Positions 1 through 64,000 of a stretch of 64,000 bases of DNA are shown here, piece after piece. The DNA comes from a virus. Positions within the stretch are counted from its first letter, which is position 1; every line of letters starts with the position of its first letter. The notes under the pieces are model-generated. The model saw nothing but the letters and a program-made list of their open reading frames with translations, searched no databases and was not told where the DNA came from. The translations under genes were made by a program, and so were the position numbers. The DNA lies in the IMG/VR virus record IMGVR_UViG_3300025012_000055, positions 1 to 64,000 of that record; one strand, 5' to 3'.

Positions 1-25
1 CTACAATGAAGGTAGTTATCAATAT

Positions 26-487
26 ATGTGGGAAACCCCTAGCACAATTTTTGAAATTGGACCAAATGGGGTTATAACCTTAAAATTCAATAATTCTTTT
101 GGTATGATGGATATGGATGAGAGTGGTGAATTATCTCTTGAAATGCCAGAACCTATTAAAGAAGAAAAATGGGTTAATACTGGTGGATATCGTGGTCATA
201 CTGATTGGGTGTTAAATGATGGATTTGTTGAATATTCTGAAGGGTGGGTAACAGGTCATCCTAATGAAACAACAAAAAGAAAAGCAGAACTTTCTGAATT
301 ATATGATGATTTAAGAACTGGTAAATTAGTTCCGCCAGTTACAATTTGGTGGGTATTTGGAGTAACATCCAATATATTTTCCACTGCATCTTCTATAATT
401 ATAAAAAAGAAAGATATGAAAAAATTAGATAAGTGGCTGGAATCAATTGGACATTCAAAAGAAAGTATTGATTATCAGATGTCGTGA
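26..487 (+). CDS. hypothetical protein (probably 5'-partial; stop codon supplied by the IS right end)
   Basis: Frame is open back to the window start; the TGA lies inside GTGAA (484-488), the IS end. Confidence 0.6.
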   Translation: MWETPSTIFEIGPNGVITLKFNNSFGMMDMDESGELSLEMPEPIKEEKWVNTGGYRGHTDWVLNDGFVEYSEGWVTGHPNETTKRKAELSELYDDLRTGKLVPPVTIWWVFGVTSNIFSTASSIIIKKKDMKKLDKWLESIGHSKESIDYQMS

Positions 488-1720
488 ACTACCCCTTGCC
501 TAAATAACTAAAGGCAAAGGGGCTTCGGAAGATAAAAAATGATGAACCATATCAGAACATACAGAATTACCAACCAAGTTGATACCCAACTTATGAATAT
601 TAATAGCAGCATTATGGTCTCTCGTAGTTTCAAACTCACAAGTAGTACACTTATGAGAGCGTTCATAGAGGGTTTTAGGTTCGAGAGTACCACAATTACT
701 GCATTTTATTGTTGTGCCTTTTGGATTTACTGCTATACAATAAGTACCAGCATCTTCCGCTTTGTACTTCAGCATAAAAATAAATGTACTCCAAGAGGCA
801 TCAGAAATATGTTTTTGAAGATTATATTTATTATCTTCAATCATTTGTTTAATTTTCAAATCTTCATAAGCAATAAGGTCAAAAGTATTTACCAACCTAT
901 AAGAAAGTTTATGCTGAAAATGATTTCTCTGTCTTGCAATTTTTCTATGAAGATTGGTAAGTTGTTTTTTAATTTTTTTACTTTTCCCTTTAGAGTATTT
1001 GCTCTGAATTTCTTTAAGTTTATCTTCAGATTGTTTCAAATATTTTGGATTGGCAATTTCTTCTCCATTGGAAAGTACTGCAAAATTAGTAAGTCCCAAA
1101 TCAATCCCAATTACATTAGTAATAACTTTCTTTTCTGGAATAGGATTAGAAAGTTTACAAGAGAAAATAACATACCATTGATTGCCTTCTCTCTTAATTG
1201 TGCAAGTTTTTATTTCACTATTCAAAGGAATTTGCCTGTGAAGTTTAATTTTTATAGATCCTATTTTAGAAAGTCTAACTTTTTTATTAATAATATCAAA
1301 TCCACTTTGAGGATAAGTAAAACTATCATATCTATCAAAACTTTTATAACGAGGAAAACCAGATTTTTCTCCTTTTTGTTTTATTCTGCGAAAGAAATTT
1401 TGATAAGCCAAATCAACCCGTTTAATTACATTCTGCAATACTTGGCTATGAATTTTATTATATTCAGGGAATTCATCTTTAATCGATGGCAATTCATTTT
1501 GTTGTTCATTATAAGAAATAGATTTTTGAGCAATACGATATGCTTCTCTGCGATGCTCCAATGCTGTATTATAGAGTTTGAAGCAAGAAAACAAAGTATC
1601 TTGCAAAACTTTTTTCTGTTTGGGGGTAGGATAAATTCTATATTTATAAGCTCTCATAATATAAATAAATATACCAATAAACAAAATTTATTTCAATATC
1701 CTAAAAGGTGGGGGATTTAT
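484..1720 (-). mobile_element. IS200/IS605-family non-autonomous element (tnpB only)
   Basis: Right-end hairpin CCCCTTGCC..GGCAAAGGGG (492-522) followed by TTCAC on the - strand; degenerate GGTGGGGGAT left-end-like sequence near 1700-1720; no tnpA. Left boundary approximate. Confidence 0.75.
500..1657 (-). CDS. tnpB: RNA-guided endonuclease TnpB
   Basis: MRAYKYRIYPT N-terminal HTH, RuvC D-E-D (GIDLG, YEDL, RDHNAA), CxxC..CxxC zinc finger; likely start ATG at 1657. Confidence 0.95.
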   Translation of the reverse strand: MRAYKYRIYPTPKQKKVLQDTLFSCFKLYNTALEHRREAYRIAQKSISYNEQQNELPSIKDEFPEYNKIHSQVLQNVIKRVDLAYQNFFRRIKQKGEKSGFPRYKSFDRYDSFTYPQSGFDIINKKVRLSKIGSIKIKLHRQIPLNSEIKTCTIKREGNQWYVIFSCKLSNPIPEKKVITNVIGIDLGLTNFAVLSNGEEIANPKYLKQSEDKLKEIQSKYSKGKSKKIKKQLTNLHRKIARQRNHFQHKLSYRLVNTFDLIAYEDLKIKQMIEDNKYNLQKHISDASWSTFIFMLKYKAEDAGTYCIAVNPKGTTIKCSNCGTLEPKTLYERSHKCTTCEFETTRDHNAAINIHKLGINLVGNSVCSDMVHHFLSSEAPLPLVI

Positions 1721-1731
1721 TTTGTAAATAT

Positions 1732-1786
1732 TTTAAAACCCATTGAGCATTATTTGCTCATGCAGGTTCGAACCCTGCCTCTGGCA
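1732..1786 (+). pseudogene. 3' half of tRNA-Leu(UAA)
   Basis: TTTAAAA loop, CCCAT, long variable arm TGAGCA/TGCTCA, T arm GCAGG-TTCGAAC-CCTGC, acceptor 3' strand CTCTGGC-A; 5' half absent. Confidence 0.8.
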
Positions 1787-1800
1787 CAAAAAATAAAATT

Positions 1801-2133
1801 ATGATTGTATATAGGGCAATGTCTAAAAAAGAAAGGGACTTAACTCTTGAACATAATGATTTTGCCTTTGACAAAAAACGTAAATATTTTTCATTTAATC
1901 TGGATTGGATAAAATCAAGAGTAATGGATGGAAATTTTAATAATTCCAAATTTAAAACAGAAAGATATAAGCATTTATTAAAATTTGAAATTGATGATGA
2001 ATATATAATTCAGTTTAGTAAAGTGGGGGAAAAAGAATTAATGTTACACAAATGGAAATCAAACTTTCCCATTAAAAATATCAGTGAAATTGAAAATGGC
2101 CCCGTAACTCAACAGGATAGAGTACTGCCATAA
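1801..2133 (+). CDS. small hypothetical protein, possible ADP-ribosyltransferase fold
   Basis: VYRAMS..E, YFS and late E motifs resemble R-S-E ART domains (weak). Confidence 0.6.
   Translation: MIVYRAMSKKERDLTLEHNDFAFDKKRKYFSFNLDWIKSRVMDGNFNNSKFKTERYKHLLKFEIDDEYIIQFSKVGEKELMLHKWKSNFPIKNISEIENGPVTQQDRVLP
2098..2129 (+). pseudogene. 5' half of a tRNA (Arg-like D loop)
   Basis: GGCCCCG-TA-ACTC-AACAGGATA-GAGT-A-CTGCC, then the tRNA fold stops. Confidence 0.65.
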
Positions 2134-2188
2134 ATAATTTCGATTCTGTTAAAATTTATAATTTAAAAATGGAATTATTTAAATAACT

Positions 2189-2512
2189 ATGACAGAAGAA
2201 TGTAGAAAAGAAATTATAGATTATCTCACATTAAAAGATTGGATATTTCCTCATAGTGTTAAATTGTTTGGTGGTTCTAATACCTCTTTTTTAAGCACAA
2301 TAATCATATACTCAAAAAATGGTGTAAAAAAAAATATGGAAAACAAATTTGAAAAAAATAAAATTAATATGTCAAAATATTTCTTAGAATATATTGGTCA
2401 TTTTTTAAGAAAATATAAAATAGAAACTGTTAATTTTTTTCATAGCGAGCAGATTACTTATACATCAAAATCCTGGAAATTTAAAGAAATAAAAGAGTCT
2501 ATTGTTTTATAA
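2189..2512 (+). CDS. hypothetical protein
   Basis: ORF with phage-like composition. Confidence 0.6.
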   Translation: MTEECRKEIIDYLTLKDWIFPHSVKLFGGSNTSFLSTIIIYSKNGVKKNMENKFEKNKINMSKYFLEYIGHFLRKYKIETVNFFHSEQITYTSKSWKFKEIKESIVL

Positions 2513-5288
2513 CTTCCATTTCATCAATTTCTTTAAATTCCCCCCCGACTACCTCACTTAAAATCCATTTTTCTTCTCCATTTTCAATTTTAGGTAGTAT
2601 AACAAATTCTCCGTTATTATAATTTTCTTTATATGATTTTATATTTACCCCTTCTTTTTTAAATTTTCCTTTTAAATCTGATATTATATTATCATATCTT
2701 GTTATATCAAGTTGCCTGATACAATTGTTTGTGGTAAATCCATCAAATATTTCTCTTGGATTTTTCCCTATTTTATTCCAAAAATCTAACTCACGTTGGT
2801 CTATATTCATTGTCTCTTCAATTGTGTCCAAATCTTCCATTTGGAGTTTTAATTGTTTCTCAGTATAATATTGTTTATCTTTTGGATTTTTTACTAATAA
2901 TGTATCTCTGACTTCTTTTTGAAAACAAGTCAGCAATTGTTTTATCCTGTTATTTAAAATATTAACATATCTTAAAAAATTATAATGTCCATATTCTTCC
3001 TTTTCTGGATCAATTAATATTGAATTTCCAACATCCTGGTCTGAAACTTTATTTCCATTATTAACATAATAGACAATTTCCCCCAAGTTCTTATCAATGT
3101 TTTTTTCCACCAATAATTCCATATAGGCGAACCTTGGAAGTGGTTTTCCATTTTTATTTGTTTTTTGTAATCTTTTTTTATAATCTTGTTTTGATATTTT
3201 AACTTTAGCCTTATTTGCCATATAATTTAATGGTAATTGTTTATTATATATTTTTTCTATATACTCATAATAATATTCAACAAACTCTTTTGGTTTGTTG
3301 TTTAATAATAAATTAACACTTTTATCAATAAATTCTTCCAAATATCTTTGTATCTTATTTGATTTTAACGTATTCCCTGTAATTTCAGATTTTCCTTCAT
3401 AAGTCAAATTAACATAATTTTTTCTTTTCATATTAATTGAAGATTTCCATTTTTTGTCAATATCCAAATTCATGAATCCTTTCATATAAGTTTTATTAAA
3501 ATATTCAACCAATTCTTCAATTTTATTTTTATGACTGTCCGGTACTGAATAATTACCCCCATCTGTATCTGTTTGTAATAAAATAAAATCATTATCTACA
3601 AAATATTTTATCATTTTTCTAAGATATTGTCTTCCAGTACAAGTTATTCTTTCCCCACAATCCATATCACCCCAATTGAAAACTTCTGGAGCGCTTAAAG
3701 AACCAAAAAATCCATTATTTAATATTTTAAGTGGTAATTGTCTGACATTATAATAATTTGATAATTCTTCATTATTTTCTTTTTTATATTTTTCTTTTAA
3801 ATGTTTATATTTATTTCTTGTTTTACTAAAATAAGTTATCAATTTTTTCATAACATGATCAATATCACAATCTGGAAATACATCATGTTCAATCATAATT
3901 GAAGGATAAAGACTAGCAAAATCAAGTTTTACTATATTTTCTCCATATCCTATTTTAAATAATCTTGATAGTCCACCAACCATATCTCTTTTTTTATCAT
4001 TGTTTGGTATTGATATTTTATTTTCATAAGAATATGCCATCATAAGAATTTTCCAAGTAACTGCGGTTCCCATTGTCGATGTTCTTCCCAAAGAAGATGG
4101 TATCAATGAAGATAATAAAAAAGATGCCTGATTAAATATTTCATCTACTTGTTCTGTTTCCCATAAGTCATCCAAAAGATATTGACGTACTATTTCTTTT
4201 CCTGTTATTGTGTCTTCTGTTGAAGAAACATATTCATTATCTTTAATTAACTGATAATTATTAGTTTTTCTATCAATTTTATATCTTTTATTCTCTTTAT
4301 ATATTTGATAAATTTTATCACCATCAACATACATTCTATTTGGCTTATTTTTCTTTGCATATTTTGTAATATATTTTAATCCCCATGTTTTTATATCAGA
4401 ATTTATTGCCATTGTTCGTCTAACAGAATGAGCAACATCCGTTACATTGTATCCATACATTATTGTTTGAAAATATTCTTCTGTTTCTGATGCCATTTTT
4501 AAAAATCCTTTTTTCTTTCTTATTGGTTTTTTCTTATCCAAAGAAGTTAGAAAATCACAATTATTTAAATCAATACCCAATCTGTTACATCTTTCAATTA
4601 TAAAAGGAAAGTCAAAATTCTCACTATTATATCCACTTATAATTGAGGGTTTTATTTCATTTATTATTCTAAAAAACATTTCTATTCCTTCTATTTCAGA
4701 ATCATCATTATCATCAATTTCAATAACATGTTGAAAACCTCTGTTATCTTTTATTCCAATTAAAAATATTTTTTGTGTTTTTGGATCGATTCCAGTTGTT
4801 TCAAGGTCAAAATATAATTTATGAACATCTTTATAATATTCAAAACCTTTAAATAGTCTTTTCTCTGTTTGAATTAAAAATTGTTCTTCTGGTCTGTTTA
4901 TTATAAATAAATCTTTTCTTTCAAATGGGTCATATCCTCCTTTTTTAAAAAAATTAATTAATGCTCCAACAGATTTAGTACTGGTAACTAAATATTTAAA
5001 TCCGTTTTCCAATCTTAAATTATTATCTGTTCTTAATTTTTCTATTTTAATTCCATAATATTCTATTGCCTTATCTCTTATTTCTTTGGATTGATATAGT
5101 TGAATTTTATTTTGTTTTAAATCTTTCATAAAAAGATAGGGAGTATAATGATGTTTTTCAGTATATTTACCTTTTACTGGATCATCAATAAATAATGTAA
5201 CTGAATTGGTATAATAATCTCCCTCAACAGAAGTTATGTACCTTTGTGGGTCCTTTCCTTCTAAAAAAACTTCTATAAAATCTTTCAC
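2499..5288 (-). CDS. polB: family B DNA polymerase (T4 gp43-like)
   Basis: Exo motifs DLETTG and YNSENFD; Pol motifs DFASLYPS, KILNNGFFG, TDTDG. Confidence 0.97.
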   Translation of the reverse strand: MKDFIEVFLEGKDPQRYITSVEGDYYTNSVTLFIDDPVKGKYTEKHHYTPYLFMKDLKQNKIQLYQSKEIRDKAIEYYGIKIEKLRTDNNLRLENGFKYLVTSTKSVGALINFFKKGGYDPFERKDLFIINRPEEQFLIQTEKRLFKGFEYYKDVHKLYFDLETTGIDPKTQKIFLIGIKDNRGFQHVIEIDDNDDSEIEGIEMFFRIINEIKPSIISGYNSENFDFPFIIERCNRLGIDLNNCDFLTSLDKKKPIRKKKGFLKMASETEEYFQTIMYGYNVTDVAHSVRRTMAINSDIKTWGLKYITKYAKKNKPNRMYVDGDKIYQIYKENKRYKIDRKTNNYQLIKDNEYVSSTEDTITGKEIVRQYLLDDLWETEQVDEIFNQASFLLSSLIPSSLGRTSTMGTAVTWKILMMAYSYENKISIPNNDKKRDMVGGLSRLFKIGYGENIVKLDFASLYPSIMIEHDVFPDCDIDHVMKKLITYFSKTRNKYKHLKEKYKKENNEELSNYYNVRQLPLKILNNGFFGSLSAPEVFNWGDMDCGERITCTGRQYLRKMIKYFVDNDFILLQTDTDGGNYSVPDSHKNKIEELVEYFNKTYMKGFMNLDIDKKWKSSINMKRKNYVNLTYEGKSEITGNTLKSNKIQRYLEEFIDKSVNLLLNNKPKEFVEYYYEYIEKIYNKQLPLNYMANKAKVKISKQDYKKRLQKTNKNGKPLPRFAYMELLVEKNIDKNLGEIVYYVNNGNKVSDQDVGNSILIDPEKEEYGHYNFLRYVNILNNRIKQLLTCFQKEVRDTLLVKNPKDKQYYTEKQLKLQMEDLDTIEETMNIDQRELDFWNKIGKNPREIFDGFTTNNCIRQLDITRYDNIISDLKGKFKKEGVNIKSYKENYNNGEFVILPKIENGEEKWILSEVVGGEFKEIDEMEVIKQ

Positions 5289-5314
5289 AATTTGAAAAAA
5301 CTTAAATTAATATA

Positions 5315-5346
5315 CAAAGATAATAAAAATTAACTAAAAAGTCAAT
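5315..5346 (-). promoter_or_regulatory. Bacteroidota-type sigma-A promoter of polB
   Basis: ATTG-N20-TATCTTTG on the - strand. Confidence 0.75.
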
Positions 5347-5367
5347 GGTTTTAATCTTATTTTCATA

Positions 5368-5946
5368 TTATTTTATTATATCCCATTCACCTTCTTTATT
5401 TTTCATTTGAAATTTTCCTTTAATATTATATATCTGATAAGGAAATTCATTCATCCAGAATAATTCTTTTCCAAAATATACATCCCCAACATTATTTGTG
5501 AAATTAACGGAATTAATGTTAAACCATATAATTGAAGTTAACCATACATTATCTTTATTATTAAATATAATATTATTTCCCACCCCTTTAAGAAAAGGGA
5601 AATATACATAACCATCATTATTAAACTTAATATTATTTCCCATTTCTTTAAGAGAAGGTAAATCTACATAACCATTATTATTAAACACAATATTATTTCC
5701 CACCCCTTTAAGAAAAGGGAAATATACATAATCATCATTATTAAACACAACATTATCTGGAATATATGTTATTAATTTAGAATATATATTCTTACCACCA
5801 ATAATAATCTTATTGTCATTATTTATTTCATAAGAAATATTTTCCTGATTTAATATATCAATAAATTCTTTTCTTTTTGAATCTGATTCTAAAATAATAT
5901 TTTCAATTAATCTTTTAAATTGACTTTCTGTGATTATTATTTTCAT
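5368..5946 (-). CDS. repeat (LRR-like) protein with MKIIITESQ N-terminus; paralog of 48952..49407
   Basis: 20-aa repeats GNNIxFNNxGYVxxxxLK; 60-bp DNA periodicity at about 5560-5760. Confidence 0.8.
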   Translation of the reverse strand: MKIIITESQFKRLIENIILESDSKRKEFIDILNQENISYEINNDNKIIIGGKNIYSKLITYIPDNVVFNNDDYVYFPFLKGVGNNIVFNNNGYVDLPSLKEMGNNIKFNNDGYVYFPFLKGVGNNIIFNNKDNVWLTSIIWFNINSVNFTNNVGDVYFGKELFWMNEFPYQIYNIKGKFQMKNKEGEWDIIK

Positions 5947-5947
5947 A

Positions 5948-8425
5948 TTAATCTATATGTTTACTTGAAAAGTTTGATTGCCAAAATCCTTCAGTATCAA
6001 CCAATGTCCCAGTATTTCCTTCTCTAACTGGTATATTCTTTCCTTCTATACAAAAAGTACATATTGAACCACTAATATCTTTTGGTTGATCTTCTTGAAA
6101 TTCTGATCCATCATTTATTCCATGCCTATAAACAAATTTTTGTCTGTTAAATACTGTATTTCTATATCTTTCACCGTTTTCCCATATTGTTGTTGATGGG
6201 ATTAACTGATCAATTAAATCAAACCAATAATTTTCCAATAAATCAATATATTTAATTACCTTTGGTACATTTAATGCTTTACTTTGTAAATTACCTTCAG
6301 TTTGACTTCTGTAATAATAATCAAAATAAAGTTTTCTTAATGTGGGATATCCACCACCCTTATTATCTGAAATTACTTTTCTGTTTTTTACATCAATAAA
6401 ATGAGAATATATTTTATTTATATATTGTGCAAAACTTAAATTGGCAACATTAAATTTTGTATATTTATCATCAGGATATGGATATGTTCTACCAGTGGGA
6501 GAAACTGGATAATCAAAAGATAATTTATTATAATTATAAACATCACATTCTATTGCTTTTGCAACATCCAAATTCATATCAACTTCTTTTGTGTTTAATA
6601 TTAATTCACTTCTTCCAGAATAATCTGCTTGTCTTGTTAAACTTCTATTATAAACTCTATGTTCATTATCTTTAGTTGAATAAACCCATGATTTTTTATC
6701 ATCTGGTACTTTATTAAGTTGAAATCCTGCTAATATATATGGTTCAAAGTAAGATTGTCCCCCATCATATGGTCCAAGATGAATTCCAACTGATTGATCT
6801 TTTTTGCCTAAAACATCAATTTCTTCTCTCCATCTTCCAAATTGTTGAAAATAATAATCTGGTTTATTCTCAGGTATTGCAGGAAATCCCTCATCATCAA
6901 AAAAATCTGTTAATCCAGATAATGATTGATCGTTTGGATTTATTTTACCAGAGACAAGATAAACATGTTCATTTATATCAATTAAACAATCTGGGGCCCC
7001 AATAAATTTAAGTAAAAATTCCAATACTTTTCTTGTCCCTTTTGATTTAAATAACCAATTAGTATTTAATACAATTCTTCTCCATAATTCAATATCCATC
7101 TCAGCTGGCGTGAAATTTTTTGAATGACCACTAAAAGATATTCTACTACTTGTTTTACCTAAAAATGAAGTTAATAAATCTTCTTCTCCAACACTTTTTA
7201 AAACCCCCCATCCTAATGTTTTTGCTAAATTTTTAACTAATTGATCTGGAATATTTTCTTTTTTATCATAAGTAATTCTATTGGCAAATGCAAGACCATC
7301 AATAAATGTTTTAACCTCATCAAATTCTCTACCATAAATTTTTAATAGTTTATCTATTTTTCCATCAGGAGTATCAAATTCTTTAAGCGCTGTTGTTGTA
7401 AAAAACCTTGCAACTAAATTTGTTTTATATGCGTCTTGCTTATCTGCCAGTAACAATAAACTTTCCAAATAATCTTTATAATTGTCTGTATCAATATCTA
7501 AATTATATCCATCTTTTACTGGCCAAGTAAATTGTTTGTTGATTAATACAATTCTACCACTTTCAGTTTCTATTGGGTCTTGAAATTCTGCAGTAAATTT
7601 TGGTTTTACTTCTCTGTTTAAAACATAACTTTCAAAATTACCTAAACCATTAAAAAATTCTTCAACATGTTGATATCTGGGTTTTATGTGATAAGTTGTT
7701 GATAGTGTAGTAGTTGTACCAGTAATGGAGGGAAAAACATTTCCTTTTGTTTTAAACCATAAATTTTTATCTGTGTCTGTACTTCCTGTAAATGAAATAA
7801 CATCAAATTCTTTATTATTACTATTTAAAACAGAATATCTTTTAAAATATTTTTTAATATTTTTAAAATTCTTTTCAGATTTGAAATCCGTTAAATTTGA
7901 TAAAGAATCAAAGGTTTCCAATGATTTTGAATCTTCTCTATAAATTAATTGAAATTTATTCTCAATAAAATCTGTGGGGGTTCTAAATGTTGCCTCATCT
8001 AATGTCTGATTATAAGAATAATTTAAAACAGTATTTTTTGTTTCTGTATTCTGGATATTATTTAGATATAATGCACCAGGGAATTTAAGTATAATTTCAG
8101 AAAGTGATACTCTAATAAATTCTCTGAGTGAACCAAAATAAGCATAATTTGATATATTACTTCTATCAATATTAAGAACTACATCTATATTATTTGAAAG
8201 TAGGGTTTTAGCTTCTTTTACATCATTTAATTTTAATGATTCTAATGTGATAGCAGTTGAAAAAATTCCAAGTTTCCCCTCATATTTTTTAGATACTTTG
8301 GGAGATAAATCTGTGGTTGTGGAAAAATTACCAATCTGTGATATTATACTACCTTCTGTAACTTTAAAATTAATTAAATTTGAATTATCAATATTTTTTC
8401 CTACTATCTTTGTCTTTTTTGCCAT
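5948..8425 (-). CDS. virion structural protein, baseplate wedge-like
   Basis: 825 aa in structural cluster; LAKTLGW and LFKSKGT motifs typical of baseplate wedge/tail proteins. Confidence 0.6.
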   Translation of the reverse strand: MAKKTKIVGKNIDNSNLINFKVTEGSIISQIGNFSTTTDLSPKVSKKYEGKLGIFSTAITLESLKLNDVKEAKTLLSNNIDVVLNIDRSNISNYAYFGSLREFIRVSLSEIILKFPGALYLNNIQNTETKNTVLNYSYNQTLDEATFRTPTDFIENKFQLIYREDSKSLETFDSLSNLTDFKSEKNFKNIKKYFKRYSVLNSNNKEFDVISFTGSTDTDKNLWFKTKGNVFPSITGTTTTLSTTYHIKPRYQHVEEFFNGLGNFESYVLNREVKPKFTAEFQDPIETESGRIVLINKQFTWPVKDGYNLDIDTDNYKDYLESLLLLADKQDAYKTNLVARFFTTTALKEFDTPDGKIDKLLKIYGREFDEVKTFIDGLAFANRITYDKKENIPDQLVKNLAKTLGWGVLKSVGEEDLLTSFLGKTSSRISFSGHSKNFTPAEMDIELWRRIVLNTNWLFKSKGTRKVLEFLLKFIGAPDCLIDINEHVYLVSGKINPNDQSLSGLTDFFDDEGFPAIPENKPDYYFQQFGRWREEIDVLGKKDQSVGIHLGPYDGGQSYFEPYILAGFQLNKVPDDKKSWVYSTKDNEHRVYNRSLTRQADYSGRSELILNTKEVDMNLDVAKAIECDVYNYNKLSFDYPVSPTGRTYPYPDDKYTKFNVANLSFAQYINKIYSHFIDVKNRKVISDNKGGGYPTLRKLYFDYYYRSQTEGNLQSKALNVPKVIKYIDLLENYWFDLIDQLIPSTTIWENGERYRNTVFNRQKFVYRHGINDGSEFQEDQPKDISGSICTFCIEGKNIPVREGNTGTLVDTEGFWQSNFSSKHID

Positions 8426-8512
8426 TTATCTAAAAGTATATTTTTTATATAAATATTTGATTTATCAAAAAACTAATTAAATATTCAATATGAGTTGAAA
8501 AACAAAAACTTA

Positions 8513-8953
8513 TTATTTAACCAAAACTAAAACAGTCAAAATCCCCACACCAACTATTAATACTTTATTGAAAAAAACATTTCTATTTAATTTCTTTTCA
8601 ATTTTCTTATTCTTATCAGTTAATTCACTTACAATTCCATCTTTTTCATTTATAATTTTACCTTTTAGTATTAATTGTTCTTTTAAATTATTTATAAGTT
8701 CCTTATCTTGAATAATAACTAATTCATAGTCAGATACTTGTCTATTTAAAGAATCAGTAAGTTCTTTATATTTATCTTTTTCTAATTTTAATACATTTAA
8801 TTTTTTAACCTGGTCAATAGTTAACAATAATAAAGTATCATTATTCTCACTAATATACAATTTAGGATACTCATTACTGGTTAATCCAGGTTGAGAAATA
8901 CTTAATTGTGCTATCAGTAGAAAGATTATTAATATCAGAAATTTTCTTATCAT
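8513..8953 (-). CDS. signal-peptide coiled-coil protein with C-terminal TM helix (spanin-like)
   Basis: Hydrophobic N- and C-termini, central coiled coil, overlaps upstream gene. Confidence 0.5.
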   Translation of the reverse strand: MIRKFLILIIFLLIAQLSISQPGLTSNEYPKLYISENNDTLLLLTIDQVKKLNVLKLEKDKYKELTDSLNRQVSDYELVIIQDKELINNLKEQLILKGKIINEKDGIVSELTDKNKKIEKKLNRNVFFNKVLIVGVGILTVLVLVK

Positions 8954-9218
8954 AATTTTTATATATTATTTTTATATTTTCTTTTCTTGTTTCGATATTA
9001 AAAAGTGAACTATCTCTTTGTTTTTCCAAAATATTATAAATGGAATCCTTTTCATTTATTTGTTTTTCTAATAATTTTATTTTTTCTTCTTGTTTTGATA
9101 TCTCAATATCATATTTATCATATTTTGGATTATACTTATATAAGAAAAAATATCCCAAAGCACACATCCCAATAATAACTAAAATATATTTAGCGTCTTT
9201 ATTTAATTCAATTTTCAT
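8874..9218 (-). CDS. N-terminal TM coiled-coil protein (i-spanin-like)
   Basis: Single N-terminal TM followed by coiled coil. Confidence 0.5.
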   Translation of the reverse strand: MKIELNKDAKYILVIIGMCALGYFFLYKYNPKYDKYDIEISKQEEKIKLLEKQINEKDSIYNILEKQRDSSLFNIETRKENIKIIYKNYDKKISDINNLSTDSTIKYFSTWINQ

Positions 9219-9864
9219 TATTTTTAACCCAATTTAACTTATTACTTTTTTGTCTATTATCTTCAGTACTTAATGGTTGTAAATTTGTCCAATGAAAACA
9301 TTTTTTTTGTTCCTCTTCAATTGAAAAATTAAAGGAACTACAAGGTATGATATGGTCTACTTCCCAGTATGAACCATAGTTATCCCAACTCATACTTTCA
9401 TCAAATTGATTTTCCAAATATATTTTTAAATCTTTGATTGAAGATCCAATTAAATTAATAGTTGAATTTGACTTTATATTTCTTTTTAATGCATTACTTA
9501 ATCTGTTCCGTAGGTTATATGTTAATTTGAAGGTGGGATCTTCTTTTCTTCTTTTTTTATTATAATTTTTATTTCTTTCTTTTACTTTATCAAGGTTGTT
9601 CAAATAATATTTTTTATTATAATCTGGATTATTTTCCTTCCATTTTTTCTTAATTTCTTTATTTTTTTCAGGATTATTCAATACCCATTTTTTACGTTTT
9701 TCTTTTAATTTTTCAGGGTTATTTAAATAATATTTTTTATTTATTTCTTTAATGCAATTTTTGCAAGTATTAAAATAACAACCCTTCGTTTTATTATAAT
9801 AATAATCTTCAATTGGTTTTTCAACATCACACTTAATACATTGTTTTAATCCACTATTATACAT
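9208..9864 (-). CDS. HNH homing-type endonuclease
   Basis: N-terminal CxxC..CxxC, NNPEK repeats, WEVDHIIP..HWTNLQPL..N HNH core. Confidence 0.85.
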   Translation of the reverse strand: MYNSGLKQCIKCDVEKPIEDYYYNKTKGCYFNTCKNCIKEINKKYYLNNPEKLKEKRKKWVLNNPEKNKEIKKKWKENNPDYNKKYYLNNLDKVKERNKNYNKKRRKEDPTFKLTYNLRNRLSNALKRNIKSNSTINLIGSSIKDLKIYLENQFDESMSWDNYGSYWEVDHIIPCSSFNFSIEEEQKKCFHWTNLQPLSTEDNRQKSNKLNWVKNNEN

Positions 9865-9909
9865 AATTTATTTTTTCCTTTTTACGTTATTTAATTCAAT
9901 TTTCATATT

Positions 9910-10881
9910 TTATAAAAATAAATCATATAATCTAAACAATTTTCTTCTTAATTTTTCTCCCTGTTTATTAATAAATAATTGATATTTTTTCATTAGGGAA
10001 TTAACTTGTTCTTCTGTTAAAATATTATATCCAATATCCAATCTATTTGTTGAGGTTAATTTAAAAAAATTCCATAAATATTTAATTTTGTCAATTAAAT
10101 TTAATTTTATTATATAATTTTTAGATTCTTCCATAATTGTAAAAAATATTCTTTTATCATAATTATCAACACCTTTTAAATTACTATTATCAAATTCTTT
10201 AAAAATATTATAATGAATCATAATTATTGAAGTTTTATACCCATCCGTATTTTTAATATATTCTGAAAACCAATTATTAAATTGTTGATTATTTTTAATC
10301 ATTCCCTTTGTCCATCCTTGTTGTTCTAATAGTGATTTTAATTCTCCATATATTCCAGACACCTTAGAATTAATTTCGCTTTCTATTGATCTGTCCAAAA
10401 TATCTACAAATTTATCTACAACTTCTCTATTTTTTTTAATAAATCTTCTTGAAAAATTTGATGCCTCTATTGGTCTTAATCTATCTGCTGTTTTCCTTTT
10501 TCCAAGCATAAAAAATTGTAATGCATGATTAACTTCATGGGGTATATCTTCTAATAAATTATTATTAATAATATTAAAAAATAATATGGTGTTATTATTT
10601 GTTTTTTTAGATTTTCTAATATCAAAATAACTCGCCTGACTTTTATCATTATAATCAATAATAATTTTATTTATTTTAACATTTTCTAATTCTGGCAATT
10701 GATTCTTATTAATTGCGTATTGCCCATATTGTTTATCTTTTAAATAATTTATTAAAAATTTTGATAATATATCAACATCAATATTGGCCCCCAATTTTTC
10801 ATTTAACATTTGAAATACCTTATCTTCTATAAACATTTTAAATTGTTGTTCATTTAATCTTATAATTTTCATATTATGCAC
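9910..10881 (-). CDS. hypothetical protein with HExxH motif, possible internal virion protein
   Basis: PHEVNH; N-terminal MKIIRLNEQQF motif. Confidence 0.6.
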   Translation of the reverse strand: MHNMKIIRLNEQQFKMFIEDKVFQMLNEKLGANIDVDILSKFLINYLKDKQYGQYAINKNQLPELENVKINKIIIDYNDKSQASYFDIRKSKKTNNNTILFFNIINNNLLEDIPHEVNHALQFFMLGKRKTADRLRPIEASNFSRRFIKKNREVVDKFVDILDRSIESEINSKVSGIYGELKSLLEQQGWTKGMIKNNQQFNNWFSEYIKNTDGYKTSIIMIHYNIFKEFDNSNLKGVDNYDKRIFFTIMEESKNYIIKLNLIDKIKYLWNFFKLTSTNRLDIGYNILTEEQVNSLMKKYQLFINKQGEKLRRKLFRLYDLFL

Positions 10882-11356
10882 TTATTTCCTTAGACCATTT
10901 TTCTGACCATATTGTCCAATATGATTTTAATTTTTGAAGTGTTTCAATAACAGAATCTGTTAAATGTAATTGTTCTGATGTTATATAAACTGATTCTATA
11001 TCATCTAATGAATAAATCCATGAAATATTTTCTTTTATAAGTTTACCACTCCACTCCACATTATCACCATAAATTTTAAATTCTCCATATTCAACTGGAG
11101 AAGAAACAGAAGATTCAAATTGTTCTTTTTCTTCTTGTAATTCTTCATCCGTTAATTCTTCATCATCTTCTCTTATAAGTGATTGTTGTTTTTCACCAAA
11201 TAAAAGATTATCTTCTTTTTTTTCATTGTTACTATCATTATAATCCTCTTTAATTAATTGAGATTGAGGTTGGTTTTTAGTTTTATTATATTCTTTCATT
11301 TTTTTGATAAGAGATTTCATTTCATCATATCCATTAATGGTGTTAGTGTTTTTCAT
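10874..11356 (-). CDS. acidic hypothetical protein
   Basis: ORF in late cluster. Confidence 0.7.
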   Translation of the reverse strand: MKNTNTINGYDEMKSLIKKMKEYNKTKNQPQSQLIKEDYNDSNNEKKEDNLLFGEKQQSLIREDDEELTDEELQEEKEQFESSVSSPVEYGEFKIYGDNVEWSGKLIKENISWIYSLDDIESVYITSEQLHLTDSVIETLQKLKSYWTIWSEKWSKEISA

Positions 11357-11412
11357 AATATTTTGTATTTTTTATATAAATATCCCTTAAAACTAAAATA
11401 ATTCATTTTTTA

Positions 11413-11444
11413 TTTGGATATATCAAATATTTTACTTACCTTTG
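11413..11444 (+). promoter_or_regulatory. Bacteroidota-type sigma-A early promoter
   Basis: TTTG-N20-TACCTTTG. Confidence 0.8.
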
Positions 11445-11471
11445 TATTATTAAACTTAAAACTTAAAAACA

Positions 11472-11948
11472 ATGAAAAACAAAATGATAACAAATCAAAC
11501 ATTAAACGCAATTAAAGAAAACATAATTAATGGGGCCAAAGAAAATTTTATTAATGATGGATACCTTGCCCCTGTTGCCATTATTCTTCCCAAAATAGGC
11601 GAATTGAAAATGATTCTTTTAAATCTCTCCACCATTGAAGAAAAAGAAAAAACAGAGTTATTTCTTAAAGAATATGTTATAAATAATAATGCTTTAATGA
11701 TAATGACCATTTCGGAATGCTGGATGAAAAAAATGGATAAAAAAGAATTTGAACTTATTGGGGGGTCATTAAAAAATGTTGAGGATAAAACAGAGGGGGT
11801 TATTATTACATTTGAAACTGCATTTACCTGTGAATTAATTCAATTTGAAATTGATAAAGAAAAACAAATTTTACATAATGAAATGAGAAGCACAGAATAT
11901 GAAGGTAGATTTTCAAATATTCTCAAAAAACCAATAAATGAAAATTAA
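11472..11948 (+). CDS. hypothetical early protein
   Basis: ORF directly after promoter. Confidence 0.75.
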   Translation: MKNKMITNQTLNAIKENIINGAKENFINDGYLAPVAIILPKIGELKMILLNLSTIEEKEKTELFLKEYVINNNALMIMTISECWMKKMDKKEFELIGGSLKNVEDKTEGVIITFETAFTCELIQFEIDKEKQILHNEMRSTEYEGRFSNILKKPINEN

Positions 11949-12089
11949 TCAATAGTTAAATTGGAAAGAAAATAAATGATATTGGGATTTTAAATGCTTA
12001 TTTTTTTAACTATTATTTATTTAAATCATCCACTATATAAATACCTGTTAAATAAGCAAAAGACTAATTATTTTTAAAAAAAATTTAGA

Positions 12090-12989
12090 TTAGAGTCCCT
12101 CTATTATTGTAGAAAATAATTGTGAAGTATCAATTACTTCTTTAATTTGTCTTACTTCATGTGTTGGCTCATTAAAGTTTGGTGAAAGTATTTCAAATTC
12201 ATTAAATTGTTTATAAATATTCTCATCAAAATCATAAATTGTTCTCATCCCAGAACTTAAATCTTTAACTTGATTCCCATATAAACCTATGGCCAAAGTA
12301 TCAATAGAGTGTGAAGTTAATTCTACTTCGATCATCAATGGATTAAAGAAAGTATTTGATATAATTATATCAGTATTTGGTTGCCCTATAATTGGAATTG
12401 CATTGCTTTTTATGCTTGGTGCAGAACTCGGAGTTAATGTACAAAAAACTAAACTACCTGTAGAAGTAAAGCGATATTTCACTGCTTTTTGTGTAACTGT
12501 TTCCAAATTTTCGGTTACAGGCTCGCAACGATTATTCGATGTTATTATCCTAAATAAATTAGGAATTTTACTGCCATCTGGATTTAAATATTCGATCCTA
12601 TATCCAACTAATTGTTGATCAGAAAGTTTATTTTGAAAATCAGATAAATCAGATCTATTAGAATCTAAAATAATTCCTTTAACATCAGGAATTGAACTCA
12701 AATTTCCACAATCAACAATTTTTGTTTTAAATTCTTTTGGTCTTATAACAATATTATAAAATCCTTTTATATTGAAATTTGCTGCTGGTAATTTTAAGCC
12801 ATATAAACCTCCCAATATTTGATTTGGTTGATCTGGGTGATTTACAGGAGTTAAAACATCATTTGGGTCCAATCTGTTCACAGAGCCCAGAATTACACTT
12901 TCTCTTGATGGGGAGAAAGTATAAAATATTTCTACGGATGAGATATCGGGATTTGCACTACGAATTACGCCATAAGATCCAGTTGACAT
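12090..12989 (-). CDS. putative virion structural protein
   Basis: Position in structural operon, beta-rich composition. Confidence 0.6.
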   Translation of the reverse strand: MSTGSYGVIRSANPDISSVEIFYTFSPSRESVILGSVNRLDPNDVLTPVNHPDQPNQILGGLYGLKLPAANFNIKGFYNIVIRPKEFKTKIVDCGNLSSIPDVKGIILDSNRSDLSDFQNKLSDQQLVGYRIEYLNPDGSKIPNLFRIITSNNRCEPVTENLETVTQKAVKYRFTSTGSLVFCTLTPSSAPSIKSNAIPIIGQPNTDIIISNTFFNPLMIEVELTSHSIDTLAIGLYGNQVKDLSSGMRTIYDFDENIYKQFNEFEILSPNFNEPTHEVRQIKEVIDTSQLFSTIIEGL

Positions 12990-13027
12990 TTTAAGTATAT
13001 TTTTATATAAATATTATCTAAATTAAT

Positions 13028-14071
13028 TTATTGTTCTGAAATTATAAAATATTTTCTTTGATATTTTATTAAATGCCCCACCCCCATTATTTCTGCTAAT
13101 CTATAATGATTTTCAAAAACACTCAATTCGTTTCTATCAATAAAAATATCACTATCTATTTTAGGTAATTGAACCAACCCCATTTTAATTTCTTCTTTTA
13201 TTGCTGGAAGTAAAGTGGTATTATATATATTCCAACCAGAAAATACGGTTATATTTGATGGAAGAAAATCAGATGGTATTTTAAAATTTGTTTCATTATT
13301 ATCTATAAATGTTTTATAATCGATTGGGGTAAGAGTATAGTCAATAAATCCTCTGTTAGTATTGATATCTGTTCCACTAAATCTTACCCACTTATTTCCC
13401 GGTTCTGGTTTATTTACAATAAATGGATCAAGTAATTGAAATCTTTTTACTTCATTTAATTTACTGTCGGTTTCACCTGTTATAACATAATTTTGATTTG
13501 TAATAAAATCACTTAATTGAAAATTTTGTGATATCCCTGTTGTTATAATTATTCCAGAACCACTATTATCAGTACCACTATATTCTGATAAAATAACATC
13601 AGTTATTTGCCCAGTAGTAATATTTACTATATCAGCAAAATTTAACCCAGGAATTGATTTATTTATTTTATATACTGTTTTATCAAAATTGGGATTTGGT
13701 TTTGGCATAATCATCTGTACAATAACAGTATCTATTATATTACCAAAAGATATATTTAATTCTGTTCCTATTTGTATTTCAGGAAATAAAACTGAATTAT
13801 CTTCAATTCTTATAAAAAAATTACCAAATACCCCCAGATACATACCAATATCTGAAAATATCTGACCATCACCTTTTGCCAGTTGATTACAATTACCAAA
13901 TATTTCCTTATTAATTTCTTCAGTTATATCAGTATAAAGTCCAATATTATCATATGATTGTTTTAAAAATATTCCAATCTTCAAATCTGGTTGAATAAAA
14001 TTTGGTGGAAATATTGTATTCCCAGATATTGTTAAACCATTTAATATTATTTTTCTTTTTATAAGTTCCAT
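13028..14071 (-). CDS. putative virion structural protein
   Basis: Coupled ORF in structural operon, SGxT-rich. Confidence 0.6.
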   Translation of the reverse strand: MELIKRKIILNGLTISGNTIFPPNFIQPDLKIGIFLKQSYDNIGLYTDITEEINKEIFGNCNQLAKGDGQIFSDIGMYLGVFGNFFIRIEDNSVLFPEIQIGTELNISFGNIIDTVIVQMIMPKPNPNFDKTVYKINKSIPGLNFADIVNITTGQITDVILSEYSGTDNSGSGIIITTGISQNFQLSDFITNQNYVITGETDSKLNEVKRFQLLDPFIVNKPEPGNKWVRFSGTDINTNRGFIDYTLTPIDYKTFIDNNETNFKIPSDFLPSNITVFSGWNIYNTTLLPAIKEEIKMGLVQLPKIDSDIFIDRNELSVFENHYRLAEIMGVGHLIKYQRKYFIISEQ

Positions 14072-14074
14072 TTT

Positions 14075-14821
14075 TTAATTATTGTCTATTACAACTTCAA
14101 TTATTGTCAAACGACTTACTGGTTTACTTTGAAAAGTAGATTGAACAGCATCTATAATTTCATAAGTATTATTTTTATTAAATATAAATTTAAAATATAA
14201 AAATTCATCTTTATAATCATTAGCATTAACTTTACCAGAACCACTTTTTACAGGATTAAAAAAGGATATTCTTTTCCCTGTTTTAGCATTAAAAAAAGTT
14301 AATTTCATAAAAATATCTTTTGGAAAATCAATATCTTTTAAATAATATAAAAAATAACCCTCATCTCCAGGATTAATTAAAAATCTGGATATAATTGATA
14401 TTCTGTCTATATTTTGATTAATAGGTATTGTAGGAATAATGGTACTAAATAATTTAGTTTGTGTTCTTGAATCCATTGAATCATAAAAATCCATCACATA
14501 AAAACTATTTGAAAATACCTTTTTTAATCTGTCATCATTTGAAGTTCCATCAGTGTTAAAACCAATATATTTATAATCAAGATAAAAAGTTTCAGTATCA
14601 CAATCATAAAAATTAATACGGAATTGAATTGGTTTTGGAAATAAAATAGGTGAATATCTAACTTTTTCTAAATCTTTATTTATATTTACAGATTTTCTCT
14701 TTTCTTTTCTTATAAGTTCTTCAATTATTTCTGAATTATCCATCGGGTCAAATTCCAAATTTAATGGAATTATTATATTTGTATCTCCACTTGCGGTTAA
14801 TATTTTATATTTTAAACTCAT
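14075..14821 (-). CDS. putative virion structural protein
   Basis: Coupled ORF in structural operon. Confidence 0.6.
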   Translation of the reverse strand: MSLKYKILTASGDTNIIIPLNLEFDPMDNSEIIEELIRKEKRKSVNINKDLEKVRYSPILFPKPIQFRINFYDCDTETFYLDYKYIGFNTDGTSNDDRLKKVFSNSFYVMDFYDSMDSRTQTKLFSTIIPTIPINQNIDRISIISRFLINPGDEGYFLYYLKDIDFPKDIFMKLTFFNAKTGKRISFFNPVKSGSGKVNANDYKDEFLYFKFIFNKNNTYEIIDAVQSTFQSKPVSRLTIIEVVIDNN

Positions 14822-14827
14822 GTTAAA

Positions 14828-16873
14828 TTAACATTTTTTTGGATCATTATTATCAGTTTGATTTTTATTTTCCTCATCTTTGGAACTTGTTCCTGGGCCA
14901 CTTGGCCCTGGTTCGGGTGTAGATTTATCACCTTCTGCAATACATTTATCTTTTGCATCCAATGGGGACCCCGTTCCACTTCCAAATTTATTGGTAACTT
15001 CAATTGTAGTAGAATCAATTGGTTTTATTGTCATAAACTTCCCACCACCAAAATCAACATTATTAATTGGTGATACCTTTCTCACATATAAATTATAATT
15101 ATCATATAAATAATGATGATCATTAATAAATGGATAATCAACACCATCTCCATCTTCTATTTGACCAATATCTAATAAATCTTTCCATTTCATATTTCCC
15201 TCATTATCTACTTTACTTGCATAAGTTGGAATTCCAATTGTTGTCCCAGTATTTCCTATTTCAATATTGCTAGAAAATTTTTTAATATCTATTTTATAAA
15301 ATGGTTTATAATATTTTATGCTTCCAGTTTCTAAATAAACAATAATATTATCAATAACAACAGAATCTCTAGAAATCCCATTACTATTAAAAGTAAAATC
15401 AAATCCCAAATTTCCGTTTTCTGTACATTGTAAAACCTCTGTATATGTTCCAACTAATGTTCTAATAGTACCTAGGTTATTACCACATTTTACTCTTACT
15501 TCTAATTGTCCATATGATGGATTTGGAACGCTAGTTATATCAAAACTAATTGTATAAAATTTATCTATTTCTAGTTTATTAATACTAACAGAACCTGCCC
15601 AAATTCCCGATGTATTACCATATATATAAAATAATGAATTATTAAGTATTAATATAGTATTTAATGATGTGACTGGATTCAATAATTTCAACCACCCCTT
15701 ATCATAATTATTATCAAAACTATCTTCAAATATAAGATCACCACATTCATTATATCCAAATTTATGAAATCTTGTACTGACAATTTCTTGAGTTAACAAA
15801 TTATGATCAAATAATACTTCATCCCCAATATATGATTCTCCTATATTTTTTGTAAAATTACTAACTGAATCAGTATAAACCCTATTAAATCCTTCTTCTA
15901 ACTCAATCATTTTTGTTGATCCAGATTTAACAATACCTAAATATAAGTCTGAAATTGGTCTTCCCAAATAATCTTTTAATCCAGATATTTCAATATCCTT
16001 ATTAAAAATAAATTGAACGATTTGATCATTAAAAATATTTTTTTCAAACCCAGATTTAAAAACACTATAATCATTAACATCTGTTAATATTTTAAATAAT
16101 CTTCTGTATTTCTTTTTTGATAAACTTTTAGTTTTTATAACTATATTATCAATATCTAAATCATTTCCTATCCCATTTTGAAAACTAAAAGCTATAACAT
16201 TATTAAATGTAGGAATTAATCTTTCGCTATATACTCCATTTGCACTTCTAAAAGTTCCAACAGTATTTCCAAATCGCACTCTTACTCTTCCATTATTTTT
16301 AAGATTTTTTACTTCATATGTGATTTCATATTCTATATCAATATCAATAATGTTTTCTATTACAGCAATAGGACTATTATTAACTCCACTATATCTCATT
16401 ACTCCGTCAATTATTTGTAATGCCGATGTATTTTGTCCAGCAAATCCCCACCCTTTATTGACATTATTATAAAATGTATCTTCAAAAATAATTTCATCAA
16501 ATCCATCGCTTATTGTATCAGAACTAAAAGGATAAAGAATCTGTATTACCCAATTATTCTTGTCTAATAAAGTAATATCATTATTTGATATTTCTTTAAA
16601 TTTTTTAGTAAAAAATATAGTATCCTCTGGGCTTGATGAATTAATATTAGTAATTTTTGTAATTTCATCATATGTTAATAAATTTATTTTACCATATATT
16701 CTATATTGTGTTGACCTTTGCCTTTCAATATTAAATTGTTCATCAAGATTAAATAATGAATTAATATCCCCCTCTCTTAATAATCTATTTTTACTTTCAA
16801 GATTTAATTTAATTTGAAAATCTTGATCCGTAGATAATAAATGTTTTTTACTGGATAATAGATGCTGAGTCAT
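14828..16873 (-). CDS. putative structural protein with two internally repeated carbohydrate-binding-like modules
   Basis: IFEDxFxNNxxKGW..VRVxxGNxxGTxR..IDNI occurs twice. Confidence 0.6.
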   Translation of the reverse strand: MTQHLLSSKKHLLSTDQDFQIKLNLESKNRLLREGDINSLFNLDEQFNIERQRSTQYRIYGKINLLTYDEITKITNINSSSPEDTIFFTKKFKEISNNDITLLDKNNWVIQILYPFSSDTISDGFDEIIFEDTFYNNVNKGWGFAGQNTSALQIIDGVMRYSGVNNSPIAVIENIIDIDIEYEITYEVKNLKNNGRVRVRFGNTVGTFRSANGVYSERLIPTFNNVIAFSFQNGIGNDLDIDNIVIKTKSLSKKKYRRLFKILTDVNDYSVFKSGFEKNIFNDQIVQFIFNKDIEISGLKDYLGRPISDLYLGIVKSGSTKMIELEEGFNRVYTDSVSNFTKNIGESYIGDEVLFDHNLLTQEIVSTRFHKFGYNECGDLIFEDSFDNNYDKGWLKLLNPVTSLNTILILNNSLFYIYGNTSGIWAGSVSINKLEIDKFYTISFDITSVPNPSYGQLEVRVKCGNNLGTIRTLVGTYTEVLQCTENGNLGFDFTFNSNGISRDSVVIDNIIVYLETGSIKYYKPFYKIDIKKFSSNIEIGNTGTTIGIPTYASKVDNEGNMKWKDLLDIGQIEDGDGVDYPFINDHHYLYDNYNLYVRKVSPINNVDFGGGKFMTIKPIDSTTIEVTNKFGSGTGSPLDAKDKCIAEGDKSTPEPGPSGPGTSSKDEENKNQTDNNDPKKC

Positions 16874-19104
16874 TATGAAAAAAATTTTTGTTTAACTAAA
16901 TCTAAAGAATTCGTGGTTCCTCCACCCATTCCAAAATAAAAATAAAAAGAAAATTTTGAATTATTGGTAGAATTATATAATGTTTTCATATTACTACCTT
17001 TATGTGTAATAGATGAATCATAATTACCTCCACCATTATTTTCACACAGCCATTTTCTAATATTATCATCAAAAGTTTCTGATGTTATATCTCCATTTGA
17101 ATTTATAGTTATTTCTTGTCCAATTTCACAAGTTCTTGTAATTATTTCTTCTCTTCCAGATTTTACTATTTGACCACTAATGCCTGTTCCATCAATATCG
17201 GTATTGGTCTCAAAAAATCCTTCATTTTCATAACCTGGCAATTTATAACTGCTGTATGGTAATTTATCAAATAAAAATAAAGCATCTGGATTACTAAATT
17301 CTTCTGTATCTTTAGTTATACTACCCAAATCAGTTATATTTGTTGCAAATAAAAAAACATTTGGGGCAGAACCCGCATGAGAAGCATAAAATGGATTTGT
17401 ACCTCCTGGAACCCAATCAATAAAACCACCATTAGGACCAAAATTATATTGAGTGGCAGAATTGTTTTCAGTAAATCCAGAGTTATCTATGATAAACTTA
17501 TAACCTTGGGGAGATCGGAAACTAAACCATGAGTTCGCATCACTACCATTAGATGGAAGTGTTTTAAAAATAAATGAATATAATGAACCATTAACCCAAT
17601 TATTATAAAAATCATAAGATTTTTCATAACTCTCACTTATAAATTCACTAAGAGAATCATTTACAATAGCGCCTGCATCATATTTAAATGCAACATATGT
17701 TGGAATTGAATATCTGATATTATCCTTTATTCCTGTTAAATTAGTATTAATTCTATTAAATGGAAATTTTAATGACCAAGGGCACTCATTGCCTCTTTGA
17801 ATTCCTAAAAACCTTCTTATTCGTATTAAATTGCTTGAACCATTATATCTAGGAATATATTGCCTAACAGTATATAATCTTTTCCATTTCATTCTATAAT
17901 ACTCTGCGTCATTCTCCCCAAAATGATTACCCATATTTGGGATGCGATAATATCCAAATCTTTTATCCCCAATTAAATCATTCGGATGATTTTTTTCAAA
18001 TCTTATTACAAATCTAACATCTATCTCTGTGGGAAGACCTTTAAATACATCTGATGAATCCACTAATTTACCAAATTCATCTGTAAATTTTCTAGATCTA
18101 TTCATTGGTATAGAAAATGCCCAGTCTCCATGTCTTCCATTTATGCCAAAATCTTGGGTAGGAAGAGATTCTATAGTACCATCTTCTAATTTTGTTGCAG
18201 CAAATACCTTACCAAAACGAGGATCTGGATGAATATGGCATGCATTATTTCTTTCCCCCCATTTATCTGCGTCCGGTTGAAATACGTCTCCATCTGTTTC
18301 AATATAATTATTCTCATGATCAGCATAAATGCTACCAAAAAATATGGAACTTGGTGTTATTTCAAAATTTTGAATATCAAAATCTGTTCTGACAATTCCT
18401 ATTTCACATTGTTCTGAATTACCCCAAAATGGTAATATTTCCACAGATTTATTCTGTGTAACTATTTGTGTTAATTCATTTAAATTTGTTGATTTTTTAA
18501 ACCTTGTATTACTTTCAAATAAATTTTCACTATATCCTTTTTCAATTAATTCAGATGGAGTTGAACTGACAAAACCAATATCACTAAAATCCACATCCAT
18601 ATGAATTGTGTGTGTACCAACTGGAATCCCCATTATCATATAATCCCCAGAACTATTTGTTGTTGTAGTAAATTTATAATATTTTTCATATACTTCCAAA
18701 ACAAGGTCATTGTCCAAAATTTCTCTTTTTGACGGAAATGTTCCAACTGGTTGATGAGTTGTTCTTTGTTTTTCTTTGGATAATAAATTATATCTTATGC
18801 CATCTTCATTTTTATCTGTAACCCCTTTATATGGATATAAAAAATTAATTAATTGATTATTTTCATCTTCTTCTGATAATGGAATAAAAACAGATATTTT
18901 ACAATTTGGAATACCAAAACTTTTTGTTGAAACTCTTCCCACAATACAGCCATAATCTGCACACATGCTTCTAAAAACATCTTCTTGTCTTAATTTTATA
19001 GATAATATATCTAAAGTATCAAAATCACTTGTTAGATATACCTTAATATATTTATCTGGACCATTTGGGGTGGTCCTGATTCTTATGGATTTATTTTCCT
19101 TCAT
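16873..19104 (-). CDS. putative baseplate/tail structural protein
   Basis: 743 aa; prealbumin-like TTTNSSGDYMIMGIPVG segment; first gene of the structural operon. Confidence 0.55.
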   Translation of the reverse strand: MKENKSIRIRTTPNGPDKYIKVYLTSDFDTLDILSIKLRQEDVFRSMCADYGCIVGRVSTKSFGIPNCKISVFIPLSEEDENNQLINFLYPYKGVTDKNEDGIRYNLLSKEKQRTTHQPVGTFPSKREILDNDLVLEVYEKYYKFTTTTNSSGDYMIMGIPVGTHTIHMDVDFSDIGFVSSTPSELIEKGYSENLFESNTRFKKSTNLNELTQIVTQNKSVEILPFWGNSEQCEIGIVRTDFDIQNFEITPSSIFFGSIYADHENNYIETDGDVFQPDADKWGERNNACHIHPDPRFGKVFAATKLEDGTIESLPTQDFGINGRHGDWAFSIPMNRSRKFTDEFGKLVDSSDVFKGLPTEIDVRFVIRFEKNHPNDLIGDKRFGYYRIPNMGNHFGENDAEYYRMKWKRLYTVRQYIPRYNGSSNLIRIRRFLGIQRGNECPWSLKFPFNRINTNLTGIKDNIRYSIPTYVAFKYDAGAIVNDSLSEFISESYEKSYDFYNNWVNGSLYSFIFKTLPSNGSDANSWFSFRSPQGYKFIIDNSGFTENNSATQYNFGPNGGFIDWVPGGTNPFYASHAGSAPNVFLFATNITDLGSITKDTEEFSNPDALFLFDKLPYSSYKLPGYENEGFFETNTDIDGTGISGQIVKSGREEIITRTCEIGQEITINSNGDITSETFDDNIRKWLCENNGGGNYDSSITHKGSNMKTLYNSTNNSKFSFYFYFGMGGGTTNSLDLVKQKFFS

Positions 19105-19159
19105 ATATGATTGTTTTTTATATATAAATATTTCAAATTTAATAATTTTTAATAAGGAC

Positions 19160-19213
19160 TATTGACTTTTTCAAATATTATGTTTATCTTTGTATTATAT
19201 ATTAAAAAAATAA
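19160..19213 (+). repeat. 54-bp perfect inverted repeat (left copy) containing a sigma-A promoter
   Basis: Exact reverse complement of 21082..21135. Confidence 0.9.
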
Positions 19214-19270
19214 AGAACAATAAAATGAAATTTTTATTGCTATTCTATAATTTTTAAAATTAAATAAATT

Positions 19271-19582
19271 ATGAAGAATATATTAAATAAAATTGGAATG
19301 TTTTTGACCAAAAAACTTCATTTATTGTTAGTTGTTTGTAATTTTTTTAAAAAAACAGTTTATTTCTTTGACACATATTTTAAAAAGATACAGTACAAAC
19401 AATTTACAGAGTTATATTTAGAAACAATTTCTCACTCGACATCTTTAAGTATGTTGGTATATACTGACAAACCAGACAAAGAAAAAATAGAAGAGATAAG
19501 AAAAATGAGTGATGATTTTGTTAAACTTACACAGAAATATTCAAAAAAATACAACTTACCAAAATCTATATTACCTTCCTGA
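19271..19582 (+). CDS. hypothetical protein
   Basis: ORF after promoter. Confidence 0.55.
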   Translation: MKNILNKIGMFLTKKLHLLLVVCNFFKKTVYFFDTYFKKIQYKQFTELYLETISHSTSLSMLVYTDKPDKEKIEEIRKMSDDFVKLTQKYSKKYNLPKSILPS

Positions 19583-19855
19583 CAAGTAAACGTATACAAA
19601 GTTTCCTTCATCATCATTATTATCACTTATTGCTAGACCCCTGACAGTAATGTTTTCCTTAATTTTCTTTGATTCTTCTATTGTTGAACATTCTATTACA
19701 GTTTTTGGATCTGGCAATTTATTATATTCATCAATATTGTTAGATAAACTTATTTTCCAAGTTCTCTGTACTTGACCTATTTTATGATGATTATGAATAA
19801 ATCCCACCAGGACCAATAAATTATAATTCATATTACTTTTTTTATTCAGGGACAC
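19571..19855 (-). CDS. hypothetical protein
   Basis: ORF coupled to upstream lipoprotein gene. Confidence 0.5.
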   Translation of the reverse strand: MSLNKKSNMNYNLLVLVGFIHNHHKIGQVQRTWKISLSNNIDEYNKLPDPKTVIECSTIEESKKIKENITVRGLAISDNNDDEGNFVYVYLSGR

Positions 19856-20115
19856 GGATATTCTCCATCACATTTTTTACATTTATAATCATATTCTTTT
19901 TGTCGATGAGTCCATTCTATTAATTCTTGTTCAGTTTGTGATTCATGACGTTGAATCTCAATACTTGACCCACTACCGTGACTTAATTTACCATCAGTAC
20001 AAAAGGTTAACCAATATCCATCCTTTTCACATATATAACATACTTTTTTAACACATCCTGGACTAATAATCAAAATAATTATCAACCCTGAAAACAAGAT
20101 TTTTATTTTTTTCAT
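19846..20115 (-). CDS. small Cys-rich putative lipoprotein
   Basis: MKK + hydrophobic stretch + SPGC lipobox-like; several Cys. Confidence 0.65.
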   Translation of the reverse strand: MKKIKILFSGLIIILIISPGCVKKVCYICEKDGYWLTFCTDGKLSHGSGSSIEIQRHESQTEQELIEWTHRQKEYDYKCKKCDGEYPCP

Positions 20116-20256
20116 AACAATAGGATATTATAATTATTAATTGACAAAGTAATTCATTATTTGTGAATTATCAAAATAAAATATTATTTTTGTAAGATTT
20201 ATTTTATTCTTTTATGTTTCGAAATTACAAACTCACTCAAAAAAACATATTAGACT

Positions 20257-20688
20257 ATGACAAATATTAAAATAACTGAATGTCCCTACTGTAAAGAGGA
20301 AATTAAAGAGGGTGCCATAAAATGTAAACATTGTGGATCTGAATTAGAGACAATTAAAGATTATTCTGGGGGTAGTTATAGTACTATGATAATAAGGGTA
20401 ATATTCATTACTTTATTTAACCTTCTTTTATCTTGGGGTATTATAACATGGTTAGCCAGTGATGGAAGTAAAAATAATATTTTAAGTACTGTTAAACCAG
20501 TATATTCGGTTACTAATGACTTAATTGGTTATTATTCTGATTGGTCACCTTTTTTGGGACACTATGCACATTTATCTATTATAGGTTGGTTTTTAATGTT
20601 GTTAATTTTTAGTGGTTTAGAATATTTTTGGGTATATAAAAAAATACGCAGATTTACGCAAAAAAGAGAGGGATTAAAAACCGAATGA
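20257..20688 (+). CDS. zinc-ribbon membrane protein
   Basis: CPYCKEEIKEGAIKCKHCGS plus two TM helices. Confidence 0.8.
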   Translation: MTNIKITECPYCKEEIKEGAIKCKHCGSELETIKDYSGGSYSTMIIRVIFITLFNLLLSWGIITWLASDGSKNNILSTVKPVYSVTNDLIGYYSDWSPFLGHYAHLSIIGWFLMLLIFSGLEYFWVYKKIRRFTQKREGLKTE

Positions 20689-20930
20689 ATCAAAGACAGA
20701 TTTACAACAAATTCCTGGAAAGTATAAGAAATAAATTTAGAATAAATATTAAACCAGTTAAACCTGATTATTCATCTGAATCTGAACGATTAAGAAATTT
20801 ACCTAAAAAATATCCTACGGAAATACCAAATAAAAATGTACTCAACCACATAAAGAATTTAACATTAAGTGAATGGATTACAATTATTATTGGAATAATA
20901 TCACTCATACTTATGACCATATTTTATTAA
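20685..20930 (+). CDS. small protein with C-terminal TM helix
   Basis: ATGA overlap with previous gene. Confidence 0.65.
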   Translation: MNQRQIYNKFLESIRNKFRINIKPVKPDYSSESERLRNLPKKYPTEIPNKNVLNHIKNLTLSEWITIIIGIISLILMTIFY

Positions 20931-20963
20931 TAAACATTTCGGTATAAAAAACTACAAACAACA

Positions 20964-21075
20964 AAGGGTTTAAGAAATGGTGGGGACCGTGGTTGTATTA
21001 AGTTTTGTAATTTCTATTTAATTTTGTTCGTTTGACTGGATTGTGAGTTTTTAAACCACCACTTCTCAAACCCTT
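20964..21075 (-). ncRNA. candidate structured RNA closed by a 20-bp stem
   Basis: 21056-21075 pairs with 20964-20983; the two mismatches are G-U only on the - strand; directly downstream of promoter 21103-21134; no ORF. Confidence 0.55.
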
Positions 21076-21081
21076 AAAACG

Positions 21082-21135
21082 TTATTTTTTTAATATATAA
21101 TACAAAGATAAACATAATATTTGAAAAAGTCAATA
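21082..21135 (-). repeat. 54-bp perfect inverted repeat (right copy) containing a sigma-A promoter
   Basis: Exact reverse complement of 19160..19213. Confidence 0.9.
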
Positions 21136-21144
21136 TCTTTAAAA

Positions 21145-21393
21145 TTATTTTTTTCTTACTTTTGGAACTCTCCAATTTGGGGAAGAACTTGATTTTGACC
21201 TATTCATTGCCTTCTCCTCTTGTTTTTTAATTTCATCATTTTCTTCAATTAAATGATTGATAAAAAACTTTCTTTCATGGACTGGCATATTCATAACATC
21301 CGAATATGAGAAATTTCCATGTTTTACCAGAGCATAAATCTCTTTCCAAATATAAACTTTATATTCATCACTTCTTAAGAAGGAAAAAAAAAA
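21145..21393 (-). CDS. -1 frameshift extension of tail assembly chaperone (G/GT-like)
   Basis: Open -1 frame DEYKVYIWKEIYALVKHGNFSYSDVMNMPVHERKFFI.. entered at a T10 run. Confidence 0.75.
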   Translation of the reverse strand, partial: FFFSFLRSDEYKVYIWKEIYALVKHGNFSYSDVMNMPVHERKFFINHLIEENDEIKKQEEKAMNRSKSSSSPNWRVPKVRKK

Positions 21394-22172
21394 TCTATGC
21401 TCATTGGAACTTGTTGTTTAAAAACATTACCATTTGGAGATTCAAACTCATATGTAAAGTCAACTCCAGGTTCAATTTTATCAATATATTTTCTAAATGC
21501 CAAAGAATCTGATGCTGGCATATTTTCAACGAATTGAGATATCCAGATTTTATCTGTTTTATCCTCAACTCTTGTTATCATTGTTGATAATCTTGTTGTT
21601 AATAAATTTGATATTCCATTGGAATTTTTACTTAATTTTGAAAGACTTTCAATCGTTTTAAGTATTTGTTGCTCCAGTCCTGCAGTTAATAGCTTAAATT
21701 TAATTTTTTTCTTTAATTTAGGGAGGGTGAAATCAAATTCCATATTTTCATCTGGTTCTGCCCCCAATCCTTTTGTTTTTAATTTTGATAAATCAACTTC
21801 AGTTTCAAACTCCTCTCCACTATTGGGGTCAGTGACTTTAACAGGATATTTTTCACCATAACCAGTACATCTGAGAAACACCATTATTGCATTTCTATCA
21901 CCAACCAATAAATCAGAAGGTTTAATATCCTTGTCTATAATACACACTTCTAAAAGTTTATCAAAAACAGTTCCGCTTCGGACCAAATTTGGTGATGTTA
22001 AGATATTCTCGCATTTAGTTGTCATAAATGCTACCTTTATTCTATCTTTTTTATTTGGATATAATATCCCATCCGATGGAAGTGGGACAATATCATACAT
22101 TTTTTCAAATTCATTTTCTGGTTCCGTAAAATATTGTTTTGATTGTGGTACTAATTTTTCTGCTGTTTCCAT
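21375..22172 (-). CDS. baseplate hub assembly / tail chaperone (T4 gp26-like)
   Basis: VPLPSDGILY, LLVGDRNAIMVFLR, EPGVDF motifs; near tail tube gene. Confidence 0.8.
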   Translation of the reverse strand: METAEKLVPQSKQYFTEPENEFEKMYDIVPLPSDGILYPNKKDRIKVAFMTTKCENILTSPNLVRSGTVFDKLLEVCIIDKDIKPSDLLVGDRNAIMVFLRCTGYGEKYPVKVTDPNSGEEFETEVDLSKLKTKGLGAEPDENMEFDFTLPKLKKKIKFKLLTAGLEQQILKTIESLSKLSKNSNGISNLLTTRLSTMITRVEDKTDKIWISQFVENMPASDSLAFRKYIDKIEPGVDFTYEFESPNGNVFKQQVPMSIDFFFPS

Positions 22173-22236
22173 GTTTTTTAATATTTAGTATTATAGTTAT
22201 TATATGTATAAATATATCAACATTAAATTTTTTTAA

Positions 22237-22698
22237 CTAATTTTTATTAATATCAAATTTTCTTAATGATGTTTTATCACCCCTTACCCACGAATTTTTG
22301 TATCTTTCCTCTTTGTTTGAACAACTTTCACATAATGTAACAATCCATCCTGTCGTATGTCCGACATTTTCTGTTGTCCCACATTTTTCACAAATATGAT
22401 ATGACATATTCTCTGCAAGTTGAATCATTCCATCTATACGATTATCCCCACCATTTGTATAAAAACATAAAGCACCGAACTTTTCCTTCACTTGGACTGC
22501 CTCAACTTGTGGAATCTTTAAATGTTCATTTAAATCAATATAACTTTGAATTGAATTACATAATTGATCCAATAAAAAAAACCAACCTTCATCAGTATCA
22601 ATGCCCCAGCACATGCAAGTTTCCATCATTGACAAATCCTTTTGTCTGAATATTTTAGGATATTTGTTAAATAATTTTTCTTGTAATTCTTTAGTCAT
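22237..22698 (-). CDS. conserved phage hypothetical protein
   Basis: GW..QVKEKFGxLxFY..CExCG..TLC pattern. Confidence 0.8.
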   Translation of the reverse strand: MTKELQEKLFNKYPKIFRQKDLSMMETCMCWGIDTDEGWFFLLDQLCNSIQSYIDLNEHLKIPQVEAVQVKEKFGALCFYTNGGDNRIDGMIQLAENMSYHICEKCGTTENVGHTTGWIVTLCESCSNKEERYKNSWVRGDKTSLRKFDINKN

Positions 22699-22756
22699 AA
22701 TATTTAAATTTAATATAAAGATAAATAGTTTTTTGAAAAAAGTAAAGAATAACTGA

Positions 22757-23788
22757 TTATTTTAATTCTTTTATCAGTTGTTCAACAACCTGAGTTCTAT
22801 TATTTTTTATATCATTTTCCCAAAATCTTAATAATTTGATATTATTATTTTTACATAATTTATTTTTATATTTATCATTTCTCAATGTTTGTTTTTGTAT
22901 ATTATATTTGGGTTCTGGATGAATATTTGGGTTACAGTGATACCAATCACCATCAACTTCAATTAAAATATCTTTATTTGGGATATAATAATCAAACAAG
23001 CTATTATTCAAATTATATTGATTTATAAATTCTATATTTAATGTTTTTAATATTTTATCAAATTCTTTTTCAAGATTACTTTTCTTTTTATGCTGTTTAG
23101 AACGAAACCATTTTATTCTTCTCTTTCTTGCATCATCTCTGTTTTTAGGGTCTGACCAATATTTTATTACTCCTACTCTAGTCTTTTCTATTTGTTCTTT
23201 GGTTCTTTTAATACCAGTTAATGCTATTGATAATTTTCTTGATCTTTCTGGGGTATTTATTTTTTCAGAATATAGTTTAACTCTTTCATCTGTTTCTTTT
23301 GTTAAACCTTTATTCCATATAACAATTTCTCCAGATTCATGCATTTTTCTTTGTGTATTTGCTGATTTTATTTTTTCTTCTGGTGTATGTTTTAAATTAC
23401 ATTTAATTCTTGCAATATGCCCTCGTTTATATTCTCTAAAACCACTTTTATCACCTAAAAATTTAGTGATCTCACCACACCCACACTTACAAGTTGGAGA
23501 TATATTATTTAATTTGAATTGAATATATGTTTGTTTTGATGAAATTTTATGTGATCTTGATCTGTGCCGCCTTAAACTACTATATTTTTTAAAACCAATA
23601 TTACATTCTGGACATTTATACGGATAATTTATTCCTTCTTTTTTTAATTTTCTTTTTATATGATTTTTTGTTCTACATTTACTAGAACAATATTTGGCAA
23701 CGCTTATTCTTGATAAAAATTCATCGTTACAAACTATACAAATACATTTAAATCTGAGTGAATATCTATCTTCTTTTTTATTTTCCAT
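22757..23788 (-). CDS. DUF559/Vsr-like endonuclease with zinc fingers and NUMOD3-like motifs
   Basis: IEVDGDWYH and LLRFWE; CKCGCG; WNKGLTKE. Confidence 0.85.
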   Translation of the reverse strand: MENKKEDRYSLRFKCICIVCNDEFLSRISVAKYCSSKCRTKNHIKRKLKKEGINYPYKCPECNIGFKKYSSLRRHRSRSHKISSKQTYIQFKLNNISPTCKCGCGEITKFLGDKSGFREYKRGHIARIKCNLKHTPEEKIKSANTQRKMHESGEIVIWNKGLTKETDERVKLYSEKINTPERSRKLSIALTGIKRTKEQIEKTRVGVIKYWSDPKNRDDARKRRIKWFRSKQHKKKSNLEKEFDKILKTLNIEFINQYNLNNSLFDYYIPNKDILIEVDGDWYHCNPNIHPEPKYNIQKQTLRNDKYKNKLCKNNNIKLLRFWENDIKNNRTQVVEQLIKELK

Positions 23789-23884
23789 AAATCCTTTTTA
23801 TTATAAATAGTTGAATATAACAAAAAGGAATGGTTATTGTGGAGAAATTTTTAAATTAATTTTATAAAAAAACCAGTTGGAAAA

Positions 23885-24373
23885 TCAATAATTCGCAATA
23901 GCCCTAAAGTACCGGAGCGTAATTTGCACATCCATTAATCCGTCATCTTCATAACTTAAATCTCCAAAATCTGCTGATTGAACCCATGCATTTTCCAACA
24001 ACCATTTTTCAATTTCAATTCCTGTTGGGTCTAATCCTTTTAACACAATATTTTTCATATAACCAGCAGCATATCCCATTCTACCTGTAACAGATTCAGT
24101 ACACAACCTTATCCATTCCATTATTTTTTGAGATGAACTTGGGCCAATTGGGTCAATAAAAGTAATATCTATTGGCTCCCATAAGTACCTGCCAGCAACC
24201 CAAGTAGAAGTATTCATATATGGAATTTCTACTTCATTAACAGTATATTTTGGTCTTCCACCAGATCTAACTACCCAGTGATCAATTATAGAACCATTAT
24301 CAAATTCAAAAACAAATCTATTTTTCCTTTTTGGCTCGTAATCTATAGGAACTCGGGTAAATAATTGTGCCAT
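23885..24373 (-). CDS. tail tube protein (T4 gp19-like)
   Basis: EPKRKNRF, AGRYLWEPIDITF, FGDLSY motifs; 162 aa. Confidence 0.9.
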   Translation of the reverse strand: MAQLFTRVPIDYEPKRKNRFVFEFDNGSIIDHWVVRSGGRPKYTVNEVEIPYMNTSTWVAGRYLWEPIDITFIDPIGPSSSQKIMEWIRLCTESVTGRMGYAAGYMKNIVLKGLDPTGIEIEKWLLENAWVQSADFGDLSYEDDGLMDVQITLRYFRAIANY

Positions 24374-24436
24374 GTTATTATAATTTTAATTTAAATATTA
24401 TTATTCTTAATTATAAATATCATCAAGTTAAAAAAA

Positions 24437-25348
24437 TTACAAAATATTTTTATTATATTCTTCAATTAATTGTTTTAATATTTGATTCCTATTGTCAAAT
24501 CTTTTAAATAATTCTTCTTTTGTTATGGAACACTTATCATGTTTGCCAATATTTTTCTTATACGGTAACATATCAAGATTAACAATATCACCAATAATAT
24601 AAATAGGAATATTTTCTTTAAATCCGGCATTTCTTGAAAACATATGTTCTAACCAATATCCTCTGTTTGCCCTTTTTTCATTATTTTTTAATAAATATAA
24701 AGGCTGAGTTCTACTATAACTATCAATTCTTTTTCTATATAATTTAAAATCTGGCATTTGTTTAATATATTTATCATATGGTATTCCAGTTACTGACTCT
24801 ATCATTTGTATTCTATTATTATAATTTTTATTTCCATATTTTTTTAACTTTGTTTCCTCTGATTGTTCTCTATTATTATAATTTTTATCACCATGATTTT
24901 TTAATTTTGTTTGTTTGGATTTTGTTTTAACTTCTTCTAATTGAGCAGGGAGTTTCCCATCATATTTTTCTAAACAATTTTTTTGATAAGTTTCAACCAT
25001 TTCATTCCACCTTCCTTCCATTGTTTTTAAAAATTGTACTCTATTATTAAATGTCTCATTATCATAGCGTTCTTTTTTAGTTAATTTACATTTAAAAGAT
25101 GAGCATTTTGGAGAACAAGAATATTTACCATATCTATTGATACTTTGAATATAAGTATTATATCTTATTTCTTTTTCTTTTTTACAAATATCACATTTAA
25201 CTTTTATTTTTGATGGACTTTTTTCCATTAAATGTTCAGGCAAAACTTCTATTCTATCTTTTACATTAACACTATATCCCAATTTTATAAAATGATACAA
25301 ATTTGTAGAAACAATTCCTATTTCTATTTTTTGATTTGGTATAATCAT
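24437..25348 (-). CDS. HNH-like endonuclease with Zn finger and NHGDxNYNNR repeats; paralog of 59295..60308
   Basis: KVKCDIC, repeats, EHMFS..IGDIVNL..N..K C-terminus. Confidence 0.75.
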   Translation of the reverse strand: MIIPNQKIEIGIVSTNLYHFIKLGYSVNVKDRIEVLPEHLMEKSPSKIKVKCDICKKEKEIRYNTYIQSINRYGKYSCSPKCSSFKCKLTKKERYDNETFNNRVQFLKTMEGRWNEMVETYQKNCLEKYDGKLPAQLEEVKTKSKQTKLKNHGDKNYNNREQSEETKLKKYGNKNYNNRIQMIESVTGIPYDKYIKQMPDFKLYRKRIDSYSRTQPLYLLKNNEKRANRGYWLEHMFSRNAGFKENIPIYIIGDIVNLDMLPYKKNIGKHDKCSITKEELFKRFDNRNQILKQLIEEYNKNIL

Positions 25349-25363
25349 AATTCTTTTTTTAAA

Positions 25364-25490
25364 TAAAACCCCCCACTATATCCATTGAACACTTTGCTAA
25401 CATAGATAGATAGGAAAGATGAATATAAGAAGGGTTTTTAATATGTTATTTTCACCTATGTTTTTATTAAAAGTGTTCAATATATAAATA
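25364..25490 (-). promoter_or_regulatory. structured 5' leader (long stem plus pseudoknot-like pairing)
   Basis: 12-bp stem 25384-25395/25470-25481; second pairing 25423-25440/25364-25381; same design at 59153-59268. Confidence 0.55.
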
Positions 25491-25519
25491 TCATCAAATT
25501 AAAAATATTTGATAAAATA

Positions 25520-25551
25520 TTAGGAAATGTCATTTATTTTACTTACCTTTG
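25520..25551 (+). promoter_or_regulatory. sigma-A early promoter
   Basis: TACCTTTG -7 element with the shared upstream consensus. Confidence 0.7.
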
Positions 25552-25579
25552 TATTATATTTCATATAAAACAATAATAA

Positions 25580-26302
25580 ATGTATCAAATACAGTACAAT
25601 AAGATGAAAAACCAAATAGAAATAACGTCCAAAACAAACATAGATAATCTTTCAGGTTATAATGATATTTTTATAACCTGGCTACCCAATGAATCCTTTA
25701 TTAATATCTTAAATAAGGTAATAGAACTTAAAAACAAGGGATTTAACCCAATTCCTCACATTCCAGTTCTAAAAATTAAAAATAAAAAAGAACTTAAATT
25801 TATATCTCATATTTTATCTAAATACACAAATACTTTATTACTTATAAGAGGTTCAGGAAAACAAGAAGGAGAATTCAATACCGTTGAATCTGTCATAAAA
25901 ACAGGGATTTTAAATAATTTTAAAATTGGGGTTGCTGGGTTTCCTGAAGGAAATGGTAATCTTGACTATAATCAAACTTTAAATATTTTAAAACAAAAGT
26001 CATCATACAGTGATTTTGTTGTTACACAATGGTCATTAAATAAAAAATCTATTAAGAGATTTTTGGATGAATCACCATTACCAGTTTATCTTGGTATCCC
26101 CAATAAATGTAATTTAAAACAATTATTAAAATTCAGTAAATTATGTGGTATTGAAAATAGTATTAAATATTATATTAATAATTCTAAAATTAATTTATTA
26201 AAATTAATGATTAATGGATTTAATCCTTCTGATATTATTAACGAATTTAAAAATCATAAAAATTTAAAAGGATTTCATATATATAGTTTTGGAAAAATAT
26301 AA
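25580..26302 (+). CDS. metF: methylenetetrahydrofolate reductase-like protein
   Basis: PIPHIP, LLLIRG, GVAGFPEG, VVTQW, HIYSFG motifs. Confidence 0.8.
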   Translation: MYQIQYNKMKNQIEITSKTNIDNLSGYNDIFITWLPNESFINILNKVIELKNKGFNPIPHIPVLKIKNKKELKFISHILSKYTNTLLLIRGSGKQEGEFNTVESVIKTGILNNFKIGVAGFPEGNGNLDYNQTLNILKQKSSYSDFVVTQWSLNKKSIKRFLDESPLPVYLGIPNKCNLKQLLKFSKLCGIENSIKYYINNSKINLLKLMINGFNPSDIINEFKNHKNLKGFHIYSFGKI

Positions 26303-26315
26303 AAATATTAAGTAA

Positions 26316-26951
26316 ATGAAAACTATTAAAGAAACATGTTACAAAGGAACAAGAATACTTGTAGGTAATGAAAAAAGAATCATAATAAACAAAATGTGTG
26401 ATTACTTAATCAAAAAAAATTATGAGGAAATCTCAATTCCCATTATTCAGATGCAAGAAATATTTGCAAATAAAATTGGCAAAGAAAATAACAATCTAAT
26501 GTTTAATTTTAGTGATAATGGAAATAGAAATATTTGCTTATCTCCAGAATATACTGCAGTAATTCAAAAATTATCAAACACTCAATTCAAATTTCAAAAC
26601 GACATAAAGTTATTTTATATCCAAGAATGTTTTAGGGGTGAAAAACCTCAAGCAGGAAGATACAGACAATTCACTCAATTAGGTGTGGAAATTATTAATC
26701 CTAAAAAAAACTATTTGGAAGAATTAATAGTTATTGCAAGCGATTTAATAGAATATTTTAAAATAAATGAATTTAAGATAAACAGAAATGTTACAAGAGG
26801 GTTAGAATATTACAAAGAAGGAAAAGGTTTTGAGATTTATTATGATAAATTAGGAAATTCAAAACAAATATGTGGTGGTGGGGAATATAATGGTGGGGTT
26901 GGTTTTGCTATTGGAATTGATAGATTAATTTCTTTTTTTATAAAAAATTAG
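26316..26951 (+). CDS. hisS: minimal histidyl-tRNA synthetase (catalytic core only)
   Basis: LSPEYT, FRGEKPQAGRYRQFTQLGVE, RGLEYY, GGGEY, GFAIGIDRL; no anticodon-binding domain. Confidence 0.85.
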   Translation: MKTIKETCYKGTRILVGNEKRIIINKMCDYLIKKNYEEISIPIIQMQEIFANKIGKENNNLMFNFSDNGNRNICLSPEYTAVIQKLSNTQFKFQNDIKLFYIQECFRGEKPQAGRYRQFTQLGVEIINPKKNYLEELIVIASDLIEYFKINEFKINRNVTRGLEYYKEGKGFEIYYDKLGNSKQICGGGEYNGGVGFAIGIDRLISFFIKN

Positions 26952-26971
26952 TTTTAAAATATTAAAAAAGT

Positions 26972-27376
26972 TTAAATAACAAATAATAGTCCCACCGATA
27001 TTAAAAATAATATTGTTCTGTTTAATGGTGTCATGTATTTGGTCCAAAAAGATGTTGATGTTGTTGATTGCGCAAACCATTTTTTTGAATATAAATTATC
27101 ATAATTATATATTTTCTTTTTTAATATGTGCCTTGTTGTATAATATGACCCATTATGGAAAAATGAAAAATTCAAAATTAATGACAATAATAATAAAAAA
27201 TTAAAATCTGATAAATAAAATAGCATAAAACACACCATAGATCTTTGAATAACGAATATGATGTGTTCGTTAAATAATTTTTCTGAATAAAGATTATAAT
27301 GATGATAAAATATAGCATCTCTAATTCCCTCTACAATTGAATATAATACCCAAATTATAAAACAAATATAAATCAT
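26972..27376 (-). CDS. membrane protein
   Basis: Several hydrophobic helices. Confidence 0.7.
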   Translation of the reverse strand: MIYICFIIWVLYSIVEGIRDAIFYHHYNLYSEKLFNEHIIFVIQRSMVCFMLFYLSDFNFLLLLSLILNFSFFHNGSYYTTRHILKKKIYNYDNLYSKKWFAQSTTSTSFWTKYMTPLNRTILFLISVGLLFVI

Positions 27377-27555
27377 TATCTATTTTTTTTAAGTGATTTG
27401 AATAATGAAACAATCAATTTAATTAAAATAATTAATGCGAAAGCAATAAAAACCCCAAATCCAATCATGTGTAATCCTGATAATGATAGGACTAAAGATA
27501 ATAGTGCCAGCCATAATTCAGGATAAAGTAGAAATATTTCTTTAATTATTTTCAT
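27376..27555 (-). CDS. 59-aa membrane protein (not in ORF track)
   Basis: MKIIKEIFLLYPELWLALLSLVLSL..; coupled to both neighbours. Confidence 0.55.
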   Translation of the reverse strand: MKIIKEIFLLYPELWLALLSLVLSLSGLHMIGFGVFIAFALIILIKLIVSLFKSLKKNR

Positions 27556-27898
27556 TATTATTAATTTTTTTATTTTCTTCTTCTGTTTTAATAAATCTTC
27601 TTACTGCTTCCATTGTGAGTTCTTTTCTATGTTGCCAATATGCATCATCCTTTTTAATTTTTGAAATATCAAATTCTTCATAACCTTCTATTAAATTTTG
27701 TTTTGATTTTTTAACAAATTTCCAAAAATATTTTTTTTTATCATGTGATATTCCCTCCCTTTCTAAAACATATCCATGATCTAATATTATGGGAATTAAA
27801 TTTCTATAAGGGTTTAATAATTTTTCATCTATATAATCCTCATAAGTTTCAATAAAAAATATATCTGGTGTTTCCATTGTTATTAATTTTTTAAACAT
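27542..27898 (-). CDS. hypothetical protein; truncated paralog of 57445..58143
   Basis: MFKKLIxMETPDIFFxETYED..EGISHDKKKY near-identical. Confidence 0.75.
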   Translation of the reverse strand: MFKKLITMETPDIFFIETYEDYIDEKLLNPYRNLIPIILDHGYVLEREGISHDKKKYFWKFVKKSKQNLIEGYEEFDISKIKKDDAYWQHRKELTMEAVRRFIKTEEENKKINNNENN

Positions 27899-27911
27899 TT
27901 CTTTTCTTTTA

Positions 27912-28142
27912 TTATATTTTTTTAGATTTTATTGATGTATTATTTTTTATATTTTTATAAAAATATTTACCTTTACTGGGATTTTTTAAAAAATTAAGAT
28001 ATTGTTGTAAGCTCACTGGACTATATTTATAAACCCCCCCATGATGAAATTTTAATACCAATGTTTTTAATTCTTCATCATATCCAATTTCTTTTATGTT
28101 TGAAGACCTGGGAACAGAAACCATTTTTATGTTATTTTCCAT
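27912..28142 (-). CDS. KTSC domain protein
   Basis: SSNIKEIGYD..L.F..G.Y.Y..V..SKGKYF..NIK. Confidence 0.9.
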   Translation of the reverse strand: MENNIKMVSVPRSSNIKEIGYDEELKTLVLKFHHGGVYKYSPVSLQQYLNFLKNPSKGKYFYKNIKNNTSIKSKKI

Positions 28143-28234
28143 GTTATTAATTTTTATTTTATTATATCGTAATGATTATAATTTTCATATTCTTATATAA
28201 ATATTTACTTATATTAAAAAAATTTAATAAAATA

Positions 28235-28266
28235 TTTGGTTTTCTCATTTATTTTATTTACCTTTG
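28235..28266 (+). promoter_or_regulatory. sigma-A early promoter
   Basis: TTTG-N20-TACCTTTG. Confidence 0.8.
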
Positions 28267-28309
28267 TGATTAATTAACTTAAATTATTAACTAAAACACT
28301 AAAAAAATT

Positions 28310-28873
28310 ATGAAAAAAGGACTATTAATATCCCTAATTATTACAGTAATAGTGGGGGGTGGATTGTTTTTCTCTTATACGGGGGCTAACAACAAAGAAA
28401 TAAAATTACGTAAAAATGTTGAGGCGCAACAAGATGTTTGCAAATCAAATTTTGATAAAATGTTTAAAACAATAGCAAAAATGGCACAAGTTCCGACAAA
28501 ATTTATGGAAGATGCCAAAGAAGCATTTAAAGAAATCTATCCCAGCTTAATTGCTGGAAGATATGATAATTCAAGAGGTGGGGCATTAATGTCATGGGTA
28601 CATGAACAAAATCCACAATTTGATATGAAAGCAGCTGGAGTATTATATGAAAATCTACAGATTGCAATTGAATCAAATCAACAGGAATTCTTTTATGAAC
28701 AAAAAAAACTTATTGATTATAAAAGAGAACATTCAACATTTATTAATATGTGGTGGAATAGTCATGTTTGGAAATTATCTTCAAGAGGTGATGTTGAGAT
28801 AACAACCATTACTTCTGATAAAACTGAAGATGTATATAAAACAGGTAAAGATAATGATTTAAATGTATTTTAA
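28310..28873 (+). CDS. LemA-like membrane-anchored protein
   Basis: N-terminal TM then helical domain (WVHEQNP). Confidence 0.6.
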   Translation: MKKGLLISLIITVIVGGGLFFSYTGANNKEIKLRKNVEAQQDVCKSNFDKMFKTIAKMAQVPTKFMEDAKEAFKEIYPSLIAGRYDNSRGGALMSWVHEQNPQFDMKAAGVLYENLQIAIESNQQEFFYEQKKLIDYKREHSTFINMWWNSHVWKLSSRGDVEITTITSDKTEDVYKTGKDNDLNVF

Positions 28874-28932
28874 TTAATTTATTTTAATATTTAAAATTAT
28901 GAAAAAAAATTGCAGATAACTCTCACAGGAAG

Positions 28933-29148
28933 ATGGCAAAACATTTAAAAATAAAGACAGAAAGTGATAATGATGTCCATTTTAATGGAGTATTTGATGA
29001 CCATACATTATGCGGATTAGACACGAATGGTGATAGCCATTTAAGAATAGGGATACCAATTGAGGTTAAAACAAAAGTAAATTGCAAGCAGTGTATATCG
29101 TTAATATCATACTGTTATTCTATAAAAAAGAGCGAATGGATAAACTAA
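28933..29148 (+). CDS. small Cys/His protein
   Basis: VH..TLCG..CKQC. Confidence 0.65.
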   Translation: MAKHLKIKTESDNDVHFNGVFDDHTLCGLDTNGDSHLRIGIPIEVKTKVNCKQCISLISYCYSIKKSEWIN

Positions 29149-29179
29149 TAACACCCCCTGTTGATTTACCATAAATAAA

Positions 29180-30301
29180 ATGGATTTTCAATTTATATTT
29201 CTTGCATTACTTATTCCATTATTTACTGCCATAATTTTATGGTTTTGGTTTAAACATCAAACTGTATGGTGGGAGTTTTTTATTCCATTTGCTGCATCAA
29301 TTATAATAATTCTTATATTCAAATTTACAGCAGAATGGTCAAGAACAAGAGATATTGAATATTGGGGAAGTTCAGTAGTAATTGCAGAATATTATGAAGA
29401 TTGGAATGAATACATTCATCGAACTTGTACATGTTGTTGTGATGATGAGGGCAATAATTGTTCAACTTATGATTGTTCTTATGTTGATTATCATTCTGAA
29501 TATTGGATAATAACAGATTCTAATGGAGAATCAATAAGAATAACTGAAAAACAATATAAAGAACTTGTTAATAAATTTAAAAATGAAATATTTGTTAATC
29601 TTAATAGACATTATTATACCAATGATGGAGATAGATATGTTTCTACATGGGATAAAACAGATGAAAAATTAGAACCTGTCATTACAGTACATAATTATGA
29701 AAATAGGGTCCAAGTATCAAATAGTGTTTTTAATTACCCGGAAGTGTCTAAAAACGATATTAAAGAGTATAAATTATATGAGTATCCAGAAATATATGAA
29801 AATTATAAACAAAAATGTATTTTGGGTAAAAGTGATGATAGTATTCAAAATTTAGCTGAAAGAAAATTACAAATATTAAATTCAAAACTTAGTTTAAAAA
29901 AACAAGTTAAAGTTTTTATTCTTTTATATAATAATTTACCTGTTATATCAGCAAATTTACAAGAATCATATTGGAAAGGTGGTAATAAAAATGAATTTAT
30001 TATTACCATTGGAATTGATGATAAAATGAATGTTAAATGGTGTAAACCATTTTCATGGACAGAAGTTGCTGAAATTAAAATAAGAGTTAGAAATTTTGTT
30101 GAAAAACAAGATAAATTAAATTTAAATGAATTAAGTGATTTTTTATATAAAGAAATAGATGATAAATTTATCAGAAAACAATTTAAAGAATTTTCTTATT
30201 TATCTGTTGAACCAACAGATGGTCAAACTATTGCTGCATTTATAGTAACATTGATTATAAATATATTATGTTCGTTATTCGTTATTAAAAATGAAATTTG
30301 A
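29180..30301 (+). CDS. membrane protein with Cys-rich loop and TPM-like domain
   Basis: Two N-terminal TMs, CTCCC, WKGGNKNE, C-terminal TM. Confidence 0.7.
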   Translation: MDFQFIFLALLIPLFTAIILWFWFKHQTVWWEFFIPFAASIIIILIFKFTAEWSRTRDIEYWGSSVVIAEYYEDWNEYIHRTCTCCCDDEGNNCSTYDCSYVDYHSEYWIITDSNGESIRITEKQYKELVNKFKNEIFVNLNRHYYTNDGDRYVSTWDKTDEKLEPVITVHNYENRVQVSNSVFNYPEVSKNDIKEYKLYEYPEIYENYKQKCILGKSDDSIQNLAERKLQILNSKLSLKKQVKVFILLYNNLPVISANLQESYWKGGNKNEFIITIGIDDKMNVKWCKPFSWTEVAEIKIRVRNFVEKQDKLNLNELSDFLYKEIDDKFIRKQFKEFSYLSVEPTDGQTIAAFIVTLIINILCSLFVIKNEI

Positions 30302-30308
30302 TAAAATA

Positions 30309-30340
30309 TTTGTTTATTTCAATTATTTTACTTACCTTTG
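30309..30340 (+). promoter_or_regulatory. sigma-A early promoter
   Basis: TTTG-N20-TACCTTTG. Confidence 0.8.
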
Positions 30341-30383
30341 TATTCTAATTAACTTAAATTACTTAACTTAAAACTTAAAAATT

Positions 30384-30737
30384 ATGACAACATTATTAAT
30401 CGTTTTGTTAATATTAACAATAAGTAATATTATTTGGCTTATTTTAGATTTAACATTAAATGATGGCAAATTGTGCCAAATTCCAAGTGTTATTTTAATG
30501 TTCATAGTGATTATTGGTTGGGGGTTAGGCGCCCTTTTACCCATAAAAACAGAGGAAGTTAAAATAACTACTCCCATTGAAATAATAAAATCTTCAACAA
30601 AAGTATATGTTGAAGTTGATAATAAATCGTGGGAATATAATACTATAAATGATAGTACAGTATTTTATTATTTAATAGATTATAATATGTATGGTGGAGA
30701 ACTGTATAGAGAATTAAAATATAGAATTAAAAGATGA
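30384..30737 (+). CDS. membrane protein
   Basis: Two N-terminal TMs. Confidence 0.7.
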   Translation: MTTLLIVLLILTISNIIWLILDLTLNDGKLCQIPSVILMFIVIIGWGLGALLPIKTEEVKITTPIEIIKSSTKVYVEVDNKSWEYNTINDSTVFYYLIDYNMYGGELYRELKYRIKR

Positions 30738-30783
30738 GATATTAAGAGAAGGTTGGGGTAAATTTACAAGATTTCATTGTAAA

Positions 30784-31020
30784 GTGGGGTATGTTGATAG
30801 ATGGATAGGAGATTGCATTAATCATCCAAATAATGAAACAAAACATCAATGGCAATTAAATTCTTTTGATACATATTATCGGTTAAATGGTGGTGAGTGG
30901 GTTAATGATAGGGAAATTGGAAGAGATATTTATATTAATTTACAACAATTTAGGGAAGAATTTTCAGCTGATGAAATTTGGGATATAACATTAAAAGAAA
31001 CATTAAAAAATGATAAATAA
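30784..31020 (+). CDS. hypothetical protein
   Basis: ORF; start uncertain. Confidence 0.5.
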   Translation: MGYVDRWIGDCINHPNNETKHQWQLNSFDTYYRLNGGEWVNDREIGRDIYINLQQFREEFSADEIWDITLKETLKNDK

Positions 31021-31038
31021 TTTAAACCTTATAAAATT

Positions 31039-31632
31039 ATGGAAAAATCACATGAAATAATATATATTGATGATTATGCAATAATTGTCAGTGATGACGA
31101 TATTGAAATTGGAGATAGGAGATTGGATTTATTTAACATGACAATAGGTTTTTGCATTAATGAAAAAGACAAAACTTTTCTAAATAAACGCCTTAAAGGT
31201 GTTGTTGTATTTAAGAAAATTATTGCATCAACTAAATTAACTTGGATACCTGAAACTCCATTGTTTAGTTTACCTAATGAAATTAATAAATTAATCAGAG
31301 AATATTTTAATGGAAGCAATTCAATCAATTTAGATATTTATGAAAATAAAGATTTTGCTGAATTTATTTACAAAGCAGTACAAAAAAAGTATTCAGAAGA
31401 AGATTTGAGAGATGCCATTATGTATGGTTATCAAACTTGCATGAGAGGAGGAAATATTGATAAAGATAAATATGTTGAATCTCTCAATAAATCTAAAAAA
31501 CCTATAAGTTGTATAGTTGAATATGAAACTATTTGGGCAAGAAATACAGATAGGAATGTACCCACAGAAGCAGATTTTGATTATAAACCAAAAATAGAAA
31601 ATGGTAAACTTGTAATAACGAAATTTAATTGA
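31039..31632 (+). CDS. hypothetical phage protein
   Basis: KKIIAST and KKYSEEDLR motifs. Confidence 0.7.
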   Translation: MEKSHEIIYIDDYAIIVSDDDIEIGDRRLDLFNMTIGFCINEKDKTFLNKRLKGVVVFKKIIASTKLTWIPETPLFSLPNEINKLIREYFNGSNSINLDIYENKDFAEFIYKAVQKKYSEEDLRDAIMYGYQTCMRGGNIDKDKYVESLNKSKKPISCIVEYETIWARNTDRNVPTEADFDYKPKIENGKLVITKFN

Positions 31633-31823
31633 AAAAAATGATAAACTTTAAACAAAAATTTTCAACAGGAGATAATATAAAAGTATTATCTGGTATTGAA
31701 CCTCTTTTCACTAAAATAACTAGAGTTAAATGGAATGATAAAAATAAAACATATTTCTATTATTTTTTAGATGAAGAAGGTAAAGAATGGCATGAAGATG
31801 AAAGTACAATAGAACTTGTTTAA
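31629..31823 (+). CDS. small SH3-like hypothetical protein
   Basis: KFSTGDNIKV. Confidence 0.6.
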   Translation: MKKMINFKQKFSTGDNIKVLSGIEPLFTKITRVKWNDKNKTYFYYFLDEEGKEWHEDESTIELV

Positions 31824-31876
31824 TTAAATATAAAAATGTTTATTAACCTGGCAAAACTGTAATTAAAACTTAAAAA

Positions 31877-32160
31877 ATGAAAAATGATTTAATAGTGTCA
31901 TCACATAAATTGTGTTTAAAGTTGAGAACTAAATTTAACGAAAATACTACTTTTTGGCATAGGAATGAAAACTCTATAGAAATTTATGTAGATACTTTTT
32001 TTTATGGAATAAATTATTAGATTCTGGAAAATATACAGAAAATGAATTGATTAGTTATTTTATTGAAATGTTAAAGAAAAAATATTTTGAATATATAAAA
32101 GGTAAATCAATTACATTTAAAAGAAACAATACAACCTTTTCTAAGCATTCTTTTTTTTAA
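31877..32160 (+). pseudogene. frameshifted small gene (T8 run near 31996-32003), related to 40971 and 47597
   Basis: The -1 frame LWNKLLDSGKYTENELISYF resembles WEKLLNSKKYIKEQLENYL and WNDLLKKYRHEQLIDYF. Confidence 0.55.
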
Positions 32161-32165
32161 AAAAA

Positions 32166-32867
32166 ATGAAGCCAGGCGAATACGAAAAATTAATTATTAA
32201 TTGTGGTGAAACAGCATTTTCAATTATTTCATTTATTAAAAATACAAGAAATAAATATAATATCCCTTTCAAAGATAAACTCATATTACATATTGATATG
32301 TTGTCAAAGGAGTTAGAAATGAGGGACATACAAGTATGCAGATGGGAAGGAAATATATCAAAATCTAATATGGGTAATCTATCAAAAATTGAATATGATT
32401 TATATGAATTATTTAAAAATGATATTTTTTTTGATTATATAAATATAGATGGTTATAATGTTTATTTAGAACTCCCCACAATAGAAAAAAAATTACAATT
32501 AAATCTATACATTAATGAAATAAAAAGATTGGAAGGTCAAAAAATAAAATATCAAAATAAATTATCCAATAAGAATTTTGTATTAAAAGCACAAACCCAC
32601 ATAGTGGAAGCAGAACAAAAAAAATTAACTGATACTGAGAATAAAATACAAAGTTTAAAATCCATTATTTTAATGTTTAATTGTGGAAAAGAACATTATG
32701 ACTTGTTAGTAGAATTAGGTAATCATGAACAAATTAGTTGGGAGATACAATATGGGCGAGAATTACAATCAAAAATTGAAAAATATGAACCAGAATGGTT
32801 TGATGAAATTTATAATGAGCAAATAAATGAAGATGAAATTAAATTACTGCATCGTAAATTTTTTTAA
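32166..32867 (+). CDS. protein with valyl-tRNA synthetase C-terminal coiled-coil domain
   Basis: KLSNKNFVLKAQTHIVEAEQKKL matches the ValRS tRNA-binding arm; no catalytic domain. Confidence 0.7.
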   Translation: MKPGEYEKLIINCGETAFSIISFIKNTRNKYNIPFKDKLILHIDMLSKELEMRDIQVCRWEGNISKSNMGNLSKIEYDLYELFKNDIFFDYINIDGYNVYLELPTIEKKLQLNLYINEIKRLEGQKIKYQNKLSNKNFVLKAQTHIVEAEQKKLTDTENKIQSLKSIILMFNCGKEHYDLLVELGNHEQISWEIQYGRELQSKIEKYEPEWFDEIYNEQINEDEIKLLHRKFF

Positions 32868-32880
32868 ATAATAACATATT

Positions 32881-33204
32881 ATGAAATTAATTATACTTTT
32901 CTTTATTATATTATTAATTAGTTTTAATAATATAAAAACTGATGTTGATGACATTTATGAAATTAACGGAACGGTTATTGAAACATCATATAATCTCCCC
33001 GCCATAAACAGGGAAAGTAGATATATTTTATTAATATTATATAATGATATGAAAATTATAATAGATGTAAAAGATGGGAATAACATTAAAAAAGAACATA
33101 TGATGATACTAATAGATAAAAAAACAAAAATTAAAGTTTTGGCCAAAATGATCAATTTTAGGACTTATACGTGTTATGCTGATAAAATTAAAATAATTGA
33201 ATAA
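32881..33204 (+). CDS. secreted hypothetical protein
   Basis: Signal peptide. Confidence 0.6.
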   Translation: MKLIILFFIILLISFNNIKTDVDDIYEINGTVIETSYNLPAINRESRYILLILYNDMKIIIDVKDGNNIKKEHMMILIDKKTKIKVLAKMINFRTYTCYADKIKIIE

Positions 33205-33234
33205 AATTATTAAAAATATTTTTTTAAGCATAAA

Positions 33235-33261
33235 AAAAAGGAAGACAAAATCTTCCTTTTT
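33235..33261. terminator. bidirectional intrinsic terminator
   Basis: AAAAAGGAAGA-CAAAA-TCTTCCTTTTT between convergent genes. Confidence 0.75.
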
Positions 33262-33281
33262 AGTATAAAATTTAATAATTA

Positions 33282-36194
33282 TTAGATATTTTCAAAAGCA
33301 GCACCGCTAGCCATAACGTTAAAGTCTAAAATTATAAATTCCGCAGATTTTACTGGTTTTAACCATATAGAACCCCTCAGTTCATTTCTATCAATACTTT
33401 CTGAAGTATTATTTGTATCGTCCATTACAACCTTAAATTCTACAAGTCCTCTTTGTTGTTTAATTCCATCAAGTATCGGATTAACTAAACTTAAAAATTG
33501 ATCTCTTAATTCCTGGTCATTTTGTTCAAATACCAATCTAATTGCTATTGCAGATATTAATTTACGAGTTTGTAACAACAATCTTCTAACATTGACTCTA
33601 TCAAGAGCACTTTCTTTAACTTGTAAAGTTTTCTGTCCCCAGATTGTTACACCAACATCACTAAAAGTTGCAATTGGGTTAATTCTTCCTTTATATAAAG
33701 TATCTCTATCTTCTTGAGTTAATTTTCTTTTTGCTCTTTTTGCTTTAGTTAAACCTCTTGTCATACCTGCTGGTGCGAACCAAGGAAATGCAATATTGTC
33801 GGTTAAAGCAATATTTCTAACAACCTCACCTGTTGGTGGCAAATAAATATTAACACCATTTTCATTATCTCTCATTTGAATCCAAGGATAATAAGTTGCC
33901 GAATATGAACTATCAATATCAGCAGCATCTAATAAATCAACAGTATCGTCTGCTAATGTTGAACTATCATCAGCATCAGGTGTAGTTACAATATATAAAC
34001 TATCTGCTCTATCATCTTCAATCATATCAATCGCTTCATTGACAAGAGCCAAATGATCACTGAAATTAATTCCAGGAGTGGCAAATAAGTTAATATTAAC
34101 ACTTTCAGGATTTTTAAAGGTATTAATACCTGTTAAATAAGCATAATAATCACTTTCTGCTATTTCTTCATTTGTAGTATTAGTAAATAATCCATTAGTT
34201 ATTTCATTATTATATCCAGTTTGTCCTATTCTATAGGTATCTTTATTTGTTCTGGAAGTACGGAAAACATCCCAACCATCAAATCCACCAGCAGGAACTA
34301 ATGTAAATTTCCTACTTTGACGTTTTTCATAATAAGTGTCAGCACCAACATCTGAAGTGGTTCTTATTTTGGCTGCTCCCTGATCAAATGTATGAGTATT
34401 TGCAGTTATACCACTTGCACCTTCATCTAAGTGAAATCCTTTTGTTAATCCAGTCCAAGTTCCTTCACCCTGATAAATAAAATGTGATTTATCAATTCCC
34501 TTACCTTTTTTACTTGATTTTATAGTTTTATTATATGCAGTTTCAGAAATTCCAAGATAAGTTTTACTTAATTTTCTTGTAGAACTTTTTTCATCAGATG
34601 TATATGTTTGTTTATAAAGAATCGGGGGTTTTGTTTGACCGGAATAATTATGTTGTACATATCCCTCAAATCCTGCAGGAAACGCATCGTTAGGATGTTT
34701 TTCATCAAGTTCCAGCATAATATAATTAGATCTTAAAGTATAATCTAAATCATCAGTTCCTATTCTTTTAGCAACATAATTATTAAGAGTTGGTTCCATT
34801 ATACATCTTGTAAATCTTTCAAGAATAACAGGGTTATCGTCAGTATCAGTAAAGTCCCTGACAATTACATCAAATTCTTTTGTTTCAAGATTAATATTTT
34901 GGATTGAAATTTTAATTTCTTCATTAGCAAAATCACCATCTGAAATAGATATAATCTTAAATAATCTATTTACAGTATTTCCCCTCACTTCTGAAACAAC
35001 CCAAGGAGTTTCAGGCGTGTTCCATTTTCTCTTATAATCTGTAAGATCAAAAGATTGCAATAAAGTAGATCTAAGACCATATAATCTATTATCATCATCT
35101 AATTTCTTAATCAATTCAGGATAATGCTCTTCAACATATATTTTTGTTGATTTATCTGTAGGTTCTTTACCTAATACTTTTGTAATATAATTTTCATTTG
35201 TATCAAGCAATGAAACTTTATAAGTTTCACTTGTTCTTGTATCTGTACCTGCAGATATCGTAAATTCACCAAAAGGATCAGCGTTATCTGAATCGGTACT
35301 GTAAATATTTGAAGAATCAGAAAATGTTACGCCAGTTACGTTTTTTGTGAGAGTGTCGCCATTATAAGAACCTCTTGATCTTATTGTTGCAACAACAATA
35401 TCTTCATATGCTGATTGTGAAGAACCAGAATAAGTTATTACAGTTCCGCTTGCAGTTCCGCTTAACACACTATTATTACTTGTTACAGTAGAAGAAGTAA
35501 CAGTTATAGTAAATGCAATACCACTAAAACTATTTGTACCATTTCCCTCTGATTTATCCCATGTATTATAATAATTAGTAGTTGTATTGGCACTAAAAGA
35601 TTGTGTCGTACCAGAATTGGATGCGGTTATTTGTGTTAAAAATTGATTTGCTTTTGTTTCAATATCTTTTGATATATTTATAGTATCAAGTGTAAGACCT
35701 TCTGCTGTAATTCCTGAAAATCTCCAAGTTGCGCCAGAAAAATATGCCATATCAACAGTAGTATTAGATGGGAACGCAATATCTTTTCCTGTTGTCCCTC
35801 CACTATGTGCAAACACTGTACTATTTGAAGTTTGTCCAGTTTTAGTTTTATCAACATTTGCTTCTGTACTTATAATCCAAGATCTACCAGCATCATATCC
35901 TGATAAACCAAGAATCCTTGTTACAAACAATTGATTTGATTCTGTTAAATATTGTCTTGCAATATATGACAATTCATATTTTGGAGCTCCGCCAAATTGT
36001 TTTTGATCTAAATTTCCAAATTTCTTTTTGAAATCATCCCAATTGCTTACTGCAACTGCTTCCATTGCTGGTCCTTTTTTTGTTTCACCCGCAAGCCCAA
36101 GTGTAGTGACTGCCACAGTTGACGTTACAAATGATAAATCATTTTCTCTTACAAAAATTCCCGGACTCACGAAGGTTGTTTTTTCTTTTGCCAT
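33282..36194 (-). CDS. tail sheath protein (T4 gp18-like)
   Basis: FVSPGIFVRE start; PWFAPAG, INPI, WGQKTL, RVNVRRLL C-terminal motifs. Confidence 0.96.
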   Translation of the reverse strand: MAKEKTTFVSPGIFVRENDLSFVTSTVAVTTLGLAGETKKGPAMEAVAVSNWDDFKKKFGNLDQKQFGGAPKYELSYIARQYLTESNQLFVTRILGLSGYDAGRSWIISTEANVDKTKTGQTSNSTVFAHSGGTTGKDIAFPSNTTVDMAYFSGATWRFSGITAEGLTLDTINISKDIETKANQFLTQITASNSGTTQSFSANTTTNYYNTWDKSEGNGTNSFSGIAFTITVTSSTVTSNNSVLSGTASGTVITYSGSSQSAYEDIVVATIRSRGSYNGDTLTKNVTGVTFSDSSNIYSTDSDNADPFGEFTISAGTDTRTSETYKVSLLDTNENYITKVLGKEPTDKSTKIYVEEHYPELIKKLDDDNRLYGLRSTLLQSFDLTDYKRKWNTPETPWVVSEVRGNTVNRLFKIISISDGDFANEEIKISIQNINLETKEFDVIVRDFTDTDDNPVILERFTRCIMEPTLNNYVAKRIGTDDLDYTLRSNYIMLELDEKHPNDAFPAGFEGYVQHNYSGQTKPPILYKQTYTSDEKSSTRKLSKTYLGISETAYNKTIKSSKKGKGIDKSHFIYQGEGTWTGLTKGFHLDEGASGITANTHTFDQGAAKIRTTSDVGADTYYEKRQSRKFTLVPAGGFDGWDVFRTSRTNKDTYRIGQTGYNNEITNGLFTNTTNEEIAESDYYAYLTGINTFKNPESVNINLFATPGINFSDHLALVNEAIDMIEDDRADSLYIVTTPDADDSSTLADDTVDLLDAADIDSSYSATYYPWIQMRDNENGVNIYLPPTGEVVRNIALTDNIAFPWFAPAGMTRGLTKAKRAKRKLTQEDRDTLYKGRINPIATFSDVGVTIWGQKTLQVKESALDRVNVRRLLLQTRKLISAIAIRLVFEQNDQELRDQFLSLVNPILDGIKQQRGLVEFKVVMDDTNNTSESIDRNELRGSIWLKPVKSAEFIILDFNVMASGAAFENI

Positions 36195-36343
36195 AATTTA
36201 AATAATTTTATTTTTTATTTTATATTAATAAATATATGAAACATTACTAAAAGTCATAATTTCTAATATTTTATTAAAATTATCTTTTTCTGGTATTTTT
36301 GGATAATTTTTTAATTTCTTGTTCAAATAATAATTCTTTTTTA

Positions 36344-36375
36344 TTTGGATATGTCAATTATTTTACTTACCTTTG
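36344..36375 (+). promoter_or_regulatory. sigma-A early promoter of the argS-tyrS pair
   Basis: TTTG-N20-TACCTTTG. Confidence 0.8.
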
Positions 36376-36396
36376 TATTAATTAAATTAAAATACT

Positions 36397-37575
36397 ATGA
36401 AAATAGATATAAATAAAATAAAAACAACACCACCCAATTTTGGATTTAATTTTTCTATTTTTGGAAAACCATCTGATGAAATTAAAGAATGGTGTAAATA
36501 TTGGAAGTTGGGTATGGCAGATTCTGGTCCTTATACAAATATTATTATCAATGATAATTTTGATATATCACAAGCCTTTAATAGTCATAAAATATATGAT
36601 TATATTGATGGATTTAGTCCAAATTTAAATAAACACTTACATGTTGGTCACTTATCCAATTTAGTTATTGCTAATGCTTTTCAGAAATTGGGAATTGGTA
36701 ATAAATTTATTGCTATTCTTGGTGATACATTAGATGGTCAAATTAAAAAAAAGGATGCCTTAAATTCGTTTTTAAATAATTGTAAGGATTTTGGATACAA
36801 AGTGGATGATATTTATTATGCTTCAAAAATGGAATTAGAGGATAACTCACTATTAATAGACGGTGATAATGATTATATTGGATCTAAGGTTTTCGATTTA
36901 GGTGATGAGAAGCTAGTTGGAATTAAAAATTCTGGATTCACTACATATTTCTATCAAGATGTTGCCTTGGCTAGTAAATTAAATTCATCAACTTTATATC
37001 TAACTGGATTTGAACAGGATAACCATTTTAAGAGTTTAAAAAAACTATATCCAAAAACAAGTCATATGGGTTTAGGGTTAGTTCTATTAGATGGTAAAAA
37101 AATGTCCAATAGCAAGGGTAATATCATCTACCTTAAAGATTTTATTGACAATTTAATGAATCTATTCAATAATGATATTAAGCTCGTATATAACATAATT
37201 GCTGGTCAAATTTTAAAATCGGCCCCCCCCACAAATAAATCAATAGATACAAAACTAATTGATAATCCTAAATTATCTCTTGGACTTTATTTAAGCTACA
37301 CGCTGGCACATATAAAGAGTTGTGGGGTATCTACTCAAAATAATGACTCATTCTACTCAAAAGAGTTAGAATTTTATGAGTTAAAATCCAAATGTAACCT
37401 ATCTCCAAATTTATTATTTAAGTCATTATCCAATCATTGTAAGTATATTAATAAATTATATGAAAGTAATTATATAAGGGGTAATGATAAAAATATTAAA
37501 ATATTTTCTGACCTAATATCAGATTTAGAATTGGGAATGAGTAAACTTGGATTATTTTCAATAGATAAAGTTTAA
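36397..37575 (+). CDS. argS: compact arginyl-tRNA synthetase
   Basis: SPNLNKHLHVGH, EQDNHF, KKMSNSKGN, YLSYTLAHIKS anticodon-domain helix. Confidence 0.85.
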   Translation: MKIDINKIKTTPPNFGFNFSIFGKPSDEIKEWCKYWKLGMADSGPYTNIIINDNFDISQAFNSHKIYDYIDGFSPNLNKHLHVGHLSNLVIANAFQKLGIGNKFIAILGDTLDGQIKKKDALNSFLNNCKDFGYKVDDIYYASKMELEDNSLLIDGDNDYIGSKVFDLGDEKLVGIKNSGFTTYFYQDVALASKLNSSTLYLTGFEQDNHFKSLKKLYPKTSHMGLGLVLLDGKKMSNSKGNIIYLKDFIDNLMNLFNNDIKLVYNIIAGQILKSAPPTNKSIDTKLIDNPKLSLGLYLSYTLAHIKSCGVSTQNNDSFYSKELEFYELKSKCNLSPNLLFKSLSNHCKYINKLYESNYIRGNDKNIKIFSDLISDLELGMSKLGLFSIDKV

Positions 37576-37599
37576 TATATAATCATAATTATAATAATT

Positions 37600-38667
37600 A
37601 TGGATATTTTTCCACAAAATAGTAACTTGGAAAATTTAACCAGAGTTAAATTTGGCATTGATCCCACATTCTCCAAACTTCATTTGGGACATTTTGTTCC
37701 ATTAAGAACTATTAAAAAATTACAAGAACAAGGCAAAGAAATAACAATAGTGCTTGGAACGTTTACTGCTCAAATGGGTGATCCATCAGGTAAAGATAAA
37801 ACCAGACCAATTCTTTCTGAAAAAGAAGTTAAAAATAATAGTGAACAAATATTAGAACAAATTAAATCTGTTCTTGACCCAGGATTTAAAATATTTAAAA
37901 ATGTAGATTTGTTTAATTCCATGACCGTTCCTGAATTATTATTAACATTTTCTAAATTTACTATACAAAATTTATTAAGTAGGGAATCATTCCAAAAAAG
38001 AATAGAAAATAATCAAAGCATTGGACTTCATGAATTAATTGTTCCTATTTTACAAGGAAAGGATTCACTTCATTTAAAAAGTGAAATAGAGGTTGGTGGT
38101 AGTGATCAGTTATTTAATTTTCAAATTACACGTAAATTACAAGAATTAAATAATCAAATTCCTGAAGTATGTATAATGACACCAATTATTAATGGAATCG
38201 ATGGTAAAAAAATGAGTAAAAGTTTAGGAAATTGTATTTTTTTAGATGAACCAACTAAAGATATTTTTGGTAAATGTATGAGTATTTCAGATAAAACTAT
38301 GGAAGAATGGATTCCTTTATTAACAGATCTTGATAATTTACCTAAAAATCCAATGGAACGTAAAAAAACAATGGCTTTTGATATTATTAGACAATTAAGA
38401 GGCAAAGAAGAAGCCATCTGGGCAATTAAAGATTTTGAAAAAACCATTCAAAATAGAAGTTTACCAGAAAATATAAAAAAAATCCCCATTTCTGATTTGA
38501 TTTCTTGTATACAAAAAATAAAAAATTGTAGTAAAAATGAATCGAGAAGATTAATAAAATCTGGTGCTGTTAGTATTATTGATAGTGGTAAAATTGATGA
38601 AACTTTTGAATTGAAAATAGGTCAAATTCTAAAAATTGGGAAAAGAAATTTTGGTAAATTAGCTTAA
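37600..38667 (+). CDS. tyrS: tyrosyl-tRNA synthetase
   Basis: GIDPT..LHLGH, GDPSGK, GGSDQLFN, KMSKS, C-terminal S4 domain. Confidence 0.93.
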   Translation: MDIFPQNSNLENLTRVKFGIDPTFSKLHLGHFVPLRTIKKLQEQGKEITIVLGTFTAQMGDPSGKDKTRPILSEKEVKNNSEQILEQIKSVLDPGFKIFKNVDLFNSMTVPELLLTFSKFTIQNLLSRESFQKRIENNQSIGLHELIVPILQGKDSLHLKSEIEVGGSDQLFNFQITRKLQELNNQIPEVCIMTPIINGIDGKKMSKSLGNCIFLDEPTKDIFGKCMSISDKTMEEWIPLLTDLDNLPKNPMERKKTMAFDIIRQLRGKEEAIWAIKDFEKTIQNRSLPENIKKIPISDLISCIQKIKNCSKNESRRLIKSGAVSIIDSGKIDETFELKIGQILKIGKRNFGKLA

Positions 38668-38691
38668 TTTGCTTAAAGATTTCATTTATTT

Positions 38692-39471
38692 TTATTCTCC
38701 AGATAAAACTGTATTTCCTGATAATGTTATAAAATCACTATCTACCTCTTGAAACATTATAATTTTTTGTACTGCAGGTTTTATTTCAAATTCATCTTCG
38801 TTTTGAATATAGCCCATAAGATTAAAATTATAAACCTGTTTATAAAACCTATCACCACTAAAATCTTCAATTGTTGATTCATCACTTGGGTCATCTTCTA
38901 AAATTATTGGCATATAAAAATTTTTTATTTTTGTATAAGATTGCCTTGAAGAAAAATCAGTTAAAATTAATTCAGCGAATTTATTTATGTCCTGAATATA
39001 TTTTGAAAGAAAAAATAATTGGAAGCGGCAGTCGACCTGAATTGGTTGTGGTATCTTATAAATATCTGCTCCTCGATAAGATGAAAAGGTTGGTACTCTC
39101 ATATAAGTAAACGTTTTACGTCCAGGAATATTATATAGTTTATTTAATGATGTCCCAGGTGCTGGTGGAGATGATCTTCTTATACTAATAAGTGGCATAA
39201 TTGGATTTTTATCTTTATCAAGATATTTCCACGATTTAGAAAATTCGGCCCAGCGTTCAGATGGTAAAAAAACAACTGGAATTTTCTTACCATCTAATGT
39301 AAAATTTAATTCTTCAATAAATTCTTTAAATCCATTTTCCAGATCTTTAATAGAAATACCAGGGGGAAAATAGGATGTTTTAGGATCTACCGAATTAAGT
39401 AATTCGTCTATACGCTCTTGGCCACGTTTAGCTGGCGATATATTAACTTGACGCTTTTTTGGCATACTCAT
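38692..39471 (-). CDS. tail terminator / sheath stabiliser (T4 gp15-like)
   Basis: ERW..PLISIRR..IPQP pattern; upstream of sheath on the same strand. Confidence 0.6.
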   Translation of the reverse strand: MSMPKKRQVNISPAKRGQERIDELLNSVDPKTSYFPPGISIKDLENGFKEFIEELNFTLDGKKIPVVFLPSERWAEFSKSWKYLDKDKNPIMPLISIRRSSPPAPGTSLNKLYNIPGRKTFTYMRVPTFSSYRGADIYKIPQPIQVDCRFQLFFLSKYIQDINKFAELILTDFSSRQSYTKIKNFYMPIILEDDPSDESTIEDFSGDRFYKQVYNFNLMGYIQNEDEFEIKPAVQKIIMFQEVDSDFITLSGNTVLSGE

Positions 39472-39500
39472 AAATAATATCTTTTATTTATTAATAAATA

Positions 39501-39532
39501 CTTGTTTATTTCAATTATTTTACTTACCTTTG
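39501..39532 (+). promoter_or_regulatory. sigma-A early promoter
   Basis: CTTG-N20-TACCTTTG. Confidence 0.75.
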
Positions 39533-39690
39533 TATTCTAAAACTTAAAATAAAATGGAAGATCAATTACTAAAGAAAAATTAATCAAGGATAGTATTGAA
39601 AGAAATTTTTGGGTTATTTATCCTGCATGGAAATTTACTCAAAATAAAGATAAACTATTGAATTTAATTCCTGAATATCCAGAATAAATT

Positions 39691-40062
39691 ATGAAAAAAA
39701 GAAAATATAAAATAGGAGATAAAGTTATTTTAATTGATAATCCTAGAGAGCTTGGTGAATCAAATAAATTTTACAAAGATAAAGTATATAAAATAACAGA
39801 TATTAAAATTGCCTATCAAAATAATACACAAATAATTAATTCTTTAGATAATTTAAACTGTTGTTTAGTAAATACAAGATTTGAATATTATTATGAAAAA
39901 TCATTAGATACCCTATCTACTAAAATATTTATTAGTACATCCTCAGGATATGGGGATTATAATATAATAAAAAAATTTATTGAAAAAGAAGAAACTTTGA
40001 CACATGAAGAGCTCAAACAATGTGCTTTAATTTGGGAAAAATATAATAAAAATGAAAGATAA
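39691..40062 (+). CDS. hypothetical protein; paralog of 44623..45063
   Basis: Shared YKxGDKVI start and KEETLTxEExKQCALIWEKYNKN end. Confidence 0.75.
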   Translation: MKKRKYKIGDKVILIDNPRELGESNKFYKDKVYKITDIKIAYQNNTQIINSLDNLNCCLVNTRFEYYYEKSLDTLSTKIFISTSSGYGDYNIIKKFIEKEETLTHEELKQCALIWEKYNKNER

Positions 40063-40960
40063 TCTAAAAGTAATCATACTAATTGGCATAAGCGGTGCCG
40101 GTAAATCAACATGGGCAAAAGATTTTATTTCCAAAAATCAAAATTATGTCAGAGTTTCCAGAGATGAATTCAGATACATGTTAAAAAACCAACAAATATG
40201 TGAAAACAAAATTGAAAATTTAATAACTGAATTATGTGAAGATGTTATAATAAAAAGTTTAATTAAAAAACAAAATGTTATTATTGATAATACCAATCTT
40301 AAATTAAAATATATCAATAATTTTATTAAACTTGTTCAGGATTATGCAGATATTGAATATATATTATTTGATACATCAGTGGAAAAATGTATAGAAAGAG
40401 ATAAAAATAGAGAAAAACAAGTGGGAGAAAAAATAATTAATAAAATGAACAATGATTTAAAAATTTTAAAAGAAAATTTTAATTTTCAATATGTTAAGAA
40501 AAATAAAACTAGAAAAATTATAAAACCTGATTTTAATTCTGAATTACCTAACGTAATTTGTTTTGATATAGATGGAACCTTAGCATTAATGGGGGATAGA
40601 AGTCCATATGATTGGGATAAAATTAGTATTGATTCTCTTAATGAAATTGTTGCTGAACAAATTGAGTTTCATAGATATATGAAAAGAAAAATAATTATTT
40701 TATCTGGCAGAGATTCTTCTTGTAAAGAATTAACAGAAAAATGGTTAAAAACAAATGGAATTAAATATGATTATATTTTTATGAGAAAAGAAAATGATTT
40801 TAGAAAAGACAGTATTATCAAAAAAGAATTATATGAAGAAAATATAAAAGATAAATTTAATTTATTATGTGTTTATGATGACAGAATTTCTATAATTAAG
40901 ATGTGGGCCGAATTGGGAATATTTTGTTTTAGTGTGAATCAAGATTTAAAATTTTATTAG
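40052..40960 (+). CDS. pseT: polynucleotide 5'-kinase/3'-phosphatase (T4 Pnkp-like)
   Basis: GISGAGKST, SRD; HAD motifs DIDGT, SGR, YDDR. Confidence 0.93.
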   Translation: MKDNLKVIILIGISGAGKSTWAKDFISKNQNYVRVSRDEFRYMLKNQQICENKIENLITELCEDVIIKSLIKKQNVIIDNTNLKLKYINNFIKLVQDYADIEYILFDTSVEKCIERDKNREKQVGEKIINKMNNDLKILKENFNFQYVKKNKTRKIIKPDFNSELPNVICFDIDGTLALMGDRSPYDWDKISIDSLNEIVAEQIEFHRYMKRKIIILSGRDSSCKELTEKWLKTNGIKYDYIFMRKENDFRKDSIIKKELYEENIKDKFNLLCVYDDRISIIKMWAELGIFCFSVNQDLKFY

Positions 40961-40970
40961 AATTTTAATT

Positions 40971-41309
40971 ATGAATAAAAAACAAATAAAAAAAATTATA
41001 GAAAAAATAAATATTGATAATTGGAATAACTGGGATTTAAAATCTGGTAAAATTTTAACTCGATTTAATCCTTTTTATTTTGATAATAATAATGTTAAAA
41101 ATAGAATAGTAATCCTTACAGAATTAATAGGAAATTGGGAAAAATTATTAAATTCTAAAAAATATATAAAGGAACAATTAGAAAATTATTTAAAAGAGAT
41201 TATTATAAAAAAATACTTTAAAAATAATGAAAAAATTACAATAAAATATGAACATGATATTCATTTTACGGATATAAGTAACAACAAAGAAATAAATGAA
41301 CAAGAATAA
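40971..41309 (+). CDS. hypothetical protein
   Basis: ORF in operon. Confidence 0.65.
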   Translation: MNKKQIKKIIEKINIDNWNNWDLKSGKILTRFNPFYFDNNNVKNRIVILTELIGNWEKLLNSKKYIKEQLENYLKEIIIKKYFKNNEKITIKYEHDIHFTDISNNKEINEQE

Positions 41310-41883
41310 AAAATATAATTCATCAGAAATAAATGTTTTTTTCAGCTCTGATTTTCACCACAGTCATGTAAACATAGTTAAAGGAACAACTGTTTGGCCA
41401 GATACCTCTAGTTGCAGAAATTTTAATAGTATTCAAGAAATGAACCAAACAATTATTAATGGAATAAATAATAAAGTTGGAGAAAATGATATTTTATATA
41501 ATTTAGGGGATTGGTCATTTGGACATCCATCGAATATTCAATATTTCAGAAATCAAATTATCTGTAAAAATATTCATCTAATATTGGGGAATCATGACAA
41601 ATATATAAGAAAAAATAAAGATGATATTCAAAATATATTTTCTTCTGTTCAGAATTATGCAGAAATACAAATTGATAATCAAAGAATAATATTATTTCAT
41701 TATCCCATTGTTAGTTGGGCAGGAATGAAAAGGGAAACAATTCACCTATTCGGACACGTTCATTCAAAATATCAAGGACAAGGAAAATCCTTGGACGTTG
41801 GAATTGATAATTATTATAAATTATTTGGTACTTATGAGCCTTTCTCATATAAAGAAATTTTAAAAATAACTGAAAATAAATAA
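41296..41883 (+). CDS. calcineurin-like metallophosphoesterase
   Basis: SDFH, LGD, GNHD, HYP, GHVH. Confidence 0.92.
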   Translation: MNKNKKYNSSEINVFFSSDFHHSHVNIVKGTTVWPDTSSCRNFNSIQEMNQTIINGINNKVGENDILYNLGDWSFGHPSNIQYFRNQIICKNIHLILGNHDKYIRKNKDDIQNIFSSVQNYAEIQIDNQRIILFHYPIVSWAGMKRETIHLFGHVHSKYQGQGKSLDVGIDNYYKLFGTYEPFSYKEILKITENK

Positions 41884-41888
41884 CAAAA

Positions 41889-42098
41889 ATGGCTTATACA
41901 AAACAAGATATTAAAGATTTTCTTGAAGATTACATATATGATAAGGGAGTTATTATTAATCATTTACCTAAAATGGATTATAAAGATAAAATTATTGAAG
42001 ATTGGCTTGAATTTGAAGATATCTGGGAAATATCCAAAATAACAAGAAAAACACCAACCCAAATTGTTAGTATATTAAAAAATTGTGGGATATATTGA
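41889..42098 (+). CDS. hypothetical protein
   Basis: ORF in operon. Confidence 0.6.
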   Translation: MAYTKQDIKDFLEDYIYDKGVIINHLPKMDYKDKIIEDWLEFEDIWEISKITRKTPTQIVSILKNCGIY

Positions 42099-42119
42099 AA
42101 AAAAATAATTCACTTTTTA

Positions 42120-42151
42120 TTTGGATATGTCATTTATTTTACTTACCTTTG
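42120..42151 (+). promoter_or_regulatory. sigma-A early promoter
   Basis: TTTG-N20-TACCTTTG. Confidence 0.8.
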
Positions 42152-42182
42152 TATTATTAAAATATATTAAAACTTAAAAACA

Positions 42183-42557
42183 ATGAAAAAATTAATAATA
42201 TTCTTACTTGTTATTTTAACATTAAATGTTAATGCACAAACATTTTATAACAAATATACAAGTTTTAATCCATATAATGGCCAATCTCAAACATATAATA
42301 ATAAAGAAAGAAATGATGATAATGATGGAAGGGATAGAAGATTTGAACTTGGAATTATTATTATGGGTGTTGGCCTAGTTACAATGTTAGCAGCAACATA
42401 TTCTTACACTTCCTACAGTTATAATCAAAATTATTATAATTATGGATATAGTTATGCAAGAGAAACTGATAGATATGTGTTTTTTACTGGTGTTGGATTA
42501 TCTGTAACAGGCTTAACTATTTCTTTAGCTAATAGTGGGAAAAAATCAAGAAGATAA
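42183..42557 (+). CDS. secreted/membrane protein
   Basis: Signal peptide and two hydrophobic segments. Confidence 0.75.
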   Translation: MKKLIIFLLVILTLNVNAQTFYNKYTSFNPYNGQSQTYNNKERNDDNDGRDRRFELGIIIMGVGLVTMLAATYSYTSYSYNQNYYNYGYSYARETDRYVFFTGVGLSVTGLTISLANSGKKSRR

Positions 42558-42605
42558 CAACTGACCTGTTGGAAGAACATTTAAAATTGAAGGGAGTAAC
42601 AACTA
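42543..42605 (+). repeat. 63-bp exact direct repeat of 49978..50040 containing a solitary 36-nt CRISPR-like repeat (42568-42603)
   Basis: Direct sequence comparison. Confidence 0.9.
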
Positions 42606-42621
42606 AATAAATTAAAATATC

Positions 42622-44610
42622 ATGTCTTGGTTTAATAAACAATTTGGAAATATGGAAACATCATTTGGTGAAAGAACCAAATCAACAAAAGGAAACAAAG
42701 GAACAAGTTTTTGGGGAAAAAGATTATTTGATTTTAATAATAATGATAAAGAACCCACAATTCTTGAAAGAACTAAACTTCTTAAATCTGTAAGAAATTT
42801 TGTTAAAATATTAACTGGAAAGGATATTCCTGTTAGATATTCTTCTGAAGGGGAGGATAAAAGTTTTACTGATAGTAAAACAATTACTATTTCTGGAAAT
42901 GTATCAAAAGAATTTGATGCTACCTGTGGACTAGCAATGCATGAAGGAACTCATATTGTTTTAACTGATTTTGAAATTTTACATCAAATAATGGATGAAA
43001 AACAAAGGAAACAATTATTAGATAAAAAATATTTGAATTATATTGGGTTAATTAAAGATTTGTTAAATATTATAGAGGACAGAAGAATTGACGATTGGCA
43101 ATATAAAGAATCCCCAGGATATAAAATATATTATCAGGAAATGTATAAGAAATATTTTGAATCAGATAAAATTAATGAATTAATAAACAACAAATTTGTA
43201 GTTTGTGAAGAAACAAAACAAAAAATAGATTTAACTGAAGAAACGGTACAAAACTATATGTTTTATGTTATCAATATAACTAACCCAAAAGTTAAAATGA
43301 ATGAATTAAAAGGACTTCCAGAAATATGGAAATTAGTTGATATTAAAAATATTGATAGACTGGGTGATAATAAAAAAGGAACTAAAAAGGCATTGGGTGT
43401 TGCACTTAAAATTTTTGATATTATTGAAAAATATGTTACAAAAGAAGATATGAAAAAAAATGAGGGTGATAAAAGTAAAGATAATGAACCAATTGAATAT
43501 GATGGGCCATTAAAAGATTTAAAATCAGGAAATGGTAAAGGAGGAAAACTTGTTAAATTGGGACCAAATGCACTTAAAGAACTACAGAATTTATTAAAAA
43601 AACAAAAAGATTTTTTAAAAAGTTTGGTTAAAAAACAAAAAGTTGATTCTGAAACAAATAATAAAATTAATGTTTTAATAGAATCAGATACAGAAGAAAT
43701 TGAAATAAAAAAACAACAAGATAGAGAATCCAATGATGGGGAACACAAAGTTATTACTGTCAATAACATTACAATGAATACAATCCAATCAAACATATAT
43801 AAAATATTTAATTATTATAATTCTTATCAGGATGAAAATGTTAATCGGGGGATAATGCTTGGAACCATGCTGGGGAAAAAACTTCAAACAAGGCAAGAAG
43901 AAAGAACTTTAATAACACCCAGATTAAATATCGGGAAAATTGATAAAAGAAGATTATCAAATTGCGGTTATGGTTCAGATGATATATTTTTTACCAAAAC
44001 TACAGATAAATATGGAGATATATCAGTTCATATTTCATTAGATTTAAGTGGTTCAATGACTGGTAATAAATGGACAAATACAATGATTTCTGCTATTGCT
44101 ATTGCAAAAGCAGCATCAATGACAAAAGGAATAAGAGTTCAAATATCATTGAGATATTCTGATGGTATTAATGATAACCAACCTGAGCAAGCAATTGTTA
44201 TTAATTTTTATGACTCAAAAATTGATAGTCCTAATAAATTGAAATGGTTTAAATATGTTTCACCTCATGGTTGTACTCCAGAAGGATTATGTTATGAGGC
44301 ACTTATGACTAAAATTATGAAACCACTTTTAAATAAAAATTCTTTATTTATTAATTATTCTGATGGATATCCTGGAATGTGTACTATGGGAACACAAGAG
44401 GGAATAATAATTACAAAACAAGCAGTTAATAAAATAAGAAATTCTGGGGTTGAAATACTGTCTTTCTTTATTAATGAAAATGGTTTAGATGATATGAATT
44501 CATTTAAAGAAATGTATGGAAAAGGTACAACAAATATTAATGTTACAAGTTTAATACCGTTAGCAAAAGAATTAAATAAGAAATTTCTTCAAATGGGAAA
44601 ACTTAATTAA
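42622..44610 (+). CDS. HExxH metallopeptidase-like plus vWA domain protein
   Basis: HEGTH, NIIEDRRID; MIDAS DLSGS, T and SDG. Confidence 0.85.
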   Translation: MSWFNKQFGNMETSFGERTKSTKGNKGTSFWGKRLFDFNNNDKEPTILERTKLLKSVRNFVKILTGKDIPVRYSSEGEDKSFTDSKTITISGNVSKEFDATCGLAMHEGTHIVLTDFEILHQIMDEKQRKQLLDKKYLNYIGLIKDLLNIIEDRRIDDWQYKESPGYKIYYQEMYKKYFESDKINELINNKFVVCEETKQKIDLTEETVQNYMFYVINITNPKVKMNELKGLPEIWKLVDIKNIDRLGDNKKGTKKALGVALKIFDIIEKYVTKEDMKKNEGDKSKDNEPIEYDGPLKDLKSGNGKGGKLVKLGPNALKELQNLLKKQKDFLKSLVKKQKVDSETNNKINVLIESDTEEIEIKKQQDRESNDGEHKVITVNNITMNTIQSNIYKIFNYYNSYQDENVNRGIMLGTMLGKKLQTRQEERTLITPRLNIGKIDKRRLSNCGYGSDDIFFTKTTDKYGDISVHISLDLSGSMTGNKWTNTMISAIAIAKAASMTKGIRVQISLRYSDGINDNQPEQAIVINFYDSKIDSPNKLKWFKYVSPHGCTPEGLCYEALMTKIMKPLLNKNSLFINYSDGYPGMCTMGTQEGIIITKQAVNKIRNSGVEILSFFINENGLDDMNSFKEMYGKGTTNINVTSLIPLAKELNKKFLQMGKLN

Positions 44611-44622
44611 TTATTTTTAATA

Positions 44623-45063
44623 ATGAATAAAAAAATAAGAAATTATAAACCTGGAGATAAAGTTATCATTTTAAAAAATAATTATTGTAATCATAAGGTG
44701 GGAGATGTTGGATTTATCATAATGCAAAATCCAAATCCGGGTTTTAATAATTGTTGGGTTGTTGATGTAAAAAGAAAAATAAGTATATCTGGAAACTGGA
44801 CACCTTATGTTTCCTATTTAGATGAAAATATTGAATATTATTATGAAAAACCATTAAAAGAATTAAGAAATAAAATATATAATGATTATTATAACACTTT
44901 ATTTTTGGCTAAGGGAATTAAAATAAATAAAGATGTTTATGGAACAATAAGTAATTTTATTAATAAAGAAGAAACTTTAACAAATGAAGAGATTAAACAA
45001 TGTGCATTAATTTGGGAAAAATATAATAAAAATTATGAAAAAATCAAAAAAAATAAAAAGTGA
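44623..45063 (+). CDS. hypothetical protein; paralog of 39691..40062
   Basis: Shared termini. Confidence 0.75.
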   Translation: MNKKIRNYKPGDKVIILKNNYCNHKVGDVGFIIMQNPNPGFNNCWVVDVKRKISISGNWTPYVSYLDENIEYYYEKPLKELRNKIYNDYYNTLFLAKGIKINKDVYGTISNFINKEETLTNEEIKQCALIWEKYNKNYEKIKKNKK

Positions 45064-45196
45064 AAAAGAGCCAATGGAAGAAATTCCAGTCATAAATCTT
45101 GATGAAATTGAAATTAATGAAGAAAAAGAAACCAAACAAGAAGATAATAATGATAATAATATTTCAGAAAATAATCCATTTGTTAGCAATAATTAA
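45035..45196 (+). CDS. 53-aa acidic peptide ending ENNPFVSNN (not in ORF track)
   Basis: ATG 45035 to TAA 45196; tail motif shared with neighbours. Confidence 0.6.
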   Translation: MKKSKKIKSEKEPMEEIPVINLDEIEINEEKETKQEDNNDNNISENNPFVSNN

Positions 45197-45203
45197 TTTT
45201 TTA

Positions 45204-45235
45204 TTTGGATATGTCAATTATTTTACTTACTTTTG
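45204..45235 (+). promoter_or_regulatory. sigma-A early promoter
   Basis: TTTG-N20-TACTTTTG. Confidence 0.8.
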
Positions 45236-45273
45236 TATTCTAATTAATAACTTAATTTATTAACTTAAAAAAA

Positions 45274-46503
45274 ATGAAAAAATTAAAAAAAGAAATGGAA
45301 AATCCACCCCAATTAACCAAAACTAAAAAACAAGTTCCAGAAACTAAAAATACTTATCAACCAATTGAAGGTGATATTATTAAAGTAACAAAACAAGATG
45401 ATGGTAGAGTTTATTTTGCAAGCATTGTTGGAACAAATAGTGATGTTACTGACCATATTGATTTAGATATTAGAAAACAATCATATGAAAAAGGAAAGAA
45501 TATTATTTTTGAAAACGGAGAATATCAATTAGTTGATAAAGATTATGTACCACAAATACCAGAAAATCAAATATTTGATATGAGTTTTGTACATAACAGT
45601 TATAAATATAAACCTAAAAAGCTTTTTATTAATGAATTAAAATGGAAATATCTTATAAGAAATATACTTAAGTCAAAGAATATTATTATGACTGGCCTCT
45701 CCGGTTCAGGAAAAACTATAAGTGCTTTTCATGCTGCCAGTACTTTAAAAAGAAAATTATTTAATATTCCTTTAGGTTCTACGCAGGACCCACGGGCAGC
45801 ACTTATTGGAAATACTTTTTATAACAAAGAAAAAGGAACATTTTTTAATGAAAGCACATTTGTTCAGGCAATTCAAACAGAAAATGCTGTTATTCTCTTG
45901 GAAGAATTATCAAGAGCACATCCTGAAGCATGGAATATTCTTATGCCTGTCTTGGACAAAGAACAAAACTTTTTAAAATTGGACGAAGCAGAAGGGCAGC
46001 CAGTAATTAAAGTTGCAAAGGGGGTTTCTTTTATTGCTACTGCAAATGTTGGAAGTGAATATACTTCAACAAGAGTATTTGATAGAGCACTATCTGACAG
46101 GTTTACAACTATTGAAATGGATGTACTTAACAAGGATGAAGAAGTTGAATTACTTACAATGTTATATCCAGATATTAATAAAAAAACAATTGAAGCCCTT
46201 GCTAAAATAACACATGAAACAAGAAAAGATCAAGAATCAGAATCCCCCAAATTAAACACTGCAATTAGTACACGAATGTCAGTTGAAATGGGAGAAATTA
46301 TTAATGATGGATTTTCATTACTGGAAGCAATGGAAGTATGTGTTCTTCCGTTTTATAATTTATCTGGGGGCGCAGAATCAGAAAGAGAGTACATTATGCA
46401 ACTCATTCAGAAACATTTGCCTAATGATGAAGATGATAAAGAATTAGTTGGTGATAAAAATGATGAACGAGAGAATGAAAATCCATTTACTACTAATAAT
46501 TAA
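45274..46503 (+). CDS. MoxR/CbbQ/NirQ-type AAA+ ATPase
   Basis: GLSGSGKT, ILLEELSRA, ATAN, DRALSDRF, STR. Confidence 0.9.
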   Translation: MKKLKKEMENPPQLTKTKKQVPETKNTYQPIEGDIIKVTKQDDGRVYFASIVGTNSDVTDHIDLDIRKQSYEKGKNIIFENGEYQLVDKDYVPQIPENQIFDMSFVHNSYKYKPKKLFINELKWKYLIRNILKSKNIIMTGLSGSGKTISAFHAASTLKRKLFNIPLGSTQDPRAALIGNTFYNKEKGTFFNESTFVQAIQTENAVILLEELSRAHPEAWNILMPVLDKEQNFLKLDEAEGQPVIKVAKGVSFIATANVGSEYTSTRVFDRALSDRFTTIEMDVLNKDEEVELLTMLYPDINKKTIEALAKITHETRKDQESESPKLNTAISTRMSVEMGEIINDGFSLLEAMEVCVLPFYNLSGGAESEREYIMQLIQKHLPNDEDDKELVGDKNDERENENPFTTNN

Positions 46504-46530
46504 ATTATTAATATTTTAAAAAAAAATAAA

Positions 46531-46731
46531 ATGAAAAAAGCTAAAAGATATTTTCCCTTTGATAATCAAAAATTATCTAAATGTCATAATGTTCCTTTTA
46601 TTGAGGGAACAAATTTATGTATTTTCTGTAAAAAACCTTCTCTTACAGTAATATCAGAAAAAAAGGAAGAAATCGTAGATTTAAAAAGGGATAATATTTC
46701 AAAAGAAAATCCTTTTGCTAAAAATAACTAA
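46531..46731 (+). CDS. small zinc-binding protein ending ENPFAKNN
   Basis: SKCH..CIFC. Confidence 0.65.
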   Translation: MKKAKRYFPFDNQKLSKCHNVPFIEGTNLCIFCKKPSLTVISEKKEEIVDLKRDNISKENPFAKNN

Positions 46732-46740
46732 ATGTGAAAA

Positions 46741-47043
46741 ATGACAACGGAGATACAAATTATAAAAGAACTTAATGTAATTTTTTATAAAAGAGGATGG
46801 AAATTATTGCCCCCAGATAATATCTATCAGAATGATAGTGAGCTTACATGGTATAAGGTTATTCTCAGTGATGTTTATTTAGATAGAAGTTTTATACCTT
46901 ATAAAAAACATTTAAATAAATTTACAATTGAAGAATTAGATAATTACGTTGTTGAATTTATTAACCCAGTATGTAAAAAATATAAAATTGATAATATACA
47001 TTTTGCTGATGAAGGAAAACCAAATAGTATACAAATTAAATGA
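46741..47043 (+). CDS. hypothetical protein
   Basis: ORF in operon. Confidence 0.65.
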   Translation: MTTEIQIIKELNVIFYKRGWKLLPPDNIYQNDSELTWYKVILSDVYLDRSFIPYKKHLNKFTIEELDNYVVEFINPVCKKYKIDNIHFADEGKPNSIQIK

Positions 47044-47600
47044 AAAACATTAAAGTTTCTGATGAAACACATAAAGAATTAATTGAATGGGTTACTCATA
47101 AAGAAATAAAAATAATAGATATTATTGATAGTCTCATTAATACTGGGCTAATGACAGAAAAATATGGGCTATCTTTTTTTCAAACCATAATAAAGAAAGA
47201 AGGATTTGTTTCAAAAAACGAACTCAGTAATTTGGAATCTGATTTAAAAAAAGAATTTTTTGATAATGGGTATGACAAAGGACTTAAAATAGGAGAAGAA
47301 AATGGTTATAAAAAAGGTTATAAAGAATCACAAGAACTAAAAGATAAATTTGTTAGGCCCAAAAGTAAAAATAATAAAGAAGAAAATATAATAATAAAAG
47401 AAATTGTTAAGGAAAAAATTATTGAAAAAGAACCTTCTTTTGAAAACTTGTTATTATATTTTGGAAATAAGGATTTAACACATGAAGAACAAAGACAAGT
47501 TTCAGATTTTATAAGAATGTTTAGAATGAAATATGAGGATATTTATGGTGAAGAAAAAAATACAAGATTTGTTAGACTGGAACAAAAAAGGAAAAAATGA
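47040..47600 (+). CDS. hypothetical protein, RHH-like N-terminus and GxxxG repeats
   Basis: MKNIKVSDETHKEL; GYDKGLKIGEENGYKKGY. Confidence 0.65.
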   Translation: MKNIKVSDETHKELIEWVTHKEIKIIDIIDSLINTGLMTEKYGLSFFQTIIKKEGFVSKNELSNLESDLKKEFFDNGYDKGLKIGEENGYKKGYKESQELKDKFVRPKSKNNKEENIIIKEIVKEKIIEKEPSFENLLLYFGNKDLTHEEQRQVSDFIRMFRMKYEDIYGEEKNTRFVRLEQKRKK

Positions 47601-47914
47601 AAGAAATAGGGGAAGAAAAAATAAAGTTTAAAAGATTTGAAAATTGGTTAATAAAAAATTATACAAATTTTTTAGATAATAAAGAATATATGCTTAAAGT
47701 AAATCATTTTTATTGTACATATTCTGGTGTAGGTACTCATCTTAGGTTACTAACTAATATATTTCCAAAATGGAATGATTTATTAAAAAAATATAGACAT
47801 GAACAATTGATTGATTATTTTATGGGAGTGGTTAGAATAAAATTACCACAATTAAAAGGAACAAAATTGATATTCACATCAAATAAAGAAAAAGAAATAA
47901 ATGTAATAATTTAA
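47597..47914 (+). CDS. hypothetical protein
   Basis: ATGA-coupled ORF. Confidence 0.65.
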   Translation: MKEIGEEKIKFKRFENWLIKNYTNFLDNKEYMLKVNHFYCTYSGVGTHLRLLTNIFPKWNDLLKKYRHEQLIDYFMGVVRIKLPQLKGTKLIFTSNKEKEINVII

Positions 47915-47920
47915 AAATTA

Positions 47921-48943
47921 ATGAATAAAGACCCATATCAAATATTAGGACTTAATAAAGATGCATCACAAGATGAAATTAAAAAGGCTTTTAGAAAAAA
48001 AGCAATACAACATCACCCAGATAAGGGGGGGGATGAAGAAAAATTCAAAGAAATTAATTGGGCAAACTCAATTCTCTCTGATTCACAAAAAAAAGAACAA
48101 TATGATAACTTAGGTCATGTTGGAAAAGGACAAGAATTTGAGGGGTTTAATATGAATGATATATTTTCTCATTTTGAAAATATGTTTGGTTTCAGAAGAA
48201 ACAGGCAAGGATATAATAATCAAAATAAAGGTACTAATTTAAGAATTAAAATTAAAGTAAATTTAAAAGAAGTATTAGAAGGAACTCAGAGAAAAATTAA
48301 AATAAATAGACATGTTAAGTGTGATAGTTGTTCTGGAAGGGGTGGAACAGGGGAAATAACATGTTTAAATTGTAAAGGTTCTGGGCAACTAACAAATTCA
48401 CAAAGAACAGCATTTGGTATGTTCCAACAAACAATAATATGTTATATTTGTAATGGTTCTGGTAAAATAATTCAAAATAAATGTCATAATTGTTCTGGAG
48501 AAGGAATAATACCGAAACAAGAATATCTTGGAATAGAAATACCAAAAGGTGTGGAAGAAGGAATGCAATTAAATATGCCAGGATATGGGAATTGTGGGAA
48601 AAATAATGGTCCAAATGGAGATTTATTAATATTAATAGAAGAAGAAAAACATCCTCACTTAATAAGAGAAGGTTTAAATGTTATTTATAATTTAGATTTA
48701 AATTATGTTGATGCTTGTTTGGGATCAAATATTGAAATACCTACAATATTAAATAATACTAAAATTGATATTAAATCTGGAACACAACCTGGAAAAGTAT
48801 TAAAATTAAAAAGAAAAGGATTACCAAATATAAATAATTCTTATGAGGTTGGAGACCAATTAATAAACATAAACGTAATTATTCCAAACAATCTAAAATC
48901 TGAAGAAAAACATTTATTAGAACAAATAAAAGAATTAAAATAA
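47921..48943 (+). CDS. dnaJ: DnaJ chaperone
   Basis: J domain with HPD, four CxxCxGxG repeats, C-terminal domain. Confidence 0.96.
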   Translation: MNKDPYQILGLNKDASQDEIKKAFRKKAIQHHPDKGGDEEKFKEINWANSILSDSQKKEQYDNLGHVGKGQEFEGFNMNDIFSHFENMFGFRRNRQGYNNQNKGTNLRIKIKVNLKEVLEGTQRKIKINRHVKCDSCSGRGGTGEITCLNCKGSGQLTNSQRTAFGMFQQTIICYICNGSGKIIQNKCHNCSGEGIIPKQEYLGIEIPKGVEEGMQLNMPGYGNCGKNNGPNGDLLILIEEEKHPHLIREGLNVIYNLDLNYVDACLGSNIEIPTILNNTKIDIKSGTQPGKVLKLKRKGLPNINNSYEVGDQLININVIIPNNLKSEEKHLLEQIKELK

Positions 48944-48951
48944 ATAATTTA

Positions 48952-49407
48952 ATGAAAACTATTCTAAAAACAAAAAGACAAGAATTCATTGATATTTTAA
49001 ATAAAGAAGATATTCCTTATAAAATAACTCCCCCCTTTCGGGGGGTTATGAAAAACAATAAATCCTCCCCCTCGGGAGGTTATAAGATTATTATTGATGG
49101 TTCTTATATAAATTCTAAATTAATAACATATATTCCAGATAATGTTGAATTTAATAATAAAAGTTTTGTAAGTTTATCTTCTCTTAAAAAAATGGGAAAT
49201 AATATTAAGTTTAATAATAAGCATAATGTGTGGCTAATTTCAATTTTTTATTTTAATACATTTTCTGTTAATTTCACAAATAATATTCATGATGTATTTT
49301 TTGGAAAAGAAACATACTGGATGAATTTATTTCCTTATGAATTATATAATATTGGGGGAAATTTTCATATAATAAATAAAAAAAATGAATATAAAATAAT
49401 AAAATAA
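48952..49407 (+). CDS. repeat protein; paralog of 5368..5946 with an in-frame double-hairpin insert
   Basis: EFIDILN..SKLITYIPDNV..WMNxFPY shared. Confidence 0.75.
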   Translation: MKTILKTKRQEFIDILNKEDIPYKITPPFRGVMKNNKSSPSGGYKIIIDGSYINSKLITYIPDNVEFNNKSFVSLSSLKKMGNNIKFNNKHNVWLISIFYFNTFSVNFTNNIHDVFFGKETYWMNLFPYELYNIGGNFHIINKKNEYKIIK

Positions 49408-49454
49408 AAAAAACTATAAAATTAGAAGTCGGTAAAACATATAAAAATTATGGT

Positions 49455-49658
49455 GTGTATCTTGGAATTACCACAGTTTACGAATATAGTGGAAAAGTAC
49501 ATGAAGAACATAGATTTAGGTCTAATGAAACTGAAAATGATTTTGATGGATTTGATAATATTCCAGTGATTAAAGAAATCAGGACAGATGATGAAAAGAT
49601 ATTGAAGAGAATAGAACATGAAAATCAAATTAATTATAAAAAAAATCATTATAAATAA
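49455..49658 (+). CDS. hypothetical protein
   Basis: ORF; start uncertain. Confidence 0.5.
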   Translation: MYLGITTVYEYSGKVHEEHRFRSNETENDFDGFDNIPVIKEIRTDDEKILKRIEHENQINYKKNHYK

Positions 49659-49778
49659 ACGACCAGAAAAATGGGGTAGTGGATTATGGACAAAAAAACA
49701 TACAATATATCTTTTATTTGGAATATTTCCAATTTGGCATGATTATTATTATTATATTAAAAAAATAAATAATAAAAA

Positions 49779-50063
49779 ATGAAATCAAAAGAAGATTATT
49801 TTATTGAGTTATTAAAAGTTTTAAAACCAAAAACTCTTAATGAACATCCAGATTATATATTTTATGTTTATAAAGATAAACTTTATATTGAATATAATAA
49901 AAAAACTAACCATGCCTGGGTAGATTATAATAGAATATGGAAAATTTTTTCATCCAAATATCATTGTAATTCTCAGGAAATCAAGAAGATAACAACTGAC
50001 CTGTTGGAAGAACATTTAAAATTGAAGGGAGTAACAACTATGGGCTTTGTCCATATTTTCTGA
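49779..50063 (+). CDS. 94-aa protein whose 3' end overlaps a CRISPR-like unit
   Basis: LEEHLKLKGVTT is encoded by the repeat; the stop lies in the spacer. Confidence 0.75.
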   Translation: MKSKEDYFIELLKVLKPKTLNEHPDYIFYVYKDKLYIEYNKKTNHAWVDYNRIWKIFSSKYHCNSQEIKKITTDLLEEHLKLKGVTTMGFVHIF

Positions 50064-50091
50064 CTGCCGTTGGAAGAACATTTAAAATTGA
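50003..50091. CRISPR. mini CRISPR-like array: 36-nt repeat, 30-nt spacer, 23-nt partial repeat
   Basis: GTTGGAAGAACATTTAAAATTGAAGGGAGTAACAAC (50003-50038), spacer TATGGGCTTTGTCCATATTTTCTGACTGCC (50039-50068), GTTGGAAGAACATTTAAAATTGA (50069-50091); no cas gene in window. Confidence 0.6.
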
Positions 50092-50095
50092 TAAG

Positions 50096-52252
50096 ATGAT
50101 AAAAACAATAACATATAAAAAATACAAAGATTTATTAAAACAGAATCTTAATGGGTCCCCAGTAAATATAATAGAACATAGCAATTTTGTAAAAAATTTA
50201 TTTAAATTAGACAAAAAAGTTAATGACCAATTACAAAATAAAAAATATTCAAATAGTTCATGGTCAATTAGAAAACTTGAAATTGATAATTTTTTAAGTT
50301 ATGGAAAAAATAATGTTATTGAGTTTGATAAATTAAATGGATTAGTAGGAATTTTTTCTAAAAATTTTATGGGGAAAACGGTGCTGTGTATCGATTCTTT
50401 ATTGTTTTTATTTTTCAATACAACAACCAGAACATCAAAAAGTGAAGAAATTTTTAATTTATATACAAAGGATGATATTGTAAAAGTAAAAGGTTATATA
50501 AAAATTGATAATTCAAATTATATTATTGAAAGAGAAATAATAAGAAAATGGAAAAAAGATGGGACACCAAATTGTAGTACTGAATTAAATTTTTATAAGG
50601 AATTAGATAATGATATAATAGAAAATTTGGAGGGGGAACAAAGACAAGAAACTGATAAAATAATCAAAAGTAAAATTGGAGATATGGAAGATTTTATTAT
50701 GACTATTTTTACCACTGGTGATAATCTTATGAATTTTATTGAAACAAAACCCACAGAAAGAGGATTATTGTTGTGTAAATTCCTTGGTTTAAATATATTC
50801 AAAGAGAAAGAAGAAATATGTAAAACAATATTTAATGATTGGAAAACAACATTAAAATCAAATTTATATAATATTCCGACTTTAAAAAGTGAAATAGAAG
50901 AATTACAATCAGAAATAAAACAAAAAGAAACTCAGTTAAAAGAAAATAAAGATAAGTTAGTTATTGTTGAAAAAAACATAAAAGATACAAAAGAAACAAA
51001 GGATTCTTTATTATCTTCATTACATCAGGATATTGATGACAAATTATTAAAATCAGATCCTTTATTAATTGAAAATAAAATAAGTGCAATAGAAAAAGAT
51101 GTAACTAATAAAAAAAATGAATTAAAAGAAATTAAATTTAAAATTGATAATATTAAAGTAACATATAGTAAAATAGAACATGAAAAATTAATACAAAAAG
51201 AAAGAGAACTATCCTCAAACGTAACAATATTAAAAAATGATATTGAAAGATTAGAAAAAGATATAAAAGAATTAAAAGAAGGAGAAATTTGTTCCAAATG
51301 TGGTCAATCATTAAAAGGTATTGATCATTCAAAAGAAATAAAAGAATTAAAAATTAAATTAGAATCAAATAATTTATCATATAAAAAATATAAAGAAGAT
51401 TTGAATGGTACAGGACAACAATTAAAAGAATATAATGAAAATAAAGATAAAATAGAACAAAGAGATAAACTCCAACTTAAATTTGATAGAACCGAAATTG
51501 AAATAGATTTATCAAATATAAATTTACAAAAAGAAAATGATAATTTAAAAAACTATCATAAAAATATTGATAAAATTAATCAAAATAATAAAACAAATGA
51601 GAAGATAAGAGATATTAATTTTAAGGTTCATCAACAAGAAACAGATGAAAAAGAATTAATATCAATAATTAGAGAATTTGAAAATATTATTTTAAATAAT
51701 AATAAGGATATTGAAGATAAAATAAAAATAGGAAAAGAAATAAGAGAAGAAGAAAAAATTTATAAAGTTTTTACTATCTATTTAAGTTTGATGGGAAAAA
51801 ATGGAATTTCCAAATCAATTTTACGTGATATGATTCCAAAATTAAATAATGAACTATCCAAATTATTGGAAGGAGTTGCAGAATTCACAGTTGAAGTATC
51901 AATCAATGAAAACAACCAGGAAATGGTATTGGATATGAAAGACAATAAAACTGGACTGATTAAATCATTAAAAACGGGTTCTGGATATGAAAGAACCATT
52001 GCCTCACTTGCATTAAGAGTAGTTTTAAATAAAATAAATTCTCTACCAAAACCAAATTTTATTATTTTTGATGAGCCGTTTGAAAAAGTATCAGAAGAGA
52101 ATTTACAGGAGATGAGTTATTTTCTGGATAGAATAAAAAAGTATTATGATTTAATATTTTTGGTAACATTTAATTCTTTGGTAAAAGATTGGGTATCAAA
52201 TGTTATAACAATAGAAAAAATAAATAATATTTCTACAATTAATTTGAATTAA
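50096..52252 (+). CDS. sbcC: SbcC/Rad50-like recombination ATPase (T4 gp46-like)
   Basis: NFLSYG, variant Walker A NFMGKT, coiled coils, zinc hook CSKC, GSGYE signature, FDEPF. Confidence 0.9.
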   Translation: MIKTITYKKYKDLLKQNLNGSPVNIIEHSNFVKNLFKLDKKVNDQLQNKKYSNSSWSIRKLEIDNFLSYGKNNVIEFDKLNGLVGIFSKNFMGKTVLCIDSLLFLFFNTTTRTSKSEEIFNLYTKDDIVKVKGYIKIDNSNYIIEREIIRKWKKDGTPNCSTELNFYKELDNDIIENLEGEQRQETDKIIKSKIGDMEDFIMTIFTTGDNLMNFIETKPTERGLLLCKFLGLNIFKEKEEICKTIFNDWKTTLKSNLYNIPTLKSEIEELQSEIKQKETQLKENKDKLVIVEKNIKDTKETKDSLLSSLHQDIDDKLLKSDPLLIENKISAIEKDVTNKKNELKEIKFKIDNIKVTYSKIEHEKLIQKERELSSNVTILKNDIERLEKDIKELKEGEICSKCGQSLKGIDHSKEIKELKIKLESNNLSYKKYKEDLNGTGQQLKEYNENKDKIEQRDKLQLKFDRTEIEIDLSNINLQKENDNLKNYHKNIDKINQNNKTNEKIRDINFKVHQQETDEKELISIIREFENIILNNNKDIEDKIKIGKEIREEEKIYKVFTIYLSLMGKNGISKSILRDMIPKLNNELSKLLEGVAEFTVEVSINENNQEMVLDMKDNKTGLIKSLKTGSGYERTIASLALRVVLNKINSLPKPNFIIFDEPFEKVSEENLQEMSYFLDRIKKYYDLIFLVTFNSLVKDWVSNVITIEKINNISTINLN

Positions 52253-52261
52253 AAATAAACT

Positions 52262-52329
52262 ATTGACTTTTTAATTTATTTTATTTATATTTGTAATTTA
52301 GATTATATTTATAAACAAGTTCTTTGAAA
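52262..52329 (+). promoter_or_regulatory. sigma-A promoter plus boxA-like GTTCTTTGAAA
   Basis: ATTG-N20-TATATTTG (52262-52293); boxA-like at 52319-52329. Confidence 0.65.
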
Positions 52330-52335
52330 TTAAAA

Positions 52336-52480
52336 GATATTATTTATTTAAGTGTTGGTCTTGGAATAATCCAGAAGTAATATAATAGGAGAAACTTAAT
52401 TGTGTTATCCCTTCCCATCAACCGTAGTACGTAGTATTACAACGAAGGATAAAAACACAGCTAAAATAAATAATTATATC
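52336..52480 (+). ncRNA. candidate structured RNA upstream of tmRNA
   Basis: End-to-end pairing plus nested stems 52401-52414/52444-52459 and 52424-52430/52434-52440. Confidence 0.45.
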
Positions 52481-52484
52481 ATAT

Positions 52485-52895
52485 GGGGATGACAGGCATT
52501 GACGTGATCAAAGTAGTCATAAAATATGTGTTTGGCATTCTGGAAAAGACAGAAGAATCGCTTAAATGGCGAATCAAACAAAGGACTCTCAAATGAGATT
52601 GCAAGGTTCTTGGTGTCAGATGAAAATCTGATTTTCAAAAATCAAGAAATTGAATTTGAAATTGCTTAACAAGGTTAAGTCAATTATATTGGAAACAGGA
52701 TAGAGTTAAACTGAATAATCGGGAACAGATTTTAACTGAACATGTTTGTATAATCCAAACAATAAAATAAATCCTGATTAGTTTAGGGTAAAAGTTTGGG
52801 AACGATTCTTTAAAAATTGAACAAAAAATAACACTAAAAAAATATTTTATGTTGAAAGATTAACGGACCCGGTTTTCGAATTACCGGCATCTCCA
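52485..52895 (+). ncRNA. ssrA: tmRNA
   Basis: GGGGATG/CATCTCC-A acceptor with G3-U, GACAGGCATTGAC 5' motif, T-arm-like CCGGT-TTTCGAATT-ACCGG, tag frame 52568-52669. Confidence 0.92.
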
Positions 52896-52964
52896 CTTTT
52901 TAATCCTTAACGATTAGGCTTGTTAGAGGTTTTTATTTAAAATAATTCACTTTTTATTGATAAT

Positions 52965-53552
52965 ATGAAAGTAGAACCAATATTAAATCAAATACTTGCA
53001 GAATCATCATTATCAAGAGTATGGAATCATACAAATAATGATGATACTTTTGGTATTATTTCTGCATTCAAATTAGATAATTATTGGGTTGAAAATATAA
53101 TTTTACATAGTAATTTAAAAAAAGAAATTAAAAGTAAAGGATATGGTTTCATAGAGTTAGATAGTGGATATAGTTATCTTGATAATACTAATGAGGAAAT
53201 ATCGGTTAGAGAAAGATCATATTTTATTCCAAAAATTACATTTAAAGATATTACTGAATTAGGTAAAAAATATGAACAAGAAACTATTATATTTAAAGAT
53301 AATGAATTTTTTATTTTAGTTAAACCAGATGGTACTATAGAAAAAACATTTTTAAAAGGAAACGGTTATAATTTTAAACCAGAGAATTTAAAAAACGCAT
53401 GGAGTCAATTTATTAGAAGTAAAAACAAAAATGCAATTAAAAAATTTACTTTTAATGTCCAAGAAAGAATTATACCATCAAGAACCGATTCTTATAAAAT
53501 GTTAGGAGAAAATAAAGGTTTAGCAAAAGTAAAATATATTAATTTATTTTAA
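52965..53552 (+). CDS. conserved phage hypothetical protein
   Basis: ESSLSRV..IISAF..ERSYF..LGKKYEQE pattern. Confidence 0.75.
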   Translation: MKVEPILNQILAESSLSRVWNHTNNDDTFGIISAFKLDNYWVENIILHSNLKKEIKSKGYGFIELDSGYSYLDNTNEEISVRERSYFIPKITFKDITELGKKYEQETIIFKDNEFFILVKPDGTIEKTFLKGNGYNFKPENLKNAWSQFIRSKNKNAIKKFTFNVQERIIPSRTDSYKMLGENKGLAKVKYINLF

Positions 53553-53558
53553 AATTTT

Positions 53559-54176
53559 ATGAATAATTTTTTAAAAAATTTTAGAAGATTATCTGGAATT
53601 AAAGAACTTTCATTAACTGAAGAATTTACTGGTTTCAAAAGAATTCATGTTTTAGAAACCGTTGGCAGAGGAATATCCTCTTTACAGCTTAACGGTATTT
53701 CTATTAACAGAGATAATTCAAAAGATAATGTAATAAATTATCAAATAAAAGAAGGAATATTAACAGAAGAAAAAGAATTTGTTTTCCCGGAAAATCAAAA
53801 AGGTGGAATTATTGTTTTTTCTATTGATGTTAATAAAAAGTTTGAATATAAAAATTTAATTGATAAAATTAAAGAATGGTTTAAACAAAAATATCAATCA
53901 TTATTAAACAGAATATTTAAAGATAAAAAATTATCAAAAATTATAAGTAAACATGAAGAAATAACTGGATTTAGCATCGGTAAATTTTTTAAAGGAAGAT
54001 ATAAATCTCCTAATGGAAAACATTATGATGAAACAAGTACATCAATTGAAATAATTGGTATTGGTTCTGAATTATTGGAAATTGTTGCATCAAAAATTGC
54101 TAGTGAATTTAATCAGGAAAGTGTATTAGTAAAAGATTATATAAAAAATGAAATATATTTAGCAAATAAAAAATAA
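53559..54176 (+). CDS. hypothetical protein
   Basis: FNQESVLVKD C-terminus. Confidence 0.75.
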   Translation: MNNFLKNFRRLSGIKELSLTEEFTGFKRIHVLETVGRGISSLQLNGISINRDNSKDNVINYQIKEGILTEEKEFVFPENQKGGIIVFSIDVNKKFEYKNLIDKIKEWFKQKYQSLLNRIFKDKKLSKIISKHEEITGFSIGKFFKGRYKSPNGKHYDETSTSIEIIGIGSELLEIVASKIASEFNQESVLVKDYIKNEIYLANKK

Positions 54177-54250
54177 TTGATAAATAATTTGGATATGTCA
54201 TTTATTTTACTTACCTTTGTATTTTAAAATTAAAATTAACTATTATTTTT

Positions 54251-54451
54251 ATGGATACAAATATAAAAGAACAAATTGATAATATGGATTATGAATCAAT
54301 GTTAAGATTATGGAGATTTAGTCCTGCTGGCCATTCATTATTTCAAGGAGAATCTGGTGAATATTTCAGTAAAAATATGAAAGAAAAACGTGATAAATTA
54401 CCAAATGAAGAACATCCAATCATATCAAAAAGAATAGGTTGGGAAAAATAA
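54251..54451 (+). CDS. small hypothetical early protein
   Basis: Follows promoter 54188-54219. Confidence 0.75.
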   Translation: MDTNIKEQIDNMDYESMLRLWRFSPAGHSLFQGESGEYFSKNMKEKRDKLPNEEHPIISKRIGWEK

Positions 54452-54462
54452 TTCATTTTATA

Positions 54463-54494
54463 CTTGTTTATTTTAATTATTTTACTTACTTTTG
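54463..54494 (+). promoter_or_regulatory. sigma-A promoter of tRNA operon 1
   Basis: CTTG-N20-TACTTTTG. Confidence 0.8.
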
Positions 54495-54518
54495 TATCTT
54501 GAAAGTATTTATAATAAA

Positions 54519-54590
54519 ATGAAAAACATAAATTTACATAATCTCCCACAGCTACCCAGTAATAAACATTGGGGTGGAAAACTTATGTAA
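54519..54590 (+). CDS. leader peptide 1 (MKNINLHNLPQLPSNKHWGGKLM)
   Basis: Short ORF between promoter and terminator; CTC CCA CAG CTA CCC run. Confidence 0.8.
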   Translation: MKNINLHNLPQLPSNKHWGGKLM

Positions 54591-54617
54591 AAAAATTAAA
54601 AAAATACAATAGATTAT

Positions 54618-54657
54618 AAACCCTGATGTTCAATAAAAAAGTCATCAGGGTTTTTTT
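54618..54657 (+). terminator. attenuator terminator 1
   Basis: AAACCCTGATG/CATCAGGGTTT stem plus T tract. Confidence 0.85.
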
Positions 54658-54675
54658 ATTGATAAAAAATTAAAA

Positions 54676-54749
54676 TATGGTGTTAGTTCAGAGGCAGAAC
54701 GCTACATTTGGGATGTAGAGGTCGAGATATCATAATTCTCACACCATAC
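54676..54749 (+). tRNA. tRNA-Pro(UGG)
   Basis: TATGGTG/CACCATA; CTACA-TTTGGGA-TGTAG; atypical T loop. Confidence 0.8.
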
Positions 54750-54765
54750 AAAAAAATTAAAAAAT

Positions 54766-54839
54766 ATTCCAGTATCCCAATTGGTAGAGGATATAGTATT
54801 AGAAACTATAAAGTGAGAGTTCGAATCTCTCCTGGAGTA
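54766..54839 (+). tRNA. tRNA-Leu(UAG), short variable arm
   Basis: ATAGT-ATTAGAA-ACTAT; GAGAG-TTCGAAT-CTCTC. Confidence 0.85.
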
Positions 54840-54840
54840 C

Positions 54841-54914
54841 TACCGGATCTTCTAATTTTGGCAGGAAAGCACCCTTTGAAGGTGATAATATAGGTTAGAT
54901 CCCTACTCTGGTAA
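54841..54914 (+). tRNA. tRNA-Gln(UUG)
   Basis: TACCGGA/TCTGGTA; CACC-CTTTGAA-GGTG. Confidence 0.8.
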
Positions 54915-54944
54915 CTACAAAAATTAAAAAAATATTAGATAATA

Positions 54945-54976
54945 CTTGTTTATTTCAATTATTTTACTTACCTTTG
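54945..54976 (+). promoter_or_regulatory. sigma-A early promoter
   Basis: CTTG-N20-TACCTTTG. Confidence 0.8.
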
Positions 54977-55018
54977 TATTCTAAATATCTGAATTAATAA
55001 CTTAAAAACCTAAAAAAA

Positions 55019-55225
55019 ATGAAAGATAAACCACAAAAGCCGAAATTGAATACTACTGTTGTTGGCGGTAGTTTTTATTGGGTTAGACCATTTCAAGGAG
55101 ATGAATTTGAACCTGCAAAGGCTAGAGATAGATATGAGAATGGAGAGCTATATTTCTGCTTTACAAACGGTAGTGTGTTGGAAGTAGAGCGCGCTTGGGA
55201 GGTTGAGCCATTAAATTTCAGCTAA
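55019..55225 (+). CDS. small cassette-like hypothetical protein
   Basis: ORF ending at GCTAAC. Confidence 0.65.
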   Translation: MKDKPQKPKLNTTVVGGSFYWVRPFQGDEFEPAKARDRYENGELYFCFTNGSVLEVERAWEVEPLNFS

Positions 55226-55280
55226 CGGTTTTGGGATTGCTGTCAGGTTTCTTACGGATTAACAACTAAAATATAATTAT

Positions 55281-55520
55281 ATGAACGAAGAATTAAGAGT
55301 GATATCACAAAGCTATTGCGGAATGACACCGAAAGATAAAGGATGCAAAACTTGGGCTGAGATGCAACAGAAAATGGCAGATGAATTGGAATGTGTAGTA
55401 AAAAATTATATTGTCCAAGCAAATGTTAGCGGACACTTGTGCCAATGTGGAAATCCGATTGCCAGAACGGAGTGCGATGATTGTTTAGACAATAGAATTA
55501 GATGCAAGTTAGAAAATTAG
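55281..55520 (+). CDS. small cassette-like zinc-finger protein
   Basis: CQCG..CDDC. Confidence 0.65.
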   Translation: MNEELRVISQSYCGMTPKDKGCKTWAEMQQKMADELECVVKNYIVQANVSGHLCQCGNPIARTECDDCLDNRIRCKLEN

Positions 55521-55602
55521 GTACAATTTCCGCTAACGCATCGGAGATTTATGAAGGATTTTTTACGACTTAAACTACAAATTTAAAAATATAAAAAACA
55601 CA

Positions 55603-55845
55603 ATGACAAAAGAAGAATTGATTACAAAGCAACAACTGGAAATAGAGCAGTATCAAATTGCAATAGAAGAAAACAAAAAACTGCTGAAAAAGATAAAACT
55701 AAATTTCATTGCGATAGGGATGCCGTTAAATGATAACCTATTGCAATTTGATAAGAAGCAGATAAAATGGTGCTTGGAAACATTAGAAATGATTGAACAA
55801 ATTAACTGTACTGTGCTTGACTATGAGGGTGTGTGGGCGGGTTAA
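55603..55845 (+). CDS. small hypothetical protein
   Basis: ORF. Confidence 0.7.
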   Translation: MTKEELITKQQLEIEQYQIAIEENKKLLKKIKLNFIAIGMPLNDNLLQFDKKQIKWCLETLEMIEQINCTVLDYEGVWAG

Positions 55846-55881
55846 AAAGTTTGCGTATAAGTAGGGGATTGTCGCAATATT

Positions 55882-55913
55882 ATTGATTTTTTAAAATATT
55901 TTACTTATATTTG
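55882..55913 (+). promoter_or_regulatory. sigma-A promoter of tRNA operon 2
   Basis: ATTG-N20-TATATTTG. Confidence 0.8.
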
Positions 55914-55938
55914 TACTTTGAAACTATTTATTAAGAAA

Positions 55939-56019
55939 ATGAAAAACTGGTTAAACATATCAATTCATAGTAATAGTCGTAATATTATACGACCTGGAAG
56001 GGGTATGTTTATACAATAA
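55939..56019 (+). CDS. leader peptide 2 (MKNWLNISIHSNSRNIIRPGRGMFIQ)
   Basis: Short ORF between promoter and terminator; codons match the downstream tRNAs. Confidence 0.82.
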   Translation: MKNWLNISIHSNSRNIIRPGRGMFIQ

Positions 56020-56038
56020 TCATTTTTAAAAGATATAT

Positions 56039-56075
56039 AAAAAACCCCTTGGATTAAGTTTTTAAGGGGTTTTTT
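56039..56075 (+). terminator. attenuator terminator 2
   Basis: AAAAAACCCCTT/AAGGGGTTTTTT. Confidence 0.85.
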
Positions 56076-56080
56076 AATTT

Positions 56081-56154
56081 TGGTCTGTAACTCAGAAGTT
56101 TAGAGTGCCAAGCCGTTAACTTGGAAGCCGGGATGGCAGAATTCCCCAGACCAG
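56081..56154 (+). tRNA. tRNA-Asn(GUU)
   Basis: TGGTCTG/CAGACCA; CCAAG-CCGTTAA-CTTGG; atypical T loop. Confidence 0.8.
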
Positions 56155-56170
56155 CTGGAAATATAAAAAA

Positions 56171-56254
56171 GGAAAAGGACTGGCATGGACGAAGAGATAG
56201 TCTTGAAAACTATTGTGTGTAAAAACATCGTGAGTTCGATTCTCACCTTTTCCG
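56171..56254 (+). tRNA. tRNA-Ser(UGA)
   Basis: GGAAAAG/CTTTTCC-G; ATAGT-CTTGAAA-ACTAT; long variable arm. Confidence 0.85.
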
Positions 56255-56268
56255 CTTTTTTAAAAAAC

Positions 56269-56339
56269 AGGTTCTTGGTGTAATGGCAGCATCTGAAATT
56301 CCAAACTTCAGGGTATGGGTTCGAATCCTATAAAACTTG
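56269..56339 (+). tRNA. tRNA-Trp(CCA)
   Basis: TTCCAAA loop; ATGGG-TTCGAAT-CCTAT; mismatches in stems. Confidence 0.75.
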
Positions 56340-56340
56340 C

Positions 56341-56426
56341 GGAAAATAAACCAATCAGGGTATTGGGCCTATTTGCTAAATAGTGCGTTCTGTAAAAAGA
56401 ATGTGTTTCAAATACTCTGTCCTCCG
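56341..56426 (+). tRNA. tRNA-Ser(GCU), degenerate
   Basis: TTGCTAA loop in CTAT/ATAG stem, long variable arm; weak acceptor and T stems. Confidence 0.6.
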
Positions 56427-56437
56427 CAAAATTATAT

Positions 56438-56510
56438 TGACCAGTAGCTCAATTGGTGGAGCAACATTCTGATGAAATGAAGGTCGAAGGTTCAAATCCT
56501 TCCTGGTCAA
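56438..56510 (+). tRNA. tRNA-Ile(GAU)
   Basis: TGACCAG/CTGGTCA; CATT-CTGATGA-AATG; GAAGG-TTCAAAT-CCTTC. Confidence 0.85.
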
Positions 56511-56519
56511 CAAAAAACT

Positions 56520-56592
56520 ATTTTCTTAGTTTAACTGGATAAAATATTTGGCTACGAACCAAAAGATGAGAGTTCGAATCTTTCAGAAAATA
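56520..56592 (+). tRNA. tRNA-Arg(ACG)
   Basis: ATTTTCT/AGAAAAT; TTTGG-CTACGAA-CCAAA. Confidence 0.88.
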
Positions 56593-56607
56593 CATTATAA
56601 TTAATAT

Positions 56608-56682
56608 GGTGCTATTGTTGTAAATTGGTGAGCATAGAAAACTGTGAATTTTCAGGTAAAGGTTCAATTCCTTTATGGCACC
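56608..56682 (+). tRNA. tRNA-His(GUG) with encoded G-1
   Basis: G-GTGCTAT/ATGGCAC-C; GAAAA-CTGTGAA-TTTTC. Confidence 0.88.
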
Positions 56683-56690
56683 CAATAATC

Positions 56691-57383
56691 TTAATTTAAT
56701 AATTCAAAAACTTCTTTTATTCCTTCACTAGCTTTTTTATTAATATAAGTAATTTCCATTCCAATTTTACTTAAACTTTTAACTGGGTTTGGATCAATAA
56801 AAAATACTTCACAAGATAATTTTATATAAGTTAACATTTGAAAACAATAATGGATAAATAAAGAAGTTCCAATTATTATTAAATAATCACATTTTTCAAT
56901 TGTTTTATATGATTCTTCAATATTACAAGGATATTCCCCAAACCAAACAACATGAGGTCTTAATTGTGAGCCATTTTCACATTTATCACCCAACTTTATA
57001 TCATTATAACCACAATCATATATTAAATCTTCATCTGATGAGCTTTGAGATTTTGTAAGTTCCCCATGAATGTGAATAACATTTGAAGAGCCACCCCTTT
57101 CATGTAAATTATCAACATTTTGAGTTATCACGGTAACATCAAAATTATTTTCAAGTTCTGCAATTAATTTATGCGCCAGATTTGGTTTTACATTTTCCAG
57201 TTGCCTTCTTCTTTCGTTATAAAAATCTAAAACTTTTTGTTTATCTTTGTGCCATGCACTTATTGTTGCAACATCATCTATTTTATGGTTTAACCATAAA
57301 CCATTTTTTCCTGTCCTGAATGTTGGGATGCCAGATTCCTCACTTACGCCCGCACCAGTAAAAACAACTATTTTCTTTTTCAT
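56691..57383 (-). CDS. cobB: Sir2-family NAD-dependent deacylase
   Basis: TGAGVSEESGIPTFR, TQNVDNLHE, HG, RPHVVWFGE, IGTS. Confidence 0.95.
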   Translation of the reverse strand: MKKKIVVFTGAGVSEESGIPTFRTGKNGLWLNHKIDDVATISAWHKDKQKVLDFYNERRRQLENVKPNLAHKLIAELENNFDVTVITQNVDNLHERGGSSNVIHIHGELTKSQSSSDEDLIYDCGYNDIKLGDKCENGSQLRPHVVWFGEYPCNIEESYKTIEKCDYLIIIGTSLFIHYCFQMLTYIKLSCEVFFIDPNPVKSLSKIGMEITYINKKASEGIKEVFELLN

Positions 57384-57444
57384 TTATTTGTTTTTTTAAT
57401 AAATATTTATAAATAAGAATATATTTATATAATGATATAATAAC

Positions 57445-58143
57445 ATGAAAGATCAAATATCCAGAATGAAAGAATTGATTAATTATAATATTAATTATGG
57501 TTATATTAATGAAGAAATGGAAACTTCTGATAATTTTATAAATAATACATTTCAAGAATATAAAGAAAAAAATGCAATTGCAGTTGAGGTTAGCATTGAT
57601 TCAGAAAATGATGTTGATTACAGATTAGCACTTATATTAAGATTTACAAATGTTAGTGGATATGATGAATTAGTATTTTATTTTTCATTAATAGATAAAA
57701 ATAATCAGTTTGTAAAAGGAAAAGAAAGTATTTATAATAGAGAAGAAGCAAATAAATATTTACCAAAAAAATTACAAGGTAGTATTTCTTTTTTTACTAA
57801 ACTAAAAGAAATGTTTAAAAAATTAATAAATATGGAAACACCAGATATATTTTTTATGGAAACATATGAAGATTTTATAAGTGAAAGATTATTAAATCCT
57901 TATAGAAATTTAATTCCATTAATATTGGAAAATGGATATCTTTTGGAAAAAGAAGGAATATCCCATGATAAAAAGAAATATTATTGGAAATTTGTAAAAA
58001 AAACAAATCAACAAATAAAAGAAGATAAGGAATTTGAATATTTTATAAATAATTTTAAAAAAGATGATGAATATTGGGAAAAATTTAATAAAGAATCAAG
58101 AATAATTATTGAGAAAATGTATGGAAATAAAAAAATTATTTAA
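57445..58143 (+). CDS. hypothetical protein (possible internal virion protein)
   Basis: ISRMKELI N-terminal motif; paralog at 27542. Confidence 0.75.
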   Translation: MKDQISRMKELINYNINYGYINEEMETSDNFINNTFQEYKEKNAIAVEVSIDSENDVDYRLALILRFTNVSGYDELVFYFSLIDKNNQFVKGKESIYNREEANKYLPKKLQGSISFFTKLKEMFKKLINMETPDIFFMETYEDFISERLLNPYRNLIPLILENGYLLEKEGISHDKKKYYWKFVKKTNQQIKEDKEFEYFINNFKKDDEYWEKFNKESRIIIEKMYGNKKII

Positions 58144-58146
58144 AAA

Positions 58147-59124
58147 ATGAAAACTTTAAAATCCGTTGGTGAGTTCCCAAATATAAGAAAAGGAGAAATC
58201 AAAAAAGGAAATAATAATATCTTGTCTTCCCTCAAAATTAAAAATGATTTAAACAGAGATATTTGGGATGAAAATGATCAACTAAAAGAAAATATAAAAA
58301 AAAATCTTTTGGAAGTTGGAAAAGATTTCTTTGATTATCTTGAATTAACCACAGAAATTAAAGATATAATAATAACAGGTTCTCTTTCAAATTATAATTG
58401 GTCCAAATATTCGGATATTGATTTACATGTTATTTTTGATTTTAATGATGTCAAAGAATCTGATGATATAGAATTTATAAAAGAATACAGCAATGCAAAA
58501 AAATCAATTTGGAATGATACCCACAATATAAAAATAAAAGGATTCGAGGTAGAAATATATGGGCAAGATAAAAATGAGGTTCATAAATCTAATGGTATTT
58601 ATTCTGTTTTAAATAATAAATGGATAATAAAACCAATAAAAAAAGAATTTAAAGTTGACTATGAATTAATTAAAAATAAAGCAAATCAATTAATGAAAGA
58701 AATTGATAATTTATCTTCTGATAATAATTTAATAAAAAAAATTGATAAGATTAAAGATAAAATAAAACGTATGAGAGAATGTGGTCTTGAACAGGGTGGG
58801 GAATATTCCATTGAAAATTTAACTTTTAAAATGTTAAAAAGAAGTGGTTATTTAAAAAAACTAAATGATATTAAAAATAAATCTTATGATAATGAACTCT
58901 CAATTAAAGAAAAGTTAAATACAGAAGAATCTGATATGGGTCCAACTATTGGAGAACCAAAGGATAAACATGGATATGATGATTCTGGGAATGAAAATGC
59001 AATGGGTTGGTGGGGATTGGAAGGTGGTGGAAGTTCCGATTATTCCTCATCTTCCTTTGATTCAAGTTCCGATATTTTTGATTTAAAAGAATCATTAAAA
59101 AAAGAATTAAGAAAATATTTATAA
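58147..59124 (+). CDS. Pol-beta-fold nucleotidyltransferase
   Basis: TGSLSNYNWSKYSDIDLH, VEIY, GEYSIENLTFK. Confidence 0.85.
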   Translation: MKTLKSVGEFPNIRKGEIKKGNNNILSSLKIKNDLNRDIWDENDQLKENIKKNLLEVGKDFFDYLELTTEIKDIIITGSLSNYNWSKYSDIDLHVIFDFNDVKESDDIEFIKEYSNAKKSIWNDTHNIKIKGFEVEIYGQDKNEVHKSNGIYSVLNNKWIIKPIKKEFKVDYELIKNKANQLMKEIDNLSSDNNLIKKIDKIKDKIKRMRECGLEQGGEYSIENLTFKMLKRSGYLKKLNDIKNKSYDNELSIKEKLNTEESDMGPTIGEPKDKHGYDDSGNENAMGWWGLEGGGSSDYSSSSFDSSSDIFDLKESLKKELRKYL

Positions 59125-59152
59125 CTTTTCTTTTTATGTAATATTTATATAA

Positions 59153-59268
59153 TGAAGTTTGTTTAAATTGGTTAATAAAATAATCAATAAAATATTAAAA
59201 ACCCAATACCATTCATTTTTTTCCAATATTAATCAATTGGCAAACTTCAAAATGGGTGTGAGGGTTTT
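59153..59268 (+). promoter_or_regulatory. structured 5' leader (long stem plus pseudoknot-like pairing)
   Basis: 59153-59177/59227-59249 and 59198-59213/59251-59268. Confidence 0.55.
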
Positions 59269-59294
59269 ATATTTTTTTAAAAAAATAAACTTAT

Positions 59295-60308
59295 ATGATA
59301 ATAACAAAATTTATAAAAATAAAAATTGGGGGTGGAAATATAAAACATTTTAAAAATTTAGGATATAAAATAAAGCGATTGGATATTATTACAATACCTA
59401 TTGAACACCTACAAAAAGGAAGTCATCAAAAGATTAAAGTAAAATGTGATGTTTGTAATATAGAAAAAGAAATAGAACATAGATTATATTTAAAAAATAC
59501 TAAAAATTATACTATTGAATATTCTTGTTCTCAAAAATGTGCTTATAATATAGGTAAAAATCAAAAAACTTGTTTAAAAAAATATGGAGTGGAATTTACA
59601 TCTCAAATAAAAGAACATAAGGAATTAGTAATAGAAACATGGAATAACAAATCAGAAAAAGAGTTAGAAGAAATAAATAATAAACGTAATAATACTAAAA
59701 AAGAACTTTATGGAGATAAGTATTATAATAATATGGATAAAAATAAACAAACAAAATTAAAAAACCATGGAGATGAAAATTATAATAACAGAAATAAATT
59801 TATAAAAACTTGTTTAAAAAAATATGGAGTAGAAAATGTTTTTCAAGTGGAAGAAATTAAAGAAATATCTAACCAAACTATATTAAACACTTATGGTGTT
59901 AAACATGTCATGCATTCAGATAAAATTAAAAATAAAGCATTTGAAACTAGATATGGAATAACTCATGAAAAATTTATTGAAAGATTATCTGATTTCTTAA
60001 AATATAGAAAAAAAATTTTAAAAATAACAAATCAGCAATTATTATTTTTATTAAAAAATTATAATAAAAGAGGAAATACTAAAATAAAAGGATCTTATCA
60101 TATTGATCATAAATTTTCAATTTTTGAGGGGTTTGTACAAAACATATCTCCACACATTATCGGTAATATAGTTAATCTTGAAATGTTAACTTGGGAAGAT
60201 AATTGTAGTAAACATACTAAGTGTTCATTAACAAAAAAAGAATTGTTTAATTTATATGACAATAAAAATAAAATATTGAAACAACTAGAAAAAGAATATA
60301 AAAAATAA
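59295..60308 (+). CDS. HNH-like endonuclease; paralog of 24437..25348
   Basis: KVKCDVC, KTCLKKYGVE and NHGDENYNNR repeats, HIDHKFS..IGNIVNL..N..K. Confidence 0.8.
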   Translation: MIITKFIKIKIGGGNIKHFKNLGYKIKRLDIITIPIEHLQKGSHQKIKVKCDVCNIEKEIEHRLYLKNTKNYTIEYSCSQKCAYNIGKNQKTCLKKYGVEFTSQIKEHKELVIETWNNKSEKELEEINNKRNNTKKELYGDKYYNNMDKNKQTKLKNHGDENYNNRNKFIKTCLKKYGVENVFQVEEIKEISNQTILNTYGVKHVMHSDKIKNKAFETRYGITHEKFIERLSDFLKYRKKILKITNQQLLFLLKNYNKRGNTKIKGSYHIDHKFSIFEGFVQNISPHIIGNIVNLEMLTWEDNCSKHTKCSLTKKELFNLYDNKNKILKQLEKEYKK

Positions 60309-60364
60309 TAAAATATAAATTTTTTTCTATTTAACTAATATTTATAATAAAAATATAAAAAATT

Positions 60365-61258
60365 ATGCCAAATTATTCAGAACAATATTTTAATCAAGAT
60401 GCAGGGCAACCTGCAGGTTTTTCTGATCAGGACAGAACAATTATAAAAGAAATTGAAGTTAGTGGGGATTCCACCAATAAAAAGTACATGGCCCAGCTTG
60501 TTGTTGTAAGGGGTGCTGGGGTTTCTCTTTCTACAGGAGATATTAATGTGGAATTATCACATTCAACCGATAGTGTTAGATTGGGAGATGCAACCACATT
60601 AACAAAAGTTGCTACTGGTGGATTTCTACTTGTTTCTGGGCAAACGGAAATAAAAAATGTTTCAACTGCTGCTGGCGGATTTTTACTTGTTTCTGGGCAA
60701 ACATCAATAAAAGATGTTGCAGTTTCTGGCAGTAGTTTACAGGTAATTTTGACTGATAATGAAGGTATGATCGGTTCTGTTGTGGGAAAATCTAAAAAAC
60801 CACAAATTTCCATAACTCGCCCATCCAATACTACTACCTATTCGATTTTGGATACAATTAATTCTGGAACTACCGTTATGGAAAGATTTAATATTGCCAG
60901 ATCAAATAACAAACTAGTGTGGTGTTTGGGGGGACATATGTCAAGTTCCGTTTCCGCAGCAACTTCTTTAAATTGTGATCTTCATATATTTTCATCTGGA
61001 TTAACCGTAACATCAGATAATACTTTATGGCAACCAAATGTTAATGAATTAACACATCATTTAGGTGTTGTATCATTTTCAAGTTGGAAAGTTTTAGGAA
61101 ATAGATCTGTTTCTGAAGGTAGTATTGAACAACCTTTTCTTTTAACTCCAGACCCAGATAATCCCTCTTCCGTTTGGAGTGAACTTATTGCCAGAAATGC
61201 TTATGTTCCTTCAAGTGCCGAAATATTAACTGCCAGTTTGGATATTTCACAAGATTAA
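60365..61258 (+). CDS. putative virion structural protein
   Basis: Ser/Thr/Gly-rich; GGFLLVSGQT repeated. Confidence 0.6.
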   Translation: MPNYSEQYFNQDAGQPAGFSDQDRTIIKEIEVSGDSTNKKYMAQLVVVRGAGVSLSTGDINVELSHSTDSVRLGDATTLTKVATGGFLLVSGQTEIKNVSTAAGGFLLVSGQTSIKDVAVSGSSLQVILTDNEGMIGSVVGKSKKPQISITRPSNTTTYSILDTINSGTTVMERFNIARSNNKLVWCLGGHMSSSVSAATSLNCDLHIFSSGLTVTSDNTLWQPNVNELTHHLGVVSFSSWKVLGNRSVSEGSIEQPFLLTPDPDNPSSVWSELIARNAYVPSSAEILTASLDISQD

Positions 61259-61297
61259 TCGGAAAAATTATTTGAATTTAAATTAAATATTTAAAAT

Positions 61298-61552
61298 GTG
61301 AAAAATAAAATAATTAGATTAACAGAATCAGAACTTAAACAAATTATTGAACACCAGGTTTATTCAAATGTTTGGAAAAAGGATTTTTATGGATATATTA
61401 AAAGATTGAAGGGTTTAATTGATGGAATTAATAAATCATTTGATTCAATGGATGATATTTCTTTTGATGATGAGATTAAGGAAAACTTTATTGAGGATTT
61501 AAAAAATGTTGGAAAAATGGTTAAGATTTCTGTGGATAAATTGGAAAAATAA
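61298..61552 (+). CDS. small protein with MKNKIIRLTESEL motif
   Basis: N-terminal motif shared with 5946 and 10881 genes. Confidence 0.65.
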   Translation: MKNKIIRLTESELKQIIEHQVYSNVWKKDFYGYIKRLKGLIDGINKSFDSMDDISFDDEIKENFIEDLKNVGKMVKISVDKLEK

Positions 61553-61574
61553 TTTTTAAAAATATAATTAACTA

Positions 61575-62303
61575 ATGAACCCCAGACTAAGAAAAACTCT
61601 TTTATTCAATACTAAGAAATTTAAGAATCAATATAGCTTTCTCTTTGATGGAATTAATGAATATATTGAAAGAAATAATGCAATAATCAATGGAACTCCT
61701 GCAACTTTTAGTGCGTGGATAAAGTTAAGTAGTTTAAATTTAGTTCAAAGAATAACCACAATAAATCAAAAATCTACTACTACTAATGTATTATCAATCT
61801 TTATTGATGCAAATAATAAGGCCAATGCACAGCATTTTGATGTGGATGGTGTAGCGGCATTAAGTACAACTGTTTTGACAACCAATACTTGGTATCATAT
61901 AGTCGGGGTTTTTACAAGTGATTCTTCAAGAACTATTTACGTAAATGGGGTTTCGGAAAATACAAATACAACAGTTCAATCCGCAATGACTGGATTAGAT
62001 TACACATCTTTTGGTTATATTGCTTGGACCACTAATATTCAGTTTTTTAATGGAAATATTGATGAAGTAGGTTTTTTTAACACCAATTTAACCGCAGCAC
62101 AAATAACTGAAATATATAATAATGGCAAGCCCAAAGACTTAAAAAAACATAGTATGGTAAATAATCTTGTTAGCTATTTTAGAATGGGAGATAAATCAAC
62201 ATGGGATGGAACAAATTGGACATTAGTGGATCAAAAAGGAACTAATAATGGAACAAGTGTGAACATGGAATATAATGACAGGAGTCTTGATGTAAAATTA
62301 TAA
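61575..62303 (+). CDS. LamG/concanavalin A-like lectin domain protein
   Basis: FDGINEY, TFSAWIK, WYHIVGV, IYVNG, FNGNIDEV. Confidence 0.9.
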   Translation: MNPRLRKTLLFNTKKFKNQYSFLFDGINEYIERNNAIINGTPATFSAWIKLSSLNLVQRITTINQKSTTTNVLSIFIDANNKANAQHFDVDGVAALSTTVLTTNTWYHIVGVFTSDSSRTIYVNGVSENTNTTVQSAMTGLDYTSFGYIAWTTNIQFFNGNIDEVGFFNTNLTAAQITEIYNNGKPKDLKKHSMVNNLVSYFRMGDKSTWDGTNWTLVDQKGTNNGTSVNMEYNDRSLDVKL

Positions 62304-62351
62304 TGATAAAAAATAAATTTTTAACTTAATATTTATAAATAAAATAATAAC

Positions 62352-62618
62352 ATGGTAGAAAATCTATATAAAATATTACCAATAACATCTGTTAGGCCAG
62401 AATGGTTTGGTGTTGCTACTGTTGAAAAATCATTAGAAAATTGTAGAAAAAATAATGATGGAACCAAGGTTATATTGAAAATCCCAGTTGGAGTCAAAGA
62501 TATTAATGATGTTCCTGACAAATGGAAACAAGATTTTATAAACAGTTCACCTTTTATGAATCATTCTCAAATTTTAATTGAAATGAGTAAACCTGAATGG
62601 GTCTCTAATATGATTTAA
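62352..62618 (+). CDS. small hypothetical protein
   Basis: RKNNDGTKVILK..EW. Confidence 0.7.
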   Translation: MVENLYKILPITSVRPEWFGVATVEKSLENCRKNNDGTKVILKIPVGVKDINDVPDKWKQDFINSSPFMNHSQILIEMSKPEWVSNMI

Positions 62619-62735
62619 TTAATTTTTAAAAAAAATAAACATATATTTATAATAAAATATAAACTTTTTTAAACTTACGTATATTTATAATAAAAAAATA
62701 AGAAATAAAAAATAATAATATTTAAATAAAAAATT

Positions 62736-63944
62736 ATGAACGACAAATCACAAAATTCAGAAAAAATAGTAGGAAAAGAATACTATGACAGATTAAGGGT
62801 TTTATCTGGAATACCACTGAAAGAAGAAAAAGAAAATAAAGATAATACAAAAACTGTTATAAAAGAAGGTATTATTAGTTCTCCAGAACTTATAAAAGAT
62901 TCTATTAAAAAAGCATGGGGTAAAAATTATTCAATACTTCGTGAGAATCATAAATATTTTATCAAGACAGCCACTGGAACTAAAAAACCTGAACAATTAG
63001 ACGAATCAGATTTTACATATATTGGTGGACTTGGAAATAAACTTAAATATAGATATGATTCATTGGCTGAGGCACAAAAACAACTTAACTTTATAATGAA
63101 ATCTCTTAATGAAGCATATAATTGGGTTAGCCCAGACACAATGGTAAAAGAACAAGTAATTGGTGGTGAAGAAGAAAAACCAGATGAAGAAGAACCTATT
63201 GCTGAACCAGAAACAGAAGTATCGCCAGAAGCATCTGCAGGGGTGGAAGAACCTGTTGGTGATAATATTCCATCAGCAGAACCAGAAGGTGGAGTTGCTC
63301 CAGATGCTGGTTTGGATGAACCATTAGCAGAACCAGAAGTGTCAGCAGAACCAGAAGTTTCTGATGATTTGGGTGATGATTTAGGTGATGATTTAGAAGA
63401 TGATCCAGTTCAATTAATTCAATCATTAAAAGGAAAATTGGCACAAAAAATAAGGATGACCGAATTAACACCAGAAGCAACCAAGGACGTTTTAAATACT
63501 ATTATATCCGCTCTTGATTTACAACAAGTGGATCCAGATGATAGATTATCAATAGCAAAAAAAGTTAGAAAGGGTGGTTCTGTAGAAAAAGAAGTAGAAC
63601 TCCAAGAAGATTTTGGTGATAAATCAAAAGGAACACAAACTGTTGGGAAAGGAAAAGTTACAAGTACGGCTGGTGGTGGAACTACAGAAAAGAAAAAAGG
63701 TGAATTTGGTAAATCTGCCAAAGGAACTCAGTCAATGGGTAAGGGTAGATTAAAAGCAGAAAGTGTTGAACTTATTGAAAAATTGGTAAAGGAATCATTG
63801 CTCAAATATAGAAAACCTGTTGTTAATCAACAACCTGTTAAAAAAGTAGTTTCTGAAAATAAAAATAGAACTTTTACTTCAGAAAGGTCAGATTTAAAAA
63901 GGATTGAAAATCTTATTGAATCTGTTCTTAAAAAAAAAGCCTAG
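62736..63944 (+). CDS. acidic prohead core/scaffold-like protein
   Basis: RLRVLSGI start, long E/D/P-rich linker, FGxxxKGTQ repeats. Confidence 0.55.
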   Translation: MNDKSQNSEKIVGKEYYDRLRVLSGIPLKEEKENKDNTKTVIKEGIISSPELIKDSIKKAWGKNYSILRENHKYFIKTATGTKKPEQLDESDFTYIGGLGNKLKYRYDSLAEAQKQLNFIMKSLNEAYNWVSPDTMVKEQVIGGEEEKPDEEEPIAEPETEVSPEASAGVEEPVGDNIPSAEPEGGVAPDAGLDEPLAEPEVSAEPEVSDDLGDDLGDDLEDDPVQLIQSLKGKLAQKIRMTELTPEATKDVLNTIISALDLQQVDPDDRLSIAKKVRKGGSVEKEVELQEDFGDKSKGTQTVGKGKVTSTAGGGTTEKKKGEFGKSAKGTQSMGKGRLKAESVELIEKLVKESLLKYRKPVVNQQPVKKVVSENKNRTFTSERSDLKRIENLIESVLKKKA

Positions 63945-64000
63945 CGCTAAGCAACAAATAAAGGAAAGTATTGCCCCAAACGAAATTCTTACAATGTTTG

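Follow-up and report, generated by a model that had tools for sequence, protein, structure and literature searches.

In the enterobacterial amino-acid operons, attenuation involves a promoter-proximal short ORF rich in regulatory codons (the trpL, hisL, pheL, leuL and thr/ilvGMEDA leaders), overlapping 1:2, 2:3 and 3:4 hairpins and a terminator, and a stalled ribosome leads to the antiterminator. Classical leaders have long single-residue runs, several amino acids are represented per leader in thr and ilv, and the regulated products are enzymes. In E. coli pheST (pheM leader), attenuation is known to act on a part of the translation machinery devoted to the amino acid that is sensed; there the product is a synthetase protein, a single amino acid is sensed and the locus is chromosomal. 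In T-box leaders, a specific tRNA is sensed via its cognate codon and a terminator/antiterminator switch precedes genes serving that tRNA, the uncharged tRNA being bound directly by a conserved scaffold without translation. In M. tuberculosis, cleavage of tRNA-Cys by VapC4 is reportedly sensed through small ORFs (Barth et al. 2021, PNAS), the loss of a specific tRNA being read as ribosome stalling at the cognate codons. In the lambda PR'-6S RNA-tR' region, a promoter-proximal terminator about 150-200 nt on gives a short transcript unless read-through is licensed by Q, a DNA-bound protein loaded at the promoter.

Whether phage tRNAs serve codon compensation or escape from tRNA-cleaving defences has been debated for decades, and to our knowledge the control of their expression has hardly been addressed. 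Phage tRNAs have been described as a counter-defence that replaces tRNAs cut by host nucleases (PMC10264068, PMC12409363). Neither that work nor the VapC4 system includes a phage attenuator before tRNA genes, and a literature search found no description of leader-peptide attenuation for tRNA genes.

The current analysis concerns the first 64 kb (the window) of a 91,380-base IMG/VR virus record from an uncultured giant phage. The original prediction held that the two tRNA clusters in the window share one layout, and this proved correct; a third cluster, 25 kb past the window, has the same layout. Each unit consists of a Bacteroidota-type promoter, a 23-26-codon ORF, a strong intrinsic terminator and, 5-20 nt further on, the tRNAs, with about 120 nt between promoter and terminator in all three units of the record (Table 1). 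The units are likely (probability about 0.8) to be ribosome-mediated, leader-peptide transcription attenuators with tRNAs as the regulated products, and a tRNA block is probably made only when ribosomes slow on its codons. This interpretation is argued for by the computed anatomy, by the covariation of leaders with tRNAs and its dependence on reading frame, and by predicted alternative pairings. Translation of the leaders, its coupling to transcription, the in-vivo direction of the response and the physiological trigger are all inferred; we know of no study that has established transcription-translation coupling in Bacteroidota.

Table 1. Coordinates of the features of the tRNA units (pairings and energies are predictions)
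Feature	Position	Strand	Description
Promoter, unit 1	54464..54496	+	TTG 54464-54466, 20-nt spacer, TACTTTTG 54487-54494; block 54480-54496
TATTTATAA box, unit 1	54506..54514	+	between promoter and leader ATG
Leader ORF 1	54519..54590	+	23 aa, MKNINLHNLPQLPSNKHWGGKLM
Putative regulatory run LPQLP, leader 1	54543-54557	+	CTC CCA CAG CTA CCC
Segment 2, unit 1	54566..54576	+	ACATTGGGGTG; may pair with the LPQLP region (1:2) or the terminator 5' arm (2:3, -12.1 kcal/mol)
Terminator 1	54619..54657	+	10-bp stem AACCCTGATG/CATCAGGGTT + T7, -13.7 kcal/mol
tRNA cluster 1	54677..54915	+	Pro(UGG) 54677-54748, Leu(UAG) 54766-54840, Gln(UUG) 54841-54915
Promoter, unit 2	55883..55915	+	TTG 55883-55885, 20-nt spacer, TATATTTG 55906-55913; block 55899-55915
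TATTTATTA box, unit 2	55925..55933	+	recurrence of the box across units
Leader ORF 2	55939..56019	+	26 aa, MKNWLNISIHSNSRNIIRPGRGMFIQ
Segment 2, unit 2	55992..56005	+	ACCTGGAAGGGGTA; may pair with upstream AAACATATC...TTC (1:2) or terminator arm AACCCCTTGG (2:3, -12.2 kcal/mol)
Terminator 2	56043..56075	+	AACCCCTTGGA/TTTAAGGGGTT + T6, 5'-side A tract, -13.5 kcal/mol
tRNA cluster 2, first part	56081..56427	+	Asn(GUU) 56081-56154, Ser(UGA) 56171-56255, Trp(CCA) 56269-56340, Ser(GCU) 56341-56427
tRNA cluster 2, remainder	cluster spans 56081..56683	+	Ile(GAU), Arg(ACG), His(GUG)
Terminator 3	89065-89096	+	-14.0 kcal/mol; ahead of tRNA cluster 3, outside the window

The promoters share a conserved 17-nt block, TTTTACTTAC(C/T)TTTGTA, that contains TAnnTTTG and has a TTG 20 nt upstream. 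At least 12 copies of the block lie upstream of genes on the + strand, and a scan that allowed up to three mismatches gave 22 matches (6.1 expected). TTG/TAnnTTTG was taken to be the Bacteroidota sigma-A consensus, and the recurrence of the block ahead of both window clusters agrees with the sigma-A promoters originally proposed there. The distance from the block to the next ATG in the tRNA units equals that at ordinary genes. Downstream of the promoter, a TATTTATAA-type box was present in all three tRNA units and also at 52306; in the 60-83 kb region the box precedes many genes, there with a different upstream context, and it may be a second, phage-specific promoter element. A sigma-70 consensus scan was uninformative in this AT-rich DNA (88 matches, 76 expected), and the terminator rule of that scan overlooked terminator 1.

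When hairpin-plus-U-tract sites on the + strand of the entire record are ranked by strength, the three unit terminators fall within the top four. They are predicted GC-stem hairpins (-13.5 to -14.0 kcal/mol) with T6-T7, and the first tRNA begins 19 nt (cluster 1) or 5 nt (cluster 2) past the U tract. ARAGORN with default settings called 5 of the 10 tRNAs of clusters 1 and 2; the calls for tRNA-Pro and tRNA-Asn were based on Infernal scores of 49 and 39 bits, and tRNA-Ser(GCU), which has a weak acceptor stem, is a weak call made only at the ARAGORN 85% threshold. The tRNA-Asn has an odd C33 and the tRNA-Pro an aberrant T loop. A phage tmRNA-like gene neighbours the tRNA units, and unit 3 is interrupted by a TnpB element. 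Compared with GenBank phages at the DNA level, 54200-56700 gave generic tRNA matches only.

The leader ORFs of units 1, 2 and 3 have 23, 26 and 26 codons, and their stops lie 20-30 nt ahead of the terminators. An ORF of such length ending within 45 nt of the terminator was found in 6-15% of dinucleotide shuffles per unit in this genome. The predicted short ORFs are present, but the MKN start that was proposed as their signature is not diagnostic, because ATGAAAAA starts are common after the same promoter type. The claim that each leader is enriched in codons read by its own cluster held to different degrees, strongly for leader 2, moderately for leader 1 and not at all for leader 3. In leader 2, the tRNAs of cluster 2 would read 13 of the 25 codons when strict wobble rules are applied (5.4 expected, P = 9e-4), and all seven of the cluster's tRNAs are represented, as had been claimed. 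The LPQLP run of leader 1, ahead of tRNA-Pro, -Leu and -Gln, is real, and a five-codon CTN/CCN/CAR run occurred in none of 21,780 22-codon windows from the phage's own genes. Under strict wobble, however, leader 1 has only three matches to cluster 1 (P = 0.13); CTC and CCC would count only if U34 tRNAs read C-ending codons. Leader 1 also has nine residues that match cluster 2. Leader 3 showed no enrichment for the adjacent Asp and Phe tRNAs (3 matches, 2.8 expected) and is abundant in Thr and ATA-Ile codons, the tRNAs for which are absent from the fragment. The true assignment of the three leaders to the three clusters was the best of the six possible pairings.

Usable relatives were obtained through the SIR2 neighbour; their tRNAs are not adjacent to SIR2 and were located contig-wide. 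Searches via the neighbouring 205-aa protein and via the tail sheath found no relatives, and the neighbouring 232-aa protein led to one related contig, which has one tRNA, under a separate promoter and lacking an attenuator. An IMG/VR pattern scan (promoter, 100-130 nt, AAAAMCCC) was rejected, as it gave five chance matches with no tRNAs. In eight related AT-rich giant-phage contigs, 17 further units were found: 17 of the 96 tRNA cluster starts in the relatives' tRNA regions have a terminator (dG -9 to -20 kcal/mol), and in 16 of them the T run stops 1-27 nt short of the first tRNA. A short ORF with its stop 10-35 nt before the terminator is present in 16 of these 17 units, and the leaders are about 24-37 aa long where the start is clear. 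Overall, 20 of 21 units have the short ORF; its rate in shuffled sequence is 5-17% per unit. Sampling of the tRNA regions of three other tRNA-rich contigs (G011, G013 and G019) revealed no such units, so the design is lineage-restricted.

Covariation of leader codons with tRNA content, the test by which the original prediction could have failed, was strongly positive. The 16 non-redundant units examined came from this phage and seven related contigs. Matches to the unit's own cluster accounted for 166 of 468 leader residues, compared with 94.4 ± 11 when leaders and clusters were paired by permutation (none of 200,000 permutations attained 166), and strict-wobble codon matches numbered 143, compared with 75 ± 10. 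The permutation z was 6.5-7.2, a significance that is inflated to some extent, the units of related phages being not fully independent. The relatives alone gave 139 matches (79.8 ± 10.3 under permutation, 0 of 200,000). The match is specific to the reading frame, with 143 strict codon matches in frame, 51 in the +1 frame and 51 in the +2 frame. Examples include 1) an Asp/Asp/Pro/Gln cluster with the leader ..QQPQDQD.., 2) a Gln/Asp/Pro cluster with ..PQPQDQDP.., 3) a Pro/Pro/Arg/Cys cluster with ..ECPRPEAC.., 4) a lone tRNA-Gln with ..YQQLQQQQ.. and 5) a ten-tRNA cluster, all nine amino acids of which occur in its leader, where 23 of 31 residues match.

Mutually exclusive hairpins, also part of the original prediction, were obtained by folding for all three leaders of this phage. 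Segment 2, located 7-25 nt ahead of the leader stop, may pair upstream to form a 1:2 anti-antiterminator, predicted in all three, or with the terminator 5' arm (Table 1; the 2:3 duplex of unit 3 has -10.1 kcal/mol). When compared with shuffles, the antiterminators of units 1 and 2 were matched in 0 of 300 and at p = 0.047, respectively, and that of unit 3 was marginal (p = 0.09). Equilibrium MFE folding of whole leaders gave the terminator in every case; the terminator always wins thermodynamically, so a switch must be kinetic. Equilibrium folding therefore cannot test it; instead, nascent RNA was folded in the presence of a ribosome mask. With the A site at about codons 3-13, the 2:3 pairing formed in all three leaders, whereas with the ribosome at later codons or the stop, or with untranslated RNA, there was no 2:3 pairing. 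The predicted polarity, in which a stall at early codons yields the antiterminator, is as first proposed.

Among all units, complementarity between the 3' part of the ORF and the terminator 5' arm exceeded that of dinucleotide shuffles (mean z -2.2). The antiterminator had an empirical p < 0.05 in 10 of 20 units, with 0 of 300 shuffles as good in six, and in several units the complementarity was no better than in shuffles. Antiterminator-permissive positions showed an excess of codons matched to tRNAs (odds ratio 2.1, p = 6e-4). The 1:2 hairpin is missing from most units of the related phages, and the predicted antiterminators of many relatives fold with no ribosome present; the design is therefore not uniform.

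These features suggest the following mechanism. Transcription would begin at a promoter recognized by the host polymerase and, about 20 nt on, the 23-26-codon ORF would be translated, its early and middle codons being those of the downstream tRNAs. If these are decoded quickly, the ribosome would reach and mask the G-rich segment 2 near the 3' end of the ORF, the terminator hairpin would form and transcription would end 5-20 nt short of the first tRNA. If decoding is slow, because there is little usable cognate tRNA for the demand, the ribosome would stall upstream and leave segment 2 free to pair with the terminator 5' arm; this antiterminator would allow RNA polymerase to enter the tRNA genes. 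Where the leader RNA of this phage is not translated, segment 1 would fold on segment 2 and termination would follow, as in the trp leader. The loop would thereby be closed: demand would switch each tRNA block on, and the build-up of its own tRNAs would switch it off again.

The units share the short ORF, the overlapping hairpins and the terminator with the amino-acid operon attenuators, and the several amino acids per leader with thr and ilv. In contrast to those operons, the regulated products are tRNAs, so feedback on the sensed decoding speed would be direct. The phage leaders represent up to 9-10 amino acids, most of them by one or a few codons and not by long single-residue runs, the exception being the QQLQQQQ leader of the lone tRNA-Gln unit. 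The units are also phage-encoded, reside in Bacteroidota-type AT-rich genomes and, in many relatives, lack the 1:2 hairpin. They differ from pheST in controlling tRNAs, whereas their similarity to the VapC4 system lies in the proposed reading of tRNA loss as ribosome stalling. As in lambda, a terminator lies close to the promoter, but here the promoter type is common to many ordinary genes and the leader carries a codon-matched ORF.

The units might be no switch at all: promoter, short ORF and terminator could be a small gene in their own right, for a micropeptide or small RNA, or could act as an insulator, and the tRNAs could arise from constitutive leakage through the terminator or with the aid of a phage antitermination factor, as for lambda 6S RNA and Q. 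The strong terminators, always favoured at equilibrium, would fit, as would antiterminators at chance level in some units, the lack of a codon match in leader 3 and the relative G001, where a short ORF after a similar promoter has no co-directional tRNA downstream. This explanation is nevertheless improbable; it leaves unexplained why the make-up of a leader varies with the tRNAs downstream of it, why the match is specific to one frame and why the matched codons lie upstream of a segment complementary to the terminator arm. It is far less probable still that the leader codons, which do display the cognate codons of the downstream tRNAs, bind the anticodons directly and set the choice between terminator and antiterminator without translation, although T-box leaders are known to use such pairing. 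The match is confined to a single frame (143 versus 51), which starts at an ATG spaced from the promoter as usual and ends shortly ahead of the terminator, and the leaders have no conserved structured scaffold in common. A cmscan of 53500-57500 with all Rfam families (E <= 1) found no T-box (stem I specifier loop, T-box sequence) or other riboswitch family.

If the units are attenuators, the same machine could respond to several signals. We place at close to even odds that the signal is amino-acid starvation or tRNA charging, or late-phase timing, in which the tRNAs would be timed to AT-rich phage mRNAs that raise codon demand, rather than destruction of tRNAs by defence nucleases. Charged-tRNA levels are the signal of classical leader attenuators, leaders that span up to 9-10 amino acids fit general supply balancing better than a single nuclease target, and the leader is preceded, downstream of the promoter, by a second box of late type, TATTTATAA. 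However, amino-acid starvation is not relieved by extra tRNA, and sequence alone does not discriminate among the candidate signals. More doubtful is the view of the units as a per-codon tRNA homeostat that doubles as a counter-defence sensor of tRNA removal by an anticodon nuclease or tRNA-targeting toxin, an anti-defence role and link to defence that we infer. Stalls on the matching codons of a 'checklist' leader would then switch on exactly the block with nuclease-resistant replacement tRNAs; C33 of tRNA-Asn and the T loop of tRNA-Pro could be part of that resistance, and the units, together with the tmRNA-like gene, might constitute a self-regulating translation-rescue island.

If leader-peptide attenuation of the tRNA units is correct, tRNAs could be assigned to one regulatory unit by inspection of the DNA, and a leader may point to lost members of a cluster, for example in the TnpB-split unit 3. 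The units would also represent compact, programmable parts that sense decoding speed. Leader-peptide attenuation would be extended from enzymes to tRNA genes and to the phages of Bacteroidota, and the phage tRNA supply would be regulated by demand, block by block.

Both tRNA clusters in the window had the anatomy of the original prediction, namely a promoter block, a short leader ORF, a hairpin terminator and tRNAs starting 19 nt (unit 1) or 5 nt (unit 2) after the end of the U tract (table). When + strand terminators were ranked over the whole record, both fell in the top four by strength, and another of the four belonged to a further unit, unit 3, beyond the window, with the order promoter, ORF MKQITTYFGGNGDGTTDAITIMARLC, terminator, tRNA-Asp and tRNA-Phe. 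Dinucleotide shuffles yielded an ORF of such size and position in 6-15% of cases per unit. The anatomy is confirmed as non-random, because units 1 and 2 and the outlying unit 3 repeat one arrangement, each with a promoter-to-terminator spacing of about 120 nt. Outside the promoter and the terminator, the only parts that can be aligned, the three units share no scaffold.

Features of the tRNA units and neighboring elements (window coordinates unless stated)
Feature	Position	Strand	Details
Promoter block, unit 1	54480-54496		
Leader ORF 1	54519-54590		23 codons
Terminator 1	54619-54657		GC-stem hairpin + U tract, -13.7 kcal/mol
tRNA cluster 1	54677-54915		Pro(UGG), Leu(UAG), Gln(UUG); Infernal + ARAGORN
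tRNA-Pro(UGG)	54677-54748		
Promoter block, unit 2	55899-55915		
Leader ORF 2	55939-56019		26 codons
Terminator 2	56043-56075		GC-stem hairpin + U tract, -13.5 kcal/mol
tRNA cluster 2	56081-56683		Asn(GUU), Ser(UGA), Trp, Ser(GCU), Ile(GAU), Arg(ACG), His(GUG); Infernal + ARAGORN
tRNA-Asn(GUU)	56081-56154		
Terminator, unit 3	89065-89096	+	beyond window
TnpB gene	genome 89283-90512 (L015:1594-2823, this record)	minus	past window end
tmRNA-like gene	52485-52898		with upstream region, 52279-52898
Promoter-plus-TATTTATAA arrangement	52279, 52306		upstream of tmRNA-like gene
Promoter-block copy with short frame	39518-39620		
Second promoter-like motif	60339, 62330, 62644, 62682; genome 64584, 66252, 72322, 79251, 81765, 83133		
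Region around the tRNA of closest relative	L012:1380-1660		tRNA of 113 nt
Lone tRNA-Gln(UUG), relative	L066, cluster start 2214	minus	

Default ARAGORN detected 5 of the 10 tRNAs of clusters 1 and 2; several were atypical and Ser(GCU) was a weak call. tRNA-Asn(GUU) has C at position 33 in place of the near-universal U (anticodon loop CCGUUAA), and the T loop of tRNA-Pro(UGG) is non-canonical (AUCAUAA); the two may be divergent, resistant or partly degenerate. An IS605-family TnpB gene (PF01385 + PF07282), with tRNA-Phe on one side and tRNA-Gly(UCC) and tRNA-Ala(UGC) on the other, apparently splits the third tRNA operon. A divergent tmRNA-like gene, preceded by the promoter-plus-TATTTATAA arrangement common to the tRNA units, scored 17.7 bits (E = 5e-5) with Rfam RF00023, below the gathering score of 47; both of its ends are similar to the GGGG...CCGGCAUCUCCAC acceptor region, and it received no ARAGORN call.

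The window covers the opening 64 kb of a 91,380-base IMG/VR record (GC about 25%). With a CheckV completeness of 28%, the record is only part of a giant-phage genome; it encodes a family-B DNA polymerase, a tail sheath, an SbcC-like ATPase, an AAA protein and a SIR2 homologue. The long promoter block, TTTTACTTAC(C/T)TTTGTA, contains TAnnTTTG with TTG 20 nt upstream and is present in at least 12 copies on the + strand (22 matches with up to three mismatches, 6.1 expected), with the start codons of ordinary genes 20-45 nt downstream. We take TTG/TAnnTTTG to be the Bacteroidota sigma-A promoter type, so the host is likely a member of the Bacteroidota. One perfect copy is followed by ATG GAA GAT CAA TTA CTA AAG AAA AAT TAA, past which the same frame remains open; a frameshift, a sequencing error, recoding or simply a very short ORF could account for this. 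A second promoter-like motif, TTTTT..AAC.TATATTTATAATAAAA, reminiscent of the T4 late promoter (TATAAATA), precedes numerous genes in the right-hand half of the sequence. In each of the three tRNA units the core of this motif, TATTTAT(A/T)A, is found downstream of the sigma-A-type promoter and ahead of the leader ATG, so that two promoters are possible per leader, each of which may act at its own time.

Enrichment of each leader in codons read by its own cluster, as had been proposed, was evaluated against phage codon usage compiled from 23,124 codons in 64 long ORFs. With strict wobble the claim held for leader 2 (13/25 matches, 5.4 expected, P = 9e-4), in which all seven cluster-2 tRNAs are indeed represented, and leader 1 had a non-significant excess (3/22, 1.3 expected, P = 0.13) and was enriched at the amino-acid level (7/22, 3.2 expected, P = 0.03). 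The L-P-Q-L-P run attributed to leader 1 is there as five consecutive codons, CTC CCA CAG CTA CCC, and such a run is absent from all 21,780 of the 22-codon control windows. Nine other residues of leader 1 (Asn, His, Ile, Ser, Trp) match cluster 2, 1.2 kb downstream, which may be mere AT-rich composition or a sign of read-through spanning both clusters. Leader 3 was not enriched in Asp and Phe codons (strict wobble 3/25, 2.8 expected, P = 0.55); counting the far-side Gly and Ala tRNAs gave nine amino-acid matches (4.9 expected, P = 0.04), and its five Thr and three ATA (Ile) codons have no partner tRNA on the fragment. None of the other 5 ways to pair leaders with clusters scored as high as the true one. 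Considered alone, the codon match in this genome is suggestive, not decisive.

Close relatives were scarce, and the SIR2 neighbor was used as a query, giving 28 loci in AT-rich giant-phage contigs. Nineteen of these records were scanned for tRNAs, which were found in 14, often more than 20 in each; 20 tRNA regions were fetched, tRNAs were called with default ARAGORN, and units were chosen by inspecting each cluster start, blind to codon content. At 17 of 96 cluster starts there was a strong terminator with a dG of -9 to -20 kcal/mol, in most cases of the AACCC...GGGTTTTTT type, its T run ending 1-27 nt ahead of the first tRNA in 16. A TAnnTTTG box lay roughly 120-250 nt upstream in most of the 17 units, and all but one contained a short ORF with its stop codon 10-35 nt before the terminator; ORFs with a clear start had about 24-37 codons.

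These leaders resemble inventories of the downstream tRNAs: ..NQQPQDQDR.. (Asp/Asp/Pro/Gln), ..PQPQDQDP.. (Gln/Asp/Pro), ..ECPRPEAC.. (Pro/Pro/Arg/Cys), MIPTTNININMNFDWAIKFAGNDYVDSNVIRM (Phe/Trp/Ile/Val/Ala/Asn/Asp/Asp/Lys/Tyr), MKTNNTNMMNLTLNVVNITLCNIR.. (Arg/Asn/Val/Ile/Cys/Thr/Ile/Leu) and ..YQQLQQQQFSD (a lone Gln). Locus L066, with a terminator and a leader ending ..MSTYQQLQQQQFSD upstream of a lone tRNA-Gln(UUG), is a single-amino-acid unit nearer to hisL or pheL than the multi-amino-acid "checklist" leaders are. The closest relative found (IMGVR_UViG_3300025012_000045) has one tRNA, enlarged by an insertion of some 40 nt, and its own TTG/TAnnTTTG promoter directly upstream, with neither leader nor terminator; a convergent promoter and 16-codon ORF face it.

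After removal of four redundant units (one identical copy, three close homologues), 16 remained, of which 3 belong to this genome and 13 are spread over 7 other contigs. Leader content covaried with the tRNA array: 166 of 468 residues matched their own cluster, compared with 94.4 ± 11.0 for permuted pairings (0/200,000, z 6.5), strict-wobble codon matches numbered 143 compared with 75.1 ± 10.2 (0/200,000, z 6.6) and the relatives alone gave 139 amino-acid matches compared with 79.8 ± 10.3 (0/200,000), P values that overstate independence because units of related phages share ancestry. Extending the clusters through the following tRNAs to the next unit raised z to 6.8-7.2. The 143 in-frame codon matches fell to 51 in both the +1 and +2 frames of the same nucleotides, a comparison that controls for base composition, not for shared ancestry. 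The diversity of leader and cluster combinations argues against one inherited coincidence.

The G-rich stretch in the 3' part of each ORF (segment 2) is complementary to the 5' arm of the terminator. The energy of this duplex (2:3) had a mean z of -2.2 relative to 300 dinucleotide shuffles, with empirical p < 0.05 in 10 of 20 units and 0/300 in six; the values were -12.1 kcal/mol (0/300), -12.2 kcal/mol (p = 0.047) and -10.1 kcal/mol (p = 0.09) for units 1, 2 and 3. One homologous pair of loci lends support to the putative pairing, the arm core and segment 2 being CGAACT and AGTTCG in L058 and CGAACC and GGTTCG in L061. Equilibrium folding of whole leaders gave the terminator every time, so any switch must be kinetic, and therefore the nascent RNA was folded up to the terminator loop while a 27-nt ribosome footprint was stepped codon by codon, a crude model. 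In untranslated leaders 1-3, segment 1, which holds the matched codons, is predicted to pair with segment 2 (1:2), leaving the terminator arm unpaired. With the A site at about codons 3-13, segment 2 would be released to pair with 6-9 bases of the arm, and with the ribosome past those codons or on the stop it would be covered. The mutually exclusive hairpins and the shared logic of dissimilar leaders that had been anticipated are thus reproduced in the model as a three-state switch like that of the trp leader. In most relatives the 1:2 hairpin is missing, and a simpler two-state device is predicted. Over all units, matched codons were over-represented at positions modeled as permitting antitermination (odds ratio 2.1, p = 6e-4).

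The best explanation is that ribosome-mediated attenuation governs tRNA transcription, each leader spelling out its own tRNA block in codons or amino acids, a reading drawn from sequence comparison and modeled folding. An unregulated small gene or an insulator, with no switch, would leave the frame-specific covariation unexplained. Direct sensing by a T-box-like element fails: the ORF and frame evidence contradicts it, the scaffold is absent, and no Rfam cis-regulatory family, T-box included, matched the region at E <= 1.

The physiological trigger of attenuation could be cleavage of host tRNA by defence nucleases, late-phase codon demand or amino-acid starvation. The sequence is compatible with each of these, so the anti-defence role originally proposed is a plausible candidate. 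Full-text literature searches, which covered phages and other systems, turned up no account of tRNA genes controlled by leader-peptide attenuation, in keeping with the remark in the original prediction that none was known, and the design is apparently unpublished. The nearest literature concerns phage tRNAs that serve counter-defence (PMC10264068, PMC12409363) and, in work cited within PMC10264068, small ORFs that sense tRNA-Cys cleavage in M. tuberculosis. Under attenuation, slow decoding of a leader would lead to read-through and more tRNAs of that block, and fast decoding to termination, which would place decoding capacity under negative feedback. The attenuation logic itself is classical; the regulated gene class and the host range are new.

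Follow-up and report, generated by a model that had tools for sequence, protein, structure and literature searches.

In enterobacteria, leader-peptide attenuation is exemplified by trpL, hisL, leuL, pheL and thrL and by the multivalent ilvGMEDA leader. The pheM leader of E. coli pheST works by attenuation in response to the supply of cognate charged tRNA, and its target is an aminoacyl-tRNA synthetase. Phage tRNA genes are usually seen as constitutive cargo, either correcting a mismatch in codon usage or replacing tRNAs destroyed by defence systems of the host. A survey of the full-text literature on leader-peptide control of tRNA genes found no description, and the literature on leader-peptide attenuation in Bacteroidetes yielded nothing relevant.

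Attenuator 1, the locus described here, probably gates a phage tRNA operon as a ribosome-mediated (leader-peptide) transcription attenuator. It resembles the trpL/hisL/leuL/ilv class in its promoter-proximal ORF, its run of control codons, its 1:2, 2:3 and 3:4 helices and its terminator. The control codons are rare, as are the CUA codons of leuL, and several amino acids are represented in a single leader, as in ilv and thr. In contrast to the enterobacterial attenuators, the targets are tRNA genes rather than biosynthetic enzymes, and the product would act directly on the step that is sensed. The unit is moreover phage-borne, with promoters of Bacteroidota type and without a Shine-Dalgarno sequence; leaders of its relatives list up to 11-12 amino acids, and a strong 1:2 helix is missing from many of them. 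The pheM leader shares with attenuator 1 the leader-peptide attenuation of a gene of the translation apparatus, but it is cellular, responds to a single amino acid and controls a synthetase instead of tRNA genes. T-box elements share the terminator/antiterminator control in response to tRNA status, whereas they bind uncharged tRNA directly and need no translation. What is new relative to classical attenuation is the application to phage tRNA operons, the leaders that read as checklists and the direct feedback by the product.

The window, the whole stretch of DNA that was analysed, is the first 64 kb of the 91,380-bp IMG/VR virus record IMGVR_UViG_3300025012_000055, which has a G+C content of 25.8%. 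With a completeness of 28% by the estimate of CheckV, the record probably represents part of a huge phage. Its closest matches in a collection of isolate and GenBank phages come from uncultured huge phages whose proteins share about 24-28% identity with those of the record, and a blastn search of the attenuator region against isolated phages matched the tRNAs alone. A tmRNA-like gene was observed 1.6 kb upstream of attenuator 1 (52485-52898, + strand), 3' of a phage promoter at 52279-52295. The whole RF00023 model aligns to it with 17.7 bits, short of the gathering score, which is 47 (E = 4.9e-5), and its tRNA-like ends are well conserved, including the G3-U70 pair; ARAGORN makes no call there.

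Promoter, leader and tRNA genes of attenuator 1

The elements from the promoter to the last tRNA gene of cluster 1 are as follows.

54466-54496, + strand: Bacteroidota-type phage promoter (motif at 54480-54496, TAnnTTTG box at 54487-54494)
54519-54590, + strand: leader ORF of 23 codons plus stop, peptide MKNINLHNLPQLPSNKHWGGKLM (ATG at 54519, TAA at 54588-54590)
54543-54557, + strand: control codons CTC CCA CAG CTA CCC (L P Q L P), read from the sequence
54677-54748, + strand: tRNA-Pro (UGG) with an unusual T-loop (RF00005, 49.1 bits; missed by ARAGORN even at low thresholds)
54766-54839, + strand: tRNA with anticodon UAG, reading CUA and CUG (RF00005, 51.2 bits; found by default ARAGORN)
54841-54914, + strand: tRNA-Gln (UUG) (RF00005, 37.5 bits; found by ARAGORN -ps)

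The window holds 17 copies of the promoter motif TTTTACTTAYNTTTGTA, which contains TAnnTTTG, where 1.4 would be expected, and in the whole record this motif stands upstream of ordinary genes as well as of all three leaders. Transcription of attenuator 1 would start at about 54503-54506. The motif is absent from the 20 nt between the terminator and tRNA-Pro, and with no promoter in this interval the tRNAs of cluster 1 can arise only by read-through. The short ORF lies directly 3' of the promoter in a usable start context, A/U-rich and beginning with ATG AAA like other genes of this phage.

Default ARAGORN reports only the Leu gene of cluster 1 and misses four or five tRNAs of this phage. Since lowered thresholds add false positives, its extra calls were accepted inside clusters only. 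The UAG tRNA of cluster 1, 74 nt in length, is of class I, with a short variable loop. In bacteria a long variable arm is the rule for tRNA-Leu, and the amino-acid identity of the UAG tRNA is therefore uncertain. A comparable class I UAG tRNA is present in Cellulophaga phage phi19:1.

An earlier note, made from the letters of the window alone, had pointed to the LPQLP codon run as unusual in this genome and as naming exactly the amino acids of the tRNAs downstream. All strings that it cited were found where it had placed them, and both statements held: Rfam RF00005 confirms the three tRNAs (UGG, UAG and UUG), so the run is cognate to the Pro, Leu and Gln tRNAs downstream. The codons CCA, CAG and CTA can be decoded directly by these anticodons, and CTC and CCC require four-way wobble by U34 of the UAG and UGG anticodons. 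Within this phage CTC, CTA, CCC and CAG are rare, at 1.9-4.8 per 1000, the preferred codons being TTA for Leu and CAA for Gln, and CNN codons make up 10% of all codons in 64 long ORFs. No run of at least five [LPQ] residues exists in the 23,188 residues of the long ORFs. Among 554 short ATG ORFs in six frames, leader 1 is alone in having a run of this kind in which L, P and Q all occur; a C-rich 5' hairpin arm in an AT-rich genome by itself favours CNN codons, and five CNN codons would all specify L, P or Q by chance in about one case in 10. Because of this bias of the hairpin arm, attenuator 1 taken alone is suggestive and not proof, and the decisive weight for the match between leader and tRNAs lies with the family-level tests given below.

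The codons beside LPQLP (54525-54542, N I N L H N; 54558-54572, S N K H W) are mostly served by a second tRNA cluster of the same phage. These codons of cluster-2 type in leader 1 could be left over from a duplication or could reflect cross-talk between clusters 1 and 2.

A terminator/antiterminator switch beside genes related to translation also brings to mind a T-box-type riboswitch, in which the leader codons would be specifiers that bind uncharged tRNA independently of protein synthesis. Between 52000 and 59000, a search of Rfam at E <= 1 gave nothing but tRNAs and spurious weak matches, with no T-box or other cis-regulatory family among them and no T-box architecture. The leader is also far shorter than a T-box, and across the family up to 12 tRNAs are listed per leader, always in the frame of the ATG. 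This reading was considered and rejected as scarcely credible.

Alternative pairings and the position of the ribosome

Four segments of the leader transcript can pair in alternative ways.

54533-54560, + strand: segment 1, 5' arm of the 1:2 hairpin, from the minimum-energy fold
54565-54591, + strand: segment 2, 3' arm of the 1:2 hairpin, with 54565-54575 as the alternative partner of segment 3
54618-54630, + strand: segment 3, 5' arm of the terminator; 54620-54630 is the antiterminator partner of segment 2
54643-54657, + strand: segment 4, 3' arm of the terminator (stem 54643-54653, seven T at 54651-54657)

The region 54505-54665 folds at -34.2 kcal/mol (z = -4.75), a value that none of 200 shuffles equalled. 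In its minimum-energy structure, segments 1 and 2 are joined by three helices (54533-41/54583-91, 54546-49/54574-77 and 54555-60/54568-73). Between leader 1 and the tRNA genes lies an intrinsic terminator, with a stem of 11 bp (54618-28/54643-53) followed by T7, which ends 20 nt before tRNA-Pro. Its hairpin has a free energy of -15.1 kcal/mol and an atypically long loop of 14 nt. With such a loop the terminator may be leaky, and because of it a simple terminator scan limited to loops of 3-8 nt does not list it. When segment 1 is masked, the minimum-energy structure becomes the 2:3 helix 54565-75/54620-30, 11 bp with two G-U pairs. This duplex (-12.1 kcal/mol) ranks first among 20 leaders and is matched by none of 300 shuffles. 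The 1:2, 2:3 and 3:4 pairings are mutually exclusive.

The effect of a ribosome was modelled by masking a footprint from -15 to +12 relative to the A-site codon while folding the nascent transcript as far as the terminator loop. With no ribosome, the minimum-energy structure contains 1:2 (-17.0 kcal/mol), and the terminator arm is sequestered with P = 0.23. With the A site at codons 3-12 (AAC through CUA), the 2:3 helix is predicted at -13.9 kcal/mol and the arm is sequestered with P 0.96-0.98. At CCC (codon 13), 8 bp of 2:3 are left (P 0.70). For a ribosome past codon 14 and up to the stop, the arm is free again (P 0.22-0.46), because segment 2 is covered. In attenuator 1 the predicted switch point coincides with the final codon of LPQLP. 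In the model, stalling at the control codons leaves segment 2 available, and a ribosome that has moved beyond them occludes it. The codons of the stall-competent window also include AAC ATA AAT TTA CAT AAT, which cluster 1 does not serve.

These results bear out most of what the earlier note had proposed for the folding. The 1:2 hairpin with its three helices and the 11-bp alternative with two G-U pairs were both recovered, and placing a ribosome footprint at each codon, a check that the note had suggested, gave the behaviour expected of an attenuator, with the predicted release of segment 2 by a stall on the L, P and Q codons. Its reservation that a ribosome close to 54557 might partly shield segment 2 proved right for codon 13 and wrong for all earlier control codons.

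Analogous units in this phage and in other phages

Attenuator 1 has two sisters in the same record, each with this arrangement of elements and with a leader that fits its own tRNAs. The second unit and its tRNA cluster lie within the window.

55899-56076, + strand: attenuator 2, with promoter, leader MKNWLNISIHSNSRNIIRPGRGMFIQ (ORF 55939-56019) and a strong terminator (56038-56076); fold z = -7.0
56081-56683, + strand: tRNA cluster 2, with Asn (GUU), Ser (UGA), Trp, tentative Ser (GCU), Ile (GAU), Arg (ACG) and His (GUG)

Of codons 3-18 of leader 2, 13 are directly readable by the tRNAs of cluster 2. Attenuators 1 and 2 have their 5' UTR and an MKN start in common, which suggests a duplication. 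The tentative Ser (GCU), at 56341-56427, lies in the 97-nt gap between tRNA-Trp and tRNA-Ile and has a weak type II fold with two acceptor-stem mismatches; it is called by ARAGORN only at the 85% threshold and has no Rfam match. Leader 2 holds AGT twice, which would match this tRNA. Cluster 3, at 88.9-90.8 kb (88963-90796 of the genome), is outside the window and stands 3' of the leader MKQITTYFGGNGDGTTDAITIMARLC and a terminator. It comprises Asp and Phe and then, after an inserted minus-strand ORF, Gly and Ala. The ORF that splits Phe from Gly and Ala is about 1.2 kb long and is possibly a transposase. Five Thr codons and one Tyr codon of leader 3 have no matching tRNA in cluster 3. Folding without a ribosome gives P0 of 0.00-0.28 for the units of all three clusters, which makes them default-off in the classical manner.

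No orthologue of attenuator 1 was found through the flanking 205-aa protein, and the flanking 68-aa protein led only to unrelated phages with no tRNAs nearby. The 5' UTR and start-codon pattern of attenuator 1 had 0 matches. An exact 23-mer of tRNA-Pro led to unrelated phages in which the tRNAs directly follow a protein gene without a leader, a negative contrast to the present arrangement. Because no true orthologue was found, the 2:3 helix of attenuator 1 itself has no base-by-base covariation.

Analogous units were therefore sought more widely. Homologs of the Sir2 gene that adjoins cluster 2 pointed to 28 related loci, carried by huge phages whose records reach 483 kb. Synteny with Sir2 was abandoned as a route to the clusters, tRNAs being near Sir2 in only two of the 28 loci, with one tRNA each. 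The tRNAs of the relatives were then mapped across whole records, and 20 tRNA-rich stretches were taken. These were screened automatically for a terminator at most 45 nt from a tRNA, paired with the longest ATG ORF to stop immediately upstream of the terminator. The screen gave 21 units, two of them identical to each other, and 20 distinct units were tested. Three came from this phage, and 17 further units (16 distinct) are reported for related huge phages.

In the relatives the agreement between leader and tRNAs is visible at a glance: SSSSRSRRSSSRRS precedes Ser/Ser/Arg/Arg/Arg, PQPQDQDP precedes Gln/Asp/Pro, YYYEAE precedes Glu/Tyr and VVAQAVQGQAG precedes Val/Val/Gly/Ala. Longer lists are NMMNLTLNVVNITLCNIR before Arg/Asn/Val/Ile/Cys/Thr/Ile/Leu/Met and NNIHISNRNQWYQPCFINN before Ile/Asn/Tyr/Trp/Phe/Pro/Gln/His/Ser/Ile/Arg/Cys. 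Most of these units have no strong 1:2 helix, and their antiterminator forms without a ribosome (P0 0.6-0.9). For many relatives the predicted default is accordingly read-through, with the switch off only when a ribosome finishes the leader. Orthologous leaders, such as those of the Phe/His/Trp/Lys/Ser/Arg units in two records, differ in sequence and keep their frame and cognate content, which fits selection on the codons and not on the peptide. A functional micropeptide is unlikely for the same reason, composition being kept in orthologous leaders but not sequence. One pair of orthologous units shows an exchange of G-C to A-U between segments 2 and 3. In one related huge phage (G016; L047, 734-806), a tRNA with anticodon CUA, which reads amber and lies within a tRNA region, was labelled Pyl by ARAGORN; it may reflect reassignment or suppression of TAG.

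A cultured analogue, Cellulophaga phage phi19:1 (host Cellulophaga baltica), was reached through a tRNA match. Its leader ORF, MNNNTIHIQRLPQPKRF..., lies 3' of a TAnnTTTG promoter and contains the run HIQRLPQP. It is followed by a U-tailed terminator and by Pro (UGG), Gln (UUG), His, Leu (UAG) and Arg (ACG). Both the leader ORF (GenBank record, 30904-31054; L070, 1980-2130) and the first tRNA, Pro (UGG) (L070, 2133-2207), are unannotated. Masked folding gives the profile seen for attenuator 1: as far as the last Pro of HIQRLPQP, and including it, sequestration of the terminator arm is predicted with P 0.75-0.87, and beyond it the arm is free. Functionally this unit would be the nearest counterpart of attenuator 1, and its system is tractable: it has the same design and also serves Pro (UGG), Gln (UUG) and Leu (UAG). 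Unlike these shared features, the leaders of phi19:1 and of the relatives have no homology to that of attenuator 1 beyond an MK[NT] start, and the tRNA sets differ.

Across the 20 units, the leaders match their own tRNA sets. When leaders and tRNA sets were permuted, the cognate fraction was 0.49 observed against 0.28 permuted (z = 8.5; 0/200,000 permutations), and the same amino-acid test on 15 dereplicated units also gave 0/200,000. At the codon level, under standard wobble rules, the result was z = 8.8 (0/200,000). Leader 1 ranks first of the 20 leaders on the set {L,P,Q}. Pooled over 19 units, cognate residues account for 66% (214/324) of the stall-competent codons against 27% (57/215) of later codons (Fisher p = 1e-19). 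The pairing of each terminator 5' arm with its own leader summed to -234.6 kcal/mol over the 20 units, against -157 +/- 10.7 kcal/mol under permutation (0/100,000). The terminator arms differ between units yet pair best with their own leader, which amounts to covariation among analogous units.

These results bear on a plainer account, in which attenuator 1 is a constitutive leaky terminator or insulator, or an sRNA gene of about 150 nt, the ORF is there by chance and the tRNAs are made by unregulated read-through. Translation of the leader is a deduction, the long terminator loop suggests leakiness, and a C-rich hairpin arm in an AT-rich genome yields CNN codons through composition, all of which would suit that account. 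It leaves unexplained, however, why leader composition tracks the tRNA set in 20 units, why the cognate codons end where a ribosome occludes segment 2, and why orthologous leaders diverge and yet keep their frame and cognate content. We consider it improbable, and a plain sRNA was rejected for attenuator 1.

Leu, Ser and Arg are six-fold degenerate, and in units whose cluster serves only one of the two codon boxes the leaders choose that box 23 times and the other 6 times, a preference that runs against the AT-driven codon bias of the phages. This argues for sensing of isoacceptors rather than of amino acids. It also speaks against a sensor of general translation slowing or amino-acid starvation, in which any stall at codons 3-13 would open the switch. 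Such a sensor would accommodate the non-cognate codons within the stall-competent window, and a missing tRNA and an uncharged one would look alike to it. Extra tRNA would not relieve amino-acid starvation, however, and with the codon-box preference opposing the phage's own bias we regard such a sensor as very unlikely.

Proposed switch and its meaning for phage tRNA genes

At the level of sequence, attenuator 1 has every feature of attenuation that could be tested. On the leader-peptide reading, leader translation, coupling of polymerase and ribosome, read-through driven by a stall and the physiological trigger are what we infer, and the tRNAs for Pro, Leu and Gln would probably be made only when the matching codons are read slowly. 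The phage promoter would start the transcript about 15 nt before the 23-codon ORF. With no ribosome, 1:2 would pair, the 3:4 terminator would form and the transcript would end about 20 nt before tRNA-Pro. With a ribosome at codon 14 or beyond, segment 2 would be covered and the terminator would form likewise. A ribosome lingering at codons 3-12, and partly at 13, would hide segment 1 and leave segment 2 free; the key codons of this stall window would be CUC CCA CAG CUA CCC. The free segment 2 would then capture the 5' arm of the terminator over 11 bp, and RNA polymerase would read on into tRNA-Pro (UGG), tRNA-Leu (UAG) and tRNA-Gln (UUG). Processed and charged by host enzymes, the new tRNAs would speed up the same codons and shut the switch, so that the net effect would be a demand-driven feedback on decoding capacity. 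Under amino-acid starvation, a switch of this kind would fire without benefit to the phage, which counts against gating.

Another, more speculative possibility is that the attenuators act as a counter-defence sensor, turning replacement tRNAs on specifically when anticodon nucleases of the host, or a host shut-off induced by the phage, deplete particular isoacceptors; we hold this to be rather unlikely. If it were true, the codon lists of the leaders would record the host tRNAs that are attacked or limiting, and the tmRNA-like gene could belong to the same ribosome-rescue toolkit.

For the attenuator that gates a tRNA operon, as preferred here, experiments are feasible, since phi19:1 and C. 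baltica are a cultured phage-host pair with the same design. If the reading is true, this would be the first case known to us of tRNA genes under ribosome-mediated attenuation. The phage would measure decoding speed codon by codon and top up only the shortages. Each leader would be a readable list of the monitored codons, and why phages carry particular tRNAs would become directly testable.

Follow-up and report, generated by a model that had tools for sequence, protein, structure and literature searches.

Several leader-peptide attenuators of enterobacteria are multivalent, such as those of ilvGMEDA (Leu/Val/Ile) and thr (Thr/Ile); the same group of bacteria also provides the trpL, hisL, pheL and leuL leaders. 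In Escherichia coli, the phenylalanyl-tRNA synthetase operon pheST is controlled by an attenuator with the leader pheM. Bacterial tRNA and rRNA operons are under stringent and growth-rate control exerted at the promoter through ppGpp/DksA and, to our knowledge, it is at this level, rather than by attenuation, that the tRNA operons of bacteria are regulated. Among the translation-related genes of phages, those for tRNAs are the commonest. A full-text literature search retrieved no description of attenuation or of leader peptides before tRNA genes. The locus analyzed here combines a short ORF, three alternative hairpins and seven tRNA genes of a large phage with Bacteroidota-type promoters. On sequence grounds, it very likely is a ribosome-mediated (leader-peptide) transcription attenuator that gates the seven-tRNA operon. 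The class of mechanism is known; its application to tRNA genes with matching at the level of isoacceptors would be new.

Organization of the locus

The window (64,000 nucleotides) is part of a 91,380-nt IMG/VR virus record (25.8% GC) that encodes a tail sheath. CheckV estimates its completeness at 28%, so the record covers only part of a very large phage. The features of the locus, given in window coordinates, are the following:

55883..55915, plus strand: phage promoter, made of a -33-like TTGATT (55883-55888) and of the motif ATTTTACTTATATTTGTA (55898-55915)
55939..56019, plus strand: leader ORF of 26 codons plus TAA (56017-56019), encoding the peptide MKNWLNISIHSNSRNIIRPGRGMFIQ
55945..55992, plus strand: putative sensing block, codons 3-18 (AAC TGG TTA AAC ATA TCA ATT CAT AGT AAT AGT CGT AAT ATT ATA CGA)
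55952..56011, plus strand: 1:2 hairpin (anti-antiterminator, possibly also a pause hairpin), in which UAAACAUAUC pairs with GGUAUGUUUA
55998..56050, plus strand: 2:3 antiterminator, AAGGGGU (55998-56004) with ACCCCUU (56044-56050) and UUUAUA (56008-56013) with UAUAAA (56036-56041)
56038..56076, plus strand: 3:4 intrinsic terminator with U tract (16 pairs, loop of 7, -19.2 kcal/mol, z -3.93)
56081..56154, plus strand: tRNA-Asn (GUU), Rfam RF00005 at 39.1 bits (gathering score 29), cloverleaf drawn by hand
56171..56255, plus strand: tRNA-Ser (UGA), ARAGORN at relaxed threshold, Rfam 33.9 bits
56269..56340, plus strand: tRNA-Trp (CCA), ARAGORN default, Rfam
56341..56427, plus strand: tRNA-Ser (GCU), ARAGORN at relaxed threshold
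56438..56511, plus strand: tRNA-Ile (GAU), ARAGORN default, Rfam 65 bits
56520..56593, plus strand: tRNA-Arg (ACG), ARAGORN default, Rfam 62 bits
56609..56683, plus strand: tRNA-His (GUG), ARAGORN default, Rfam

The first tRNA gene of the cluster is atypical (C33, D loop devoid of GG, T loop GGCAGAA) and was called by ARAGORN neither with default nor with relaxed settings; this tRNA-Asn may be non-functional.

A Bacteroidota-type -7 box, TATATTTG (55907-55914), lies inside the promoter motif ATTTTACTTATATTTGTA. The 18-mer motif ATTTTACTTANNTTTGTA, which contains the Bacteroidota -7 box TAnnTTTG, has 17 copies in the 91-kb genome compared to none in the reversed control, and all 17 face a downstream gene. 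The PWM derived from these sites attributes a score of 31.4 to the promoter upstream of the leader ORF. This copy (55898-55915) is located about 20 nt upstream of the leader ATG (55939); the transcript would start near 55920, i.e., about 19 nt before the ATG. In the interval that separates the leader ORF from the tRNA genes, the PWM reveals no promoter-like site: the highest score is -30.9, compared to at least 26.9 for real sites. The best scores of this interval in the three leader-tRNA units of the genome (see below) are -18, -31 and -19. As the scan is negative in all three units, an internal promoter between terminator and tRNAs was rejected, and the seven tRNAs would thus be transcribed solely by read-through of the terminator. 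The -7-box-like TAATTTTG found at 56076-56083 was taken as a chance match, since transcription from it would begin inside tRNA-Asn.

Codon content of the leader

The preliminary description of this locus had listed codons 3-18 of the leader exactly as they stand in the sequence and had counted 13 of these 16 codons as being read by the downstream tRNAs, a count that holds under standard wobble. The codons of the block without a matching tRNA in the cluster are TTA and two ATA. The 14 cognate codons have a background share of 0.218 in the codon usage of the phage. In 1,000,000 leaders simulated with this usage, the probability that the best 16-codon window includes at least 13 cognate codons is approximately 1e-6. 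The representation of all seven tRNAs, including both Ser isoacceptors, had also been claimed and is equally verified; its probability in 1,000,000 leaders simulated in the same way is 5e-4. The match therefore stands out clearly from random leaders. Furthermore, among the 443 ATG-started ORFs of 20-35 codons of the genome, only the leader ORF reaches either of these two values (13/16 or 7/7).

The match concerns the amino acids, the reading frame and the choice between synonymous codons. Residues of the six amino acids served by the cluster account for 17 of the 25 considered in the leader, compared to a background of 0.31 (P = 1.7e-4), and cognate triplets amount to 13/25 in the frame of the ORF compared to 0/24 and 6/24 in the two other frames. 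The use of CGN instead of AGA, pointed out previously, was also found: Arg is written in the block once as CGT and once as CGA, two codons that the I34 form of tRNA-Arg(ACG) reads, although AGA represents 74.5% of the Arg codons of the genome and CGT, CGC and CGA together only 11.2%. For most of the seven tRNAs, the leader contains one to four dispersed codons and no run; therefore, the effect of any single tRNA may be small.

Alternative hairpins and predicted effect of ribosome position

The 1:2 and 2:3 pairings proposed from inspection of the sequence were found at the same positions with the same sequences, and the proposed 3:4 terminator corresponds to the 16-pair hairpin at 56038-56076. 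The core of hairpin 1:2 associates AAACATATC (55953-55961) with GGTATGTTT (56002-56010) by eight Watson-Crick pairs and one G-U pair, and its inner stem associates GTCGTA (55976-55981) with TACGAC (55988-55993). This hairpin folds at -22.6 kcal/mol (z -4.55) and is present in the minimum-free-energy fold of the leader. The whole leader (55921-56084) folds at -47 kcal/mol (z -6.26); in this full fold, the start codon is sequestered, 55935-55942 being paired with 56020-56027.

Segment 2 carries the heptamer AAGGGGT (55998), which is identical to the 3' arm of the terminator (56064-56070), both being complementary to ACCCCTT (56044); on this strand, the genome has just seven copies of the heptamer. 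Segment 3 can thus pair with either segment 2 or segment 4, so that antiterminator and terminator exclude each other; hairpins 1:2, 2:3 and 3:4 form a mutually exclusive set. The antiterminator folds at -10.1 kcal/mol, which is unremarkable alone (z -0.46 compared to shuffles of the same 64 nt). As it is weaker than the terminator (-19.2 kcal/mol), it could win only kinetically. The terminator begins 20 nt past the leader stop and ends 4 nt before the first tRNA, and a ribosome terminating at the leader stop would, from the position of this codon, cover segment 2.

The effect of the position of the ribosome was modeled by folding only the RNA located 3' of its footprint (A site -15 to +12, an approximate value) while withholding the 3' arm of the terminator. 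An initial version that permitted pairing across the ribosome produced an artefactual closure of 1:2 around the footprint and was replaced. According to this model, an A site positioned on any of codons 2-17 allows formation of the antiterminator, whereas one on codons 18-27 does not. This predicted permissive window coincides with the cognate block (codons 3-18): in this leader, 14 of the 16 positions predicted to be permissive carry cognate codons, compared to three of the nine others. In the folding model without ribosome, 1:2 forms and no nucleotide of the 5' arm of the terminator pairs upstream.

Recurrence of the design in the same genome and in other phages

The same design was found at the two other tRNA clusters of the genome, in about 20 units of related phages and once in a cultured phage. 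The two sister units of the genome are:

54479..54915, plus strand: unit 1 (previously designated attenuator 1), with a promoter (54479-54496), a leader ORF (54519-54590, MKNINLHNLPQLPSNKHWGGKLM) and a terminator (about 54618-54657), followed by tRNA-Pro(UGG), tRNA-Leu(UAG) and tRNA-Gln(UUG)
outside the window, in L137: unit 3, with the leader MKQITTYFGGNGDGTTDAITIMARLC and a terminator, followed by Asp, Phe, Gly and Ala tRNAs

In unit 3, the Phe and Gly tRNAs lie on either side of a TnpB insertion.

When each of the three leaders is compared with each of the three clusters, the z values of the diagonal are 2.3, 4.0 and 2.1, and every off-diagonal value is at most 1.0. The leader of unit 1 nevertheless also includes Asn, Ile, His, Ser and Trp codons belonging to the seven-tRNA cluster. 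The complementarity of the leader 3' end to its own terminator ranks 1, 2 and 1 of 16 for the three units of this genome, the rank of 2 being that of the seven-tRNA unit; for unit 1, the energy of pairing between segment 2 and the terminator arm of this unit is -12.1 kcal/mol.

To reach related genomes, homologs of the adjacent Sir2 gene were used, as handles only. The 28 IMG/VR and 80 metagenome loci fetched in this way have at most 60% protein identity in this gene, and none of them carries a syntenic tRNA cluster. An exact-pattern scan of viral contigs for the shared 5' UTR gave no match, and blastn against GenBank phages gave only tRNA-level matches, one of which led to Cellulophaga phage phi19:1. 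The tRNA regions of 28 large phage records reached through Sir2 homologs, which carry up to 53 tRNAs each, were also fetched. In eight related giant phages, 20 further tRNA blocks, of which 18 are credible, were found to have a small ORF and a terminator in front of them. For example, the leader MRTSSTLSLTSLQHLTRSENSTEV precedes His, Ser, Ser, Arg(UCU), Gln, Gln, Thr and Leu tRNAs, a leader with QQPQDQD precedes Asp, Asp, Pro and Gln tRNAs, and a leader with YYYEAE precedes Glu and Tyr tRNAs. The L043 Ser-GGA and L044 Phe-Phe units are ordinary gene ends without leader match; they were kept in the test on all 23 units and dropped from the deduplicated test.

The main comparative tests were done on 15 non-redundant units and the test of terminator-arm complementarity on 16 units. 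Leaders match their own tRNA sets with a z of 2.84, compared to 0.05 +/- 0.37 for permuted pairings (p < 5e-6, 15 units). For Arg, Leu and Ser, the codon box agrees with the isoacceptor present in 18 cases out of 23 compared to 9.2 expected (p = 2.3e-5) and, for Arg alone, in 10 out of 12 compared to 5.0 expected (p = 4.6e-4). Cognate triplets represent 43% of the triplets in frame compared to 17-18% out of frame (p = 3.5e-21, 15 units). The gap between the stop codon and the terminator is 19-34 nt in every unit. Between the 3' end of a leader and the terminator arm of the same unit, the pairing energy is -10.6 kcal/mol, compared to -7.2 +/- 0.5 kcal/mol with the other arms (p = 5e-6, 16 units). 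Cognate codons occupy 65% of the positions predicted to permit antitermination compared to 29% of the others (odds ratio 4.5, p = 5e-13). The search for covariation in six homologous leader pairs, which are either 77-87% identical or too diverged to be informative, revealed only two to three double changes.

An orthologous leader ORF was identified in the 360-kb phage G022:

L043, 8757-8647, minus strand: leader ORF including the segment ISIHINSIMNWRRNSSTGQGMFI

This ORF is followed by His, His, Trp, Ser-UGA, four Asn, Ser-GCU, Arg and Ile tRNAs, i.e., by the same set of amino acids as the seven-tRNA cluster. Its peptide has the segments ISIH and GxGMFI in common with MKNWLNISIHSNSRNIIRPGRGMFIQ. 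At the DNA level, the 13 nt GGTATGTTTATAC are identical in the G000 and G022 leaders and constitute the 3' strand of hairpin 1:2. In G022, GGTCAAG stands at the place of AAGGGGT and the terminator arm is CTTGACT instead of ACCCCTT, which is a compensatory change of the antiterminator. As no close relative was found, base-pair covariation for the exact leader comes from this single ortholog.

In phi19:1 (KC821607.1), an unannotated ORF of 30 codons, MNNNTIHIQRLPQPKRFGEFAVYGSDGLIG, includes the block H-I-Q-R-L-P-Q-P. Downstream of this ORF lie a terminator, at about 31024-31052 of the record, and the genes for tRNA-Pro (unannotated), Gln, His, Leu-UAG and Arg-ACG. In this phage, the permissive window predicted by the model ends exactly at the last cognate codon. 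Overall, sequence and statistics establish which parts the unit has, that these exclude one another, that the codons match the tRNAs and that the design recurs.

Proposed mechanism and alternative explanations

Since the leader is written in codons read by its own tRNAs and is followed by a switchable terminator, the phage most likely makes the seven tRNAs only when ribosomes run short of them. Translation of the leader ORF, a fold switch driven by stalling, and the physiological trigger are inferred. Transcription would begin at the promoter, near 55920, and a ribosome would translate the 26-codon leader while the RNA polymerase advances. With an ample supply of aminoacyl-tRNAs for Asn, Trp, Ser (both isoacceptors), Ile, His and Arg-CGN, the ribosome would reach the stop codon and cover segment 2 (55998-56013), so that 3:4 would form and transcription would terminate 4 nt short of the tRNA genes. 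Scarcity of any one of these tRNAs would make the ribosome linger on codons 3-17, occupying segment 1 and leaving segment 2 free; 2:3 would then form before the synthesis of segment 4 and the polymerase would enter the tRNA genes. A leader that is not translated would form 1:2, leading to termination. The tRNAs produced would speed up again the decoding of the checklist codons and, because the product relieves the signal, the unit would be a negative-feedback controller of supply. Candidate triggers are depletion of host tRNAs, mismatch of codon usage and tRNA-cleaving defences. The ribosome-mediated attenuator put forward in the preliminary description agrees with every sequence-level prediction drawn from it: promoter, in-frame codons, exclusive hairpins, lack of an internal promoter and placement of the stop. 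Its operation as an OR gate had also been suggested; additive, multivalent sensing describes it better, most tRNAs being polled by one to four codons.

What such a unit would sense deserves attention. It had been proposed that tRNA species rather than amino acids are sensed. The isoacceptor-true choice of codons (CGT/CGA in this leader; Arg, 10 out of 12 compared to 5.0) argues for this part of the proposal, whereas a ribosome alone cannot separate a missing tRNA from an uncharged one. As the ribosome reads charged tRNA, charging may also be the sensed variable. The same architecture could then respond to general translational stress or amino-acid starvation, tRNA output being tied to the state of translation and not to individual tRNA species. 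This inability of a stalled ribosome to tell absent from uncharged tRNA, the six amino acids polled, as in multivalent attenuators, and the Asn, Ile, His, Ser and Trp codons of cluster 2 carried by leader 1 would all fit such a sensor. However, the codon choice tracks the isoacceptor (CGT/CGA despite 74.5% of AGA, 18 box matches out of 23), and leaders match their own cluster and not the other clusters of the same genome. A sensor of charging is thus rather improbable; it would also imply a loss of the feedback, since extra tRNA would not relieve amino-acid starvation.

A second alternative, less probable still, is that the ORF is a commonplace small phage gene ending in a terminator of its own; the tRNAs would then be expressed by constitutive leak-through, and the codon match would be due to coincidence or to a shared compositional bias. 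The genome is AT-rich and Asn, Ile and Ser codons are consequently common, and the GxGMFI segment shared with the distant ortholog could in principle reflect a function of the peptide. However, permutation within and between genomes removes compositional bias and leaves p < 5e-6, and the match is frame-specific, confined to the window predicted to permit antitermination and extended to rare codons. Moreover, the spacing between stop and terminator and the complementarity of segment 2 to its own terminator recur in non-homologous units, and the GGTATGTTTATAC stretch identical in G000 and G022 is the 3' strand of hairpin 1:2. As for a protein-free T-box-type riboswitch binding tRNA directly, it would account for the position before translation-related genes and for the terminator/antiterminator pair at the end of the leader, but it is hardly conceivable here: Rfam gave neither a T-box nor any other family at E <= 1, except a terminator-like chance match, a single specifier cannot bind seven different tRNAs, and the ATG, the frame-specific signal and the fixed position of the stop all indicate translation. 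All three alternatives, namely a sensor of general stress, a small gene whose terminator leaks and an element resembling a T-box, are disfavoured by the above tests. More generally, it is likely that Bacteroidota phages run tRNA genes through "codon checklist" attenuators, each block being transcribed only while ribosomes are slow on its codons, which would exert an isoacceptor-resolved feedback on tRNA supply.

Significance

If this proposal is true, it would provide the first case in which the expression of tRNA genes depends on how their own codons are decoded, as a direct and species-resolved homeostat. One phage could thereby adjust to hosts with different tRNA pools, and the unit could act as an automatic countermeasure to host tRNA degradation or anticodon-nuclease defences. 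It would bear on (i) why phage tRNAs are sorted into blocks, (ii) how phages could sense depletion or cleavage of host tRNAs and (iii) the design of compact synthetic sensors for individual tRNA isoacceptors. Since the host of phi19:1 can be cultured and this phage shows the same design, the idea is testable at the bench.

Comparison with known systems

No Rfam leader model matches the region 50000-64000 at E <= 1, and the comparison with described systems therefore concerns architecture. Like the enterobacterial attenuators, the locus has a promoter-proximal short ORF rich in regulatory codons for several amino acids, four segments able to form 1:2, 2:3 and 3:4 hairpins, and an intrinsic terminator before the regulated genes. 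The hierarchy of energies, with a weak 2:3 and a strong 3:4, is similar to that of the trp leader. Unlike in these attenuators, the regulated genes are tRNAs and not biosynthetic enzymes, so that the loop would close on tRNA supply. Furthermore, the leader addresses seven tRNA species, most of them through one to four codons and without runs, the choice of codons tracks isoacceptors, and the unit is phage-encoded with a Bacteroidota-type promoter.

The pheST operon with its pheM leader resembles the proposed attenuator in that a leader peptide senses the supply of charged tRNA and controls a component of the translation machinery; its product is an enzyme charging one tRNA, whereas here the products are seven tRNAs. 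T-box riboswitches also sense individual tRNA species and switch between terminator and antiterminator, but they bind uncharged tRNA directly without a ribosome, with one tRNA per element. Lastly, control through ppGpp/DksA likewise tunes the transcription of tRNA genes to translational demand; it acts globally, at initiation and without a leader ORF, whereas the control proposed for the seven-tRNA operon would be resolved to codons and isoacceptors.

Leaders and tRNA clusters

Two further units with the same organization as leader 2 (promoter, leader ORF and terminator before a tRNA cluster) are carried by G000, the full record of this phage:

window 54479-54915: attenuator 1, leader MKNINLHNLPQLPSNKHWGGKLM, followed by Pro, Leu(UAG) and Gln tRNAs
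G000 88800-91380 (locus L137), outside the window: attenuator 3, leader MKQITTYFGGNGDGTTDAITIMARLC, ORF at L137 161-241

The attenuator 1 leader contains an L-P-Q-L-P run. In addition, nine of its codons specify amino acids served by cluster 2 (Asn, Ile, His, Ser and Trp), and it shares with leader 2 its 5′ UTR and its MKN start. This resemblance and the presence of cluster 2 codons in leader 1 could reflect cross-talk between the two units or their common ancestry.

The leader unit of attenuator 3 is followed by the Asp and Phe tRNAs, which a gene on the opposite strand encoding a 409-aa TnpB (PF01385, PF07282) separates from the Gly and Ala tRNAs of the same cluster. This leader carries five Thr codons, but tRNA-Thr is absent.

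At the other end of cluster 2, the tRNA operon converges with a Sir2-like gene, whose end lies 8 nt from tRNA-His; no terminator was found in the gap that separates them:

window 56691-57383, minus strand: Sir2-like gene (phrog_2162, E = 5e-47)

Two tRNAs that pass Rfam but are missed by ARAGORN are atypical: tRNA-Asn(GUU) (window 56081-56154) has C33 instead of U33, a D loop devoid of GG and a GGCAGAA T loop, and tRNA-Pro(UGG) (window 54677-54748) has an AUCAUAA T loop. Anticodon-loop variants have been proposed as a means of evading tRNA-targeting defences. These two tRNAs may have non-canonical elbows or may be anticodon-loop variants of this defence-evading kind.

A tmRNA-like RNA and the promoters of the RNA units

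The tRNA units adjoin a stretch devoid of ORFs (window 52278-52898) that contains its own phage promoter and a tmRNA-like RNA:

window 52278-52295: phage promoter of this stretch
window 52485-52898: tmRNA-like RNA (Rfam RF00023, below gathering score)

Its RF00023 score is 17.7 bits versus a gathering score of 47 (E = 5e-5 in an 800-nt search), and ARAGORN made no call on 52485-52898. In the alignment, GGGGAUG/CAUCUCC forms the acceptor stem and CCGG-UUUUCGAAUUA-CCGG the T arm. This RNA may be a divergent phage tmRNA.

The promoters of three RNA units share an upstream TATTGAYTTTTTARAAT:

window 52256-52295: tmRNA-like RNA
window 55876-55915: leader 2
G000 88906-88945: leader 3

With the matrix built from 17 copies of the phage promoter motif, these promoters score lower (27-31) than mRNA promoters (49-57). 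Furthermore, four units, those of the tmRNA-like RNA and of leaders 1-3, carry a TATTTATWA box downstream of the -7 box. The RNA-unit promoters may constitute a separate promoter or temporal class.

Comparison with other phages

Phage G025 (L049, L050) shows tRNA arrays extremely sorted by amino acid, one block grouping 11 Leu tRNAs and one Gln tRNA and a second one Ala and Arg tRNAs; no leader-plus-terminator unit was found at these blocks. The leader 2 ortholog of the 360-kb phage G022 and the cultured Cellulophaga phage phi19:1 provide two other points of comparison:

L043 8393-8566, minus strand: 57-aa ORF of G022, between terminator and first tRNA
L138 1980-2207 (KC821607.1 about 30904-31131): leader/tRNA-Pro region of phi19:1

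With the 57-aa ORF in this position, the G022 attenuator would gate a small protein gene along with the tRNAs. In phi19:1, which has the same design, neither the 30-codon leader ORF nor tRNA-Pro(UGG) (L138 2133-2207) is annotated in GenBank record KC821607.1.
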